Source: an uncultured Chloroflexia bacterium (lineage in GTDB: Bacteria > Chloroflexota > Limnocylindria > Limnocylindrales > CSP1-4). From it: a stretch of 64,000 nucleotides of DNA. This document shows, piece by piece, positions 1-64,000 of this stretch; the first letter of the stretch is position 1; the number at the start of each line of letters is the position of its first letter. The stretch lies in assembly GCA_963766735.1 (NCBI GenBank), contig CAVYBU010000019.1, positions 1-64,000 on the forward strand. The letters are read 5' to 3'. The translations under genes were made by a program, and so were the position numbers. The notes beneath the pieces are model-generated. The model was not told the DNA's origin, did no database searches, and worked only from the letters and a program-made list of their open reading frames with translations.

Positions 1-303
1 ATTCTTCTCGCCTTCTTCGGTGGCTGGTAAATCAACAGGGTCTTGCCGTTGCTCACGAAAACCTGCCCGTTGGGTTGGGCGTAGTCCCGAGCGCATCATT
101 CCGGGCTTTTTGAAGACGACTTTGCCTTTCGCGCGATCGTAGCGATCGTACAGCCGCGTATAGCGGGTCTGCTCGAAGTCGGCCTGTAGTGTCTTCGTTT
201 GGTCATAAAACGACTCAACCAGACCGACTACCACCGACGGATTCAGCGGCTCAGCCTCCTGCGCGGCACCGCTGCCGCCAAGCGCGAGCACTGCAAAACC
301 CAA
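1..303 (-). CDS. lolA: Outer-membrane lipoprotein carrier LolA (partial, runs off window; 1-nt frameshift near 90; start uncertain)
   Basis: Manual translation gives ...VESFYDQTKTLQADFEQTRYTRLYDRYDRAKGKVVFKKPGMMR/WDYAQPNGQVFVSNGKTLLIYQP, matching the LolA signature (F-x-Q, KPGxMRWdY, vsdGktlw.Y.P). Confidence 0.8.
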   Translation of the reverse strand, partial: MGFAVLALGGSGAAQEAEPLNPSVVVGLVESFYDQTKTLQADFEQTRYTRLYDRYDRAKGKVVFKKPGMMRSGLRPTQRAGFREQRQDPVDLPATEEGEKN

Positions 304-516
304 ACTTTAACCCCGAACTCTTGATTATTAGCCTGTAGAACGCTCCCAAGGGGTTAGTATTCACGGTGCAAGTGTGTGCACAAGGCAACCACAATTCCGC
401 CCAAAGTGGGATTCGATAATTCCGGCGCAGATCCTTAGGATGTGGAAGCGGGCGCCTTGCCGTGCCCGGGCTTTGCTTGGTTAGCTTGTGAACCCCGTCA
501 GTACCCCGGAGGTGAC

Positions 517-715
517 ATGTCCAAGCAGCAGGCCCGAATCATCCCAGCGGAGCGGCAAAAGTCGCACCTTGAAAAGAAGCATGCCCGGCTCGCCGAGCGC
601 ATAGAGGCCCTCGATGGCCGTCTGAGTCTCACTCCAGGCGAGGAGGCCCAGCTCCAGCAGCTCAAAGAAACAGAAACTTTGGGCCAAGGATGCTCTGCGG
701 CAGGACGTGGGCTAG
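517..715 (+). CDS. DUF465/YdcH-family small coiled-coil protein (1-nt frameshift near 665)
   Basis: GGAGG RBS at 508-512. MSKQQ...LEKKHARLAERIEALDGRLSLTPGEEAQLQQLK/KQKLWAKD matches the DUF465 pattern H..L...I..L......LT..E......LKK.KL..KD. Confidence 0.7.
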
Positions 716-748
716 AGGCCTCGGCTAGAGTTCTTCACGTCCGCAACC

Positions 749-781
749 AACGGCCTGCCTCTCCTGGTAGGCCGTTTTTTT
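749..781 (+). terminator. Rho-independent terminator
   Basis: AACGGCCTGCC-tctcct-GGTAGGCCGTT hairpin followed by a T run, downstream of the DUF465 gene. Confidence 0.75.
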
Positions 782-809
782 ATGCGGTTTTCTCAATCAT
801 TCTAGGCTT

Positions 810-987
810 AAAGCAAATGGGCCACCAATCGGTGACCCATTTCAAACGAAAGAATCGATGCTACAATGAAGAAGCTAGGATAAGTAAGTTAAGCTCAATT
901 TCCTGAGTGGCGGAGTAAAAGGACGACCCATCGTCACGCGGATGCCGGGCAAGCTGGAAAGCGCGGCGATGGGTCTTAAGCAAGCGA
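810..987 (-). ncRNA. Candidate sigma54-dependent small RNA (~180 nt)
   Basis: Perfect sigma54 promoter immediately upstream, two stem-loops (925-975 and 815-842), and no credible ORF. Confidence 0.35.
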
Positions 988-996
988 TTGGGTATA

Positions 997-1014
997 TTGC
1001 AAACGCGATGCCAA
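997..1014 (-). promoter_or_regulatory. Sigma54 (RpoN) -24/-12 promoter
   Basis: Minus strand reads TTGGCATCGCGTTTGCAA, i.e. GG-N10-GC with TGGCA and TTGCA consensus. Confidence 0.65.
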
Positions 1015-1217
1015 CCTGTCTGCCCAGCAAAAAGCGAGGCTTTTTTGCTCACCGGTCGCTTTCGGTAGGACATTTCTGTCATAGACCGGGCACCGATTGT
1101 CGTGTCCGCGCAATTCCCGCTCAGCGAGCGCCGACACACCCACATCTCCCTACCGCGCCGGTTGAAGTCCCTGGCCCATCGTGCGTATGATCTCAGCAAC
1201 CGGACTGACCGGACCCG

Positions 1218-2465
1218 ATGGCCAAGTGCAATAGCTGCAACGGAAATGTGCTGAGAACGGATGCTTTCTGCGGCACGTGTGGTGAACCGGTCCCGGGCGG
1301 GAAGCCCGTGGTGCCGATCGCACGCGACTCGCCATCGGGCGGGACGCAAGCTGCGCGCGAGCGCTCGAATGCCAGGTTCCCCCCTGTAGCCAGTACGGGG
1401 GCATCCGCGCGTGCGTTGGCGGTCGTGGCGCTCGCAGACCCCGAGTTCTCCGAGAGTCCGGACCCTGACCTCAACCGCACGGCGATTCGCGAACGCGAGC
1501 CGCACAGTGAGCCGGCCCCGGTCGTCCCGCTTCACCGTAAAAAGAACGGCACCGAGAGCGAGCGCCGGGAAGACGCGGCTGTGCTCGAACTCCAATCTGA
1601 GGAGCCTCCCGTCTCGGCGCAGGAACGCGAAACGAGCCTACCGCACATTCCAATTCCACCCGGGCCTCCGATCCTCGCCTCGGACTTGCTGCGCGAACAG
1701 ATGCGGCCCTCGAGCCCGGGCGACAAAGCGCTACGCGGCACCGCCCTGGGGTTCAGCGTCCTCGGGGCCGCGGGCGTACTGCTCACGGGCGGCGCACATC
1801 CGTTGACCATGGTCGCATTGGCGATGCTGATCGTGATAGCGACGCTCGCACTCACGCCCATGCCCTACCGTAGCCGTGCGATCGCGCTGTTCTTGGTAAG
1901 CTCGATCGCCACCGGTGTCGCGCTCTGGCAGCAAACGCTCACCAACGTGGCGCCCGACGAGATCGTCCTCGCCGGTGCGACGATTCTCCTCAGCGGGAGC
2001 CTGCTCTTCCGTGCGTACTATCGGGGCGCGGGCCTTGCCCGAGTGGCGGTGACGGCCGGTGTGCTGGCGTTGGGCGCCTGGTTTTTGGCGTCAAGAGGGC
2101 ACGAAAGCCTCGTCACACTCGAAGGTGACTGGCAGTCGTGGGCGCCGGCCTCCACACACATGGCGTTCGGTCTGCTCGCCCTACTCTCGTTGATGGCGTT
2201 CATGGACAACAGCACCCGCGGGGGGTCCCATGTCTGGGCCGTCGCGCTGCTCGTGGTCTATTCGGTGCACGTTGGCCTTCTCGTCGCACGGGGGCTCTGG
2301 CCCGTGCAAGGTACTGAGGTGAGCATCCAAGGACCTACCGTCGCCGCGATCCTTACCGGAGTCGTCGGCACGATCATCGCTGGGATGGCGCTCGCCCAGG
2401 TCCTCGTGGTCGCATACCAAGCGGCCTCGAACCGAATCAAAGAACGCGTTTCGGTCGCCGCCTGA
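1218..2465 (+). CDS. Zinc-ribbon-containing polytopic membrane protein, function unknown
   Basis: N-terminal CxxC-x10-CxxC, Pro/Glu-rich linker, then about 8-9 hydrophobic helices. Confidence 0.75.
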   Translation: MAKCNSCNGNVLRTDAFCGTCGEPVPGGKPVVPIARDSPSGGTQAARERSNARFPPVASTGASARALAVVALADPEFSESPDPDLNRTAIREREPHSEPAPVVPLHRKKNGTESERREDAAVLELQSEEPPVSAQERETSLPHIPIPPGPPILASDLLREQMRPSSPGDKALRGTALGFSVLGAAGVLLTGGAHPLTMVALAMLIVIATLALTPMPYRSRAIALFLVSSIATGVALWQQTLTNVAPDEIVLAGATILLSGSLLFRAYYRGAGLARVAVTAGVLALGAWFLASRGHESLVTLEGDWQSWAPASTHMAFGLLALLSLMAFMDNSTRGGSHVWAVALLVVYSVHVGLLVARGLWPVQGTEVSIQGPTVAAILTGVVGTIIAGMALAQVLVVAYQAASNRIKERVSVAA

Positions 2466-2467
2466 GC

Positions 2468-3509
2468 TCAGGGCACCTTGCGCGGCCAGGACGCCAGCAG
2501 GATGACCGCACAGGTGCGCCCCCGCTCATCCTCGGCCTTGCCATAGCCCGCGTCGGTGAAGCGCGCGTCGGTCACCGTCAATCGATGGCTCGGGCTGTCC
2601 TCGATCGCGTGAAGCGCATCCCGCATGGTGGCTGCTCGGGCGACGGCCTCACCGACGACACGCGCTTCGATGCCGCGTTTGAGTAGCCGGGCCTCGGGGT
2701 CACCGGCCGCATCCAGATTGTGGCCAAACTTCCCCGACTCGCAGATCGTCTGCGCATGACTCGTCGCCTCTCGACTCAGAAGGCGATTCGAACGCAGCGT
2801 GCGCGCCCCCGACGCGCGCCGGAGCTGCATGAGCCATGCCTCGGGGGACTCGGTCCCGCTGTGAACCGGCGCGCCTTCCGGCATCTTGCCCACCCAGCGC
2901 TCCGCGACCGGGCGCGGGCCGTCGGGCCCTGTGGCGACCAGTTGAACGAAGAGCGGCCGAGCCCACTCGGCCGGGAGCGAGATCGTCGCTCCGGCGTCTC
3001 CGCCGTCCACCGCGAGACGGTGTGACGAACCCTTGGCGTCCCGCACGATCAAGTACGGCTCGCGGAAATCCTCGATGACCTCGGCGTGAAGAGTGTTCTT
3101 GCCAATGAGTTGGAGCGCGCCCGCCCGCACCGCGGCCACCAACACGATCCGATCCCCGGTGCGCGCGCGTCCACAGATGAGCGGCGCGTCCGCGGTCTCC
3201 TTCAAGTTCTCGAGCCACGTCTTGAAGCTGTCGAACTCCCCGGTGACGCCGAACTTGGCATAGACCGGATTCGCATCGACCCCAGCCTCGCGCGCCTTGC
3301 GAATGCAGCTCGAGCGATGGAGGGATGTGCTGAAGGTCCGCCAACTGAACCGCCACCTCCTCCAGCTCCGTGCTCTTGATGCACAGCGTTTCGGGCTTTG
3401 CCGGCTCGGCGGCCGGCTCACCTTCTGCGGGGGCGGTGTCTTTATCAGCGCCGGCCGTCGCGTGGATCGCGAGCAGCATGGCACAAAGGAGAATCGATTT
3501 GCGCAGCAT
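2468..3509 (-). CDS. Secreted CAP (SCP-like) domain protein (frameshift near 3300)
   Basis: Signal peptide MLRKSILLCAMLLAIHATAGA in ORF 2700..3509. CAP motifs (A..HA..., FGH, GEAVA, SPSHR, FTDAGYG) in ORF 2468..3601. Confidence 0.7.
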
Positions 3510-3518
3510 TGGTTTGAA

Positions 3519-4709
3519 TCACGTCCGGTAATTAGCGTTGATCCGAACGTACTCGTGACCGAGGTCGCAGGTCCAGTAATGACCAACGCCGCGCCCAGCA
3601 CCGACCGTCACCGCAATCACGTACTCGGGACGCTTCATGATCGCAGCGACTTTGACCTCGGTTTTCGCAGTCATGACGGGGGTTCCGTCGTCGAAGATTG
3701 CAAGGTCCCCAATCCTGACCGACACGTGATCAGGATTGAAACGTACGCCGGAGCGGCCGGCGGCGGCAAGAATGCGGCCCCAGTTGGGGTCGCAACCGTG
3801 AAGCGCGGTCTTGACCAGTTGGGAACCGGCGATCGTGCGAGCGAGCTGAACGGCATCTCCGTTCGTACGGGCGCCGCGAACTTCGATTCGAACCAAGTGC
3901 TCGGCCCCTTCTCCGTCCGAGACGATCTTCTTGGCCAGCGACTCGAGAACTTCGGTGAGCGCTCCGGCAAATCTTCTCCCTGCCGCACTCTTTTCATCGA
4001 TCACCCGGTTCGTGGCTGCTCCAGAGGCCAGCGCGTAGATCGAGTCGTTGGTGCTGGTGTCTCCGTCGACGGTCGCGCGGTTGAACGTAAGCTCCGTCGA
4101 TTGGCGCAGCAATCTCGACAGCGTGGCCTGTCGCAGAGGTGCATCCGTGACCACGAACGCCAGCGTCGTTGCCATGTTCGGGTGAATCATTCCGGCGCCC
4201 TTGGCGATGCCGAGAACACGGCACGTCGTGCGCCCAATCTTGACCTCCGCCTGCGCCACCTTCGGACCGTGGTCAGTGGTCATGATGGCGCGCGCAAACC
4301 GCGTCGCACCGGCCTCGGACAGGTCGGCCACGAGCGCCGGGATGGCCGCCTCGATCGTCTCTCGAGGCAACTGCACGCCGATCACGCCCGTCGAGGCAGG
4401 AAGGACCAGCGCCGCCGGAACGCGAAGGGACGCGGCTGCCCGACGCGTCAACGCCAGTGCTGCTAGCCGCCCCTGCTTGCCCGTGCACGCGTTGGCGTTG
4501 CCGCTGTTCACCATGATCGCCTGGCCGAGCCCGCTCTGGAGTCGACGCTCACTGATCACCACTGGCGCTGCTCGGACGCGATTCGTCGTAAAGACCCCTG
4601 CTGCTGCCGCGGGTTCATCCGCAAGCACCAGCCCGAGGTCCAACGCGCCACCTGCTTTGACTCCGCTGTGCACTCCAGCGAAGCGAAACCCCTTCACCCG
4701 TCCGCTCAT
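3519..4709 (-). CDS. argJ: Bifunctional ornithine acetyltransferase / N-acetylglutamate synthase
   Basis: GVFTTN, NSGNANACTG, STGVIG, KGAGMIHPNMATTL, VDGDTSTND, DGEGA, DPNWGRI motifs. Confidence 0.97.
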   Translation of the reverse strand: MSGRVKGFRFAGVHSGVKAGGALDLGLVLADEPAAAAGVFTTNRVRAAPVVISERRLQSGLGQAIMVNSGNANACTGKQGRLAALALTRRAAASLRVPAALVLPASTGVIGVQLPRETIEAAIPALVADLSEAGATRFARAIMTTDHGPKVAQAEVKIGRTTCRVLGIAKGAGMIHPNMATTLAFVVTDAPLRQATLSRLLRQSTELTFNRATVDGDTSTNDSIYALASGAATNRVIDEKSAAGRRFAGALTEVLESLAKKIVSDGEGAEHLVRIEVRGARTNGDAVQLARTIAGSQLVKTALHGCDPNWGRILAAAGRSGVRFNPDHVSVRIGDLAIFDDGTPVMTAKTEVKVAAIMKRPEYVIAVTVGAGRGVGHYWTCDLGHEYVRINANYRT

Positions 4710-4733
4710 GGCGTGACTATTACCAGATGCGCG

Positions 4734-7941
<3,208 letters not shown>

Positions 7942-7983
7942 GGGCCCAATCTAAGGCGGCGGGGAGAGCTGCGCAAACGACAG

Positions 7984-9470
7984 TCAGAACCAACGTTTGG
8001 AGAGCGCGAGCACCGCGATCAGCACGAAGACCAGGAGCACAAATGCCCAGAGGATGCGCCCCGGGAAGGGGCTGCCGGGCGGGGAGGCGTCGCCTCATCC
8101 CCGAGCTCGTCGAGCAGTTGACGCGCACGCGCCTCGGCCAGGCGCCCGACGCGAAACAGCACCATGCTGACCATGAGGCCGATGAGCAGGATCGCAGCCG
8201 CGGCCTGCCAGCGCCGCGCTCTTGCTCCCCTTGCCGGGTCTCGCCCGTACCGATGGTTGCGCTCGTCGCGGGTCCTATCGCGACGACGTTGGAGCTCGGG
8301 ATGGCAAGCAAGGCGCGCCAGAGGTCGTCCGCAGCGGCCTCGGGAGGCGCGCCCTCGATGATCGCCACCGCAAGCGGGTCGAGCCCATCGTGGTCCGCCT
8401 CCTCCAGAACGGCGTCGGCGGCCTGTCGCACCGGACCCGGTCCATCCGGATCGACGACGACCGCGTACGACACGCCGGCCGTATTGTCCGAGAAAAGGTC
8501 CGCACGAATCTGAAGCCGCCAGACGCCGGGGCCGAGACCCGGCAAGTGAGGATCCTGGGAGAAAGCGAGAACGCGTGCATCCACCGGCGACCCTGGAAGA
8601 CGTCGACCAGAACGGGTGTGCGGCCACCGAGCTGGTCCCACTCGACCTCGATGCGCCCGTCTACCGTAGACGCCCTGGCCACGATGCCGCCCGGCACGAC
8701 GGGGAGGCGTACCTCGCGCGCGGCGACGACGACACCATCGTCATCGAGCGCCTCGACCTCGACGCGCCCTTCATTCCCCGCGACCACGAGGGGAAACCGC
8801 GCAAGCCCGTTCGACGACGGAGTCGGGCTCGCCACGACGCGAACCCCAGCCAGCGGACGGATTTGCACGGAGACCGATTCGCCCGCCACCCAGACCGACA
8901 ACCAGCAGGTCAGGTCGGGCACGCACGCACCTTCTTCCACGCGCGGGTCTAGGGTCGTGATCCGGTGGCTGGGGTCTAACACGCGCATCGGCCCGCTTCA
9001 TAACCCTGGAACACTGTGACGGCGCGACCCTTGGGCCAGCGCGACTCGATCGCTTCCCGTACATAGAGGGGTCGCTCGACCGACACCCGACGGCCGTCGA
9101 TCTCGGCGTGTGCGATGAGCGTGAGAACCTCGTCGCGCCCGCTCGGAACCTGGATCCCCCCCTCCAGACCTTGCACCAGCGACTTCGTCAAATCGGTTTT
9201 CGCGAGCACCAGGCCAGTCGCAGTGCGAAGTTCGATCACGACGGCGGGCGCGGCGATGACGGTGTATCCGTCCGCGTCTTGATCGACCTGCCACGCGCGA
9301 ACACCAATCGTCGCCCCGGGACGCGCAACCAACGGCGCACTCAAACGAAGATCGGGAACCGCGGCCGGAGCGTCGGCCATCCACAGCGCCGCGAGGATCA
9401 ACGCGACGATCAAAGGCGACATTCGGATCGCCCATGCAAAACCGTTGAATTGGCTGTCCTTTGTGCTCAT
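7984..9470 (-). CDS. Hypothetical membrane-anchored protein with beta-rich extracytoplasmic region (multiple frameshifts)
   Basis: Stitched from ORFs 8976..9482, 8275..8988, 7634..8641 and 8019..8627. N-terminal TM/signal and two C-terminal TM helices ending LWAFVLLVFVLIAVLALSKRWF*. Confidence 0.55.
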
Positions 9471-9525
9471 GGGGATGGACAAGTTTGGGATGTTACCTTA
9501 GGAACGGTTGGGGTATAGAGCGCGA

Positions 9526-9984
9526 ATGGGAGCCACCGCCGAACACGACGTCGAGCAACTCCGTGCTCGTTTGAACGACTACATGGCCAAGCATGGCCTG
9601 CGGTCGACCGAGCAGCGGCGTCTGGTGACCGACATGTTTTTTTCGACCACCGAGCATCTCTCCATCGAGGACCTGCTCGATCGGGTGCGCGTCGAAGAAC
9701 CCAAAATCGGATACGCAACGGTGTACCGGACACTCAAGCTCCTCAAGGAATGCGGCCTCGCGTTCGAGCGCCACTTCGGTGACGGCGTATCCCGCTATGA
9801 GGTCGCTTGGGCAAATGAGCACCACGACCACCTCATCTGCCTCGAATGCGAGAAGATCCTCGAGTTCGAAGACGAGGCCATCGAAGTCCTGCAGCACAGC
9901 GTGGCCGAGCGGCTTGGGTTCGAGCTCGTACGCCACAAGCTCGAGCTCTATGGGCTCTGCGCCGACTGCAGAGCCAAGCGTTAG
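9526..9984 (+). CDS. fur: Fur-family transcriptional regulator
   Basis: GLRSTEQR, HLSIEDL, IGYATVYRTLKLL, HHDHLICLEC and C-terminal CADC. Confidence 0.9.
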   Translation: MGATAEHDVEQLRARLNDYMAKHGLRSTEQRRLVTDMFFSTTEHLSIEDLLDRVRVEEPKIGYATVYRTLKLLKECGLAFERHFGDGVSRYEVAWANEHHDHLICLECEKILEFEDEAIEVLQHSVAERLGFELVRHKLELYGLCADCRAKR

Positions 9985-10020
9985 GCCTGGTAGCGGAATG
10001 TGAGGCCCCGTAGAGGGGCG

Positions 10021-11873
<1,853 letters not shown>

Positions 11874-11998
11874 GTAAGCCTCCAGTGTTCGATCCGGTCA
11901 CCCTCTGGCTCGCCTTGATTACGCGAGAAGGCCCTGATGGATGCCAGGTGTAAGAAATTTTGGGGGCAGTGCCGCGTTGGGTCAAGTCGGCGGTCGCC

Positions 11999-12976
11999 CT
12001 AATCGGCTGTGAGGTCCTTCACAAACTCGCCAATTCGCTGGATCGCCCTGCGCCCTTCCTCGAGCATCGGGGCAAACACATGCCACGCGTGAATCATGTC
12101 CGGCCACACTTCGAGCTGGACGTCGACACCGGCCGAGCGGGCCGCTTCCGCACAACGAAGGTTGTCATCCAGCAAGGTTTCCGCGGCGCCTACCTGAATC
12201 AACAGCGGTGGAAGCCCCGTCATGTCGGCGTGGACCGGCGACACTAAAGGGTTACGATGCTCCGCAGCGGGGGCGAAGCGCTTGGCCATCGAGCGGATGC
12301 CGAGACGCGTGACGAAGTCGTAGTGCCTGTTCGATTGCATGGAGGTGCTGCGCGGGTCCAGGTCTAGCCAGCCCGAAATCAGCACGCCACCGGCGGGCAA
12401 GGGAAGGCCGGCGTCGCGAAGCGAGACGAGTGTCGACAGGGTCAGACCCGCACCGGCGGACTCGCCACCGAGGACGATGTGGTCGGGGTGAATCCCCTGC
12501 TCCTCGATCAACCACAGATAGACGCGATGGGAATCCTCGAGTTGCGCCGGGAAAGGATGCTCGGGCGCGAGCCGATAGTCTGCGGCCAGCACGCGCATGC
12601 CGCTCGCGATGCAGAGGCGCGCCAGGAAATCGCGATGCGAATTGATCGAACCGGTCGAGTACCCGCCGCCGTGAAAATAGAGCAAGACGCGATCGGGATC
12701 GCTGTCGGGTTGGGAGAACCACTCCGCTGACACCCCACCCGCATCGAGTGGCCGCATGTCGACGGCCCGCATCGGCGCGGTCACGGGTCGCGGGGGATCG
12801 ATCACGCGCCGCTGAATCTGAAGAGGCAGGACCGTGGAGAGGCTCGCCGATCGCCGCAGCACCTCCGCCACCGTCTCGAGCTCGAGTGTCCAAGTAGGTC
12901 GCCGAGGCCCAAAAACCGCCCGCCGCGCCCGAATCACAGGCTTCAACCCATCCATCATCATGCGAATCAAGTTCAC
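11999..12976 (-). CDS. Alpha/beta hydrolase, hormone-sensitive-lipase (family IV) esterase
   Basis: HGGGY oxyanion motif, DYRLAPEHPFPA, GESAG nucleophile, catalytic His in DMIHAW. Confidence 0.92.
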   Translation of the reverse strand: MNLIRMMMDGLKPVIRARRAVFGPRRPTWTLELETVAEVLRRSASLSTVLPLQIQRRVIDPPRPVTAPMRAVDMRPLDAGGVSAEWFSQPDSDPDRVLLYFHGGGYSTGSINSHRDFLARLCIASGMRVLAADYRLAPEHPFPAQLEDSHRVYLWLIEEQGIHPDHIVLGGESAGAGLTLSTLVSLRDAGLPLPAGGVLISGWLDLDPRSTSMQSNRHYDFVTRLGIRSMAKRFAPAAEHRNPLVSPVHADMTGLPPLLIQVGAAETLLDDNLRCAEAARSAGVDVQLEVWPDMIHAWHVFAPMLEEGRRAIQRIGEFVKDLTAD

Positions 12977-13022
12977 GCCGCCAACCTAACACGCCGAAAA
13001 AGGGTTGAGCGTCGGAGAATTA

Positions 13023-13054
13023 GCCCTTTCTAAAAGGGGTCAGGCCGCTTTTTT
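13023..13054. repeat. REP-like palindrome AAAAGGGGTCAGGCC(G)CTTTT, copy 1
   Basis: Same core as 16552-16582; lies in the divergent esterase/argS intergenic region. Confidence 0.5.
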
Positions 13055-13071
13055 CTGGTAAGCCTGCGGCG

Positions 13072-14831
13072 ATGTTGGTGGTGCGGTATTTGGAGTCGTT
13101 GGGGGCTGAGGCCATTGCGGAGGCCTTGGGGCTCGATGGGCCGCGCGCGGCGATCGTTCGGCCGACGACGGACGCGAAGTTTGGCGACTTTCAAATCAAT
13201 GGCGCCATGCCGCTCGGCAAGGAGCTCGGGAAGCCCCCACGCGAGCTCGCCCTGCCTATTGCAGCCGCGTTGGCAGACATCGATTCGATCGAGAAGGCGG
13301 AGGTCGCGGGGCCGGGCTTCATCAATATCCATCTGGCGCCCTCGTGGGTCGCCTCGAAACTCACCGAAGCGCTTCGGGATGCCGCGCGCGACGGCGTGCC
13401 GACGGTGGACGAGATTTCGAAGATCATCGTCGACTTTTCGAGCCCGAACATCGCCAAGCAAATGCACGTCGGCCACCTTCGCTCGACGATCATTGGGGAT
13501 GCGATCGCACGGATCTTGTCGTTCATGGGGCACGACGTGGTGCGCGATAACCATCTCGGCGATTGGGGAACTCAGTTTGGCCTGTTGATCGTCGGCATGC
13601 GCGAGTGGGGTGACGAGGACGCCCTACGGGCGACACCGATCCCGGAGCTCGAGCGAGTCTATAAGCTCGCGTCCGAGCGGGCTGGCACGGACGAGACCTT
13701 TGCCGAACGCGCGCGGGCGGAATTGGCGAAGCTTCAAAGTGGCGATGAACAGAATCGCGTCTTGTGGGAGCACTTCGTCGAGGTGAGCCGCGGATCACTC
13801 GAGACGGTGTATCGCGAGCTCGACGTGTCGTTCGATGTGTGGCTCGGCGAAAGCGCCTACCACGAGGCCCTTCCTGGGGTGGTGGAGGACCTTCTCGAGC
13901 GTGGCATCGCTCGCGAGGACGACGGCGCCGTCTGTATCTTCTGGGGGGAGCTCGACAAGACCCCCAAGTCACTGCGCAAACAGAAGACTCCGTTCATCGT
14001 GAGAAAGAAGGACGGCGCGTTTCTCTACTCGACCACTGACATCGCTACCGTCCAGCACCGCAAAAACCACTTCAAAGCGGATCGCGCACTTTACGTCGTC
14101 GACAACCGCCAAGGCCTCCATTTTCAGCAGCTGTTCGCGGTGATGAGGTTGCTCGGCACCGAAATCGAGCTCGAACACATCGGCTTCGGCACCGTGCTCG
14201 GCAACGACGGAAAGCCTCAAGAACGCGGGACGCGAGCGGCCAGGTCATCACGCTCGCTTCGTTGCTCGAAGAGGCCAAAGAGCGTGCACAGCAGCGAATC
14301 GAGGAGGGGATCGCCGAGGGGCGCCTTCGAGTTCGGCCGAACGAAATGCGGGAGGTCTCTCGGATCGTGGGTATCGGCGCTGTGAAGTACGCCGACCTTC
14401 GCCAGAACCGACTGAGCGACTACCAGTTCGACTGGGACAAGATGATCTCGTTCCAAGGCGACTCGGGCTCATACCTGCAATACGCGTACGCGCGCTGTGC
14501 CTCGATATTCGCGAAGGGTGAAGTCGACATGGACGAGGTGGCCTCGCGCGCGACGATCATGCTCGATGCGCCCACCGAACGCACCCTCGGCAAACACCTT
14601 CTGCGATTCAGCGATGTCGTTTACCAAGCGGGCGCGACGAGTCAGCCGCATCTGATATGCGAGCACATCTACGAGCTGGCGCGCGCCTTCAACGGTTTCT
14701 ATGCCGAGTGCCCGGTGCTCGACACGGAGGGCGCCACGAGAGAAAGTCGACTCGGGCTCACGGCCTTGACGGCACGGCAGATTCGCCGCGGGCTCGGGCT
14801 CGTCGGGATCGGCGTCGTCGATCGCATGTAG
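13072..14831 (+). CDS. argS: Arginine--tRNA ligase (frameshift near 14220)
   Basis: FGDFQ, AGPGFIN, VDFSSPNIAKQMHVGHLRSTIIGD, GDWGTQFG, GAVKYADL, YLQYAYAR, C-terminal DRM. Confidence 0.96.
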
Positions 14832-14888
14832 TGAAAATCGCTGTATTCCCCGCCGATGGAGTCCGGATGTGCTATGCGAAGCCCGCCA

Positions 14889-15888
14889 ATGAAGGGTCGG
14901 GTCGTTCGAACATCCCATGAAAGCCAGTGTCTGAGCGGCAACCCGCTCGGAGACCCGCACGAACGCGATCTGTACGTGTATCTGCCGCCCGGATACGACG
15001 GAGCACGTCGCTTCCCGGTGGTGATGGTGCTTGCCGGTTTCGGGGCGACCAATCATTCGATCGCAGCGTGGAGCCCGTGGAAGCCAAACACGATCGAACT
15101 CTTCGACCAACTCGTCGCTGAGGGCCGATGCAAGCCCGCGATTCTCGTGCTGCCCGACTGCTTCAATCGATGGGGCGGCTCGCAGTTCATCGATTCAGAG
15201 GGAACAGGTCGCTATCAAACCTACCTCGCTGACGAGGTGTTCGCGTTCGTGGATGCCGAGTTTCAAACGATTCCCGACCGCGAAGCGCGAGGTGTCGTCG
15301 GTCGCTCGTCCGGCGGATTCGGAGCCCTGCGACTTGGGATGGACCGGCCCGACGTGGTATCGGTGATTGGGAGTCACGCGGGCGACGCGGGTTTCGAGGT
15401 CAGCATGCGGCCCATGCTCACCAGCGCCGCGATCGCGATCGATCTGGCGGGCGGCCTCCGGCCGTTTGCCGAAGAGATCCCCGTCAGCGGCCCCAACGAC
15501 GCGAGGCAGTTCGATGCGATCTTCGTCCTTGCCGCCGGGGCCGCGTATTCCCCGGACACGACCGATTTTCCGTACGCGCACATTCCGATGGATCCGGCCA
15601 CCGGAGAAGCTCCGCGCGGAGGTGTGGTCGAGGTGGCTCGAACAGGACCCGGTTCGGCGGATCGACGCCTCGATCGCCGCTTTGCGAGCGATGTCGCTTA
15701 TTTACGTCGACGCAGGCAGCAGGGATGAGCACGGGCTACACTTCGCTGCACGCAGGCTCAACGACGAGCTCTCCAAGCGAGGGTTGCCCGTTCACTACGA
15801 CGAGTACGAAGGCGGACACCGGGGCACCTCCTGGCGTTACGAGGTTTCGCTGCCGCAAATCGTTGAAGCACTTCGAGGATCCGAATGA
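14889..15888 (+). CDS. Putative esterase, Fes/enterochelin-esterase-like alpha/beta hydrolase (frameshift near 15605)
   Basis: NPLGDP..R...VYLPPGY, GGSQFIDS, GRSSGGFGA, C-terminal DAGSRDE and YEGGH. Confidence 0.85.
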
Positions 15889-16553
15889 CGACCAAAGACC
15901 ACAGCACCGAAGAAGAGAAAGACAAGAAGGCTCGGAAGGGCGGCAAGAAGGGTGCTGGCGGTGGTGCCGTCGCGGCAGCGCAGAAGATCCTCGCGGACGA
16001 AAGCCCGCAGTCGAAGATCGCGGAGCATGGCGAGACCATGATGGAAGGCCCGCGAACGGCGGCCACACAGTCGGCCCGTGTGCTGAGTGAGGTCATCGCG
16101 GCGAAGCCTGAGCTCGTAGTGCCGTTGGTAGCCAAGTTCGCCAGAGGCGTGTCGTCCTCCAACAAACGGGTGGTTCAAACGTCAGCCGAAGCACTACCCG
16201 CCATCGCGCGCATCGCACCCGCCCGCGTGGCCCGCCAACTCGACGTCCTGAAGGGCGCGTTCGCGCAAGCAAACGAAGTGGGCAAGGATGGCCTGGTGAA
16301 GACGTTCGCTGCACTGTGCACCGCCTCGGTGGCGTACCAGAAGCGACTCGAGCCGGTCCTGACTCTCGCCCTCACCGGCGCGGACGGGAAGACGCTCTTT
16401 GCCTGGAGTCAGATCGTGCTCCCCGCACTCAAGGGCGAGCCCCACGCACGAGCCCGCGCCGTCGTCGAAGAACGACTCGATTTGATCCCGCGGTCGTACG
16501 CACAGGAGATCGCCGACTTCCTCGGCATCAAACTGCGCATACGCTACCGCTGA
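15885..16553 (+). CDS. Hypothetical all-helical (HEAT/ARM-like) protein
   Basis: ATGA overlap with the esterase; amphipathic helical repeats. Confidence 0.65.
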   Translation: MTTKDHSTEEEKDKKARKGGKKGAGGGAVAAAQKILADESPQSKIAEHGETMMEGPRTAATQSARVLSEVIAAKPELVVPLVAKFARGVSSSNKRVVQTSAEALPAIARIAPARVARQLDVLKGAFAQANEVGKDGLVKTFAALCTASVAYQKRLEPVLTLALTGADGKTLFAWSQIVLPALKGEPHARARAVVEERLDLIPRSYAQEIADFLGIKLRIRYR

Positions 16554-16582
16554 AAAGGGGTCAGGCCCCTTTTTAGAAGGGC
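16552..16582. terminator. REP-like palindrome copy 2, probable bidirectional terminator
   Basis: AAAAGGGG-TCAGG-CCCCTTTT between convergent genes. Confidence 0.6.
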
Positions 16583-16590
16583 CAATCGGC

Positions 16591-17841
16591 TCATCGGAGG
16601 ATGGAAGGCTCGTAGCCCTCGGGGCGATCGTATCCGAGCAGCTGCAACGTCGTCGCGGAGACGTTGGCGATGCCAGGATGGCGCACCTCGTCGTTGAGGC
16701 TCAGGCCATCGCTGCCGGGGACGTACACGAAGCAAGGGACGGCGTTGAGGGTGTGGCTGGTCTTGTTCCTCAGGTGCCCGGTCGCATCGCGTTTGAAGTC
16801 ACCCGACTTCTTGTCGAGCTCGAACATCTCGTCGCAATTCCCGTGATCGGCAGTCACGATGAGCGCGCCGTTGAGTCTCTCGATCACGGGAATGAGGCGC
16901 GCCAGCGAAAGGTCGACCGCCTCGACGGCGATCACCGATGCATCGAGGTTTCCCGTGTGACCTACCATGTCTCCGTTGGCGTAGTTGATCCGCCCATGCC
17001 GCATGCCACCGCGGTGAAGCGCCGCGAGAGTCGCGTCGGTGATTTCCGCCGCCTTCATCCAAGGACGCTGCTCGAACGGAATCACGTCGCTCGGCACCTC
17101 GACGTACTCCTCGTACATCGGGTCGAACATCCCCGTGCGATTGCCGTTCCAGAAGTACGTCACGTGTCCGAACTTCTGCGTCTCGCTGCACGCAAACTGG
17201 CTCACCTGATTGCGCGCCAGGTACTCCCCCATCGTGCGGTCGATCTTGGGCGGCTGGACGAGGTAGTGACGGGGCAGTTTGAGGTCGCCGTCGTACTCCA
17301 TCATGCCCACGAACTCGACGTCTGGAATGGTTCCGCGGTCGAACGCGCTGAGCTCCGGTTCGGTGAACGCACGGGTGAGCTCGAGCGCGCGGTCACCACG
17401 GAAGTTGAAGAGAACTACAGAAGCTCCGTCGCGGATCGCGCCCACTGGGTTGCCTTCGCCATCGACGACGACGAAGCCGAGGAGGTCTTGGTCGATCATC
17501 CCCACGTTCTCGTCGCGAAGGGTCTTGATCGCCTCGGTGGCGCTTGCAAAGCCCCTGCCCTCGCCTAGCACGTGGTGCTTCCAGCCACGTTCGACCATCG
17601 ACCAGTCTGCGCCGTAGCGATCCATCGTGATGAACATGCGGCCACCGCCGGACGCAATTCGATAGTCTCGCCCGCCCTGCTCATTGAGATCGTGCAACAC
17701 ATTCTCGAGCGCCTCGACGTATTCGAGTGCACTCGTCTCGGGCACGTCGCGACCGTCGAGCAAGATATGGACCCGCACGCGCTGCACGCCTTCGTCGTTG
17801 CAGCGTCGCAGCATGGCGAACAGGTGCTCGATGTGGCTGTG
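16591..17841 (-). CDS. gpmI: 2,3-bisphosphoglycerate-independent phosphoglycerate mutase, N-terminus missing (cut at junction)
   Basis: HSHIEHL, LLDGRDVP, NFRGDRA, SETQKFGHVTYFWNGN, NGDMVGHTG, TADHGN, TSHT. The expected upstream SDG.V and the catalytic GNSE region are absent. Confidence 0.93.
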   Translation of the reverse strand, partial: HSHIEHLFAMLRRCNDEGVQRVRVHILLDGRDVPETSALEYVEALENVLHDLNEQGGRDYRIASGGGRMFITMDRYGADWSMVERGWKHHVLGEGRGFASATEAIKTLRDENVGMIDQDLLGFVVVDGEGNPVGAIRDGASVVLFNFRGDRALELTRAFTEPELSAFDRGTIPDVEFVGMMEYDGDLKLPRHYLVQPPKIDRTMGEYLARNQVSQFACSETQKFGHVTYFWNGNRTGMFDPMYEEYVEVPSDVIPFEQRPWMKAAEITDATLAALHRGGMRHGRINYANGDMVGHTGNLDASVIAVEAVDLSLARLIPVIERLNGALIVTADHGNCDEMFELDKKSGDFKRDATGHLRNKTSHTLNAVPCFVYVPGSDGLSLNDEVRHPGIANVSATTLQLLGYDRPEGYEPSILR

Positions 17842-17850
17842 CCTGCCCGG
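17835..17850. other. Junction between two unrelated genomic segments (probable chimera/mis-assembly)
   Basis: gpmI (-) and a GT-C gene (+) are both truncated here; GC step; diderm markers left, monoderm markers right. Confidence 0.85.
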
Positions 17851-18757
17851 CCAGGCGATCTCGAACGCGCTGTCGGTCACGGGCTTCGACATCTTCGCCT
17901 GGAACGACCCGCCCACCCTGTCCCGCTACCTGGCGGTGGGCCCGGCCCGCCTGCTGGAGATGCGCGTGGAGGGGCTGGGGCACAACATCGGCAACGTCCT
18001 GCTGTTCCTGGGGATCCCGGTCTCCGTGATCGGCCTGCTGGCGCTGCCGTGGCAGGCGCGGGACCGGGCGCTGCGTCCGGTGGTCCTGGTGGGCCTGGCG
18101 ACCTTCCTGGTCACCAGCCTCCTGTTCCCCGTCGCCACCACGTGGGGCACGTTCCTCCACGCGGCCGCCCCGATCCACGTGCTGCTGATCATCTCGGCGC
18201 TGGGGGCGCTGGACGCCGGCCTCGCGCGGCTGGGGCGACGGCTGGGCTGGACGCGACCGGTGGCCTGGCTGGGAGCACTCCTGACCGTGTTCGCGTCCTT
18301 CCTGTTCTCGGCGGCGCTGCTGCCCGCCTTCACGTGCGGCGGCGCAGGCGCCACGGCGCGAACCTACGCCGTGCTCGCCCGGCAGATGGCCGCGATCGGC
18401 GCGCCGCTGGACGGTTCCGCACCCGTGATCCACGACTTCCCGATCTGGCTGGCGGAGACGGCCCGGGTCCCGGTGCTCGCGCTCCCGGACGAGACCCCGG
18501 CGGACGTCCTGGACCTGGCCACGGATCCCCGGTTCGGTGCCCGGTGGCTCATCGTGGCCAAGCCCGACCACGGCGCCTGGCCGGCGATCCTCGACGGGTC
18601 GGAGCCGATGGCCAGGTGCTTCCGGGAGGTCCGGCTGCCCGTCCCGGACGACCCGGCGGACGCGAAGGCCATCGAGGGCGTGCGGGTCTTCCGCATCGGC
18701 TGCGACGGCCTGGCCACCGGATCCGAGGCAGTCGGCGCGGCGCTGCGCTCGCCGTAG
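17843..18757 (+). CDS. C-terminal part of a polytopic membrane protein, probable GT-C (ArnT/PMT-like) glycosyltransferase, 5'-truncated
   Basis: LPGQAISNALSVTGFDIFAWNDPPT..., several TM helices and a soluble C-terminal domain; no start codon or RBS after the junction. Confidence 0.55.
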   Translation: MPGQAISNALSVTGFDIFAWNDPPTLSRYLAVGPARLLEMRVEGLGHNIGNVLLFLGIPVSVIGLLALPWQARDRALRPVVLVGLATFLVTSLLFPVATTWGTFLHAAAPIHVLLIISALGALDAGLARLGRRLGWTRPVAWLGALLTVFASFLFSAALLPAFTCGGAGATARTYAVLARQMAAIGAPLDGSAPVIHDFPIWLAETARVPVLALPDETPADVLDLATDPRFGARWLIVAKPDHGAWPAILDGSEPMARCFREVRLPVPDDPADAKAIEGVRVFRIGCDGLATGSEAVGAALRSP

Positions 18758-18783
18758 CCGCGGCACGGACTACACTCGGCACG

Positions 18784-19882
18784 ATGGATGGCCCCCGGAA
18801 CGACGCGTCGAACACCCGGTTCGACAAGCTGCACGCCGAGGCGGCGGAGGCACTGACCTACGCCGCGAACACGCTGCGCGCCGTGCGGGACCGCTACCGG
18901 CAAGCGTACCTGGAGGACCTCGCCCGCTGGGAGGCCCTGGCGGACGAGCTCGGCGCGCTTGAACACGGAGACGACGGTCGCCAGGATCCGGCCGACCCTT
19001 CCAGCGACGGGAATGCGGCCACTGGCGGCGGAGGCCGGCGCGGCAGACCGGCGGCTGCGCATGGTCCGGGGCGAGGTGGACCGCTCCCGGAAGGACCTTG
19101 CCGGCCACGAGGGCGAGCTGAGCCGGCTGGAGCTGGCGATCCGCAACCTCGAGAGCACGTGGCTGTTCCTGGAGCGCGGGGACGCCTCGCTGATCACGGA
19201 TCCGGCCCTGCCGGCCCTGCCCGCGGAACTCCGGATGCGGATCGTGGAGGCCCAGGAGGCCGAACGGGCGCGCCTGGCCCAGGAGGTCCACGACGGGCCG
19301 GCCCAGGCGCTCTCGAGCGCGATCTTCCAGGTGGATTTCATCGAGCGGATCTTCGAAACGGACAGGCCGATGGCCCGCCAGGAGCTGCGGTTCCTGAGGG
19401 ATCTGCTCCGCCGGGAGCTGGGTGACGTGCGCAGCTTCATCGGCCATCTGCGCCCACCCGTGCTCGAGGAGCTGGGCCTGGACGGGTCCATCATGGACAC
19501 GGTGGCCACGCAGGCCTCACTCTCCGGGCTGCACATCGCGGCCGACCTGACTGCGCCCGCCGGCAGCCTGCCGGAGCCCGCCCAGACGGTCGTGCTGCGC
19601 GTGGTGCAGGAAGCGCTCCAGAATGTGCGCAAGCACGCGGCTGCCGCGAACGTGGTGGTCACGACGGGGCTGGACGATGGACAATGGGTGCTGGAGGTCC
19701 GGGACGATGGTCGCGGCTTCGACACCGGAGCGGTGGCGGCCCGTGGCCGCCGCAACTTCGGCCTCCAGTTCATGCGGGAGCGGGCCGAGCTGATCGGTGC
19801 GCGGTTCGAAGTGCGGTCGCGGACCGATGCCGGCACGGTGGTCCGGCTGGCGATCCCGGTGACGCAAAAGGAGAGCGGATGA
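18784..19882 (+). CDS. DegS-like soluble sensor histidine kinase (HisKA_3 + HATPase_c; frameshift near 19020)
   Basis: N-terminal coiled coil with no TM. H-box QEVHDGPAQAL, N-box QEALQNVRKHA, G1 DDGRGF, G2 FGLQFMRERAEL. Confidence 0.88.
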
Positions 19883-20619
19883 CCGAGTACGAGGGGCCTG
19901 AGCGCCGTCGATCCGGCCAGGAGCGGCGGACCGCTTATGAGCAGGTACAGATCCTGATCGTGGACGACCACGCGCTGTTCCGCGTGGGCATCCGCCAGAT
20001 CCTGGAGCAGGAGCCCGACTTCGAGGTCGTCGCCGAGGCGGACGACGCGCGGACGGCCATCGACGCCGCGTTCGCCACCAACCCGGACATCATCCTGATG
20101 GACCTCTCGCTGCCCGCGCCCGGCGGCATCGAGACCACGCAGCGTGTCAAGCGGGAGCTCCCCGCGGCCGCCATCGTGGTCCTGGCCCACGAGGAGGACG
20201 AGGATGCCCTGTTCGAATCCATCAAGGCCGGGGCGGCCGCGTTCATCCTCAAGGACATCGCCCCGGAAGACCTGGTGATGGTCATCCGCCGCGTGGTGGC
20301 GGGCGAGTACCTGATCAACGACAAGGTCTTCAGCAAGCCGGCCGTCGCCTCCCGCGTGCTCAAGGAGTTCCGCGAGCTGGCGGTCTACGGCCAGGAGGCC
20401 GCCCCCATCTTCGCGCCGCTCTCGCCGCGCGAGGTGGAGATCCTGGACAACATCGCCCAGGGCATGACCAACAAGCAGGTCGCCTACGCGCTCTCGATCA
20501 GCGAGCAGACGGTCAAGAACCACATGAGCTCCATCCTGCGCAAGCTCTCCGTCAACGACCGGACCCAGGCCGTGGTGTACGCGATGCGCCAGGGCTGGAT
20601 CCGGATGCCGGAGGACTGA
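19879..20619 (+). CDS. DegU/NarL-family response regulator (REC + LuxR HTH)
   Basis: ILIVDDHALFRVG, DIILMDL, GAAAFILKD, LSPREVEIL...GMTNKQVAYALSISEQTVKNHMSSILRKL; ATGA-coupled to the kinase. Confidence 0.93.
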   Translation: MTEYEGPERRRSGQERRTAYEQVQILIVDDHALFRVGIRQILEQEPDFEVVAEADDARTAIDAAFATNPDIILMDLSLPAPGGIETTQRVKRELPAAAIVVLAHEEDEDALFESIKAGAAAFILKDIAPEDLVMVIRRVVAGEYLINDKVFSKPAVASRVLKEFRELAVYGQEAAPIFAPLSPREVEILDNIAQGMTNKQVAYALSISEQTVKNHMSSILRKLSVNDRTQAVVYAMRQGWIRMPED

Positions 20620-20654
20620 TCCGCTCGCTGCGTCCCGGGGGGCTCCACCGCCCG

Positions 20655-21828
20655 ATGACCACGCCCGAAACAGCGCCCGACGGCCCGGGGTCCGCCCTCG
20701 TGGCCCAGCTGCACGCGGACCTGGCCACGCTCGACCGCGAGCTGGCCGAGATCGACATGCTCGTCGGGCAGGCCAGGACGGAGGCCGCCCGGCACGAGCA
20801 GAAGCGGGCGCAGGCCGCCGAGCGGCTCGGGCCGGCACGCCGGACGAGCCGGCCGATCCGAGGACGCCTCGGACGCCTGGGCGAGCCTGGTGACGATGAC
20901 CCGGCGCGCCGTGCTGATGGAGGCGCAGGTCGACCTGCTCGACGGCAAGCGGAAGGCCCTGGCGCGACACCGGGCGGCGATCGCGGACGTGCTGGCGGCG
21001 ATCGAGCAGGTGCCGGGGGACCCGCGCCGAGGCGCGGGCGGCGGACGCCGAGGAGGCCCTGTCCCCGTCGCTCTCCCGGGTGGTCCTCACCGCCCAGGAG
21101 GACCTCCGCCGGGAGATCGCTCGGGCGATGCACGACGGACCGGCGCAGTCCCTCACCAACATCGTGCTCCAGGCGCAGATCGTGGAGCGGCTCCTGGAGC
21201 GGGACCCGTCCCGGGCCAGGAGCGAGCTGCAGCTGCTGGTGTCGATGGTCCAGCAGACGCTGGACGCCACCAAGAGCTTCATCTTCGACGTCCGGCCGAT
21301 GGTGCTGGACGACCTGGGCCTGGTGCCCACGCTCCGGCGCGCCGCCCGGGACCGCGGGCAGCGGGCGCACGTCCCCGTGGAGTTCGAGTCCCTGGGCCAG
21401 GACCGGCGCCTGCCCATGGAGGTGGAGAGCGCGGTCTTCCGGATCCTGGACGAGGCGCTGGCCGCCTACCTGTCGCTCACCCCGGAGCGGATCGCTCCTG
21501 CGCCTGGACTGGACCGACGAGCTGGAGGCCCGGCTCACCGCGCATCACGCAGCCGTGGACCCCACCGGTGAGGCGCTGCCGGCCGTGCCGACCGGCGATG
21601 TCCCGGACGCCATCAAGCAGATGATCCAGGACCGCCACGACGCACGCGCGGCCGCGGACGCCGCGGCCGAGGAGGCAGCCATCATGGTCCTGCCGGCTCC
21701 CGTGCGCCGCGACATCGGCGAGCGCGCCGGCATCCATCGGGGCGACGGTGGAGGTGCTGGCGGGCGGCGGCGAGATCCGGCTGGTGGTCCCGCTGCCGCC
21801 GGCGGGAGAGGCGGGCGCCGAGGCATGA
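20655..21828 (+). CDS. Second DegS-like protein with intact H-box but degenerate ATPase domain (several frameshifts)
   Basis: MHDGPAQSLTN and RPMVLDDLGLVPTLRR present; N-box reads DEALAAY and no DxGxG is seen. Confidence 0.75.
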
Positions 21829-21989
21829 CGGAGCGGTCCGGGACCGGCGAGCCGGGACCCGGGATCCTGGAGACGTCTCTCGTGCTGGGGCTGGCGGTGC
21901 TGCTGGCGGCCGCGATCCTCGTGTTCTTCGGCGGGCCGTTCGCGGACCTGATGGGCATCGTGGTGGACGCCGCCCACGGCGGACGCTGA
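21825..21989 (+). CDS. Divergent Flp-like pilin / small membrane protein (54 aa)
   Basis: MTERSGTGEPG|PGILETSLVLGLAVLLAAAILVFFGG: Gly followed by Glu at +5 and a hydrophobic helix; ATGA overlap with the upstream gene. Confidence 0.55.
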   Translation: MTERSGTGEPGPGILETSLVLGLAVLLAAAILVFFGGPFADLMGIVVDAAHGGR

Positions 21990-22113
21990 GCCCGGGCGAA
22001 CCGGTCCCGTGGGATAGGACCATCGTCCCATTGGCGATGACGAGGCGAACCTCTACTTTGCAGGTCGGCCCCCTTGCATTCTGGGCCGCGGCATTATCTC
22101 GGGAGGTTCGTCC

Positions 22114-22284
22114 ATGGCCCTCATCAACGCGCTGCTCGCCTCGTTCCGCACGGACGAGGAGGGCCAGGGTCTCGCGGAGTACGCGCTGATCCTCGCGCTC
22201 ATCGCCATCGTGGCCATCGTCGCCCTGATCTTCCTGGGCGGCCAGGTCTCGACGATCCTGTCGACCGTCGGCAACTCCGTCTAG
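22114..22284 (+). CDS. flp: Flp-family type IV (Tad) pilin, copy 1
   Basis: GGAGG RBS; MALINALLASFRTDEEG|QGLAEYALILALIAIVAIVALIFLGGQVSTILSTVGNSV* (below ORF-track cutoff). Confidence 0.93.
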   Translation: MALINALLASFRTDEEGQGLAEYALILALIAIVAIVALIFLGGQVSTILSTVGNSV

Positions 22285-22303
22285 CGCGTCCGCTCTCCAG
22301 CGG

Positions 22304-22336
22304 ACGAAGGCCGCCGGCTCGTCCGGCGGCCTTCGT
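22304..22336 (+). terminator. Hairpin terminator after flp copy 1
   Basis: ACGAAGGCCGCCGG-ctcgt-CCGGCGGCCTTCGT perfect 14-bp stem. Confidence 0.7.
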
Positions 22337-22422
22337 GCGTCCGGGCAACGGTTCTTCGGCACGGCGCCCGGCTTCCACGCTGCCGGGTGACCGTCGGCCT
22401 GCCCAGGTGCGGTCCAGTGGAG

Positions 22423-22452
22423 TTGACACCCGCCGAGCCGTCGGCATACCGT
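22423..22452 (+). promoter_or_regulatory. Sigma70-type promoter of flp copy 2
   Basis: TTGACA-N18-TACCGT, followed by AAAGGAGGT RBS. Confidence 0.5.
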
Positions 22453-22505
22453 CCGCATCGCCGCGCTCATTCGGCGGACTCTGACGGAAAGGAGGTACCA
22501 CCCAC

Positions 22506-22678
22506 ATGACGCTTATCAACGCACTCATCTCGCGCTTCTCGAGCGACGAGGAGGGCCAGGGTCTCGCGGAGTACGCGCTGATCCTCGCGCTCATCGCCAT
22601 CGTCGCGATCGTCGCCCTGATCTTCCTGGGCGGCCAGGTCTCGCACGATCCTGTCGACCGTCGGCAACTCCGATCTAG
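22506..22678 (+). CDS. flp: Flp-family pilin, copy 2 (two 1-nt insertions near the 3' end)
   Basis: MTLINALISRFSSDEEG|QGLAEYALILALIAIVAIVALIFLGGQVS..; nucleotide core nearly identical to copy 1. Confidence 0.9.
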
Positions 22679-22906
22679 CTCCGACTCGCCAATCGTCGCC
22701 GGCCGCCGGCTGCCGCTACCTGGCAGCCGGCGTCGCTGTTCTCCGGCGGTTCCCCGGCGCACCGGGCGGACCATCGGAGGGGTTGCGCATCGGCGAGCGG
22801 GCGTTACCGTATGCAGATGTCCGGGGGCGGTACGCGAGATCTCGCGCATCGCTGCATCAGGCAACCCGGACCGGGCATCTTGCCCGAGAAGGAGGTGATC
22901 GCAGCC

Positions 22907-23087
22907 GTGCTGACCAAGTTCACGGCCCTGGCGGGTTCGATCGTCCGTCGCGACGACGAGGACGGTCAGGGACTCGCGGAGTACGCACTCATCCTGGCGC
23001 TCATCGCCATCGTCGCCATCGTCGCCCTGATCTTCCTGGGCAGCCAGATCAGCGACAAGCTCAGCGTCAGTCGGCGACGCGCTCTAG
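22907..23087 (+). CDS. flp: Flp-family pilin, copy 3 (1-nt frameshift near the 3' end)
   Basis: AGAAGGAGGT RBS; MLTKFTALAGSIVRRDDEDG|QGLAEYALILALIAIVAIVALIFLGSQISDKLSV/VGDAL*. Confidence 0.9.
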
Positions 23088-23109
23088 CGGCGTCCGGCAC
23101 TCATTCGGC

Positions 23110-23138
23110 AAGCCCGCCGGGTCATCCCGGCGGGCTTT
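23110..23138 (+). terminator. Hairpin terminator after flp copy 3
   Basis: AAGCCCGCCGGG-tcat-CCCGGCGGGCTTT. Confidence 0.7.
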
Positions 23139-23336
23139 CCATTTCCGCGGGGCATGCCGGGCGAGCTGACGGCATGCGGCATCCCGGCACGATGGCGTCC
23201 CTTGCAGGGCACCTTACGATGAACAGCGCATCCGCCCATTTCCTCCCAAGGGTCCTAGCCCTATTGGTTGGTCGTCGGGCGATTTCGCGGTGCTAGAGTG
23301 TTGCCACCTGTCACACGACCTCGGGGAGATACATCT

Positions 23337-24261
23337 TTGAAACGCTCGAATCGGTTGGTCCTGCTAATCGGGATCTTCCTCGCAATCGTTGCCTTCGTCC
23401 TCGTCTTCATGACGCTGCAAGGCGGTGGATCCACCACCGGCAACCAGAGCGATCCCGGCCTCAGGGAGGTCAACGTCGTCATCGCGGCGAAGGACATCCC
23501 GCTCGGCGCGAAGTTCACGTCGGACTCGGTGACGACCAAGGTCTTCAAGGTCGCCGACAAGCCCACGGACAGCTACGGCGACCCGGCGCAGGTCGTCGGC
23601 CAGACGGCGCGCCAGCCCGTCACGAACGGCCAGCTCATCACGAGCACGATCCTCTACGGCTCCAGCCAGGGCATCACCAGCCTCGACGGTGCCGGCGGGC
23701 AAGGTCGGCATCGCGGTCCAGGTGGACCAGGTGTCCGGCGTGGGCACGCTGACCAAGGCCGGCGACAACGTGGACATGCTGGTGGCCCTCACCGGGGACA
23801 AGTTCCCGGTGGTGACCGTCAACCCGGACGACCAGTCCATCACCGTCGTCTCCGGCATCAACTCCACCAGCGTCAAGCTCCTGCTCCAGGGCGCCCAGGT
23901 GATCGGGACGCTGCTGCCGCCGCCGCCGGCGGACACCGGCAACAACACCGAGGCGGAGCCCGGCACGGATGCCGGCGCACCGACGAACCTCAACGGCCAG
24001 CAGCAGATCGTGATCCTCGCGGTCGACGCCCAGCAGGCCGAGATCGTCAAGTACGCCCAGCTCGACGGCAGCATCTCGCTGGTGCTGCGCAGCGCGGACG
24101 ACTTCCGCGACCCGGTGACCGGTGAGCCGCTGGACCCGGAGCTGATCGTGCCGGTCCAGACGACGGGCGTCACGCTCCGGTCCCTCGTGGACAACAACGG
24201 CGTGCTGGTGCCGGAGCTGGTCGAGGCGATCCTCCCGGCGCAGGCGACGCCGGCGCCGTAA
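23337..24261 (+). CDS. cpaB: Flp pilus assembly protein CpaB/RcpC (frameshift near 23688)
   Basis: N-terminal TM, SAF domain VVIAAKDIPLG...VVGQTARQPVTNGQLIT, then PAGKVGIAVQVDQVSGVG...GDNVDML. Confidence 0.88.
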
Positions 24262-24391
24262 CGCCGTGAGGGCCGATGGCCCGCACGCCGCGCGAGCCCG
24301 GGACGGGCCGGTTGACCCCGGCTCATCCCGGTCGCACCAATCCCGCACACCGCTGACACCAACCCAGGCCCCGAGGTCGATCCACCACCAT

Positions 24392-25663
24392 ATGGCAGAC
24401 CAGATCCGCGTTCTCATCGTCGACGACATCCCGGAGACCCGCGATCACCTCGCGAAGCTGCTCGGCTTCGAGACGGACATCGAGGTCGTCGGGAGCGGCG
24501 GCGTCCGGGCGCGAGGCACTCGAGATGGCCGCGCGGCTGACGCCCGACGTCGTCCTCATGGACATCAACATGCCGGACATGGACGGCATCGCCGCCACGG
24601 AGCACCTGGCGGCCGAGGTCCCGACCACGGCCGTCGTGATGATGTCCGTGCAGGGCGAGGCGGACTACCTCCGCCGGTCCATGCTGGCCGGCGCGCGCGA
24701 GTTCCTGGTCAAGCCCTTCTCCTCCGACGAGCTGACGTCGTCCATCCGGCAGGTCTACACCCGCGAGCGCGACAAGCTCTCCCGGATCGCCCTCCAGCCC
24801 GCCGCGCCGGCGACGCGCCGGCGGCCATGGCCGCCACGCCCGCAGGCCCGCGACGGACAGCGAGCCCGGCCGCGTGGTGGCGGTGTTCGGGCCCAAGGGC
24901 GGCGTCGGCCGGACGACCCTCGCGGTCAACCTGGCGGTCGCCGCAGCCACCGAGCTCGGCCAGCGCACGTGCCTCGTGGATGCCTCGTTCCAGTTCGGCG
25001 ACGTGGGCGTCCTGCTCAACCTCAACCCCAAGAACAAGTCCGTCGCGGACCTCATCCCGGAGCTGGAGAGCGGCGAGACCGAGTCGCTCGACACGTTCCT
25101 CATCAACCACTCCGCCGGCATCCGGGTGCTGCTGGCCCCGCCGTCACCCGAGATGGCCGAGCTCATCACGCCGCATGGCGCCAAGCGCATGATCGAGGCG
25201 CTGCGCGTGTCCCACGACCTGGTGGTCGTGGACTGCATGTCGTCCTTCAACGACACCACGCTCGCCATCCTGGATCTCGCCGACACCGTCCTCACGATGC
25301 TGTCGCTCGAGATCACGTCGATCAAGAACATCCGCCTCTTCCTGGAGGTGGCCGAGCAGCTCGGGCTACGGGTCGGACAAGGTCCGGCTGGTGCTGAACC
25401 GCGCCGACTCGTCGCTGGGCATCCGCGTCGCGGACGTGGAGCACTCGATCGGGCGGCGCGTGGATCACACGATCGTCTCCGACGGTCGGAGCGTCGTGTA
25501 CGCGCTCAACCGGGGAGTGCCGTTCTTCCTGTCAAACCGCGAGGCGCAGGTGTCCCAGGACGTCCTGCGGCTCGCGTCCGCGGTGGCGGGTTCCCGCACC
25601 GCGGAGGCCGGCGAGCCGGCCAAGAAGTCCGCGCAGAAGAAGTCGCTGTTCGCATGGCGATGA
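24392..25663 (+). CDS. cpaE: CpaE/TadZ pilus assembly protein (REC + MinD/ParA-like ATPase; frameshifts)
   Basis: RVLIVDDIPETRDHL, DVVLMDINMPDMDG, GAREFLVKPF, GPKGGVGRTTLAVNLA, VDASFQFGDV, LNRADS, ALNRGVPF. Confidence 0.88.
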
Positions 25664-25710
25664 CGAGGCAGCGAGAGCAAGGGCCGTTCACGGCCAAAGG
25701 GGTGTAGACG

Positions 25711-27122
25711 ATGTCTCTCCTCAAGCGCATCGAGAGCGCCCGTCCCGGCGCCGGGACAGGACCCGAAGGCGGTTCCAACGTCCCCGCGACCGCGCCGGGC
25801 GGGCTCCGGCGGCCAGCCGCCGGCCTCACGGCGGCGGCCGGCTGATGTCCCAGGCCCCGGTCCGCGAGTCGTTCCGGGACGTGAAGTTCCGGATCCAGAA
25901 CCGCGTCATCCAGGACCTGGACCCCAAGCTGGACCTGTCCAACCAGGTCGAGGTCCGCCGGCAGATCGAGGAGATCTTCGGCAAGGTCATCGACGAGGAG
26001 GGCCTCGCCCTCACCCGCGCCGAGCGGGTGCGGATGCTGGAGCAGATCACCGACGAGATCATCGGCCTCGGCCCGCTGGAGCCCCTGCTCCGCGACGAGA
26101 GCATCTCCGAGGTCATGGTCAACGGCCCGCGCCAGGTCTACATCGAGCGCACCGGCCAGCTGGAGCTGACCAACGTCGTCTTCCAGAACGACGACCACGT
26201 GATGCGCATCATCGATCGGATCATCGCCCCGATCGGCCGCCGCGTGGACGAGTCCAGCCCGATGGTGGACGCCCGCCTCACCGACGGCTCGCGCGTCAAC
26301 GCGATCATCCCGCCGCTGTCGCTGGTCGGCCCGGTCGTCACCATCCGGAAGTTCTCGGCCAGCCCGCTCACGGTGGACGACCTGATCCGGTTCGGCACCG
26401 CCACCCCGGAGATGTTCGAGTTCCTGCGCGCGTCCGTCGAGGCCCGCCTCAACGTCTTCGTGTCCGGCGGCACCGGCTCCGGCAAGACGACGACGCTCAA
26501 CGTCCTGTCGTCGTTCATCCCCAACGACGAGCGCATCGTGACGATCGAGGACGCGGCCGAGCTCCAGCTCCGCCAGGAGCACGTGGTGACGCTGGAGTCC
26601 CGCCCGCCCAACATCGAGGGCAAGGGCGCGATCCCGATCCGCGAGCTGGTCCGCAACTCGCTGCGGATGCGGCCCGACCGGATCATCGTCGGCGAGTGCC
26701 GCGGCGGCGAGGCGCTGGACATGCTCCAGGCCATGAACACGGGCCACGACGGCTCGATGTCCACCGGCCACGCCAACAGCCCCCGCGACATGCTGTCCCG
26801 CCTGGAGACGATGGTGCTGATGGCGGGCGTGGACCTGCCGGTGCGCGCCATCCGGGAGCAGATCGCCTCCGCGGTGGACGTCATCGTCCACCAGGCCCGC
26901 CTCAAGGACGGGACCCGCCGGATCACGAACATCACCGAGGTCCAGGGCATGGAGGGTGACGTCATCGTGATGCAGGACGTGTTCGTGTTCGAGCAGACCG
27001 GCGTCGTCGAGGGCAAGATCCAGGGCCGCCTGAAGCCGACCGGCATCCGGCCCAAGTTCGTCGAGAAGTTCGAGGTCCAGGGCATCCACCTGCCGCCGGG
27101 CCTCTTCGGCTTCAGCTACTAG
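25711..27122 (+). CDS. cpaF: Tad pilus assembly ATPase CpaF/TadA (frameshift near 25800-25845)
   Basis: MSLLKRIE start; GLGPLEPLL, SGGTGSGKTT, TIEDAAEL, LRMRPDRIIVGECRG, MNTGHDGSMSTGHAN. Confidence 0.95.
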
Positions 27123-27140
27123 GAAGGCGGGGAGCCCGCC

Positions 27141-28156
27141 ATGGACAACATGACGATCGTCATCGCCGGCATCGCCGCCCTCGCGATCCTCCTGATCGCG
27201 ATCGGGATCGCCATGTCCGGCAGCGGCTCCGGGGTCAACGCCCGCCTCGAGCGCTACGCCTCGGGCAAGCCCGAGAAGGTGGAGACACCGGCGAATGGCC
27301 AGGGCGGCATCGCCGCGGCCATGGCGTCCAGCGCCACCATGACCCAGCTCAACAAGGTGGTGGAGCAGCGCGACTTCGGCGCCAACCTGGCGCGCGAGAT
27401 CGCGCGGGCGGACCTGCGCTCAAGCCCAGCGAGTACCTGATGATCTGGGCCGGCTCCACCGTGGGCGTGCCGCTCCTGATGTTCGTGTTCTCGGTCGCGC
27501 TGCCGACCCTCGGCAACCCGATCATCCTCCTGGTGGGGCTCCTCGTCGGGTTCATGCTGCCGCGCTTCTGGCTGGGCCGCCGGAAGGGCGGGCGCCTCAG
27601 CACGTTCAACAAGCAGCTGCCGGACACGATCACGCTGATCGCCAACGCCCTGCGCGCGGGCTCCTCGTTCCTGCAGGCCATCGAGCTGGTGGTCCGCGAG
27701 TCGCAGCCGCCGATCTCCACGGAGTTCGGCCGCGTCATCCGGGAGGTCAACCTGGGCCTCTCCTTCGAGGTCGCCCTCGAGAACATGGTCCGGCGCGTCA
27801 GGTCCGACGACCTGGAGCTGATGGCCACCGCCATCTCGATCCAGCACACCGTCGGCGGCAACCTGGCCGAGATCCTGGACTCGATCGCGTACACGATCCG
27901 CGAGCGCGTCCGCATCCAGGGCGAGATCCGGACCCTCACCGCGCAGCAGCGCCTGTCCGGCTACGTGGTCGGGTTCCTGCCGATCGGCCTGGCCGGGTTC
28001 CTGTTCATCGCGGCCCCCAGGTTCATGGCGCCGATGTTCGACGACCGGATCTCGATCATCGGGCTGCCGGGCGGGGTGATCATCCTGATGCTGGGCGGCT
28101 TCTCGATGTTCATGGGCTTCATGTTCATCCGCAAAATCGTCGACATCGAGGTCTAG
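27141..28156 (+). CDS. tadB: Tad pilus platform protein TadB (T2SSF domain; frameshift near 27420)
   Basis: FNKQLPDTITLIANALRAGSSFLQA, GGNLAEILDSIAYTIRER, LTAQQRLSG. Confidence 0.9.
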
Positions 28157-28159
28157 CCC

Positions 28160-29092
28160 ATGGAGCCCCTGTCCCTGATCGTGGCGGCCATCGCAGTCGG
28201 CGCCATCCTGATGATCTTCGTCGGCCTGGCCGGCCGCGCCCCGGTGGACCCGGTCCAGGCCCGCCTGACCCAGCTGGGCACCGTCCAGGCGGCCAGACCT
28301 GGAGGAGCTGGAGCTCCAGCAGCCGCTCTTCGACCGCACCATCCGGCCGCTGGCGGACCGGCTGTCCGGGTCGGTCGGCGGGTCACGAGCACCTCCTTCT
28401 CCGCGACAACCGAGAAGCGCCTGGCGCTGGCGGGCAACCCCGGCGACCTGCGCATGGCCGACTGGCTGGGCATCAAGGCCGTCGGCGCGATCGTCGGCGC
28501 CGGCCTGTTCGTGCTGCTGTTCGTGGTCCCCGCCGTGATCAAGGTGTCGTTCCCGATCAACCTCGCGATGATCGCGGTCGGCGTGATGTTCGGCTACACC
28601 GTCCCCGAGTTCTGGCTGGGCGGGCGCATCAAGAAGCGCCAGAAGGCGATCCTGCTCCAGATCCCGGACGCCCTGGACCTGCTCACGATCTCCGTCCGCG
28701 CGGGCCTCGGCTTCGACGGCGCGCTGGGCAAGGTGGTCGAGAAGCTCAAGGGGCCCCTCACCGACGAGTTCCGGCGGGCGCTGGCCGAGATCCGCGTGGG
28801 CAAGGCCCGGCGGGACGCGCTGCGGGACATCGTCGGGCGCACCGAGGTGCCGGCCCTCACCAACTTCATCGGGGCGATCATCCAGGCCGAGCAGCTGGGC
28901 GTGTCGATCAGCAAGGTGCTCCAGGTCCAGTCCGAGCAGCTGCGGATCGAGCGCCGGCAGCGCGCCGAGGAGATGGCGGCCAAGGCGCCGATCAAGATGC
29001 TGTTCCCGCTGGTCGGGTGCATCTTCCCGTCGCTGTTCATCGTCATCCTGGGCCCGGCGATCATCCTGATCATGATCAACCTCACGGTCTGA
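28160..29092 (+). CDS. tadC: Tad pilus platform protein TadC (T2SSF domain)
   Basis: IPDALDLLTISVRAGLGFDGAL, IQAEQLGVSI, RAEEMAAKAPIKMLFPLVGCIFPSLF. Confidence 0.92.
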   Translation: MEPLSLIVAAIAVGAILMIFVGLAGRAPVDPVQARLTQLGTVQAARPGGAGAPAAALRPHHPAAGGPAVRVGRRVTSTSFSATTEKRLALAGNPGDLRMADWLGIKAVGAIVGAGLFVLLFVVPAVIKVSFPINLAMIAVGVMFGYTVPEFWLGGRIKKRQKAILLQIPDALDLLTISVRAGLGFDGALGKVVEKLKGPLTDEFRRALAEIRVGKARRDALRDIVGRTEVPALTNFIGAIIQAEQLGVSISKVLQVQSEQLRIERRQRAEEMAAKAPIKMLFPLVGCIFPSLFIVILGPAIILIMINLTV

Positions 29093-29100
29093 CCGGGGCG

Positions 29101-29545
29101 GTGGGGTCCGGCGGGTCGAGGCGGCAGGGTCCGAGGCGGGCCGGGCCGGGGGTTCGCGGCCGGGAGTTCGCGGCCGGGGGTCGCGCGCAACCTCGAGCGG
29201 GATGCCGTCCTGGCCGAGCGCCTGGAGACGGCCGCATCGCTCTGGGGCAAGTTCATGGGCCTGATGGGGCGCCCGTCGCTGCCGGCCGGCGAGGGGCTGT
29301 GGCTGCCGGCCAGCAACGGGATCCACATGATGTTCATGCGCTTCCCGATCGACGCGGTGTTCGTCTCCCGCCCGGACGCGGAGGGCGTGCGCCGCGTGCG
29401 ATCGGTGCATCGCGGGTTGCGGCGGTGGACGGGGGTCGTGTGGCTGGTCCGGGGCGCGGACGGCGTGCTGGAGCTGCCGGTCGGGACGATCGACGCGACT
29501 GGGACCGCGGTGGGCGACCGGGTGGAGATCCGCGAGACCGCGTAG
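29101..29545 (+). CDS. DUF192-domain protein (start uncertain)
   Basis: VLAERLETAASLWGKFMGLMGRPSLPAGEGLWL...IHMMFMRFPIDAVFV...VLELPVG. Confidence 0.8.
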
Positions 29546-29678
29546 GGGTTGCGGGCGCGCGGGGCGTTTCGGCGTGGGCGCGGGGCGGCGCGGGGGCCGG
29601 GCGCGCGCGCGGCCGGGCGCGGGACCCGGGCGCAACATGGTGAGCCGCACATAAGCGGCTCGCGCCATCGTTCGGGTC

Positions 29679-30353
29679 GTGATCCGCGGATTGAACCCCA
29701 TCGGCCGCCTCCTGGACCTCGCCCTGCCCGCCGCCTGCGCCGGCTGTGGCGTGGAGGGCGAGCCTCTCTGCGCCACCTGCCGCCCCGCGCTGGACGCGCG
29801 GCTCACGCTGCCGGCGGGAACGCCTCTGGGGCTCGCTGACGGTCCCCCCGAGCCGCTGCTCCAGCTGGACTGGTGCGCCCCGTTCGCGGGCGTGACGCGG
29901 CGCGCCCTGCACGCGCTCAAGTACACGGGCGAACGCCGGCTGGCCGTCCCGCTGGGCGCTGCCGTCGCGGCCCGATGGCGCGCGGCTGGGGCGGGCGGCG
30001 ACCTCTTCGTCCCGGTGCCGGTCCACGCGTCGCGGCGCCGGGAGCGAGGGTTCGACCAGGCGGAGCTCATCGCCGCGGCGGCATCGGACGCCCTCGGTCT
30101 CCCGTGGCGGCCGGCTCTCGTCCGCGCCCGGGCGACAGCGGCGCAGTACCGACTGGATCGCGGCCACCGGGCGAGGAACGTGCACGCCGCGTTCGAGGTT
30201 CGCAACGGATCGACGGCCGCGGTCGCGGGGCGCTGGGTGGTGCTGGTGGACGATGTCGTCACGACGGGCGCGACGCTGGCCGCCTGCGCGGAGGCGCTCC
30301 TGGCATCCGGGGCGACCGCCGTCAGCGCCGTGACCGTTGCCCGGGAACGATAG
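29679..30353 (+). CDS. comF: ComF/ComFC-family protein (zinc ribbon + phosphoribosyltransferase-like)
   Basis: CAGC..LCATC, LKY, VPVPVH..RRRERGFDQAEL, RARNVHAAF, VLVDDVVTTGATL. Confidence 0.92.
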   Translation: MIRGLNPIGRLLDLALPAACAGCGVEGEPLCATCRPALDARLTLPAGTPLGLADGPPEPLLQLDWCAPFAGVTRRALHALKYTGERRLAVPLGAAVAARWRAAGAGGDLFVPVPVHASRRRERGFDQAELIAAAASDALGLPWRPALVRARATAAQYRLDRGHRARNVHAAFEVRNGSTAAVAGRWVVLVDDVVTTGATLAACAEALLASGATAVSAVTVARER

Positions 30354-30398
30354 GACGATGGCGCCACCTGGCCCTGTGGGCCGGCTCCCGCACCCGTC

Positions 30399-30460
30399 TA
30401 TACTCGAACCCCGGGTGGGGCCGATATCCCCGGGTGGGGCCGCCATCGCCGGCCCACCCG
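30399..30460 (+). promoter_or_regulatory. hpf -10 box (TATACT) and leader with a tandem 15-nt direct repeat
   Basis: TATACT at 30399; CCCCGGGTGGGGCCG at 30409 and 30428. Confidence 0.45.
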
Positions 30461-30500
30461 CCCCCGCAGCCAGGCGCACCGCAGCGCCGGGAGGTCAACC

Positions 30501-31094
30501 GTGAGGACGATCGTCAGGGGCAAGAACATCGAGGTTCCGGACCGGGTCCGGCGGTACACCGAACGCAAGTTCGTCCGCCTCGAGCGCTTCCTTGATGACC
30601 GCACGGACGCCGTCGTCGAGCTCTCCAACGAGGCACATCGGAGTGCCGCCGACGCGCACATCGTGGACGTCACGCTCATCATCGACGGGACGACGCTGCG
30701 CAGCCGCGCGACCGGAAGCTCGTACCAGGCCGCCCTCGACGAGGTCGTGGACAAGGTCGAGCGCCAGGCGATCGACCACAAGGAGAAGCCCCGCGTCCGT
30801 TCCCGCCCGGAGCTGGAGAAGGCGCTCCTCCGCAAGATCGCGGACGGGACGGCCGACGCCACCAGCGATCGGCAGATCGTCAAGACCAAGCGCTTCGCCA
30901 TCGAACCGATGTTCGAGGAGGACGCGGTCACGGCGATGGAGGAGCTGGGCCACGACTTCTACGTCTTCGTGAACGCCGAGAACGAGCACGTGGCGGTCCT
31001 CTACCGCCGCAAGGACGGGCGTTACGGCCTGATCGAGCCGGTGGTGGGCGGCGAGTACACCCAGCGCAAGCCGTCCAAGGACGCTCGCCGGTAG
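30501..31094 (+). CDS. hpf: Long ribosome hibernation promoting factor (HPF/RaiA/YvyD)
   Basis: MRTIVRGKNIEV..., YQAALDEVVDKVERQ, IVKTKRF..PM..EDAVTAMEELGHDFYVF, VLYRRKDGRYGLIEP. Confidence 0.95.
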   Translation: MRTIVRGKNIEVPDRVRRYTERKFVRLERFLDDRTDAVVELSNEAHRSAADAHIVDVTLIIDGTTLRSRATGSSYQAALDEVVDKVERQAIDHKEKPRVRSRPELEKALLRKIADGTADATSDRQIVKTKRFAIEPMFEEDAVTAMEELGHDFYVFVNAENEHVAVLYRRKDGRYGLIEPVVGGEYTQRKPSKDARR

Positions 31095-31234
31095 GAGCGA
31101 CTGCCGGCAGGCGGCGGGGCGGGCTGGACGGCGGGGCGCTCGGCGGCTCCGGCGGCGGGGCGGCCCCGGCGGCGGGCGAGGGTCCCCGCCCCACGTCCTG
31201 GTTCTCCGGCGCGCCGGTCGGCTAGGATCGAGGG

Positions 31235-32179
31235 ATGCTGCCGAACGGACGGCGCCTCGGCGCACACCTGCCGCTGGGCCACGGGATGGTCCGGGCCGCC
31301 GATCGGGCGGCCGAGATCGGCGCGTCGGCCCTCCAGGTGTTCAGCGACAACCCGACGTCCTGGCGCCGCCGCGAGGCGCTGCCGAGGGAGCTGCCGGCCT
31401 TCCGGGACCGCCTCGGCGCGCACGGCATTGCCCCGCTGGCCGTCCACGCGCCATACCTGATCAACCTCGCCGGCCCGGAGCCGGAGCTGCGCGTCGGTCC
31501 GTCTCGTCCTGGCGAACGAGCTGCGGGTGGCGCCGCGTACGGGGCCCGCTTCGTCAACGTGCACATCGGCTCGCACCGGGGAGCCGGCCCGGCCGCCGGC
31601 ATGGACCGGCTGGCGACGGCATCCGGCGGCGTTCGACGGCGGACGGACGGCGGGCACCGACGCGGTGATCCTGGTGCTCGAGAACGGCGCCGGCGCCGGG
31701 TTGGGCTGGGGTCGACGTTCAGGAGCTGCGCTGATCGACGAGGCGGTGGCGGCCGCGGGCGTCGACCTCGAGCGCTTCGGGTTCTGCCTGGACACCGCCC
31801 ACGCCTGGGGCGCCGGCTACCCCATCGACAAGCCTGAGGGCGTCGACGCGCCGCTGGCGGAGTTCGACGCGCGGATCGGCCTGGGCCGCCTCCACATGGT
31901 GCACCTGAACGACTCGCGCGCGGAGCGGGGCAGCCGGGCCGACCGCCACGAGCACGTGGGGCCGGGGAGATCGGCGTGGCGGGGCTCCGGCGGGTGCTGA
32001 CGCACCCCGGCCTGAATCACGTCCGTACTTCCTCGAGACGCCCGGGCATGGAGGATCGGCTACGACGCCATCAACATGGCGCGCGCCCGACCTCGCTGCG
32101 GGCGAACCGCTCGGATCTCCCGCCGAGGCGTCGCGACCGCGGAGGCGGCCGGGGCCGCGCACCGCCGGCGGGGTCGTGA
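31235..32179 (+). CDS. nfo: Endonuclease IV (heavily frameshifted; end approximate)
   Basis: LGAH, LQVFSDNPTSW, VHAPYLINLA, NVHIGSH, LENGAG, FCLDTAHAWGAGY, HLNDS, DRHEHVG. Confidence 0.88.
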
Positions 32180-33770
32180 CGATCTGCCGGCGGGGCGCGG
32201 TCACCCCGTCGGAGTAGCGCCCGTGGGACGTCGCCGACCGACGCATCCCCAGGCAGGTCGAGTGGCTGGGTACCGGCCTGGGCGCTGGCCGCGATCGCGC
32301 TGCTGCTGCGCGCCGCCTCGCGGCTGCCAGGCCTCGCGACACGCGGGCCCTGGGACGCGGACCAGGGGCACACGACCTGCTCACGGTCATGGAGCATCGT
32401 GCCGGGACGGGGAGCGTACCCCTTCTCGGACCTACGACCCAGCTTCCCGGACGTTCCACCACGGCGCGATCTACTACTACCTCCTGGCCCCGGCAGCTGC
32501 GCTCAGCGACACGGATCCGATCGACGGTCACGCTAACATTCGCTCTTTGCCGGCGATCGTCGCTGTCGCGGAGTCTGGTGGCTGGCGTGGCTATCGGCGG
32601 GCCTCTGGCGGCGCGGCGGCCGGCCTGCTGACGGCTATCTCGCCATCTGGTCTCGACGGTCCACCTTCATCTGGAACCCGAACCTGATGGTGGCGGCTGC
32701 GATGTCGGGCGCCCTGATCGGAGCCGGGCCGAGACCGGGGGTGGGTGCTCGCGGGGATCGGCGCGATGATCACGATGCATGCCACGTGCTGGGCGGTCAT
32801 CGTCCGGCCGCGTCGCCTGGGCCAGATGTCCGGGAGGCGGACGCCGGTCCCGCGGACCCGGGCACGGACCGGACGCCGGTGCTCCTGCCGGTGCGGCGGG
32901 TGTGCCGCCTGGTGATCGCCGCCGGGTACCTGCCGCTGCGGCATACGAGCTGCAGAATGGCTTCGCGAGACCCGCGCAATCGTCGCCGACGTTGTGGGCG
33001 GTGGCCGGACGCGCCGGGCTTGCGGTTCGCGTCGTCCTCGTGGGGCTGCGCTCGATCACGTGGCCGTTCGTCGGGCTGTTGTCGACCGGCTGGCGCTTGG
33101 GGCGATCGCCGCGGCGGTCTGGCGGGCGCGGCGCATGGTCGCGGGAAGCGGACCGGGCGGACGTGCGGTGGCCGCTGGGACGCTCGGGTCACGGTGGTGG
33201 CGCTGGCACTCTTCGCTCCCCGCCTGGCCACCGTGGTCGCGGTCTGCCCGTCGACCACTACCACGCGTTCCTCGACCCGGTCGTCGTGGTCGCCGGCGTC
33301 GGCCTGGCAGCCCTGGCCCGACGAGGGCGGGCCGGGACCGCCGTCGCGGCCGCGGTTCTGGTCGGCCTGGTGGCCTGGAACCTGGCGACCGCCGGCGGCG
33401 GTCGCGGGCGACGGAGGCTGGCCGGCCGCGGAGAGCGCGCCGGGGAGCGCATCATCGACGCTGCCGGCGACGCGCCGCTGGCGTTCGTCGGCCTGCCCTC
33501 GTTCAAGGGTCCGGACGCCCACCGCTTCCCGGTCACGCGCCGGGGCGCGCTCGTCGTCACGGCCGGCGAGGCGCTTCCGCCCGGTGGCCTCGTGGTGGTG
33601 CTCTGCGAGGACCTCTGGACGCACCTGATCGGGGCGCCCTGCGGCGGGCCGGCCGAGGATCCGGCCGCCGCGTCGTCACCCGCCGCGGGCGGCCGTCCCT
33701 CAGCCTGATCGAGCGCTTCGCGCCGGCCCGGGACGAGTGCTGCTCCGTCTATCGCGCGGCGTCCGGCTGA
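32176..33770 (+). CDS. GT-C (ArnT/PMT, GT39-like) membrane glycosyltransferase, sequence badly degraded by indels
   Basis: Fragments RGPWDADQGH, VPLLGPTT, FHHGAIYYYLLAP, AAAGLLTAISP, FIWNPNL, LPVDHYHAFLDP and multiple TM stretches. Confidence 0.55.
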
Positions 33771-33826
33771 TCGTCGGGCCGCGCACGAGGTGCCCGCCCG
33801 ACAGGCCGGGTGCGGGCGCGGGACAT

Positions 33827-33859
33827 GCGAACGCCGGCCCCTCAGAAGCCGGCGTTCGC
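33827..33859. terminator. Hairpin between convergent genes
   Basis: GCGAACGCCGGC-N9-GCCGGCGTTCGC perfect 12-bp stem. Confidence 0.55.
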
Positions 33860-33915
33860 TGTCCCCGAGACCCAGTCCAGGAGGGTGGACCGGGCCTGTG
33901 CCCTGGAATGTCGGT

Positions 33916-34470
33916 TCAGGACCGGCCGGGAGGCCGGATCGGACGCACCGCGGGTCGCGGCGCTCCGTAGCGCTGAGGTGGTGCGGCGCGCGTGACGGTG
34001 GGTGCCGCGACGCCGCCCGACGCGCCGACGGATCGCCCGTAGACGCCCCCGCGACGCTCGACGCGCCGTTGCTGCCGCCGGCCGGTTCGGCCGTCCCGAT
34101 GCTCGAGTACGTCCGCGCGAACCGGCGCACCCGAACGGCCAGGTAGTACTCCATGATCTGGCGGACCTGCGGCTCGGTGAGCGCCTCGTCGGCGCGCAGC
34201 GAGTACTCGACGCGGGCCGTCGGGTTCTGCGGCCCGACGGACACCACGCCCAGCGCGGTGGGCGTGTCGGCGTCGTCGTGGATCTCGCGCAGGCCCGCGG
34301 CCAGCTTCGGTGGCCGTGCCGAGCGACGGCATGCGGTCCCCGCGGATCAGGCGGGAGATCGTCGAGTGGTCCACACCCGACTGCTGCGCCAGCTGGCGCT
34401 GCGACATCTTCTTGGCCTTGAGCTGCGCTCGCAGCCATTCGTTGAAGGCGCGGCCGTTGTCGGTCGTCAT
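33916..34470 (-). CDS. XRE-family helix-turn-helix regulator (frameshift near 34308; C-terminus uncertain)
   Basis: FNEWLRAQLKAKKMSQRQLAQQSGVDHSTISRLIRGDRMPSLGTAT/KLA. Confidence 0.8.
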   Translation of the reverse strand: MTTDNGRAFNEWLRAQLKAKKMSQRQLAQQSGVDHSTISRLIRGDRMPSLGTATEAGRGPARDPRRRRHAHRAGRGVRRAAEPDGPRRVLAARRRGAHRAAGPPDHGVLPGRSGAPVRADVLEHRDGRTGRRQQRRVERRGGVYGRSVGASGGVAAPTVTRAAPPQRYGAPRPAVRPIRPPGRS

Positions 34471-34663
34471 CTCGCTCTGGGCTAGGGCCCGCGTGCCGTA
34501 CGCGGGATTGACTGCAGTGTCGGGTGGATGGTGCGTCCGCCCAATCCCCCGTTGGTACTCACCGGCGGTGCACCCACGCGGCCACGACCGTGCGGTGTGG
34601 TGCCGTCGTGTGGGGTCCGGGCGTAGCCCGATTGGGGTAGGGGGTCCGGGTCCCCCCGCGCCG

Positions 34664-35869
34664 TCAGGTCGCGGGGACGGCGGCCTCGGCCGGCTGCGTG
34701 AGACCCTCGCCGCGCGGCTTGCCCGAGATCGCGTACAGGATCGATCCGAACACGATCACCGAGAACACGCTGATCACCCGGTCGAGCAGGGCGATCGCGG
34801 TCGCCTCGGCCAGGGGCACGCCGTAGACGAGGGTGAGCACGCCGACGATCCCGGCCTCCACGATGCCCAGGCCGGCCGGGCTCAGGGGCACGGCCGTGAG
34901 CAGCGAGCCGATCAGGGCGACGAACACCGCGCCGGAGATGCCGAGCTCCACGCCCGGGAACCCGAGCGCCAGCACCACGAAGTAGAGCCGGAGGGCCTCG
35001 GTCATCCAGATCGCGACCCCGAGCACGCCCAGGGGCGGCAGCTGCCTGCGCTTCAGCGCGCCGAACACGCCCTGCTCGAAGCGGTCGTAGAACTCCACGA
35101 TCCGCTGCGGGAGGAAGCGCATCGCAACCAGGATCCGGCGCCCGAAGTTGCGCAGCGTGAACAGCGCGACCGCGAGGAGGACCACGATCACGAGCGCGAC
35201 GGCGAAGACCGCCTGGATCTCCGGGGGCAGGCCGTTGCGGAAGCTCCAGAACCCGGCGGCGATGCCGAGCAGCGCGATCGTGAAGATGTCCAGGACCCGC
35301 TCGATGAACACCGTCCCGAAGGTCCGGCTGAGCGACGCATCGCTGTTGATCCGCAGGAGGTAGGCGCGGTACACGTCGCCGAGCTTGGCGGGGATGAGGC
35401 AGTTCACGAGCCAGGACAGGTAGAGGATCTCGGTGGAGTCCTTGACGATGATCCGGAAACCCGTCCCGCGGAGCAGCATCGCCCAGCGCAGGCCACGCAG
35501 GGGGAAGCCCGCATAGAACACCAGGAAGGCGACCAGCACCAGGAACGGGTTGGCGCCGGCGATCAGGCCGGGCACCTTGGACAGCGTCTCGCCGTTGAGG
35601 GCGACGAAGAAGGCGATGATCGCGAGCGGGACCAGGATCGAGACGATCGTCTTGGTCTGGCGCAGGCGGCTGCTCAGCGAGACACGCTCGATGGCGTCGT
35701 CGCTGGCGCCCGGCTCGGCGGGCGCCGAAGCAGGAGTGACGCCGGGCTCACCGGCCGGCCGGGGGTGGGTGGCGGACAGCTCCGCACCGATCTCCATCGC
35801 ATCGGACCGTACCGGATCGGCGGCACCCGGCTCTACCGGACGATGGTCCTGCCCCTCGCCCCCGGTCAT
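34664..35869 (-). CDS. Lysylphosphatidylglycerol-synthase TM (flippase-like, UPF0104) protein
   Basis: LRGLRW, NCLIPAKLGDVYRAY, GTVFIERVLD, PLSPAGLGIVEAG, LLDRVIS. Confidence 0.88.
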   Translation of the reverse strand: MTGGEGQDHRPVEPGAADPVRSDAMEIGAELSATHPRPAGEPGVTPASAPAEPGASDDAIERVSLSSRLRQTKTIVSILVPLAIIAFFVALNGETLSKVPGLIAGANPFLVLVAFLVFYAGFPLRGLRWAMLLRGTGFRIIVKDSTEILYLSWLVNCLIPAKLGDVYRAYLLRINSDASLSRTFGTVFIERVLDIFTIALLGIAAGFWSFRNGLPPEIQAVFAVALVIVVLLAVALFTLRNFGRRILVAMRFLPQRIVEFYDRFEQGVFGALKRRQLPPLGVLGVAIWMTEALRLYFVVLALGFPGVELGISGAVFVALIGSLLTAVPLSPAGLGIVEAGIVGVLTLVYGVPLAEATAIALLDRVISVFSVIVFGSILYAISGKPRGEGLTQPAEAAVPAT

Positions 35870-36612
35870 CCGGCGCTCCCGGCCGGGTCCTGCGGGTCAT
35901 CGGCCTCGGAGGGTCGCCGGCCGTTGCCCCGGATCCGCTGGATCCCCTTGGCGACGGGCGTCCAGAGGCGCACGAAGTAGGTCGCGCGACCGCGCACGAG
36001 CTCAAGGGCAGGGAGGGCAGGGCGGCGAGGGCGGCCAGCAGGCCCTCGGGCGTCGACGGATCCCCGTCGAGCACGGTGTAGGCGACACCGACCTCGAGCG
36101 CGCTGTGCGCGTCCGACACGGCGACGCCGGGGAGCCCCAGCTCCCGCGCGAAGGCCGCCGCCTGCTCGTTGCCGGTTCCGCCCACCACGCGCGCGTTGTG
36201 GGCCTCGATCCAGTCCACGAGCCGGCCCATGGCCTCCAGGCCCGGATCCTTGAGCATGCGAGCCGCGGTACTTGTCGAACGGGTGCGGGATCCCGACCAG
36301 GCCGCCCTGCTCGCGGACCTCCGCGATCGTCTCGGCGGCAGGCCGGCCCGGGGCGACCGCGCGCTCGAGGAACAGCGCGATGAGGTCCCCGTCGGAGGTC
36401 TTGACCTCCTCGCCCACGATCACGGTGAGGCCCTCCGGGGCCGCGTCGCGCGCCATGAGCGCCCCGTCGATGGTGTCGTGATCGGTGATCGCGAGGTGCG
36501 TGATCCCCCGCGAGGCGGCCGCCCGGACCACGCTCTCGGGCCTGGCCAGGCAGTCGAAGCTGGCCGAGGTGTGGCAGTGCAGGTCGACAAACGCCCGCGT
36601 CACCGCGCTCAC
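35866..36612 (-). CDS. PHP-domain metal-dependent phosphoesterase (frameshifts)
   Basis: VDLHCHTSASFD, AITDHDT, GEEV, PHPFD, IEAHNAR, SDAHS. Confidence 0.88.
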   Translation of the reverse strand: MSAVTRAFVDLHCHTSASFDCLARPESVVRAAASRGITHLAITDHDTIDGALMARDAAPEGLTVIVGEEVKTSDGDLIALFLERAVAPGRPAAETIAEVREQGGLVGIPHPFDKYRGSHAQGSGPGGHGPARGLDRGPQRARGGRNRQRAGGGLRAGAGAPRRRRVGRAQRARGRCRLHRARRGSVDARGPAGRPRRPALPALELVRGRATYFVRLWTPVAKGIQRIRGNGRRPSEADDPQDPAGSAG

Positions 36613-36643
36613 GTCCGCAACCCGCCGGGAGGCAATCGAGCGC

Positions 36644-37642
36644 CTAGATCTGGGAGACCAGGGACTTCTTGAAGAAGTCGAAGTGCTCGAGCGCCAGCCC
36701 CGTCCCCAGGGCGACGCAGTTGAGCGAGTTCTCGGCGACGTGGCAGGGGACGCCGGTGACCTGGGTCAGCAGCTTGTCGATGTTGCGCAGCAGCGAGCCG
36801 CCGCCCGACATGACCATGCCCTTGTCGATGATGTCCGAGGACAGCTCCGGCGGCGTCTGCTCGAGGACCATGCGCACCGCCGCCACCAGCTGCTGGAGCG
36901 GGATCTCGATGGCCTCCATGACCTCGGAGGACGTGATCGGGATCGTGCGCGGCAGGCCCGCGATCAGGTCGCGGCCGCGGACCTCCATCGTCAGCTCGCG
37001 CTCGAGCGGCAGGGCGGTCCCGATCTGGATCTTGACCTCCTCCGCCGTCCGCTCGCCGACCATCAGGTTGTACTTCTTGCGGATGTAGGAGGTGATCGCC
37101 TCGTCGAACTTGTTGCCGCCGACGCGGAGGCTGTTGAACACGACGATGCCGCCGAGCGAGATGACCGCGATCTCGGACGTGCCGCCGCCGATGTCGATGA
37201 TCATGTTCCCGGACGGCCCGCTGATCGGCACGTTGGCGCCGATCGCCGCCGCCAGCGGCTCCTCGATCAGGAACGCGTCCTTGGCGCCGGCCTTGAGGGC
37301 CGCGTCGCGGACGGCGCGCTTCTCGACCGAGGTCACGCCGGCCGGGACGCTGATCATCACCTCGGGCCGGGAGAAGCCGATGCGGCCCTTGGTCGCCTTG
37401 CCGATGAAGAAGCGGAGCATGGCCTCCGTGATGACGTAGTCGGCGATGACGCCGTCCTTCATCGGGCGGATGGCCTGGATGTTGCCGGGCGTCCGGCCGA
37501 TCATCTCGCGGGCTTCCTCGCCCACGGCGACGATCCGGTTGTCCTCGCCGACCGCGACGACGGAGGGCTCCGTGATGACGATGCCCTTGCCCTTGACATA
37601 GACGATGACGTTCGCGGTTCCGAGGTCGATACCGATCTTCAT
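36644..37642 (-). CDS. mreB: Rod shape-determining protein MreB/Mbl
   Basis: [60 protein letters not shown]. Confidence 0.97.
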
Positions 37643-37723
37643 GACGGCGGGAATGCTACTCCTGAAGCGGGGCCCGGCCCGTGGAGGCCGGCAGGATGGA
37701 TGAGGGGTTGGGGCGACTGGGCC

Positions 37724-39055
37724 TCAGGCCCGATCGGCCGAACGGGTGATGCTCGCCCCGAGCTGCTGGAACTTGCGGTCGATGTTCTCATACCCGCGGT
37801 GAACGTGGTGTGCGCCGTGGATCAGGGACGCGCCGTCCGCCGCGAGGGCGGCCAGGATGAGCGACGCGCCGGCGCGCAGGTCGCTGATGGACGCCTCGGC
37901 GCCGTGGAGGCGGACCGGGCCGTGGATCGACGCGTGGTGGGCGTCCTCGATATCGATCCGTGCACCCAGCTTGCGCAGCTCGGCCAGCCACTCGATGCGA
38001 TCCTCGAAGATCGCCTCGTGGACGCGCGAGGTGCCGGTGGCCTGGGTCAGGAGCACGCAGGTGGGCGGCTGGACGTCCGTGGCCAGGCCCGGGTACGGCG
38101 CGGTCTCGATGTCGCAGGCGCGCAGGTCGCCGGGCCGCAGGTCCGTGGCGTCGATGTCGATGGTGTGTGCCCCGCAGGCGACCGGCACGCCGATCCGGCC
38201 GAAGGCCTCGATCAGGCCCTGGACGTGGCTGCAGGCTGCGTTCTCCAGCGTCAGCCGGCCGCCGGTGACCGCCGCCGCCACGAGGAAGGTCCCCGTCTCG
38301 ATCCGGTCCGGCAGCACCGAGTGGTTGGCACCGCGGAGCCGCTGGCGGCCGTGGACCTCGATGACGTCCGGGGCCGTCCGCTTGACATCGGCCCCCATCT
38401 CGCGCAGGAAGACGATCAGGTCGTCGACCTCCGGCTCCTGCGCCGCCGGCCGGATGACCGTGTCGCCCTCGGCCAGGGTGGCCGCCAGCATCGCGTTCTC
38501 GGTGCCCATCACGGTCACCTGGGGGAACGTCACCTCGCCGCCACGGAGCCGGCCCGGCGCCTGGGCGTAGTAGTAGCCGTTGCGGTACTCGATCTCCGCG
38601 CCCAGCGCGCGCATCGCGTCCACGTGGAGGTTGACCGGGCGCCGGCCGATCCGGTCCCCGCCCGGGTTGCTGATGATGACGCGCCCGAAGCGGGCGAGGA
38701 GCGGGCCCAGCAGGATGAACGAGGCGCGCATCTTGGCGGCGGCCTCGAGCGGGATGAACAGCCAGTCCACGTCGCCGGCGGCGATCTCGTAGACGCCGGG
38801 GGCCGGGTGATCCACCACGACGCCCAGGTCCGTGAGGACCTCCGCCATGACGCGGACGTCCTCGATCTCGGGCACGTTCTCGAAGCGGCAGCGCTCGCCC
38901 GTCAGGACGGCGGCCGCAAGCAGCTTGAGGGCGGCATTCTTGGCGCCGCTGACCGTGACCGTGCCCCGGAGCGGGCGGCCACCCTCGATCCGGAAGGCTT
39001 CCGGGGGTGCCGCTTCCGGGTGGTACTCCCAGTGGAACGGCCGGGCGTCAGCCAT
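37724..39055 (-). CDS. murA: UDP-N-acetylglucosamine 1-carboxyvinyltransferase
   Basis: SGAKNAAL, MRASF, PGGDRIGRRPVNLH (Asp at the fosfomycin-target Cys position), TVMGTEN, EPEV, PDRIETGT, YPGLATD, DLRAGA, RGYE. Confidence 0.96.
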   Translation of the reverse strand: MADARPFHWEYHPEAAPPEAFRIEGGRPLRGTVTVSGAKNAALKLLAAAVLTGERCRFENVPEIEDVRVMAEVLTDLGVVVDHPAPGVYEIAAGDVDWLFIPLEAAAKMRASFILLGPLLARFGRVIISNPGGDRIGRRPVNLHVDAMRALGAEIEYRNGYYYAQAPGRLRGGEVTFPQVTVMGTENAMLAATLAEGDTVIRPAAQEPEVDDLIVFLREMGADVKRTAPDVIEVHGRQRLRGANHSVLPDRIETGTFLVAAAVTGGRLTLENAACSHVQGLIEAFGRIGVPVACGAHTIDIDATDLRPGDLRACDIETAPYPGLATDVQPPTCVLLTQATGTSRVHEAIFEDRIEWLAELRKLGARIDIEDAHHASIHGPVRLHGAEASISDLRAGASLILAALAADGASLIHGAHHVHRGYENIDRKFQQLGASITRSADRA

Positions 39056-39058
39056 GGT

Positions 39059-39487
39059 CTAGCCGCGCGAGCGCGGGCCCTCCCGGTGGCGGCGTTCGGC
39101 AACCCGGATCCGGAGCAGCGCCTGCTGCAGCTCGCCACGGGCGGCCGCGAGGTCCGCCCCCTCGTGGTAGCCGGACTCGAGCGCGCGCTCCGCCTCGTTG
39201 CGGGCCTCCTCGGCCTTCTCGAGGTCGATCTCGGACGCCATGTCGGCCGTCTCGGCCATCACGACGACCTTGTCCGGGCGGACCTGGAGGAACCCGCCCG
39301 CGATGGCGAAGGTCTCCTCGTCGCCGCCCTTGCGGATCCGGAGCTCGCCCACGCCCAGCAGGCTGACCAGCGGAGTGTGGTGGGGCAGGATCCCAAGCTC
39401 GCCGTCGATGCCCGGCACCAGGACCATGTCGACCTCGTCCGAGTACGCCAGCCGCTCGGGCGTGACGATCTCGAGGTGGAGCGTCAT
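39059..39487 (-). CDS. atpC: ATP synthase F1 epsilon subunit
   Basis: MTLHLEIVTPER, GELGILPHHTPL, GGFLQV, EIDLEKAEEA. Confidence 0.95.
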   Translation of the reverse strand: MTLHLEIVTPERLAYSDEVDMVLVPGIDGELGILPHHTPLVSLLGVGELRIRKGGDEETFAIAGGFLQVRPDKVVVMAETADMASEIDLEKAEEARNEAERALESGYHEGADLAAARGELQQALLRIRVAERRHREGPRSRG

Positions 39488-39506
39488 CAGTTCGTACCCC
39501 AGTGAC

Positions 39507-39777
39507 GGCCGCTCTCGGCGTGCGCGCTGTCGGGCCGATTCCAGTCCTGCGGGACTGAGATCGGCCTCCATCGCGCCGCCTGCGCGGCCGATTGGCGGTG
39601 AGGCTGCCGCTCCACCCATCCTCCTCGACCCGAGACGGGCGTCCTGACGACGGGCGCCGGGCATCACGGGGAGAGGGAGGGAGGAGGAGACGGACAGTGC
39701 CCGCGCAGACGTCCGGAAAGAGGGCGATCTCAGTCCGCAGACTGGAATCGCCCGAAGGCCGGACGGCGAGAGCGGGC
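39507..39777. repeat. ~270-bp element with ~90-bp imperfect inverted arms (MITE-like or rod-shaped RNA)
   Basis: 39507-39598 aligns with the reverse complement of 39689-39777, e.g. CGATTCCAGTCCTGCGGGACTGAGATCG vs CGATTCCAGTCTGCGGACTGAGATCG. Confidence 0.75.
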
Positions 39778-39792
39778 ACATCTGCATCAGCC

Positions 39793-42095
<2,303 letters not shown>

Positions 42096-42118
42096 TGCTC
42101 GCTACCGCTCCGGGCCGC

Positions 42119-43651
<1,533 letters not shown>

Positions 43652-43720
43652 GGCGTCTCCGTCTGGGCGTTCGCAGGCTCCCGTTCGCTCCGGCTCTCGA
43701 CCGGCCGCGCGGGCGGGGGG

Positions 43721-44272
43721 CTAGCGGAGGCGTGCCCCCGCGTGTAGCTGGTCGCGCAGCCGCTCGAGGCGGCCGCGGATCGAGGCGTCGAGGAGCTGGT
43801 CGCGGACCTGGACGGTCAGCCCGCCCAGGAGGTCCGGATCGACCTCCGCACGGAGCTCCACGGTGGTGCCGGCCATCGTCTCGACCCGGTTCCGGATCGC
43901 GGCGGTCTCGTCCGCGGTGAGCGGCACGGCGCTGGTGACGGTGGCCATGACCACCGCGCGGTGAGCGTTGAGGCGCCGGGCGTACTCCTCGGCAACGCGG
44001 GGGAGGATGCCCACCCGACCGCGTTCCACGAGCAGCGCCACGAGTCGCAGCGCCCCCGGCTGGATCCGCGCCTCCAGGAGCCCGGCCACGATGGCCTTGC
44101 GCTGGACGAGCGGGATGGCCGGGCTGTCCACGACCGGCGCGACGTCGGGCCGGCCGAGGATCTCCGCCGAGAGCGCGAGGTCCTCCTTCCAGCGGTCGAG
44201 CTGGTCGTGCGCGAGGGCCACCTCGAAGGCGGCCTCCGCGTAGCGACGGGCGGCGGCGACGGGTCGGCTCAT
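43721..44272 (-). CDS. atpH: ATP synthase F1 delta subunit
   Basis: ARRYAEA, LVERGR, VTSAVPL, VDPDLLGG...DASIRGRL. Confidence 0.94.
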   Translation of the reverse strand: MSRPVAAARRYAEAAFEVALAHDQLDRWKEDLALSAEILGRPDVAPVVDSPAIPLVQRKAIVAGLLEARIQPGALRLVALLVERGRVGILPRVAEEYARRLNAHRAVVMATVTSAVPLTADETAAIRNRVETMAGTTVELRAEVDPDLLGGLTVQVRDQLLDASIRGRLERLRDQLHAGARLR

Positions 44273-44848
44273 CAGTTCCTGGACCCGGCCGAGTCGGCGA
44301 GGAAGTCCGCTACCAGCTTGCGCTGGCGATCAGAGGTCATCGAGTCGCCGACGACGCGGCCGGCGGCGGCAAGGGCGAGGTCGGTGACCTCCCCACGGAG
44401 CTCTGCGATGGCTCGCTGCTTCTCCGCGTCGATCTCGGCCGTGGCGCGCTCGCGCAGACGTCCGAGCTCTTCGCGGGTGGCGGCGATATCCGCTTCCCTC
44501 GACTCCGCGGCAACCTTCTGGGCGCGGTTGATGATCTCGTTTGCTTCCCGGCGCGCCTCCTGGAGGGCGGCCAGCCGCTCCTGTTCGCCGGACTCGCGAT
44601 CCCTCCGGGCCTGGTCAGCGTCCTGGAGGCCCTGCTCGATACGCGAGCGGCGGTCCTCGAGGGTCTTGCTCAGGCCTGCGAAGGGCGAACTCGCGGATCA
44701 GGAAGAAGAACAGGATGAAGGTCGTCGCCGAGACGATGATCCAGAACAGGTTGATCTGGAACGGCTCCGCCCCGGCCGCCTCGCCGCCCTCAGCTGCGAG
44801 CGCGGCGACCTGCCGGACGCCGTCACGGACAAGGGCGAGGATGTCCAC
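44272..44848 (-). CDS. atpF: ATP synthase F0 subunit b (frameshift near 44680)
   Basis: FQINLFWIIVSATTFILFFFL TM segment, then LSKTLEDRRSRIEQGLQDA coiled coil; position between atpE and atpH. Confidence 0.9.
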
Positions 44849-44857
44849 GGCCGGCAA

Positions 44858-45070
44858 CTACGCGGCGAAGATCGCGAGGAGGCCGACGACGATCGCGAGC
44901 ACGCCAAGGCCCTCGGCGAAGGCCGCGAGGATGATGGCGAGACCGCGGATCTGGCCGGCGGCGTCAGGGTTGCGGCCGATCGCGCTGCTCGACATGCCGG
45001 CGAGGATGCCGATGCCGATGCCGGGGCCAAGGACGCCTAGAGCGGCGATGCCGGCGCCAATCGCTTCCAT
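44858..45070 (-). CDS. atpE: ATP synthase F0 subunit c (proton type)
   Basis: GPGIGIG, RNP loop, FAEG; lacks the Q...ES/T Na+ signature. Confidence 0.95.
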   Translation of the reverse strand: MEAIGAGIAALGVLGPGIGIGILAGMSSSAIGRNPDAAGQIRGLAIILAAFAEGLGVLAIVVGLLAIFAA

Positions 45071-45123
45071 CGAGTGAAACCCTCCATTCGACCCGGGTTG
45101 GCCGGGTTCAGGTGCCTAGGTGA

Positions 45124-46086
45124 TCAGTGGGCCCCGGCCGTTGCCGGCTCGGGATCCGTGGGGGCTGGCTGCGGCTCGTGCTCCTCATGGTGCTCGTCGC
45201 CGTGATGCTCGATCGCCGCCAGGGTGAACATGAGTGTCAGCGTACTGAAGATGAGCGCCTGGACGAGGTTCAGCATGACCTCGAGGGCGTACATGGCAAG
45301 GGGGATGAACGCCACCGTCAGGGCCGTGAGGACGCCGAGGGCGACCTCACCGCCGTAGATGTTGCCGAAGAGTCGCATGGACAGCGTGACCGGCTTCACG
45401 AACTCCAGGAGGAGCTCCACGAGGCCCACGAACATGGCGATGAGCCCCGCCCCGATCCCCTTCCTGAACTCGGTCACGGGGAAGAACTTGCCCAGGTAGC
45501 CCAGGCCCAGGTGCTTGAAGCCCTGGAACTGGAAGAACAGGAACGCGACCATCGCCAGGCCGATGGTGACGTTCACGTCGCTCGTCGGCGCACGGAACCA
45601 GATCACCCGGCCGACGCCGGGGATGAGCCCCGACCAGTTGCTGAACAGGATCAGGAGGAAGAAGGCGGCAAACAGCGGGATGTAGGGCTTGGCCCCCGGA
45701 CCGCCCAGCGACATCGCGAAGCTCTCGAGGGACTCGAAGATCCACTCGGCTACGTTCTGCCGGCCACTGGGGATCATCCTCGCTCCCCGGGCCATCAGCC
45801 AGAACGAGAGGATCACGACGACCGCCACGATCCACAGGGTCAGCAGCGTGGACGAGATGCTCACGTCAAAGACCACGAGGCCGGGCGGCGTGTGGTGGCC
45901 GACCGGGATCACGGCGTGGGGTGCCGGGAGTTCGAGGTTGCCGTTGATGAAGCAGATCGGGTAGACGCACTCGGCGGTGGCACCGCCCTCGGCCGTCGGA
46001 TCGAACGGGGGGACGACGAAGAACGCGATGACGTCGATGACGAGGACTGCGGCGAGCATCAGCAGGATGCGGTTGCGGCGGCTCAT
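45124..46086 (-). CDS. atpB: ATP synthase F0 subunit a
   Basis: PSGRQNVAE, NWSGLIPG, APTSDVN, LSMRLFGNIYGGE, VQALIFSTL. Confidence 0.95.
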   Translation of the reverse strand: MSRRNRILLMLAAVLVIDVIAFFVVPPFDPTAEGGATAECVYPICFINGNLELPAPHAVIPVGHHTPPGLVVFDVSISSTLLTLWIVAVVVILSFWLMARGARMIPSGRQNVAEWIFESLESFAMSLGGPGAKPYIPLFAAFFLLILFSNWSGLIPGVGRVIWFRAPTSDVNVTIGLAMVAFLFFQFQGFKHLGLGYLGKFFPVTEFRKGIGAGLIAMFVGLVELLLEFVKPVTLSMRLFGNIYGGEVALGVLTALTVAFIPLAMYALEVMLNLVQALIFSTLTLMFTLAAIEHHGDEHHEEHEPQPAPTDPEPATAGAH

Positions 46087-46183
46087 CGATCCGCTTCCAC
46101 CATCCGTGTTTCGCGCGTCACGTTCCCTCCGTGCAGCGGCGCGGCCATCGGCCACGCGTCATCCGTGTCCGTTCCGTGGCCGG

Positions 46184-46396
46184 TCAGTCCAACCGCTTCA
46201 GGAACCGTGTCAGCAGGCGATAGATCCCAAATGCTCCAAGCCCGGCGCCGGCAAGGAAGCCGACCAGAATGAACAGCGGCCTGGTTCCCAGCTCCTGGTC
46301 CACCCAGTAACCCGCCGCCACTCCGGCGAGCGTCGTAACGAGGAGGACCAGGCCGATCTCGGAGAACAGCGCGAGGTATCCGAAACCGGCATTCAT
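46184..46396 (-). CDS. AtpZ/AtpI-family (ATPase gene 1) protein
   Basis: Two-TM hairpin G...GYWVDQELGTRPLF.LVG...G at the head of the atp operon. Confidence 0.85.
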   Translation of the reverse strand: MNAGFGYLALFSEIGLVLLVTTLAGVAAGYWVDQELGTRPLFILVGFLAGAGLGAFGIYRLLTRFLKRLD

Positions 46397-46443
46397 GGGC
46401 GACCAACCACCGCGCCGGTGACTATACCAGAGCCCCCCGGGGG

Positions 46444-47991
46444 TCAGGAAAGCGCCAGGACGGCGTCAATGTCGATCCTCCCATCGCCGACGGCGCGGAC
46501 CTCGATGGCGTGTGACACGCCGGGGCCGCGGGCAAGTCCCCCGACGTACAGGACCCGGCGGTGGACCGTCGCGCTCGCCCTCTCGCTGACGGTGGCGACC
46601 TTCGCGCCGTCCACCCAGACCTCGAAGCTGCCGCGGTTGGCCGAACGGGGGCCGACGATCGCGAACTGGCGGACGTCGGTCAGGGTGACGCTGGCGGAAG
46701 CACCCGCGGCGCCCGCGGAGCGCTGCCCGCCGCCGGAGGCGTTGCCGGTGGCATGCGTCGTCCAGGCCCCAGCAAAGGTGAGGGCCGGATCGGTCTCCTG
46801 GTAGCGGGCGACCCGCGCCGTCGACGAATAGCGCCAGGACCCGGTCCGGCCGGCGGTGTCCGTGGTCCGGGCGCGCCAGCGGAACGTGGGGCCGACGGGG
46901 AGGTCGCGGCGGATCGACCGGGCGGTGGAACGAGAGATGACGGTCATCGGGTAGGTGGCGCCGGCGTTGCCGCTCGCCTGCACGATGTAGGAGCGAACCC
47001 CGGACCCACGGCGGGTCACGCCACACCAGGAGAGCCTGGCCGGGACCGTGACGTCGATGGTGCTGTCCGCGATGAAGCCCACCGTCGGCCGGTCGGTGAT
47101 CGGGCTGCTCGAGAGGCCATCCTGGCCGGGGCGGGCGATTGTGATGGACACGGTGGCGGTGTCGGTCCGGCCCTCGCTGTCGCGGACGGTGTAGGTGAAC
47201 GAATCGTCGCCCGTGGCGCAGGCCCTGGCGTTGTAGCGGACGCCGGCACCGTCGGCAGCGATGGAGACCGACACCTTCGTGCCCTGCGTCACGGCGGTGA
47301 CCGCAAGGGTGGGCGCCGGCTCCGGGGTGACCGGGCCGGAGGCCGGAGCGGAGACATCGTTGTCCAGGACCGCCAGCGTCCCGGCGCCGGTGGCATCCAC
47401 CGTGAATGCGTCTGCTCGAGCATCCGGTGCGTCGTTGGCCACGGCGACGGCCGGGGTCTGGCCCGGCGTCGACGGGAGGGTGGGCGCCGGCGACGCGATC
47501 AACGGGTCCATGGAGTCACCAGAGGGCCCCGGCGTGGGTGCGTGCGACGGTGGGGGGCTCGGGGTGAGCGCCACCGCGACGGGCGTTGGCGGGACCGGGG
47601 CGGAGGGGACCGGCTGCGATGTGGTGCCGGACCCGAACGCGCTGACGGCCAGGAGGACCAGGCTGGTGACGAGGAGCACGCCGGCAGCGTCGCGCCAGAG
47701 GCGGCGGCGCATCGACACATCGAGCGGCGGTTCGACTGCCGGATCATCGGCCCCGGCGACCGCGGCATCCTCGGCCTGGTTGTCGGCCGGCGCGGCGAGA
47801 CCCGTGGGGAGATCGCCGCCGACACCGATGCGCGAGAGGATCTCCTCCTGGGTCAGGTCCGGGCCCATCGTTGCGGCGACGACGTGCGCGGCCCTGACCG
47901 CAGCGCGGCGGCGTCGGACCAGGAAGGCGATGATCACCCCCGCCACGACGAGGGATATCGCGATCAGCAGGAAGGACAGGAGCGGCGGCAT
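46444..47991 (-). CDS. Membrane-anchored surface protein with Ig-like (Big_9/cadherin-like), Fn3-like and jelly-roll domains
   Basis: Two TM helices, Pro-rich linker, NDAPDARAD...VLDND...GDDSFTYTVRD, FRWRARTTDTAG, GSFEVWVDG. Confidence 0.75.
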   Translation of the reverse strand: MPPLLSFLLIAISLVVAGVIIAFLVRRRRAAVRAAHVVAATMGPDLTQEEILSRIGVGGDLPTGLAAPADNQAEDAAVAGADDPAVEPPLDVSMRRRLWRDAAGVLLVTSLVLLAVSAFGSGTTSQPVPSAPVPPTPVAVALTPSPPPSHAPTPGPSGDSMDPLIASPAPTLPSTPGQTPAVAVANDAPDARADAFTVDATGAGTLAVLDNDVSAPASGPVTPEPAPTLAVTAVTQGTKVSVSIAADGAGVRYNARACATGDDSFTYTVRDSEGRTDTATVSITIARPGQDGLSSSPITDRPTVGFIADSTIDVTVPARLSWCGVTRRGSGVRSYIVQASGNAGATYPMTVISRSTARSIRRDLPVGPTFRWRARTTDTAGRTGSWRYSSTARVARYQETDPALTFAGAWTTHATGNASGGGQRSAGAAGASASVTLTDVRQFAIVGPRSANRGSFEVWVDGAKVATVSERASATVHRRVLYVGGLARGPGVSHAIEVRAVGDGRIDIDAVLALS

Positions 47992-48076
47992 CGGCCCTCG
48001 GCATGCCGGTACCTCCGGGGTGCCGGTCGCTCGATGCTAGCACCGCGCGAAGCTGCTCCGCCCTCGGCCTGATGCC

Positions 48077-49189
48077 CTATTCCGCGGTCTCAGGCTCCTC
48101 GTACGTCTCCGCCTCGAGGGCGTTGGCCGTCTCGCCACGCGTCAACAGGAACAGCCCGAGGCCGAACGCGACGGCCAGGCCAAGGAACGCGTAGAGCTGC
48201 CCGGTGCCCGAGAGCACGAACGTGAGCACGGCAAGCAGGATGCAGATCGCGTAGATCACCAGGACCGTCTGGCTCTGGGAGAGACCCAGGTCCAGCAGGC
48301 GGTGATGGATGTGCCCGCGGTCCGGTGAGAACGGCGAACGCCCAGCGACGAGTCGCCGGACAATGATCCAGAACGTGTCCAGGATCGGCACGCCCAGCAC
48401 CAGGAGCGCCACCGCGACCTTCGCCGAACCCAGGATCGAGAGCACGGCCAGCGTGTAGCCGACGAACATGACCCCGCTGGTGCCGATGAAGATGGTCGCC
48501 GGGTGGAAGTTCCAGCGCAGGAACCCGAGCAGGGACCCCGCCAGCGCGAAGCACAGGATCGCGATGAACGGCTGGCCGATCGCCGTCGTCATCGAGATCA
48601 GGCCCAACGTGGCCGCGGCGATCAGCGCGATCCCGGACGACAGGCCGTCCAGCCCATCGATGAAGTTGATGCTGTTGATCATCCCCACGATCCACAGCAT
48701 CGTGAAGCCGATCGCGAACGGCTCGCTCAGGCTGATGTTGCCGGGCCCGAACGGGTTGTTCAGGTAGGTCACCGTGATCCCCGCCGCCACCGCCAGGCCG
48801 GCGAGCACGAGCTGGCCCAGCAGCTGCCAGCGCGCGCGCAGCTGGAACGTGTCGTCCAGGATCCCGAGCAGCGTCGCCGCGATGCCACCCGCCAGCAGCG
48901 CGATCAGATCCGCGGATTCGAGGGTCCAGGGCATGGGAACGGCGGCGGTCTGGGAATTGAGCGCGATGCCAGCCACCGCGACCACGAGGAAGGCGACGGC
49001 GACCGCGACGCCACCGCCCCGCGGGATCGGGGCAGCGTTGACGCGCCTGTCATCGGGACGGTCGACGTTGTCGAGGCGAATGGCCACGCGCAGGACGAGC
49101 GGGGTGAGCACCAGCGCGAGGAGCGCTGCGACCACGAACGCGGCGACGAGGAACGGGAGCACCTCGCCGAACGTCGAGATCAGCCGCAT
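48077..49189 (-). CDS. Undecaprenyl-phosphate GlcNAc-1-phosphate transferase (WecA/TagO, MraY family)
   Basis: PRGGG, GILDD, NSINFIDGLDGL, NFHPATIFIG, DRGHIHHRL. Confidence 0.93.
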   Translation of the reverse strand: MRLISTFGEVLPFLVAAFVVAALLALVLTPLVLRVAIRLDNVDRPDDRRVNAAPIPRGGGVAVAVAFLVVAVAGIALNSQTAAVPMPWTLESADLIALLAGGIAATLLGILDDTFQLRARWQLLGQLVLAGLAVAAGITVTYLNNPFGPGNISLSEPFAIGFTMLWIVGMINSINFIDGLDGLSSGIALIAAATLGLISMTTAIGQPFIAILCFALAGSLLGFLRWNFHPATIFIGTSGVMFVGYTLAVLSILGSAKVAVALLVLGVPILDTFWIIVRRLVAGRSPFSPDRGHIHHRLLDLGLSQSQTVLVIYAICILLAVLTFVLSGTGQLYAFLGLAVAFGLGLFLLTRGETANALEAETYEEPETAE

Positions 49190-49204
49190 GTCGGGACCCC
49201 GGTC

Positions 49205-50542
49205 TCAGTCGCGGTCTCGCGGGAGCCCCGGAACCGGGAACTGCGCGACCAGCTCCCGGACCTCGGTCCGGATCCGCTCGTGGACCGCGGCATCATCGCG
49301 GCCCCGGATGGCGCTCACGATCCACTGACCGATCACGCGCATCTCCTCGGGGCCCATGCCGCGGGTGGTGGTCGCCGGGGTGCCGATCCGGATGCCGCTG
49401 GCGATGTTGGGAGGGTTCACGTCGAACGGGATCGCGTTCTTGTTGACGGTGATGCTGACGTCATCGAGAAGGGCCTCAGCCTCGCGTCCGGTCACGCCGA
49501 GCGGGGTCACGTCGACCAGCGCGAGATGGTTGTCGGTCCCACCGCTCACCAGCCGGGCGCCCGCCTCGGCGACGGTCCCGGCCAGGACGGACGCATTCTC
49601 GATCGTCCGGGCCTGGTCGCTCCGGAACTCACCGGTTGCCGCCAGGCGGAGTGCGACGGCCTTGGCGGCGATCACGTGCATCAGGGGGCCGCCCTGCACG
49701 CCCGGGAACACGCTCTTGTCGACGGCGGCCGCCAGGGTGTTCTTGCCCAGGGCCGGGAAGTCGGCCCGGTCGATCCCCTCTGGCAGGTCAGCCCGGGCGA
49801 ACACGAGGCCGCCGCGCGGCCCACGCAGCGTCTTGTGCGTGGTGGTGGTCACGAGATCCGCGTGCGGGAAGGGACTGGGGTGGAGGCCCGCGGCCACGAG
49901 TCCCGCGAAGTGCGCCATGTCCACGAACAGCAGCGCTCCGACGCCGTGGGCGATCGCCGCCATCCGCTCGAAGTCCCAGGTGCGCGGGTAGGCGGACGCG
50001 CCGGCCACGACCACCTTCGGGCGGACCTCCTTCGCCTGCGCCTCGAGCGCGTCGTAGTCGATCTGCTCGGTCTCACGGGTCACGCCGTACGCGTGCACCT
50101 CGTAGAGGCGGCCGGAGAAGTTGACCGGGGAACCGTGCGTGAGGTGCCCGCCGTGGGCGAGGCTCATGCCCAGGATGCGGTCGCCGGGGCGCAGGACGGC
50201 GAAGTAGGCCGCCATGTTGGCCTGGGCACCCGAGTGCGGCTGGACGTTCACGTGGTCCGCGCCCGGGAAGAGCGCGAGCGCGCGGGCCCTGGCCAGCTCC
50301 TCCGCGACGTCCACGTGCTCGCAGCCGCCGTAGTAGCGCTTGCCCGGGAGTCCCTCGGCGTACTTGTTGGTGAGCCAGGAGCCCTGCGCCTCCTCGACCG
50401 CCGCATAGACGTAGTTCTCGCTGGCGATGAGCTCGATGTTGTCCGTCTGGCGGTGGCGCTCCGCCTCGATCGCCGCCCAGATCTCGGGGTCCACCTCTGC
50501 GAGGGACGCCCAGGCGGTTGAGGGAGCGGCGGCATGGGACAC
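49205..50542 (-). CDS. glyA: Serine hydroxymethyltransferase
   Basis: [50 protein letters not shown]. Confidence 0.98.
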
Positions 50543-50739
50543 GTGAGTCCTCCTGGCAGGATCGGCGCGGGGGGGAGTTCGGCGATTTCGGCTGCGGCGG
50601 GTGGCGAGGGTGCGGCGGCGGGCGGCGGAGCGGTCATCGGCGGGCGACGCGGCGCCGACATCTCGGCCGGAGTCGCTCCACGCCGGGGTGCGTCCCTATC
50701 TTCCCACGTGTGGCCGGGGGAGCGGCGCGCCTGCCGACC

Positions 50740-51399
50740 CTAGCCTTCCGTTGCGAGCTCCAGGCCCGCCTCCGCCAGCACGCGGGCAATCTCCTCCGCC
50801 GGGATCGCGCCCACGCGACGGATCACCGGCCGCGCCCCCGTGCAGTCCACCACCGTGGACGCCGGGCCACCGCGGATCGGACCGCCGTCGATGACGAGAG
50901 CAAGCGCATCCCCAAGGCGGTCCCCGATCTCCCGCGCATCGCGCGCGTCCACTTCACCCGAGACGTTGGCCGAGGTCGTGGGCAGCGGACCGAGGGCGGC
51001 GGCGAGGGCCCGCGGGGCCGGGTGGTCGGGCACACGGACGCCGATGGTGGGGGCGCCGCCGGCCAGCACGCGCGGCAGGTGGGCGTCCGGACGCACGGAC
51101 AGGACGAGCGTGAGACCACCGGGCCAGAACCGCTCGCCCAGCACGCGTGCCGCGGGACCGACCACGCCCAGCTCCTCGGCCTGGGCGGCCTCGGCCAGCA
51201 GCACGGCGACGGCCTTCCCGGGCGGCCGCCGCTTCGCCGCGAACAGCCGCTCGATGGCGTCCGGCAGCGCCATGTCCGCCGCGATCCCGTACACGGTGTC
51301 CGTGGGCACGGCCACGATCCCGCCGCCCCGGAGGAGCCTGACCGCCTCGTCGCGCGCGGCGTCACCGTCCGGGAGGATCCGGGGATGGGGCGAGCTCAC
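50740..51399 (-). CDS. tsaC: L-threonylcarbamoyladenylate synthase (TsaC/YrdC)
   Basis: PTDTVYG, AKRR, FWPGGLT, TSANVSG, STVVD. Confidence 0.93.
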   Translation of the reverse strand: MSSPHPRILPDGDAARDEAVRLLRGGGIVAVPTDTVYGIAADMALPDAIERLFAAKRRPPGKAVAVLLAEAAQAEELGVVGPAARVLGERFWPGGLTLVLSVRPDAHLPRVLAGGAPTIGVRVPDHPAPRALAAALGPLPTTSANVSGEVDARDAREIGDRLGDALALVIDGGPIRGGPASTVVDCTGARPVIRRVGAIPAEEIARVLAEAGLELATEG

Positions 51400-52382
51400 G
51401 CCGGAGTCCCATCGGCGGCGCCTGAGCCCAGCCGGTCGCGCCGGACGGCACGCGCGGCCTCAGCCAGGCGGGCGGCGTTGCGGGCGGCCTCCCTGGGCGG
51501 AGCCAGCACCAGCGCCTCGATCAGGGCCGCGGCCCCGTCCTCCTCCACCGGCGGTGCCAGGTAGCGAGCGGACGGCCACAGCTCCACGGGCGAGCTGATC
51601 ATGGCCGCCCCGTGCCCGGCGTCGGCGATCATCTCCTGGTCGTTCAGCGCGTCGCCGATCGTCAGGACCTGGCCCAGCGGGATCCCGGCCCGGTGCGCGA
51701 GCCAGGCCACCGCGCGCCCCTTCGAGACACCATCCGCGACGAACTCCAGGAACCGCGGGTGGGAGACGGTGGGGCTTGCCCGGCCCGCAAACTGGCGGCG
51801 AGCTTCGCCGATCAGCTGCATCGGCACCGGTGGCTCGCCCGACGAGACCACCTTCGTCATCGGCCGGTCCACGACCGCCGCCAGGTCCGGGACGAAGGTG
51901 GCGTCGGTCCCGTAGTACGCGGAGTAGTCCTCGAACCGCGGGTCGTCCGCCGCGGCGAGGATCTCCTCGAGGTTGTTGACGTGGGCGTGCAGGCCATGGG
52001 CCAGGCACCAGGCGATGGCGTCCCGGATCACGGCCGGCTCCATCGGCTTGTGGTAGATCAGCCGTCCGACCCGTCCCCGCTGCACCACGACCTCGCTCCG
52101 GACCGCCTCCGGACGCCTGGGCATCGCCCGGATGACGGCTCCCTGGTGCGCGATGATCGGCTCCGAGAGGTTGAGCTGGCTGGCAAAGCCGACCGCCGCG
52201 ACCGGCCGGCGACCCGTCGCGAGCGAGACGCGCACGCCCCGCCCGATGGCCTCCGCGACCGCGGCCCGGATCCGGGGGGAGAGGCGGGCGTCCGGCCCGA
52301 CCAGCGTGCCGTCGATGTCGAGCGCCACCAGCCGGATGGGGAAGGCGGGCTCCGGACGGACGTGCGGACGATGGTTCCTCAC
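51396..52382 (-). CDS. Cof-type HAD-superfamily hydrolase
   Basis: ALDIDGTL, LATGR, LEF...GVSKG, IGDALND; GTG start overlaps the prmC stop. Confidence 0.9.
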   Translation of the reverse strand: MRNHRPHVRPEPAFPIRLVALDIDGTLVGPDARLSPRIRAAVAEAIGRGVRVSLATGRRPVAAVGFASQLNLSEPIIAHQGAVIRAMPRRPEAVRSEVVVQRGRVGRLIYHKPMEPAVIRDAIAWCLAHGLHAHVNNLEEILAAADDPRFEDYSAYYGTDATFVPDLAAVVDRPMTKVVSSGEPPVPMQLIGEARRQFAGRASPTVSHPRFLEFVADGVSKGRAVAWLAHRAGIPLGQVLTIGDALNDQEMIADAGHGAAMISSPVELWPSARYLAPPVEEDGAAALIEALVLAPPREAARNAARLAEAARAVRRDRLGSGAADGTPA

Positions 52383-53314
52383 GCGTGCGACCCCGCGGCG
52401 CGCGGCGGCTCGATCCGGGCCAGGCGCGGCAGCCCCGCCAGGTCCGCCATGACGAGACACCGCCACCCCGGCAGCCGTGCCTCCACCTCGTGGACGATCC
52501 CCTCTCCCTGGTCCGCGCCGATCTCGACCAGCGCCACCCCATCCGCGGCGAGGGTTCCCGGCAGCAGGTCCAGCAGACGCCGCACGACGTCCAGGCCATC
52601 CGGTCCGCCGTCGAGGGCCTCCCTGGGCTCGAACGACAGGTCCTTCGCCAGCCCCGCCAGGTCGCCGGTCGCAACGTAGGGCAGGTTGGCGCAGATGACG
52701 CCGTACCGCGGCTCCGCGCGCTCCGGCAGAAGGTCCCGGAGCGCGAAGGTCATCCGGTCCGCAGCTCCGTGGCCAACAGCGTTCTCGCGCGCCAGCTGCA
52801 GGGCGTCGGCGGACAGGTCGCTCGCCTCCACCAGCACCTGGTCTGCCATCTTCCGCTGGCGGAGGGCCGCCACAAGGGCCACGGCGATCGCCCCCGAACC
52901 GGTGCCCACGTCGGCCACCCGCAGCGGCGGGGAGCCCTCGGCTCGCGGCGCGGCCGTGAGCCGGTCGCTCACGATGTCCAGCGCGGTGTCCACCAGGAGC
53001 TCCGTCTCGGGCCGCGGGATCAGCGCCCGCCTGTCCGTCGCGATCGCCTGGCCGTGGAACTCGCGGAAGCCGCGGATGTAGGCCACGGGCTCGCCACCCT
53101 CCCGCCGGATGATCGCCGCCTCGAAGGCCTCGCTCGGCCCGTCCCCCACGAGCGCCTCCGGATGAGCGAGGATCCCGGTTCGATCCGTGCCCAGGGCCCG
53201 CGCCAGCAGCAGCTCTGCGTCCAGGCGCGGCGAGCTGGAGCCCGACACGGCCAGCCGCTCTGCCGCGGACGCGACCAGCGAGGCGACGACCGGCCTGGGT
53301 GCGGGTTCTTCCAC
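52379..53314 (-). CDS. prmC: Release factor glutamine methyltransferase PrmC/HemK
   Basis: EPVAYI.G, LIPRPETE, DVGTGSGAIA, ANLPY, EPREALDGGPDGL, DLAG. Confidence 0.95.
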   Translation of the reverse strand: MEEPAPRPVVASLVASAAERLAVSGSSSPRLDAELLLARALGTDRTGILAHPEALVGDGPSEAFEAAIIRREGGEPVAYIRGFREFHGQAIATDRRALIPRPETELLVDTALDIVSDRLTAAPRAEGSPPLRVADVGTGSGAIAVALVAALRQRKMADQVLVEASDLSADALQLARENAVGHGAADRMTFALRDLLPERAEPRYGVICANLPYVATGDLAGLAKDLSFEPREALDGGPDGLDVVRRLLDLLPGTLAADGVALVEIGADQGEGIVHEVEARLPGWRCLVMADLAGLPRLARIEPPRAAGSHA

Positions 53315-53319
53315 CGGGG

Positions 53320-54420
53320 CTACCCGCCGGTCTCCGTCAGGGCGTGGAGACGATCGGCCTGGTCCGCCATCTGCAGGGCATCGATCAGGGCGTCGATCTG
53401 GCCCTCCAGCACGCCCGGCACGTTGTGGATGGTGACGCCGATGCGGTGATCCGTGACCCGGTTGTCGGGGAAGTTGTAGGTGCGGATCTTCTCGGACCGG
53501 TCGCCCGAAGTGACCATGGTGCGCCGCTCGGCGCTCTGCTCCGCGCGCTGCTTCGCAAGCTCCAGGTCGTACAGGCGGGATCGGAGGACCGACATCGCCT
53601 TGGCCTTGTTCTTGTGCTGGCTCTTCTCGTCCTGGATCTCCACCACGAGGCCGGACGGAAGGTGCGTGATCCGGACCGCCGAGTCCGTGGTGTTCACCGA
53701 CTGGCCGCCCGGACCGGAGGCACGCTTGACCTCGATGCGGAGGTCCCGCTCCTCGTCGATGTGGACCTCCACCTCGTCCACCTCGGGCAGCACGATGACG
53801 GTGGCCGTGCTGGTGTGGATCCGCCCGCTGGACTCGGTCGAGGGGACACGCTGGACGCGGTGAACGCCGCCCTCGAACTTGAGCCGGCTGTAGGCGCCGT
53901 CTCCCGCGACCTCCAGGATCGCCTCCTTGATGCCGCCGATGCCCGTCTCGTTCAGGCTCATGAGGTCCGTGCGGAAGCGGTGCTCCTGCGCGTAGCGCGT
54001 GTACATGCGGAGGAGCTCCGCGGCGAACAGCGCGGCCTCCTCGCCCCCGGCCCCGGCCCTGATCTCCACGATGACGTTGCGGTCGTCGTTGGGGTCGCGC
54101 GGGAGGAGGGAGACCTTGAGGTCCTCGATCAGCTGCGTCTCACGCGTCTCGAGCGCCGTGATCTCGTCGCGCGCGAGGTCCCGCATCTCGTCGTCGGACT
54201 CCGCGTCGCGCATCTGACGGGCGCCGGCGAGCTGGGCCCGGATGTCGTTGAGCTCCCGGAACGCGGCGACGACCGGCTCCAGGCGGGCGAGCTCGCGGCC
54301 CAGCGTGCGGAGCTGGTTGGGGTCCGCGTGGACCTCGGGGGTGGCGAGCTGGGCGGAGACGTCGTCGTACTGGCGGGCGAGACCGTCGAGCTTGAGGTCG
54401 AGACCGGATTCGTCGGACAT
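53320..54420 (-). CDS. prfA: Peptide chain release factor 1
   Basis: [22 protein letters not shown] (PxT), [26 protein letters not shown]. Confidence 0.98.
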
Positions 54421-54444
54421 CGCTGGCGTGTCGCGGATCCGGGC

Positions 54445-55617
54445 TCAGCCCGCGGCCGGCGGATCGAGCGGGGTGGCGACCGCGAGCGGGGCGGGCGCGG
54501 GAGGCTCGAGCGGGTCGGCAACCTCGGCCGCGGCGGGCGCGGGCGCCTCGCCCTCCCGCTCTCCCGCCATCGCATCGGTGGGCACGTCAGCGGCATCGGC
54601 GGCATCGGTGCCGTCGGTGGGCACGTCAGCGGCATCGGCGCTCAGGTCGGCAGCATCGTCGGTTGCCTGCGCCTCGCGGACGGCCGCGGCGGTCTCGCCC
54701 GGCCGCGGCATCGGCTCCCGGGCCAGGCCGAGGCCGCCCTCGGGGATGACCTCGCCGTCGGCGCGGAGCGCCTCCTCGATGGAGACGATGGCGATCTCGA
54801 TCATGTCGTCCGTCGGCTGCTTGGTCGTGATCTTCTGGACCAGGATCCCGGGCCACATGACGACCTTGACGACGGGGTTGGACCGGTGGCGGGCGCCGAA
54901 CCGGAGCAGCTCGTAGCCGACCGACGCGATGACCGGGATCAGCAGGATCCGGCTGGCGACCATGACCAGGGGCGACTGCTTCCCGACCAGGCTGAAGGCC
55001 ACGATCGAGAGCAGGATCACCACGACCAGGAACTCCGTGCCGCAGCGCGGGTGTGCGGTGGGGTACTTGCGGATTGCCTCGGGCCGAAGCGGGTCGCCGG
55101 CCTCCAGCGCGTGGATCGTCATGTGCTCCGCGCCGTGGTACTGGAAGACGCGGCTGATGTCCGGCGTGCGCGCGATCAGCGCGAGGTAGCCGAGGAAGAT
55201 CACGACACGAACGAGGCCCTCCACGAGGTGCTGGGCCAGGTCGTTCTCGATGTTCGCCGTGGTGAACGTGGCGATGATCAGCGGCAGGATGAAGAACAGG
55301 CCGATCCCGAGGACCGCGGTGAAGCCCAGCATCAGGGCGACGGAGCCCTTGCCGATCTCGACTCCCTCGTCCTCAGCCTGCAGGCCGGCCGAGCGGATGA
55401 GCCACCGCGTCCCGACGACGAGGGTCTCGTACAGGATCACGAGCCCGCGCACGAACGGCCACGTGGCGCCCTTGAAGCCGTGGACGCCCGAGTCGAGCCG
55501 CTCGGTCTCGAAGACGATGCGGCCGTCCGGGTGGCGGAGGGCGACCGCGATGGCGTCGCGGCCCCGCATCATGACGCCCTCGATGAGCGCCTGGCCGCCG
55601 TAGGAGTATCGAGGCAT
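54445..55617 (-). CDS. DUF1385 (YqhQ) membrane protein
   Basis: GGQALIEGVMMRG, FQYHGAEH, HPRCGT; acidic low-complexity tail. Confidence 0.92.
   Translation of the reverse strand: MPRYSYGGQALIEGVMMRGRDAIAVALRHPDGRIVFETERLDSGVHGFKGATWPFVRGLVILYETLVVGTRWLIRSAGLQAEDEGVEIGKGSVALMLGFTAVLGIGLFFILPLIIATFTTANIENDLAQHLVEGLVRVVIFLGYLALIARTPDISRVFQYHGAEHMTIHALEAGDPLRPEAIRKYPTAHPRCGTEFLVVVILLSIVAFSLVGKQSPLVMVASRILLIPVIASVGYELLRFGARHRSNPVVKVVMWPGILVQKITTKQPTDDMIEIAIVSIEEALRADGEVIPEGGLGLAREPMPRPGETAAAVREAQATDDAADLSADAADVPTDGTDAADAADVPTDAMAGEREGEAPAPAAAEVADPLEPPAPAPLAVATPLDPPAAG
54572..54640. repeat. Intragenic tandem repeat in the DUF1385 tail (ADAADVPTD x2)
   Basis: TCGGTGGGCACGTCAGCGGCATCGGCG occurs twice, 39 nt apart. 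Confidence 0.7.
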
Positions 55618-55722
55618 CCGCTGAGTCTACCGGGTGCGCGGGTTCGCCCCGGCAACACGGCCTGCGGTACCTGACCTGCGCTCCCCGGGCGCCTTCGGCC
55701 GTTCGGACGCATACTCGGCCCG

Positions 55723-56172
55723 ATGCGTCTCGAACTCACCAAGCGCGGCGACTACGCCGTGCGCGCCATGCTCGCCCTCGCCCGGGGCAACGGCAACGGG
55801 CTGCTGTCCGCGCGCCGGATCTCGGACGCCATGGGCATCCCGGTCCGGTTCCTCCCCCAGGTGCTGGCCGACCTCCAGCGCGCCGGGCTGGTCGAGGCGT
55901 CGGCCGGCCGCAGCGGCGGCTACAGGCTGGCGAGGGACCCGGGGACGGTCACCCTGCTCGAGGTGATCGAGGCCGTCGAGGGCGACACCCGCCGGCGATC
56001 GTGCGTGCTGCGCGGCGTTCCGTGCGGAGTCGACGGCAACTGTGACGTCCACGACGTCTTCTTCGAGGGGCAGGAGGCGCTGCGCGGCACCTTCGCCCGG
56101 TCCACGCTGGCAGATCTCGCGGGGCCCGCCACCGCGGCGGCGCTCGACGGGGCGCCCGCAGGCCAGGGCTAG
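55723..56172 (+). CDS. Rrf2-family transcriptional regulator (probable Fe-S binding)
   Basis: LTKRGDYAVRAM, GRSGGYRLAR, LLEVIEAVEG, C-x6-C-x5-C-x2-H. Confidence 0.92.
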   Translation: MRLELTKRGDYAVRAMLALARGNGNGLLSARRISDAMGIPVRFLPQVLADLQRAGLVEASAGRSGGYRLARDPGTVTLLEVIEAVEGDTRRRSCVLRGVPCGVDGNCDVHDVFFEGQEALRGTFARSTLADLAGPATAAALDGAPAGQG

Positions 56173-57170
56173 AGCGGCAGGAGCGTTCCCAGGCCCTTCT
56201 CTTCGGCTGCGCGGAGGACAAGCGGTGCGACGGCGATGTCGTCCAGGGCGAGCCCCAGGTTGCACGCCATCGTCCGCTGCTCGACCGATGTCCGTCCTGG
56301 CCGGGCACCGACCACGAGCTGGCCGAGGTCGGCGGCAATCGGTGGAATGTCGCGGAAGTACCCGATCCCCCGGAAGTGCTCCAGCTGGGGGACGTCGTCC
56401 GTCGTGAACAGGTCGAGCTCGCGGAGGGCGGCGGGGTCCCAGTAGCTGTCGAAGTCGACGGCCGAGGCGAAGGCACCCGGTGCCATCCATCCCCCCTTGA
56501 TCGAGGCGTGAGGCGTGTGCACGATCGGCCCCGAGGTGACGATCACGTCCGCGCCCCGGACGGCCGACTCCGGATCGGCCGCGGCCGTGACCTCGATCCC
56601 GTGACGAGCGCGGACCCCCTCCACGAACGCCGCGACACGAGCCGGGTCGGGATCGAACGCGCGGATGGTGGTGAGGCCCGGCAGGACCGCCCGCAGGGAA
56701 TCGACGTGAAACGACCCCTGGACGCCGCAGGCGAGGATCGCGAGCACCGACGAGTCCGGGCGAGCCAGGTGTCTCGCCGACACCGCTGACGCGGCGGCCG
56801 TCCGCGCACCGGTGATCCAGGTGGCATCCATGACCGAGATCGGGATACCCGTCGCCGGGTCGTTGAGGATCAGGAGGCCGGTGATGTACGGCAGGCCAAG
56901 CGCCTGGTTGCCGGGATAGCCGCTGATCCACTTGATCCCGACGGCACCGAGGCCCGGGATCGAGGCCGGCATCGCGTGAATGAAGTTGTCGCCCTCGCCC
57001 GGATGGACGCCCGGCTTGGGCGGCATCTCCACCCGGCCGTTCCCCTTCTCGCGGAACCCCGTCTCGACCGCCTCGATGACCGCGTCCATGGTGACGCCGG
57101 CCGCTTCGACGTCTGCGCGGGAGAGATAGCGGATCGTGAGGGGGTCACGGGTGACGGACGACGGGGTCAT
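56169..57170 (-). CDS. Ornithine cyclodeaminase / mu-crystallin family protein
   Basis: MPPK, HAMPA, GIKW, ITGARTAAASA, ACGVQG, GLALDD. Confidence 0.9.
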   Translation of the reverse strand: MTPSSVTRDPLTIRYLSRADVEAAGVTMDAVIEAVETGFREKGNGRVEMPPKPGVHPGEGDNFIHAMPASIPGLGAVGIKWISGYPGNQALGLPYITGLLILNDPATGIPISVMDATWITGARTAAASAVSARHLARPDSSVLAILACGVQGSFHVDSLRAVLPGLTTIRAFDPDPARVAAFVEGVRARHGIEVTAAADPESAVRGADVIVTSGPIVHTPHASIKGGWMAPGAFASAVDFDSYWDPAALRELDLFTTDDVPQLEHFRGIGYFRDIPPIAADLGQLVVGARPGRTSVEQRTMACNLGLALDDIAVAPLVLRAAEEKGLGTLLPL

Positions 57171-57356
57171 GTGGTCGCTCCTGCCGGGCCGCGCCTGGGG
57201 TGGCTCGCGACGAGACGCCTGGTCTGCCGGCGCGTGACCCCACGATAGCGCCGCGGGCCCACGATGGCGCTGGCGGTGGACGACTCCGGCGGCGGTGGCC
57301 AGTCGGTGTCAGCGGCCCCTCGGCGGCGGCGCGGCGGCGGCGGCGGCGCGGCGGCG

Positions 57357-58136
57357 TCAGCCCGCCTGGCGAAGGCTCTGCGAGATCCGTGCCGCGGCGG
57401 CCACGACGTCGGCGGCGATCCGATCCCGCGCCGTCGCTCCGTCCCGACCCGACGAACCCTCGGCGTCCGGGAAGCGATAGGACGGGCCGTGGACGTGGAT
57501 CGCCCCGATGACCTCTCCGCCCTCGTCGGCAAGGGCCGCGGCCACCGAGCTGATCCCCAGGGCAACTTCGTCCCGGGTCCAGGCGTAGCCATCCAGGCGG
57601 GCGAGCCGGATCCGCTCCCGGACCATCTCCGGATCAGTGACGGTCGACGGCGTGAAGCGCTCGAGGGGTCCGGCCAGGAACCGGTCCACGTCGGCGGGAG
57701 GCATGTGGGCGAGGATGACGAGGCCCGACGAGACCGCGTGCATCGGCAGGCGAGTACCGGTCCAGTCGCGGATCCCGACAGGGTTCGCGCTGTCCTTCTG
57801 GTCGACGTAGTGCACCAGGCGCCCGTCCGGGATGGACAGCCCGGCGGCTTCTCCGATCAGGCCGGCGAGGCTGACGAGCTGCGGCCGGGCCAGCGCGATC
57901 AGGCTGCCCGGCGGCCGAACGCCGGCGGCGAGGGTGACCAGCCGGCTCCCGATCCGGTAGTCCGTTCCGCCCGGCATCTGCTCCGCGGCGCCCTCGGACA
58001 CCAGCGCGGCGAGGAGACGCGCGACGGTGCTCTTGGGCAGGCGGACCCGATCGGCCACCCCGGTCACGCCGATCGGCCCGTCACCCAACGCCCCGAGGAT
58101 GGCGAAGGCCCGTTCGATGGATTGGACTCTGGACAT
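57357..58136 (-). CDS. IclR-family transcriptional regulator
   Basis: VQSIERAFAIL, LPKSTVARLL, RLPMHAVSSG, GYA...E...GISSVAA. Confidence 0.94.
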   Translation of the reverse strand: MSRVQSIERAFAILGALGDGPIGVTGVADRVRLPKSTVARLLAALVSEGAAEQMPGGTDYRIGSRLVTLAAGVRPPGSLIALARPQLVSLAGLIGEAAGLSIPDGRLVHYVDQKDSANPVGIRDWTGTRLPMHAVSSGLVILAHMPPADVDRFLAGPLERFTPSTVTDPEMVRERIRLARLDGYAWTRDEVALGISSVAAALADEGGEVIGAIHVHGPSYRFPDAEGSSGRDGATARDRIAADVVAAAARISQSLRQAG

Positions 58137-58172
58137 CGGTGGCTCCAGGGACTACGCTGCCGGTGTTCGCGC

Positions 58173-58207
58173 GTTCCATCATACGGCACCGTTCCACATT
58201 GTGGAAC
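58173..58207. promoter_or_regulatory. Tandem IclR-type operators in the divergent promoter
   Basis: Perfect palindrome GTTCCACA-T-TGTGGAAC (58191-58207) preceded by degenerate GTTCCATCATACGGCAC (58173-58189). Confidence 0.65.
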
Positions 58208-58324
58208 CCGCGAGAGATCGGCCGGCGCCAGACGACCGGCCCCACCGACGAGAACACCACCGACCACCGACCGACGGCCGCCCCCACCGTCGGAGCCGGG
58301 CCGGGCCGCAGGAGTGGGCCGAAC

Positions 58325-59020
58325 ATGACCGACGAGCAGGAACTCGAACTCGCCAGCCTGTCCGACAAGGACCTCGTCGAGCAGATGCACGACGACATGT
58401 ACGACGGGATGGCCGCGGAGATCGTCGCTGGGACGAACATCCTCCTCGAGCGCGGCTGGGGACCCGACCGGGTCCTGGCCGAGGCGCTCGTCGAGGGCAT
58501 GCGGATCGTCGGGGTGGATTTCCGCGACGGCATCCTGTTCGTGCCCGAGGTGCTCCTCGCCGCCAACGCGATGAAGGGCGGCATGGCCGTCCTGCGGCCT
58601 CTGCTGGCCGAGACCGGTGCCAAGCCGACTGGCAAGGTCGTGCTGGGCACCGTGAAGGGCGACATCCACGACATCGGCAAGAACCTGGTCGGGATGATGC
58701 TCGAGGGCGCCGGGTTCGAGGTCATCGACCTGGGCGTCAACACGGACGCGGCCAAGTTCCTCGCCGCGCTCGATGAGCACAAGCCGGACATCCTGGGCAT
58801 GTCGGCGCTCCTGACCACCACCATGCCGTACATGAAGGTCGTCATCCAGGCGCTCAAGGACCGCGGGGACCGGGACGACTACATCATCCTCGTCGGGGGC
58901 GCGCCGCTCAACGAGGAGTTCGGCCTCGCCGTCGGCGCCGACGCCTACTGCCGGGACGCGGCCGTGGCGTCCGAGACGGCACGCGCCTTCATCGACCAGC
59001 GACGTGCCGCCCAGGCCTGA
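58325..59020 (+). CDS. Corrinoid (B12-binding) methyl-carrier protein
   Basis: Cap domain LFVPEVLLAANAM, GTVKGDIHDIGKNLV (DxHxxG), SALLTTTM, VGGAP. Confidence 0.95.
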   Translation: MTDEQELELASLSDKDLVEQMHDDMYDGMAAEIVAGTNILLERGWGPDRVLAEALVEGMRIVGVDFRDGILFVPEVLLAANAMKGGMAVLRPLLAETGAKPTGKVVLGTVKGDIHDIGKNLVGMMLEGAGFEVIDLGVNTDAAKFLAALDEHKPDILGMSALLTTTMPYMKVVIQALKDRGDRDDYIILVGGAPLNEEFGLAVGADAYCRDAAVASETARAFIDQRRAAQA

Positions 59021-59753
59021 TCCGGTGGCAGGGTCGGAACGGAGCGCGTCCACGCTCGTCATCGGCTGCGGGGCCCTGGGCCGCGAGCTGGTGGAGCTGG
59101 TTGCCCGGGACGGGCTGGGCCACGTCGAGGTGCGCTGCCTGCCGGCCTCGCTCCACAACCGCCCGGAACGCATCCCGGCGGCGGTCGAGGACCTGGTCAT
59201 CGCGGCACAGGGCCGGTACGAGCGCATCTTCGTGGCGTACGGCGACTGCGGCACCGGCGGCGGGCTCGATCGCGTCCTGGCGACGCACGGGGTCGAGCGG
59301 CTGCCCGGCGCCCACTGCTACCAGTTCTACGCGGGGCTGGCCGCCTTCGACCGGATGGCCGAGGAGGAGCCCGGCACCTTCTACCTGACCGACTTCCTCG
59401 TCCGCAGCTTCGACCGCCTCGTCATCGCCGGCCTCGGGATCGATCGGCACCCGGACCTGCTGCCGCAGTATTTCGCCGGCTACCGACGCGTGGTCTACCT
59501 GTCCCAGCGCGATGATCCCGAGCTCCTGGCGGCGGCTCAACGGGCGGCCGAGAGGCTGGGCCTCGCCTTCGAGCACCGGCGCACGGGTCTCGGCGAGCTG
59601 GAGACCTCGATCGCGCGACTGGCATCGTCGGCAGCGGCCGCGGAGCCGGAGACCTCGATTCCGCGACTCGCATCGTCGGCAGCGGCCGCGGACCCGGCCC
59701 GGGCGGTTGCGGACCTCGCCCTGTCGCCGGCGGCCCCGGCCCGGGCGGCCTGA
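59004..59753 (+). CDS. DUF1638-domain protein
   Basis: VIGCGAL, LHNRPERI, YGDCGTGG.LD, GAHCY, GTFYLTDFL. Confidence 0.88.
   Translation: MPPRPDPVAGSERSASTLVIGCGALGRELVELVARDGLGHVEVRCLPASLHNRPERIPAAVEDLVIAAQGRYERIFVAYGDCGTGGGLDRVLATHGVERLPGAHCYQFYAGLAAFDRMAEEEPGTFYLTDFLVRSFDRLVIAGLGIDRHPDLLPQYFAGYRRVVYLSQRDDPELLAAAQRAAERLGLAFEHRRTGLGELETSIARLASSAAAAEPETSIPRLASSAAAADPARAVADLALSPAAPARAA
59600..59697 (+). repeat. 48-bp tandem duplication in the DUF1638 C-terminus
   Basis: ETSIARLASSAAAAEP / ETSIPRLASSAAAADP; GAGACCTCGAT at 59601 and 59649. Confidence 0.8.
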
Positions 59754-59754
59754 C

Positions 59755-60105
59755 GTGGCAACCCTGACCGTCATCTCGTGGCGGGCCATCCCCGCGCAGG
59801 TCATCGCCCGCGAGGGCCGGCGGACAGCGAAGGAGATGCTGGGCAACCGGTTCCAGGTCGCCGTCGATGGCGCCGCGACGCGCGCCGGCCTGGAGGACAT
59901 GGACACGTACCTCGCCGAGTGGCGGCGGACGGAGCGCCCGTGCGGCCCGGACCTGGAGGCCGAGGTGGCCACCGAGGTTGCCCGCATCGAGGAGCAGTTC
60001 ACGCAGGCGCGGCTGGCCGCGCTCACCGCCGGCCTCGGGTTTGCGGTCGAGGAAGACGCACCGCCGGGCAGCGGCCCCGCGCCACAGACGACGGAGGCAC
60101 CATGA
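59755..60105 (+). CDS. 'Virulence factor' (Virulence_fact-like) small domain protein
   Basis: MATLTVISWRAIPAQV...RFQVAVDGAATRAG....TYLAEWRR pattern. Confidence 0.75.
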   Translation: MATLTVISWRAIPAQVIAREGRRTAKEMLGNRFQVAVDGAATRAGLEDMDTYLAEWRRTERPCGPDLEAEVATEVARIEEQFTQARLAALTAGLGFAVEEDAPPGSGPAPQTTEAP

Positions 60106-61049
60106 CCCGGACCGTGATCAGCTCGGCGACCCGCGAGGTGGTCATCGGAGGCGATCGCCCATTCGTCATCATCGGCGAGCGGATCAACCCAACCGGCCGC
60201 AAGCTCCTCGCGGAGGAGATGCGCGCCGGCGACTTCAGCCGGGTGGAGCGCGACGTGATGGCCCAGGTGGAGGCCGGGGCACACATGCTCGACGTCAACG
60301 CCGGGATCCCCCTCGCCGACGAGCCGGCGATCCTGGCCCACACCGTCCGCCTGGTCCAGTCGCTGACCGATCTCCCGCTCTCGCTGGACTCGTCCGTCGT
60401 CGAGGCGCTCGAGGCGGGCCTGGCCGCCTACCAGGGCAAGGCGCTGGTCAACTCCGTCACCGGCGAGGACGAGCGCCTGGAGCGCGTGCTGCCGCTGATC
60501 CGCAAGTACGGCGCGGCCGTCGTGGCGATCTCCAACGACGACACCGGCATCTCCACCGACCCCGACGTCCGCTTCGCGGTGGCGAAGAAGATCGTCGAGC
60601 GGGCGGCGGACCACGGGATCCCGCGCGAGGACATCGTGGTGGATCCGCTCGTGATGCCGATCGGCGCCATGCGGACGGCCGGCGTCCAGGTGTTCCGCCT
60701 CCTCGGCCGGCTCCGCGACGAGCTGGGCGTCAACACCGTCTGCGGGGCGTCGAACGTGAGCTTCGGGCTGCCGCAGCGGGAGGGCATCAACGCCGCGTTC
60801 CTCGCGATGGCGATCTCGAACGGCCTGACCAGCGCGATCACGAACCCCCTGCTGCCGAACGTGCGCGAGGTGATCATGGCCGCGGACGTGCTGATGGGGA
60901 ACGACGCGGAATGCAGCCGCTGGATCCGCACCCACCGGGAGCCCACGGTGGAGGGCGAGGCCGGGCGCCGCGTCAACCGCCGCCGGACCGCTGCCGCGGC
61001 ACCCGCGGACGCTGGACCGGCCGCGGGTGCCGAACCTGCAGCAGGCTGA
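60102..61049 (+). CDS. Methyltetrahydrofolate:corrinoid methyltransferase (pterin-binding TIM barrel)
   Basis: IIGERINPTGRK, LDVNAG, LSLDSS, NSVTGE, VVDPLVMP, GASNVSFGLP. Confidence 0.92.
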   Translation: MTRTVISSATREVVIGGDRPFVIIGERINPTGRKLLAEEMRAGDFSRVERDVMAQVEAGAHMLDVNAGIPLADEPAILAHTVRLVQSLTDLPLSLDSSVVEALEAGLAAYQGKALVNSVTGEDERLERVLPLIRKYGAAVVAISNDDTGISTDPDVRFAVAKKIVERAADHGIPREDIVVDPLVMPIGAMRTAGVQVFRLLGRLRDELGVNTVCGASNVSFGLPQREGINAAFLAMAISNGLTSAITNPLLPNVREVIMAADVLMGNDAECSRWIRTHREPTVEGEAGRRVNRRRTAAAAPADAGPAAGAEPAAG

Positions 61050-61059
61050 GCGCGAAGCC

Positions 61060-63102
61060 GTGGCGGGATCGCCGGATCCTCTGGTCATCTTCACGCCCTC
61101 TGGTCGCCGAGGGCGGTTCCCGGCCGGCACGAGCGTCCTGGACGCAGCCCGGTCGCTGGGCGTCGACGTCGACTCGGTCTGCGGGGGTCGCGGGATCTGC
61201 GGCCGCTGCCAGGTGGAGCAGAGCGTCGGCGCCTTTCCGAAGCACGGCATCACGTCCCTCCCCGGCCACCTGACCGCGCCCGACGCGGTCGAGCACGCGT
61301 ACGCGGAGCGCCGCGGCCTCGACGACGGACGGCGCCTCTCCTGCGCGGCCGCGATCACCGGCGACGCGGTCATCGACGTGCCGGCCGGCAGCCAGGTCCA
61401 CCGCCAGGTGGTCCGCAAGGAGCTCGAGGTCCGGCCCTTCGACCTCGATCCCGTCGTGCGCCTGCACTACGTGGAGGCGGCCCCGCCCGACCTCGCGTCA
61501 CCGGCCTCGGACCTGGTCCGGGTCCTCGATGCCCTCGAGCGCGAGTGGGGCCTGCGGGGGCTCGAGGTGGACCTGGCCACGACGCGCGCACTGCAGGCGG
61601 CCGTCCTCGAGGGCAACGGTGCGGTGACCGTGGCGGTGCACGGCGGGCGCTCGATGATCGCCGCCTGGCCCGGCTTCCGTGACCGCGCCTTCGGGGTGGC
61701 GGTGGACGTCGGGTCCACGACCATCGCCGGACACCTGGCCAGCCTGCTGGACGGGACGGTGCTCGCCTCAGCGGGAACGATGAACCCGCAGATCCGCTTC
61801 GGCGAGGATCTCATGAGCCGCGTCTCGTACGCGATGCTCCACGAGGACGGGGCCGCCGACATGACGCGCGCCGTCCGAACCGCGCTCCGGGGCCTGATCG
61901 CGGAGCTGGCCGAGACGGCCGACGTCGCCACGGACGAGGTCCTGGAGATCGTCCTGGTCGGCAACCCGATCATGCACCACCTGGTCCTCGGCCTGGACCC
62001 CACGCCCCTGGGCCAGTCGCCGTTCACCCTCGCCACGGAGCGGGCCGTCCATACGACAGCGGCGGAGCTGGATCTCGGAGCACACGCCGGCGCGCGCGTG
62101 TACGTGCTGCCGTGCATCGCGGGCCACGTGGGTGCGGACACCGCCGGCGTGATCCTGGCCGAGCAGCCCCACCTCTCCGACACGATCCGCCTGATCGTGG
62201 ACGTGGGCACCAACGCGGAGCTCGTGCTGGGCAACCGGACCCGGCTCCTCGCCGCGTCGAGCCCGACCGGGCCCGCCTTCGAGGGTGCCCAGATCAGCGC
62301 CGGCCAGCGCGCGGCGCCGGGCGCCATTGAGCGGGTGCGGATCGACCCGGTCACGCTGGAGCCGCGGTACCGGGTGATCGGCTGCGAGCTGTGGTCCGAC
62401 GAGCCCGGGTTCACCGAGGCCACCGGCGAAACGGGCGTCACGGGCATCTGCGGTTCCGGGATCATCGAAGCGATCGCCGAGCTGTTCCTGGCCGGCGTTG
62501 TCACGGCCGACGGGATCCTGGACGGCCGCACGGCCGGACGCACCCCGCGCGTGGTCGAGGACGGGCGGACGTTCGCCTACGTGCTGGCCGACGGCCCGCC
62601 GACGATCATGGTGACGCAGGGCGACGTCCGCGCGATCCAGCTGGCGAAGGCGGCGCTCTACGCCGGCGCGCGGCTGCTCATGGACGCATACGGTGTGGAG
62701 GCCGTGGACGAGGTCCGGCTGGCCGGCGCGTTCGGCAGCCACATCGACGTGAAGCACGCGATGGTGCTCGGGCTCGTCCCGGACTGCGATCTCGACCGGG
62801 TAGGCTCGGCCGGCAACGCCGCCGGCGCCGGCGCGCTCATCGCACTGCTGTCGGGCGCCTCTCGCGCCGAGATCGAGGAGGTTGTCCGCGGCGTCACCAA
62901 GCTCGAGACCGCCATCGAGCCGCGCTTCCAGGAGCACTTCGTGGAAGCCCTGGCCATCCCCCACCGAACCGCCACCTATCCAAACCTGGCCCGCGTCGTC
63001 GATCTTCCGGAACGTCCGGAGACCGGTCGCGTCGGGCAGGACGAACGCACCCAGCGACGCCGGCGACGCATGCCCGTCGCCGCCCACGAGGAGGACCGAT
63101 GA
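61060..63102 (+). CDS. ASKHA-type reductive activator of corrinoid proteins (RACo) with N-terminal [2Fe-2S] ferredoxin
   Basis: CGGRGICGRC...RLSC, VDVGSTTI, NPQIRFGEDLMSR, DVGTNAE, GPAFEG, GICGSG, LAGAFG, GNAAG. Confidence 0.93.
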   Translation: MAGSPDPLVIFTPSGRRGRFPAGTSVLDAARSLGVDVDSVCGGRGICGRCQVEQSVGAFPKHGITSLPGHLTAPDAVEHAYAERRGLDDGRRLSCAAAITGDAVIDVPAGSQVHRQVVRKELEVRPFDLDPVVRLHYVEAAPPDLASPASDLVRVLDALEREWGLRGLEVDLATTRALQAAVLEGNGAVTVAVHGGRSMIAAWPGFRDRAFGVAVDVGSTTIAGHLASLLDGTVLASAGTMNPQIRFGEDLMSRVSYAMLHEDGAADMTRAVRTALRGLIAELAETADVATDEVLEIVLVGNPIMHHLVLGLDPTPLGQSPFTLATERAVHTTAAELDLGAHAGARVYVLPCIAGHVGADTAGVILAEQPHLSDTIRLIVDVGTNAELVLGNRTRLLAASSPTGPAFEGAQISAGQRAAPGAIERVRIDPVTLEPRYRVIGCELWSDEPGFTEATGETGVTGICGSGIIEAIAELFLAGVVTADGILDGRTAGRTPRVVEDGRTFAYVLADGPPTIMVTQGDVRAIQLAKAALYAGARLLMDAYGVEAVDEVRLAGAFGSHIDVKHAMVLGLVPDCDLDRVGSAGNAAGAGALIALLSGASRAEIEEVVRGVTKLETAIEPRFQEHFVEALAIPHRTATYPNLARVVDLPERPETGRVGQDERTQRRRRRMPVAAHEEDR

Positions 63103-64000
63103 CCGAGGAGCTCCACACCCGTCGCGCCGGGGGCCGCGCCGCACGGCAGGCCGCCCGCGCCCATGCCGCCATCGAGCGCGTGCCGTTCCTGACCCGGACC
63201 CTCAGGCCGTTCGAGGTCCTGGACGAGGAGGGCCTCTCCCTCCTCGAGCACAACGCCGACGTGATCCTCCAGGAGGTGGGGCTCGAGTTCCGCGGAGACC
63301 CGGACGCGCTCCGGCTCATGCGGGAGGCCGGCGCCGACGTCCAGGGGGAGCGGGTCCGGTTCCCGATGGGCATGTGCCGCGCGATCGTGCAGGCATCCGC
63401 CCCGTCCTCGTACGTCCAGCACGCCCGCAACCCGGAGCGCAGCGTGACCATGGGCGGGATGCACACCGTGTTCGCGCCCGCCTACGGCTCGCCGTTCGTC
63501 CGCGACCTGGACGGCGGGCGCCGGTACGGGACCATCGAGGACTTCCGCAACTTCGTGAAGCTGGCCTACCTGAGCCCGCACCTCCACCACTCGGGCGGAA
63601 CCGTGTGCGAGCCGGTGGACGTGCCGGTCAACAAGCGCCACCTGGACATGGTCTACAGCCACATGCGCGACTCGGACAAGCCGTTCATGGGCTCCGTGAC
63701 GACGCCGGATCGGGCGCTCGACACCGTGGCCATGGCCCGGATCCTGTTCGGAGAGGCCTTCGTCCGCGACAACACGGTGATCACCAGCCTCATCAACGCC
63801 AACTCGCCGCTGGTCTGGGACTCGACGATGCTGGGCGCCGCCCGCGCCTACGCCGAGGCCAACCAGGCCACGCTCATCACGCCGTTCATCCTCGCCGGGG
63901 CCATGTCGCCCGTGACGGTCGCCGGTGCGGCCGCGCAGACGCTGGCGGAGGCGCTGGGCGGCATGACGTTCGTCCAGCTCATCCGACCCGGCGCGCCCGT
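63099..64000 (+). CDS. Trimethylamine methyltransferase (MttB) family protein, MtgB-like (partial, runs off window)
   Basis: Manual translation: MTEELHTRRAGGRAARQAAR...ILQEVGLEF...HARNPERSV...APAYGSPFVRDLDGGRRYGT...GGTVCEPVDVP...DKPFMG...NANSPL...TPFILAGAMSPVT. Confidence 0.92.
   Translation, partial: MTEELHTRRAGGRAARQAARAHAAIERVPFLTRTLRPFEVLDEEGLSLLEHNADVILQEVGLEFRGDPDALRLMREAGADVQGERVRFPMGMCRAIVQASAPSSYVQHARNPERSVTMGGMHTVFAPAYGSPFVRDLDGGRRYGTIEDFRNFVKLAYLSPHLHHSGGTVCEPVDVPVNKRHLDMVYSHMRDSDKPFMGSVTTPDRALDTVAMARILFGEAFVRDNTVITSLINANSPLVWDSTMLGAARAYAEANQATLITPFILAGAMSPVTVAGAAAQTLAEALGGMTFVQLIRPGAP

Follow-up and report, generated by a model that had tools for sequence, protein, structure and literature searches.

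The contig analysed here is almost certainly an inter-genome chimera that most likely arose, where the assembly had genuinely broken off, from a chimeric read or from a misjoin. The window (the whole stretch of DNA that was analysed, 64,000 nucleotides in length) is composed of a foreign block at the contig start and a segment of the bin's own genome. These two parts meet within three bases, and genes on both sides are cut at one base, and the bin does not contain the other halves. Composition changes where taxonomy does (GC change point at 17906 versus homology switch at 17841-17843). The features identified are as follows.

1..17841, no strand assigned: foreign Polyangiales/Myxococcota-like block at the contig start (Pfam, synteny, and composition)
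16591..17916, minus strand: artefactual open frame in which the gpmI fragment is extended as far as a GTG by 25 codons read antisense from right-side DNA (ORF list and junction position)
16594..17841, minus strand: 3' fragment of gpmI, for 2,3-bisphosphoglycerate-independent phosphoglycerate mutase (TIGR01307 and Pfam)
17684..18757, plus strand: artefactual open frame consisting of the membrane-protein fragment plus 53 false N-terminal codons from antisense gpmI DNA (ORF list and junction position)
17841..17843, no strand assigned: junction (blastn ends and starts, and column view)
17842..64000, no strand assigned: the bin's own genome (GC content of 0.715, matching other contigs; synteny and Pfam)
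17843..18757, plus strand: 3' part of a polytopic membrane protein gene, 304 codons plus stop (homology to same-genus loci)

The junction and the two truncated genes

In blastn searches with the segment 17000-18800, Polyangiales-type homology stops at 17841 in six of the eight loci and at 17842 in the other two, and same-genus homology begins at 17843 in seven of the nine loci and at 17842 in the remaining two. Combined with the column view of relatives, these searches indicate that the left and right homologies abut at 17841..17843, sharing at most one base and including zero inserted bases, and identity collapses on each side at the junction base. G17841 is the last base of the left homology and the right homology is certain from C17843 onward; the intervening base (C at 17842) matches two of the six right-side relatives and none of the five left-side relatives. 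The two sequences follow each other in a single contig with no Ns between them, and no adapter-like insert was seen at the junction in the column view. The base-sharp junction proposed by the sequence-only reading is thus borne out, with all eight left and all nine right loci switching at 17841-17843. The same reading had described the site as devoid of a tRNA, a target duplication, and an integrase, and this description also holds: no tRNA was found in 1-30000, the flanking repeat search returned only chance-size matches of 12-30 nt, and no integrase or transposase families were detected among the flanking frames scanned (a subset of all frames). An exact-match search of the metagenome contig collection with the 32-base word that spans the junction gave no hit, which is weak evidence either way.

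On the minus strand, homology to gpmI starts at HSHIEHL, and ~120 N-terminal residues are missing. The fragment covers positions 120-497 of the 504 positions of TIGR01307 and, because the gene is truncated, scores 268.7 bits, under the cut-off of 330.65, while the Pfam domains iPGM_N (positions 40-216 of 217 covered) and Metalloenzyme are both above their cut-offs. In a set of relatives that drew on the metagenome scan for left-side relatives, all 42 have at least 139 in-frame upstream codons with the conserved stretch ...DMGNSEVGHN...GLLSDGNV. Judged from these profile and homologue comparisons, 16594..17841 is a true gpmI fragment, i.e. an incomplete gene, as had been noticed from the abrupt start at HSHIEHL.

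The plus-strand membrane-protein gene, likewise predicted to be cut, was confirmed as such. Homology begins at LPGQA (17843), and the nine same-genus loci retained (L082-L090) match the fragment at 74-81% amino acid identity. The full-length frames in the same genus are ~543-580 aa where clean, so that the fragment is without ~240-280 N-terminal residues, and two of these relatives (L084 and L090) read in frame through the upstream sequence ...FGNP|LPGQA. When the N-terminal parts of two relatives served as tblastn queries (E ≤ 1e-3), the missing N-terminus was not found in the bin. No Pfam or NCBIfam match, including PF13231, was obtained at E ≤ 0.01 for the fragment or for a 567-aa full-length relative. 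The nearest ESM Atlas clusters are of the PMT_2 type (PMT_2 in 11-98% of members), with Chloroflexota as the commonest taxon, and these neighbours provide a lead that the protein is GT-C/PMT_2 glycosyltransferase-like.

Origins of the two blocks

The left block carries argJ, secA (in pieces), fur, an acyl-CoA dehydrogenase gene (in pieces), argS, the gpmI fragment, and genes for an alpha/beta hydrolase and an esterase, all identified by Pfam, as well as a gene for a 222-aa protein without a family match; argS is frameshifted near 14211-14217. The region 9456-17841 is colinear with loci of Polyangiales MAGs (L013 and L002) at ~80% nucleotide identity, and the continuation of these loci past the junction is absent from the bin. 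The gpmI fragment is 81-91% identical at the amino acid level to its best 14 genome matches (L001-L014), all labelled Myxococcales, Polyangiales, Myxococcota, or delta proteobacterium, and when metagenomes were scanned for left-side relatives close to identity, the best reached ~90% amino acid identity. The block is unique within the bin. Because the bin already has its own gpmI, argS, secA, and argJ, which are 36% (C7), 30% (C6), 50% (C3), and 37% (C18) identical, respectively, to the left-block copies in amino acid sequence, the block brings in a second, divergent copy of each of these single-copy genes. Beyond short conserved bits (≤156 nt), 8000-17841 was found in none of the 40 same-genus genomes.

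By its Myxococcota affiliation, the left side is diderm, as the sequence-only reading had held. The two features on which that reading had based this assignment were not recovered: the Pfam LolA profile (PF03548) matches nothing in the bin, including this contig, and the sigma-54 pattern TGGCAC-N5-TTGC, with one mismatch or fewer, gave two matches compared with 2.69 expected by chance.

The two parts also differ in composition. GC content is 0.633 in 1-17842 and 0.715 in 17843-64000, the latter comparable with the 0.68-0.72 of the other 34 contigs of the 3.6-Mb bin, and a blind change-point search placed the step at 17906, within 65 nt of the junction, in agreement with the GC step described earlier. 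The tetranucleotide comparison suggested at that time shows the left side to be outlying: two 8-kb windows of the present contig (C19:1-16000) rank as the third and fourth most deviant of 435 genome-wide, with z values of 4.4 and 3.8.

The right block contains two HisKA_3 kinase/LuxR regulator pairs, Tad-type pilus genes (RcpC, T2SSE, and T2SSF by Pfam), genes for a long HPF and MreB, an ATP synthase operon, genes for SHMT and PrfA, and a corrinoid methyltransferase/RACo cluster. Its segment 17843-55143 is colinear with positions 1367601 down to 1327001 of a complete one-contig genome of the same genus (G006:C1). Omp85, LpxC, LolA, and Secretin have no match in the bin, which is 93.85% complete and 4.22% contaminated by marker analysis, and the control genomes do match. 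The right-side host, being without outer-membrane biogenesis genes, accordingly qualifies as monoderm. WhiB is also absent from the bin, which argues against a typical actinobacterium, and leads including the taxa of the ESM Atlas clusters indicate that the right side is probably from Chloroflexota. Several traits listed for the right side in the earlier reading, namely a Tad system lacking a secretin and a long HPF, are indeed present. The DegS/DegU assignment stands as far as the family, HisKA_3 kinases with a LuxR-type regulator having been found. The label 'Bacillota-like' does not stand, since the leads favour Chloroflexota instead.

Another compositionally foreign block is located in the same bin, at the start of contig C6 (C6:1 to ~13808), with a GC content of 0.434 versus 0.701. 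The presence of a second foreign block at another contig start points to a process artefact. The border of this C6 block was located only roughly, and the adjoining GGDEF-EAL gene has a complete EAL domain, so that no gene cut is evident there.

Public metagenomes and the explanation of the join

The public runs are assembled contigs and can show presence, not absence. Of the 22 listed runs, none seems to be the source, and none contains at least half of the words of an 8-kb junction-centred probe (maximum, 0.39). In all four runs examined (four studies), coverage extends over the whole left side, with depths of 4.75, 21.7, 7.51, and 5.28 in the last left bin and 0.14, 2.54, 1.1, and 0.04 in the first right bin. 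The plus-strand public contig X6 record 24 (692 nt) fits 17434-17842 and then continues with 283 unmatched letters, and the minus-strand X2 record 10 (4595 nt) fits 13449-17842, leaving 201 letters unmatched; these presumably lie beyond 17842 because the other end of the record abuts record 9 at 13449-13467. X6 record 24 is the only piece that is unambiguous in leaving the window at 17842. None of the public pieces listed for the four runs bridges 17842. The right-side organism is scarce in these runs, and the right-side continuation is not readable there. As contigs do not establish absence, right-side parts lacking coverage were rejected as evidence. A coverage spike at 26519-27185 corresponds to a conserved secretion ATPase of other organisms.

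These observations are best accounted for if 1-17841 and 17842-64000 derive from two organisms and were joined head-on by sequencing or assembly, outside any cell. The bin's genome has a genuine assembly break directly upstream of 17843. Its strain-variant contigs C19 and C29 both end there, no more than 700 bp apart (C29 begins at 18535 and so stops short of the junction site), and the next ~14 kb seen in the complete same-genus genome (G006, 1367602-1381700) are missing from the bin. By comparison with G006, 17843 is predicted to be preceded by the missing N-terminal half of the membrane-protein gene, then by ~14 kb, and then by the 3' end of C6. On this account, the open contig end was extended by 17.8 kb of DNA that stems from a Polyangiales-like myxobacterium in the same community. 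The likeliest cause would be one or a few chimeric long reads, i.e. two molecules ligated or read as one, and a gapless join by the assembler would be less likely. We infer that the data are long reads and that the join goes back to a chimeric read and not to some other assembler error. Twelve listed differences of 1-2 nt in 8076-11688, agreed on by two to four public runs, point to errors in the consensus or differences between strains in the left block, and their contexts are mostly non-homopolymer and thereby do not identify the sequencing platform. Error rate was also tried as a discriminator of the halves and rejected: relative to related sequences, frames switch in ~15 places in the 26.5 kb covered on the right and in at least seven places in 11.4 kb on the left. 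Because frames break on both sides, error rate gives no way of telling the halves apart, and the inference of long reads is an indirect one. Stop-free high-GC frames may, in addition, carry a relative's own errors.

The same contiguity without Ns could also be produced by a real and very recent inter-phylum transfer, in which at least 17.8 kb of a Polyangiales chromosome entered the membrane glycosyltransferase-like gene of the Chloroflexota-like host by illegitimate end-joining, with one end assembled; such illegitimate joins require no microhomology. Nevertheless, this history is very improbable. The cargo consists of housekeeping genes with gpmI cut mid-gene and bears no mobile-element hallmark, its GC content and tetranucleotide use are unameliorated, and the block was not found in any of the 40 same-genus genomes. 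In the public runs, near-identical DNA occurs in its native continuation while the putative host is almost absent. Moreover, the other half of the recipient gene is nowhere in the bin, and the block lies at a contig end in a bin that has a second, unrelated foreign block at another contig start. The preference of the sequence-only reading for a mis-assembly or chimeric read over horizontal transfer is therefore supported by taxonomy, composition, cut genes, duplicates, synteny, public contigs, and the 40 negative relatives.

An assembly graph could likewise have joined the two genomes through a sequence common to both, such as a repeat or a conserved gene segment, as is typical of de Bruijn-graph chimeras, and interspecies chimeric contigs are reported to be common in short-read MAGs (bioRxiv 10.64898/2026.10.15.759294). 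A bridge of this kind is less probable still, because a shared k-mer would leave tens of shared bases, whereas the homologies abut with at most one, relatives of one side show no resemblance to the other up to the very join, and the junction has no repeat. A chimeric read or misjoin at an assembly break accordingly remains the preferred origin of the contig.

Practical consequences and comparison with known systems

The contig reveals no new biology, and the value of the finding is practical. The segment 1-17841, and probably C6:1 to ~13.8 kb as well, is to be cut from this genome. The earlier advice that the halves be interpreted separately is upheld: inferences linking genes across 17842, such as the co-occurrence of diderm and monoderm features in a single cell or the counting of an additional secA, argS, or gpmI, are void. 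The join also yields two false open frames, from which gene callers would deposit proteins with invented N-termini, and marker-based quality checks (93.85%/4.22% here) are blind to such an error.

A genomic island acquired by horizontal transfer would similarly appear as a stretch of foreign composition that ends sharply against native DNA; unlike such an island, the left block has no integrase among the frames scanned, no tRNA target, and no direct repeats, carries core housekeeping cargo with one gene cut, and is found in none of the 40 relatives.

Inter-genome chimeric MAG contigs are an error class sought by GUNC-type and misassembly checks. The present contig resembles them in its two origins, abrupt composition change, cut genes, divergent extra single-copy genes, and the position of the foreign part at a contig end, and differs from the class in that the bin still passes marker-based quality. 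It also differs from the usual repeat- or k-mer-mediated graph chimera, as the join shares at most 1 nt, which better fits a chimeric read or blunt concatenation. Chimeric artefacts are mentioned for nanopore metagenomes in PMC10025935. Unlike chimeric nanopore reads, this junction includes no adapter-like insert, but it shares with chimeric long reads formed by ligation or in silico a head-on, non-homologous join with kilobases of sequence on each side.

Junction boundaries and the two interrupted genes

At 17841|17842 in the window, fragments of two genes of different affiliation abut one another.

16594–17841, minus strand: gpmI fragment, an open frame starting at HSHIEHL, with Pfam iPGM_N and Metalloenzyme matches
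17843–18757, plus strand: membrane-protein frame, meaningful from LPGQA, with no Pfam match

When positions 17000–18800 were compared by blastn with eight left-type and nine right-type loci, all of which had flanks allowing alignments to extend past the junction, the left matches ended at 17841 (6/8) or 17842 (2/8), and the right matches began at 17842 (2/9) or 17843 (7/9). In the column view, left relatives match the window through ...GATGTGGCTGTG (17841) with no agreement beyond, and right relatives differ as far as 17841 and agree from CTGCCCGGCCAGG onward; there are no inserted bases, and the two homologies overlap by at most one base. The junction that the sequence-only reading had described as base-sharp and located at 17800–17900 is therefore confirmed.

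The gpmI fragment covers profile positions 40–216 of 217 in iPGM_N but only 120–497 of 504 in NCBIfam TIGR01307. Among Myxococcota-type relatives whose match begins at query residue 1, 42 of 42 contain at least 139 further in-frame codons upstream of HSH. Their conserved N-terminal region closes with ...GLLSDGNV directly ahead of HSH; at this position, the window carries antisense right-side DNA instead. The membrane protein of same-genus relatives is in frame across ...FGNP|LPGQA, with ∼240–280 residues ahead of LPGQA, and clean full-length frames encode 543–580 aa. The N-terminal parts from two relatives gave no tblastn match in the bin at E ≤ 1e-3. These homologues indicate that both genes are truly cut at the junction, as their abrupt starts at HSHIEHL and LPGQA had been read. 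The membrane protein (loci L082–L090 in the genus; ∼545–580 aa) is genus-conserved and matches no Pfam or NCBIfam family. Its nearest ESM Atlas clusters are of PMT_2-type GT-C glycosyltransferases, mostly from Chloroflexota, and it may represent an unmodelled branch of that family.

Composition, relatives and gene content of the two sides

The bin (GCA_963766735.1) consists of 35 contigs (3.62 Mb; 93.85% complete and 4.22% contaminated), of which C19, whose first 64 kb form the window, is 130 kb long. The GC content is 0.633 on the left and 0.715 on the right, and the remaining 34 contigs range from 0.68 to 0.72; a blind change-point search placed the step at 17906, in agreement with the rise noted earlier. 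The proposed comparison of tetranucleotide profiles likewise set the left side apart, C19:1–8000 and 8001–16000 ranking third and fourth in distance among 435 8-kb genome windows (z 4.4 and 3.8). The bin's own copies of left-side genes are divergent, sharing 36% (gpmI, on C7), 30% (argS, C6), 50% (secA, C3), and 37% (argJ, C18) amino acid identity with the left copies.

The 14 best loci for the gpmI fragment show 81–91% amino acid identity, and all are labelled Myxococcales, Polyangiales, Myxococcota, or delta proteobacterium. Positions 9456–17841 are colinear with two Polyangiales loci (L013 and L002) at ∼80% nucleotide identity, and the next 8 kb of these loci beyond the junction have no counterpart in the bin except one short conserved match. 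The left block has no other occurrence in the bin, and none of 40 same-genus genomes contains more of it than conserved bits of ≤156 nt. Within this block, a 222-aa protein (15885–16553, plus strand) belongs to no Pfam or NCBIfam family and recurs at 86% amino acid identity in L013, between the esterase and gpmI.

The membrane-protein fragment was matched in 15 of 18 drawn same-genus genomes, with 74–81% amino acid identity to the nine kept loci and weaker matches, down to 59%, in other genus members. Positions 17843–55143 are colinear with the single-contig same-genus genome G006 (C1, from 1367601 down to 1327001), the alignment stopping exactly at 17843. The following ∼14 kb of G006 have no match in the bin; beyond them, G006 matches the 3′ end of contig C6.

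Sequence affiliation places the left side in Polyangiales-like Myxococcota, which are diderm. Omp85, LpxC, LolA, and Secretin had no match in the 93.85%-complete bin, whereas control genomes were positive; WhiB was also unmatched in the bin. The claim that a diderm genome is joined to a monoderm one thus stands in substance, but two of its cues do not: Pfam LolA has no match anywhere in the bin, the left side included, and the sigma54 promoter pattern occurs at chance level (2 found versus 2.69 expected). For the right side, the clusters nearest to the membrane protein in the ESM Atlas are a lead to Chloroflexota, and the description of this side as Bacillota-like is probably wrong.

The left genes are, as previously described, core housekeeping genes (argJ, secA, fur, acyl-CoA dehydrogenase, hydrolases, argS, and gpmI). 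The right side carries the expected Tad-type genes (RcpC, T2SSE, and T2SSF), which are indeed secretin-less in a bin devoid of Secretin matches, together with long HPF and, where DegS/DegU had been read, HisKA_3 kinases with a LuxR-type regulator. At 57938–63099, a corrinoid-dependent methyltransferase set (B12-binding protein, pterin-binding methyltransferase, and RACo-type reductive activator) adjoins an IclR regulator and an ornithine cyclodeaminase-family gene. Consistent with the earlier reading, no integrase or transposase was found among the frames scanned, no tRNA in 1–30000, and no repeats on either side of the junction other than matches of chance size.

Assembly context and public metagenomes

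Contig C29 (1–30099), which starts 700 bp away from the junction, is a strain variant of C19:18535–48306, with 95.4% identity over 13.7 kb, 98.4% over 11.7 kb, and a divergent middle (81–85%). Two strain contigs thus stop at almost the same spot, next to a region missing from the assembly, which marks a genuine assembly break. The duplicate raises the contamination estimate of the bin and reveals that strains differ at this locus. At the far end of C19, positions 127506–129998 overlap C26:1705–4193 (96% identity). The stretch also contains a short repeat recurring several times on C8 and C9 (matches of 208–364 nt, 85–91%), perhaps a repeat element located at a further assembly break.

Contig C6 likewise opens with a block of foreign composition (1–13808; L094), the second in the bin. 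It is the strongest tetranucleotide outlier of the genome (z 14 and 10), and GC rises from 0.434 to 0.701. An alpha/beta hydrolase and a PEMT-like methyltransferase are encoded in the low-GC part, and the high-GC part opens with a GGDEF-EAL gene that looks intact, its EAL domain being complete. This is probably another chimeric join, the step being placed only near base 13808. That one bin has foreign blocks at the starts of two contigs points to a process rather than to biology.

Frame switches relative to Polyangiales relatives affect argS (14211–14217), secA (∼6075, 6620, and 7806), the esterase (∼15608), and the acyl-CoA dehydrogenase (10.0–11.9 kb), and contigs of 2–4 public runs concur on 1–2-nt differences at 12 listed places in 8076–11688. 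These are likely consensus errors, and the four genes should therefore not be called pseudogenes. On the right, switches relative to G006 occur at ∼15 places in 18990–53690 (e.g. the second histidine kinase, 20676–21731), where either sequence may err. The assembly seems indel-prone overall, and error rate was rejected as a separator of the halves because frame breaks are present on both sides.

Of 22 public metagenome runs matched by a junction-centred 8-kb probe, none contained half or more of its words (maximum, 0.39). When contigs of four runs, each from a different study, were placed on 7843–27842, the left side was covered throughout in all four, several pieces showing 0–2 differences per 480–840 nt, and depth fell from the last left bin to the first right bin (4.75 to 0.14, 21.7 to 2.54, 7.51 to 1.1, and 5.28 to 0.04). 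Record 24 of run X6 (692 nt, plus strand) fits 17434–17842 with letters 1–409, its 283 further letters not fitting the window. Record 10 of run X2 (4595 nt, minus strand) fits 13449–17842 with 201 letters unfitted, which presumably lie past 17842, given that record 9 meets the opposite end of this record at 13449–13467. No listed piece from the four runs spans 17842. The left DNA thus continues differently in natural samples, in which the right-side organism is scarce. No contig of the metagenome collection contained an exact copy of the 32-base word across the junction, which is weak evidence.

Origin of the join

The junction is not a biological feature. We are highly confident that it is a head-on artefact of library preparation, sequencing, or assembly, and the preference of the sequence-only reading for a chimeric read or mis-assembly over horizontal transfer is supported by the cut genes, the divergent duplicates, the differing continuations, and the public contigs. 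Real transfer is very improbable: core genes, cut mid-gene, would need to have been inserted very recently, with neither amelioration nor machinery; the event would have no parallel in the 40 relatives and would have to coincide both with the end of a contig and with another foreign block elsewhere. An assembly-graph chimera formed through a k-mer or repeat would also yield a join of two genomes but is unlikely, as no sequence is common to both sides at the join. Among artefacts, the most likely cause would be a chimeric long read extending C19, the assembly break in the bin's genome providing an open end at which such a stray read could extend the contig. The contig should be cut at 17841|17842 and the halves treated as two organisms, as the call for separate interpretation had anticipated.

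Comparable artefacts have been described: one preprint reports that 444 of 640 near-complete MEGAHIT MAGs of CAMI data contained interspecies chimeric contigs (bioRxiv 10.64898/2026.10.15.759294), and the Meta-NanoSim paper places chimeric artefacts among nanopore-specific problems (PMC10025935).

Follow-up and report, generated by a model that had tools for sequence, protein, structure and literature searches.

A Tad pilus locus of Chloroflexota with a DegS/DegU-type module and a predicted operator at the pilin promoter

Results

Organization of the locus

The window, by which we mean the whole 64,000-nucleotide stretch of DNA that was analysed, carries between positions 18784 and 31094 a run of genes that all lie on the forward strand, in an order that an earlier note on this DNA had given and that our ORF and domain calls bear out. 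The run opens with K1 (18784..19882), a soluble kinase with HisKA_3 and HATPase_c domains. It is followed by RR (19879..20619), a NarL/DegU-like response regulator of REC and GerE/LuxR HTH domains whose start overlaps the K1 stop (ATGA), and by K2 (20655..21828), a DegS-orthologous pseudokinase in which HisKA_3 is the only domain called. Four pilins had been claimed to come next. Three are canonical Flp genes with the motif GQGLAEY, but the fourth (21825..21989), placed upstream of the flp promoter and overlapping the K2 stop, is a degenerate pilin-like gene that reads GPGILET for GQGLAEY and has no Pfam match. The 56-residue Flp prepilin gene flp1 (22114..22284) is followed by a strong GC hairpin (22285-22338), and hairpins also come after flp2 (22506..22678) and flp3 (22907..23087). 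Next are cpaB/rcpC (23337..24261; SAF and RcpC), cpaE/tadZ (24392..25663; an N-terminal receiver domain and a MinD/ParA-type ATPase), the assembly ATPase gene cpaF/tadA (25711..27122; T2SSE), tadB (27141..28156) and tadC (28160..29092), each with a T2SSF domain, and a DUF192 gene (29180..29545) of uncertain start, its first ATG being at 29255. The 3' end is formed by comF (29679..30353), of the ComFC type with zinc ribbon and PRT fold, and by a long-form hpf (30501..31094; S30AE and S30AE_C). Neither degV nor comFA was found in the locus.

Upstream of K1 is a 5'-truncated membrane-protein gene (17843..18757, forward strand), which is longer and intact at this place in relatives; it begins at a chimeric junction of the contig near 17,842, which lies roughly 940 bp ahead of the locus and leaves it untouched. 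Indels were observed in K1 (one, near 19021), K2 (several), flp2 (near 22644), flp3 (near 23066), cpaB (near 23684), cpaE (several), tadB (near 27419) and tadC (two, compensating, near 28297 and 28378). The assembly holds the locus twice; the other copy, on contig C29 and 92.9% identical to that in the window, is free of stops in the 7 genes translated (K1, RR, K2, cpaB, cpaE, tadB and tadC), so the frameshifts in the window are most likely long-read errors, and real gene decay as their source was rejected. The locus is not one operon, since flp1 is served by a predicted promoter of its own and the flp genes are followed by GC hairpins. A scan with the plain sigma-70 consensus returned 0 promoters, the predicted flp promoter included, and 3 terminator-like sites against 2.7 expected; no structured RNA matched Rfam at E<=0.1 in 17800-34000.

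The kinase pair and the response regulator

The catalytic boxes of K1 are complete (VHDGPAQ, the N-box Asn, DDGRG and FGL). K2 has lost the N-box Asn, the G1 glycines and G2, so that the H box alone is intact; it has kept a coiled-coil N-terminus and the MHDGPAQ histidine, and carries a conserved insert of about 35 residues in the ATP-lid region. In 7 relatives, the DHp (0.90) and the insert (0.88) of K2 are more conserved than the linker (0.50). Solubility of the kinases was judged from sequence and from a structure model of K2.

Both kinases had been called DegS-like, and both do belong to the DegS family, but the orthologue of the true DegS-domain kinases is the dead, downstream K2 and not K1. 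The DegS sensor domain, PF05384, had no match at E<=1 in 3 K1 and 3 K2 relatives and was absent from all 13 family genomes and from this assembly. It scored above cut-off in 45 of 251 genomes, where it is carried by K2 orthologues of other classes; K2 aligns to these over about 260 residues, and their best full-length matches in a plasmid collection are Bacillota DegS. In a 36-row LG+G4 tree, K1, K2 and Bacillota DegS grouped together with two intended outgroups (96/89) and K2 grouped with DegS (94/85); the strict clades had AU p=0.19 and 0.39, and a mixture model and a 67-row tree gave no firm backbone order. The reciprocal search of the plasmid collection with K1 returned nothing at E 1e-20. 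In profile comparison the K2 N-terminus did not align to Bacillota DegS, and K1 aligned from DegS residue 104 on. The PDB holds no solved DegS, the nearest entries by sequence and fold being DesK and VraS.

Exactly one kinase is intact in 24 of the 27 loci that carry both, and both are dead in none. Which one is intact flips by lineage, and the lesion varies too (His, His+1 or ATP box). From these and the RR-locus counts we dropped L158, L097 and L129 as duplicates, L100 as lacking an orthologous regulator, and L011, L012, L017, L019, L084 and L256 as frameshifted or gapped. Co-folding of K1 with K2 scored 0.59 (best control 0.00), with contact agreement of at least 73% and partner pLDDT of at least 76, a mark that 116 of 157 solved pairs and 2 of 215 mismatched ones attained, with 18 of the solved pairs and both mismatches at or below 0.60. 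The model thus lends weak support to a K1-K2 pairing, and its score may reflect likeness to solved kinase homodimers.

Phylogeny neither shows nor rejects RR as the sister of DegU: RR sequences of Chloroflexota formed a clade in 997 of 1000 bootstraps, and a joint clade with Bacillota DegU appeared in 1-9 of 1000 and was unrejected (AU p=0.249). DegU was absent among the best 15 matches listed when the plasmid collection was searched with RR. The assembly encodes several other NarL regulators.

A palindrome at the flp promoter

A 16-bp imperfect palindrome, TAGGACCATCGTCCCA (22015..22030), of the general form TAG(G/T)AC-N4-NTCCTA, directly abuts a predicted sigma-70-type promoter before flp1 (22031..22059; TTG-N20-TAnnnT), which comprises TTGGCG (22031-36), 17 nt and TACTTT (22054-59). 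This predicted operator abutting the flp promoter in Chloroflexota is new in the present analysis. Counted with a search pattern derived from the same sequences, the palindrome is present in 52 of 95 flp upstream regions (L158, L162 and C29 left out as duplicates) and at 47 of 58 first flp copies, shuffles giving a mean of 0.08 of 95 and a maximum of 2; here, as in every count, kin are not independent. The -10 element, which is outside the search pattern, falls exactly 17 nt past the -35 hexamer in 49 of the 52 sites. Locus L162 has a palindrome of its own at each of four tandem flp copies.

The palindrome travels with the RR clade (support 100/99) and stays beside the RR gene across classes, and it persists in a family that lost K2 and kept K1 and RR. 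Of the RR-positive genomes, 49 of 130 carry the strict pattern, as do 14 of 121 RR-negative ones. It was found in none of 20 RR-anchored loci of other families, where only 4 of the 11 loci that lead into pilus genes had a relaxed operator score of at least 9; within the family to which the window belongs, the palindrome is weak or missing in other genera. Its phylum consensus reads TAGTAC..TCCTA. The geometry, TAGG-N8-CCTA, is that of the B. subtilis DegU site, footprinted as CTAGG-N8-CCTAG in a paper whose available sections call the DegU consensus undetermined (10.1101/2023.08.04.552067), and only 21 of the 52 sites are within one mismatch of it. Further sites precede flp (2), tadE (2), and sortase, NlpC/P60, lytic-transglycosylase and signalling genes. 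The Deg control of the Tad pilus proposed earlier thus gains evidence in cis at the pilin gene; at the sites sampled, the palindrome did not precede competence genes.

The Tad machine and conservation of the block

The Tad set is complete (Flp prepilin with G/xxxxEY site, TadA, TadB, TadC, RcpC and TadZ), with CpaB, T2SSE and T2SSF scoring above curated cut-offs and Flp_Fap and TIGR03819 below them. The reported lack of a secretin holds in all 5 genomes of the genus, this assembly included. A single A24 prepilin peptidase is encoded at C30:179719 of the assembly, and a motif scan placed TadE-type motifs at C6:28-35 kb and C7:275 kb. The tadB/tadC pair is the sole one in 4 of the 5 genus genomes, the two copies of this assembly being counted as one; relative G006 has a second. 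A cpaF paralogue (67%) on contig C17, considered as part of a second Tad machine, was rejected as such, with no tadB/C beside it, and the CpaF query found no other T4P-type ATPase in the assembly. The Tad cluster itself has been published for Anaerolineae, where available sections report it as highly transcribed and interpret it as adhesive (PMC4877987). In 12 RNA runs, 0.05-0.13 of the words were contained, all contigs coming from relatives, and we draw neither expression nor habitat from them.

A synteny survey showed the linkage to be conserved far beyond this assembly. The block is present in 11 of 11 full-span loci of the genus, 10 of them with comF-hpf, and occurs, whole or split, across much of Chloroflexota. 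Named DegS-anchored loci have RR directly upstream in 53 of 75 cases and flp, cpaB or cpaE within 2 kb downstream in 49 of 71, and 11 of 20 RR-anchored loci continue to flp or cpaB. Even in genomes whose Tad motor and comF sit elsewhere, degS and flp are still linked. No Tad genes were found near Bacillota-type degS in the available flanks of 80 metagenome loci or in three plasmid-collection records; these 80, the closest relatives of three DegS queries, are mostly Bacilli-like and often short, so Clostridia may still have Tad beside degS. Flagellin was found in none of the 5 genus genomes. The substitution of Tad for flagellar genes at a single ancestral locus of Terrabacteria, as had been suggested, is plausible on the basis of two phyla.

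Discussion

Proposed mechanism and alternatives

On balance, the sequences favour, with reasonable but far from full confidence, an old Chloroflexota block in which a DegS/DegU-type relay would activate Flp transcription via the palindrome at the pilin promoter and so feed the genome's only complete Tad machine; by analogy, adhesion and aggregation are likely to be the main job of the pilus. K1, with catalytic motifs intact in its sequence, would autophosphorylate and then phosphorylate RR. K2, its ATP site lost and its His helix and sensor coiled coil kept under selection, may tune K1 or RR as dimer partner, phosphate sink or phosphatase. An RR dimer would bind TAG(G/T)AC-N4-NTCCTA by the -35 element and recruit RNA polymerase, and the hairpins after each flp would render the pilin message far more abundant than that of the assembly genes. 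By established Tad biology, the A24 peptidase encoded elsewhere would cut Flp, which CpaB/E/F and TadB/C would assemble without secretin, TadE/G-type minor pilins probably being supplied from other loci; comF and hpf are old downstream neighbours.

The most serious alternative, which we nevertheless consider unlikely, is regulated competence: the relay would build the pilus mainly for DNA uptake, with DNA passed to ComEA/ComEC and ComF, as with Flp pili in Micrococcus luteus, whose transformation requires tad genes (PMC4322843, available sections). The assembly encodes ComEA, ComEC, DprA, ComFC and a ComM-like protein, ComF scoring below the TIGR00201 cut-off and the gene before dprA being called comM-like from its sequence. 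The competence genes to which the earlier note had pointed, comEA-comEC and dprA, and one A24 prepilin peptidase are indeed present in 5 of 5 genus genomes, but such presence says little because comEC and dprA also match in 10 of 14 control genomes. In 5 of 5 genomes of the genus, the comM-like gene and dprA are immediately preceded by a REC-CpaE paralogue, and RR stands directly before comF in 3 of 20 RR loci. The comF gene follows the Tad genes in 6 families and lies 4.7 kb from cpaF in one genome (G254) where degS-flp has moved away, but of 4 genomes tested that have both comF and Tad, 3 show no linkage of the two, and 11 families have comF-hpf without Tad, so that this adjacency is generic. 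There is no convincing comFA, the best genome match to one query being 24% (E 5e-6). The palindrome was not found before comEA, comM-dprA or comF in this assembly, and no competence genes were downstream of 40 sampled sites, hand-picked from 132 listed and mostly avoiding known sites before degS-linked flp. A role in DNA uptake is possible, given that the genome has no other pilus and carries comEA, comEC, dprA and comF; it is not under the same predicted operator as far as tested.

It is improbable, in our judgement, that the palindrome is real but serves a different protein, with a DevR/OsdR-like NarL regulator the likeliest reader, or else LexA, and that the Deg-type module has other targets. 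OsdR/DevR sites of the NarL type have a geometry in common with the palindrome, and in available sections there are OsdR sites, GGGGACGATCGTCCCC among them, with a close resemblance to the palindrome as it reads in the genus, TAGGACGATCGTCCCA (PMC5069765). The other NarL regulators of the assembly and the 14 RR-negative genomes with the pattern would also fit such a reader, but the phylum consensus is unlike the GGG..CCC OsdR type, and the association with the RR clade also counts against one. LexA was rejected: in these genomes its box, seen before lexA, uvrA, uvrB and recA, reads GAAC-N4-GTTC, and 51 of 52 flp sites depart from it at 2 or more of its 8 positions. That mere inheritance has placed the Tad operon between degSU-like genes and comF-hpf, with no regulatory tie and with K2 a decaying duplicate, would suit the widespread comF-hpf and degS-degU-comF adjacencies and the splitting of the block in several classes, but is very improbable given that degS keeps flp when the block splits, that a predicted operator-promoter is conserved at the junction, and that the DHp and insert of K2 outdo its linker in conservation.

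Beyond the favoured relay, we offer as speculation, and as a whole rather doubtful, that DegS/DegU is an appendage circuit predating the Bacillota-Chloroflexota split, in which the same regulator and TAGG-N8-CCTA would drive the flagella of Bacillus and the Tad pili of Chloroflexota; in the latter, duplicated kinases would act as a heterodimer of which either copy may become a pseudokinase, and the pilus would be the DNA-uptake pilus that has been missing from the phylum.

Soils, sediments and wastewater harbour Chloroflexota in abundance, and floc formation and gliding there are attributed to their pili. Among the main texts covered, we found no paper on what controls these pili. The predicted operator, promoter and candidate regulator make such control testable in cultured strains, and the palindrome lets the DegU consensus be viewed from outside. 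In the kinase pair, nature supplies a series of pseudokinases that arose more than once and through different lesions. Should the pilus take up DNA, it would make genetics accessible in a phylum for which tools are few.

Comparison with known systems

The Bacillus-type locus, degS-degU-degV-comFA-comFC-flgM-flgK, is seen in Priestia megaterium NZ_CP140268. Like it, the present locus has, upstream of comF and of a cluster for a surface appendage, a soluble HDGPAQ-type kinase and a NarL-type regulator; unlike it, two kinase paralogues, one usually dead, flank RR, Tad/Flp pili replace flagella, and comFA and degV are missing. That hpf comes after comF is shared with the flagella-less loci L175, L240 and L243. 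As at the Bacillus Pfla/che promoter, a TAGG-N8-CCTA inverted repeat stands at an appendage promoter, activation being predicted here; our palindrome abuts the -35 element, whereas the Bacillus site, in the sections available, is about 40 bp upstream and needs SwrA (10.1101/2023.08.04.552067).

The secretin-less order flp-cpaB-cpaE-cpaF-tadB-tadC is that of the Tad/Flp clusters of Anaerolineales (PMC4877987), Chloroflexales and Litorilinea (PMC7332563; 10.1101/2025.08.19.671072), for which the available sections report filaments or highly transcribed genes and note no regulator or operator. The main text of PMC4877987 has no mention of comF, two-component systems or competence, that of 10.1101/2025.08.19.671072 none of DegS, comF or competence, and that of PMC7332563 none of competence. 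M. luteus resembles our organism in its secretin-less Tad, unlinked peptidase and TadE/G genes, comEA-comEC and lack of another pilus; it is without TadZ and needs two tad clusters, and transformation, only a possibility here, has been demonstrated there (PMC4322843, available sections).

Two-component control of Flp pili is found in Pseudomonas aeruginosa PprAB, there with adhesins and an aggregative phenotype (PMC3510237, available sections). Unlike the present locus, PprAB is a diderm system in an unrelated locus context. It is not known to have a DegS-type soluble kinase pair. Caulobacter DivL and Pseudomonas RetS are degenerate histidine kinases that tune a partner kinase, the fold being kept without autokinase function. 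Unlike these, the dead copy described here is a tandem paralogue, and both the lost feature and the affected paralogue switch between lineages.

Structure of the locus and of contig C19

The gene run that the earlier note had listed was identified in full at window 18784..31094, as a 12.3-kb block with every gene on the + strand. A DegS-like kinase, K1 (18784-19882), is followed by the NarL/DegU-like response regulator RR (19879-20619), a second DegS-like kinase, K2 (20655-21828), a degenerate pilin-like gene, three Flp pilins, cpaB, REC-cpaE, cpaF, tadB, tadC, DUF192, comF and a long hpf. Single-base indels break many frames of this copy. The locus is duplicated on contig C29 (1-14870) of the same genome, G000, with 92.9% identity across 14.9 kb, and because K1, RR, K2, cpaB, cpaE, tadB and tadC all translate there without stops, the frame breaks in the window copy are most likely read errors. 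The C29 copy is likely a co-binned strain; gene counts for G000 could be inflated by it.

Contig C19 is chimeric, with foreign DNA joined on at window 1-17842, and findings within that segment belong to another organism, presumably Myxococcota-like. From position 1 to ~17,842 the GC content is 61-65% vs 70-73%, and the tetranucleotide distance is 2.1-2.3, the 95th percentile of the genome being 1.21; argS, secA and argJ of this part are only 30-37% like G000's own copies, gpmI is cut within it, and fur is also encoded there. Two other places in G000, C6:1-15000 and C4:~205000, are strongly deviant in composition (tetranucleotide distances of 6-7 and 3.6, respectively) and are possible contamination or islands. 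Past the locus, on the opposite strand, window 36644-39055 (-) holds genes that we take to be mreB and murA; between them and the locus come an endonuclease IV-like gene and presumed HTH, flippase-like membrane and PHP-domain genes.

Conservation among the Chloroflexota

The kinase's closest named relatives place the genome in the Chloroflexota; within that phylum its class is probably Limnocylindria. We surveyed synteny with four anchors (cpaF, degS, hpf and RR), and observed that the linkage is conserved. With cpaF as anchor, the order K1-RR-K2-flp(2-4)-cpaB-cpaE-cpaF-tadB-tadC-DUF192 was found in 11/11 genus loci spanned in full, with comF-hpf next after DUF192 in 10 of the 11. The degS anchor, for which 79 of the 80 named loci were scorable, placed RR directly upstream in 53/75 loci with flanking sequence, flp/cpaB/cpaE at most 2 kb away in 49/71, and a complete tad and comF run at most 10 kb away in 11/41; some loci without the full run in that distance have TadE/G and large genes inserted. 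With hpf (40 loci from 29 families, four loci being short), Tad genes lay upstream in 14 loci of 6 families, and comF-hpf occurred without Tad in 11 families. Among 20 RR-anchored loci, 11 continue to flp or cpaB, 3 to comF and 4 only have K1, the remaining 2 being uninformative or bare. Families f13 and f30 have the block in separate pieces: K1-RR, K2-flp, the Tad motor and comF. The locus is ancestral within much of the Chloroflexota.

Relatives also vary in insertions around comF-hpf: an HTH/endonuclease-like ORF separates DUF192 from comF (L011:15147-15959), and hpf is followed by the gene of an Ig-domain surface protein of 1041 aa (L016:808-3933). A short second cpaF-like match lies between comF and hpf in L275 (f17) and L279 (f22).

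The kinase pair and the regulator

K1 of this locus has every catalytic box; in K2, MHDGPAQ remains but the N-box Asn, the G1 glycines and G2 are gone. The K2 insert is as conserved as the K2 DHp (0.88 vs 0.90), and in the K2 model (mean pLDDT 80, pTM 0.43) it forms a helix of 24 residues on an ATPase fold that has been kept. In 27 two-kinase loci, a tally from which 10 rows were dropped and in which kin among loci are not independent, K1 was intact and K2 damaged in 13, the reverse held in 11, both were intact in 3 and both dead in 0. The lesion varies by lineage, falling in the ATP box, the His or His+1. K1 is missing from many Anaerolineae loci, and K2 is lost outright in family f3, where loci L259-L263 carry a second receiver gene, a classical HisKA kinase and tadE-tadG between tadC and DUF192. 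Co-folding of K1 with K2 scored 0.59 vs 0.00 for the best control (contact agreement at least 73%, partner pLDDT at least 76), in a range, at or below 0.60, where false passes outnumber true ones for pairs that were not likely in advance. The models lend weak support to a K1-K2 pairing, and the score could stem from resemblance to kinase dimers of known structure.

As to the proposed grouping with DegS and DegU, K2 is the closer of the two kinases to those with the DegS domain. Neither K1 nor K2 of this locus matched that domain, PF05384, for which 45/251 phylum genomes have a kinase above cut-off; in the plasmid collection, the best full-length matches to these kinases were three DegS proteins of Bacillota. 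An alignment of ~260 residues, starting at the N-terminus, links the PF05384 kinases to K2 but not to K1, and a mixture-model tree nests K2 among them (92/90). K1 forms a separate old clade (96/96 in one tree, 81/89 in another) that was not recovered with support in the mixture-model tree; a backbone that joins K1 and K2 to Bacillota DegS has support in one tree only, where the group also takes in two intended outgroups. The Chloroflexota regulators are one clade (997/1000), and their sisterhood to DegU (1-9/1000; AU p=0.25) is neither supported nor rejected.

A predicted operator at the flp promoter

Alignment of the DNA before flp1 revealed a conserved block at window 22015-22030, TAGGACCATCGTCCCA, followed immediately on its 3' side by TTGGCG, then 17 nt, then TACTTT. 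The corresponding 16-bp palindrome, TAG(G/T)AC-N4-NTCCTA, occurs in 52/95 flp upstream regions across classes and in 47/58 first copies (shuffle mean 0.08), the pattern having been derived from the same sequences; the -10 element, which is no part of it, lies exactly 17 nt on in 49 of the 52. At flp1 the transcript is predicted to start ~7 nt past 22059. The strict operator-promoter pattern was found in 63/251 genomes (reversed control, 17), namely 49/130 RR-positive vs 14/121 RR-negative genomes, RR being called at an arbitrary E 1e-75. The operator is not universal: a strict match occurs in 0/20 RR-anchored loci, and scores are low in the other genera of the family to which the window belongs. 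G083, a small RR-negative genome, has four near-identical matches on its contig C1, which point to a repeat element or to a different regulator.

A LexA box was ruled out as the identity of the palindrome, the LexA box of these genomes being GAAC-N4-GTTC. Activators that contact sigma usually sit at a site touching the -35 element, the position of this operator; repression is possible too. We consider it probable, from the sequence, that RR reads the predicted operator. The Deg control of the pilus claimed in the earlier note is backed at the pilin gene promoter by a predicted cis element, and RR may be a strict orthologue of DegU.

Forty further sites were hand-picked and 28 proteins downstream scanned. 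Two sites precede unlinked flp genes and another two tadE operons. Downstream of others lie genes for sortase, SH3-NlpC/P60, lytic-transglycosylase, subtilase, glycosyltransferase, PilZ, GGDEF, DUF4388, DUF1385 (2) and receiver proteins; some sites are plainly fortuitous, e.g. one within coding sequence. None of the 40 precedes comEA, comEC, dprA, comM or comF. The best match in G000 is the flp1 site; a strong site without TTG is flanked by a tadE gene on one side and a small, divergently oriented gene on the other (C6:30869), a weak one precedes the C7 tadE, and none was found in this genome before comEA, comM-dprA or comF. RR is very unlikely to control com genes directly. DUF1385 genes preceded by the operator-promoter in two families (L309, L326) are candidate regulon members, and at L301 (genome G036) one match is closely followed by the gene of a large secreted protein that has an SpvB-type domain.

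The pilus and DNA uptake

In G000, tadB/tadC and canonical flp genes occur only at the locus and its C29 copy, the A24 peptidase is single, and TadE/G-type clusters lie on C6 and C7. An orphan cpaF paralogue (C17:113273-115138 (-); 67% identity) sits in a longer ORF (~620 aa) and has no tadB/C nearby; similar paralogues occur in many genus genomes. The lack of a secretin remarked on earlier for the gene run extends to 5 genus genomes (92-94% complete), in which neither a secretin nor a flagellin was found. The pilus is a monoderm-type Tad system.

As to its suggested role in competence, comEA-comEC, dprA and comF are present in 5/5 genus genomes, although comEC and dprA are near-universal among control genomes; comFA had no convincing match in G000. 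Two links, as read from gene order, favour DNA uptake: 6 families have kept comF beside the Tad motor, and in G000 108 bp separate a REC-CpaE/TadZ paralogue from a comM-like gene downstream, with dprA and topA next (C2:286786-291010), an arrangement seen in 5/5 genus genomes (including L247-L250). Further REC-CpaE paralogues of G000 lie at C2:260727-262100 and on C7 and C30. In Micrococcus luteus, Flp pili can serve transformation (available text of PMC4322843). That the pilus of this locus is needed for DNA uptake in at least some lineages is possible, if somewhat doubtful.

Comparison with known systems

In Anaerolineales, the flp-cpaB-cpaE-cpaF-tadB-tadC core has already been published as a cluster that is transcribed and adhesive (available text of PMC4877987), and Tad pili of other Chloroflexota have been imaged (excerpts of PMC7332563 and 10.1101/2025.08.19.671072). 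The regulator, kinase pair and operator are undescribed in titles and abstract openings on Chloroflexota/Chloroflexi Tad pili, DegS with DegU, and DegU with pilin, a literature in which subscription journals are mostly uncovered. Within that compass, the cis element for Deg-type control of a Chloroflexota pilin gene is new here.

Bacillota-type degS loci have the order yigZ-degS-degU-degV-comFA-comFC-flgM, with Tad genes in 0/80. The flp operator has the same geometry as the B. subtilis DegU footprint at Pfla/che, CTAGG-N8-CCTAG (accessible part of 10.1101/2023.08.04.552067), and is also similar to OsdR/DevR sites (accessible part of PMC5069765). Given both likenesses, the operator marks some NarL-type regulator, RR or another, as its reader.
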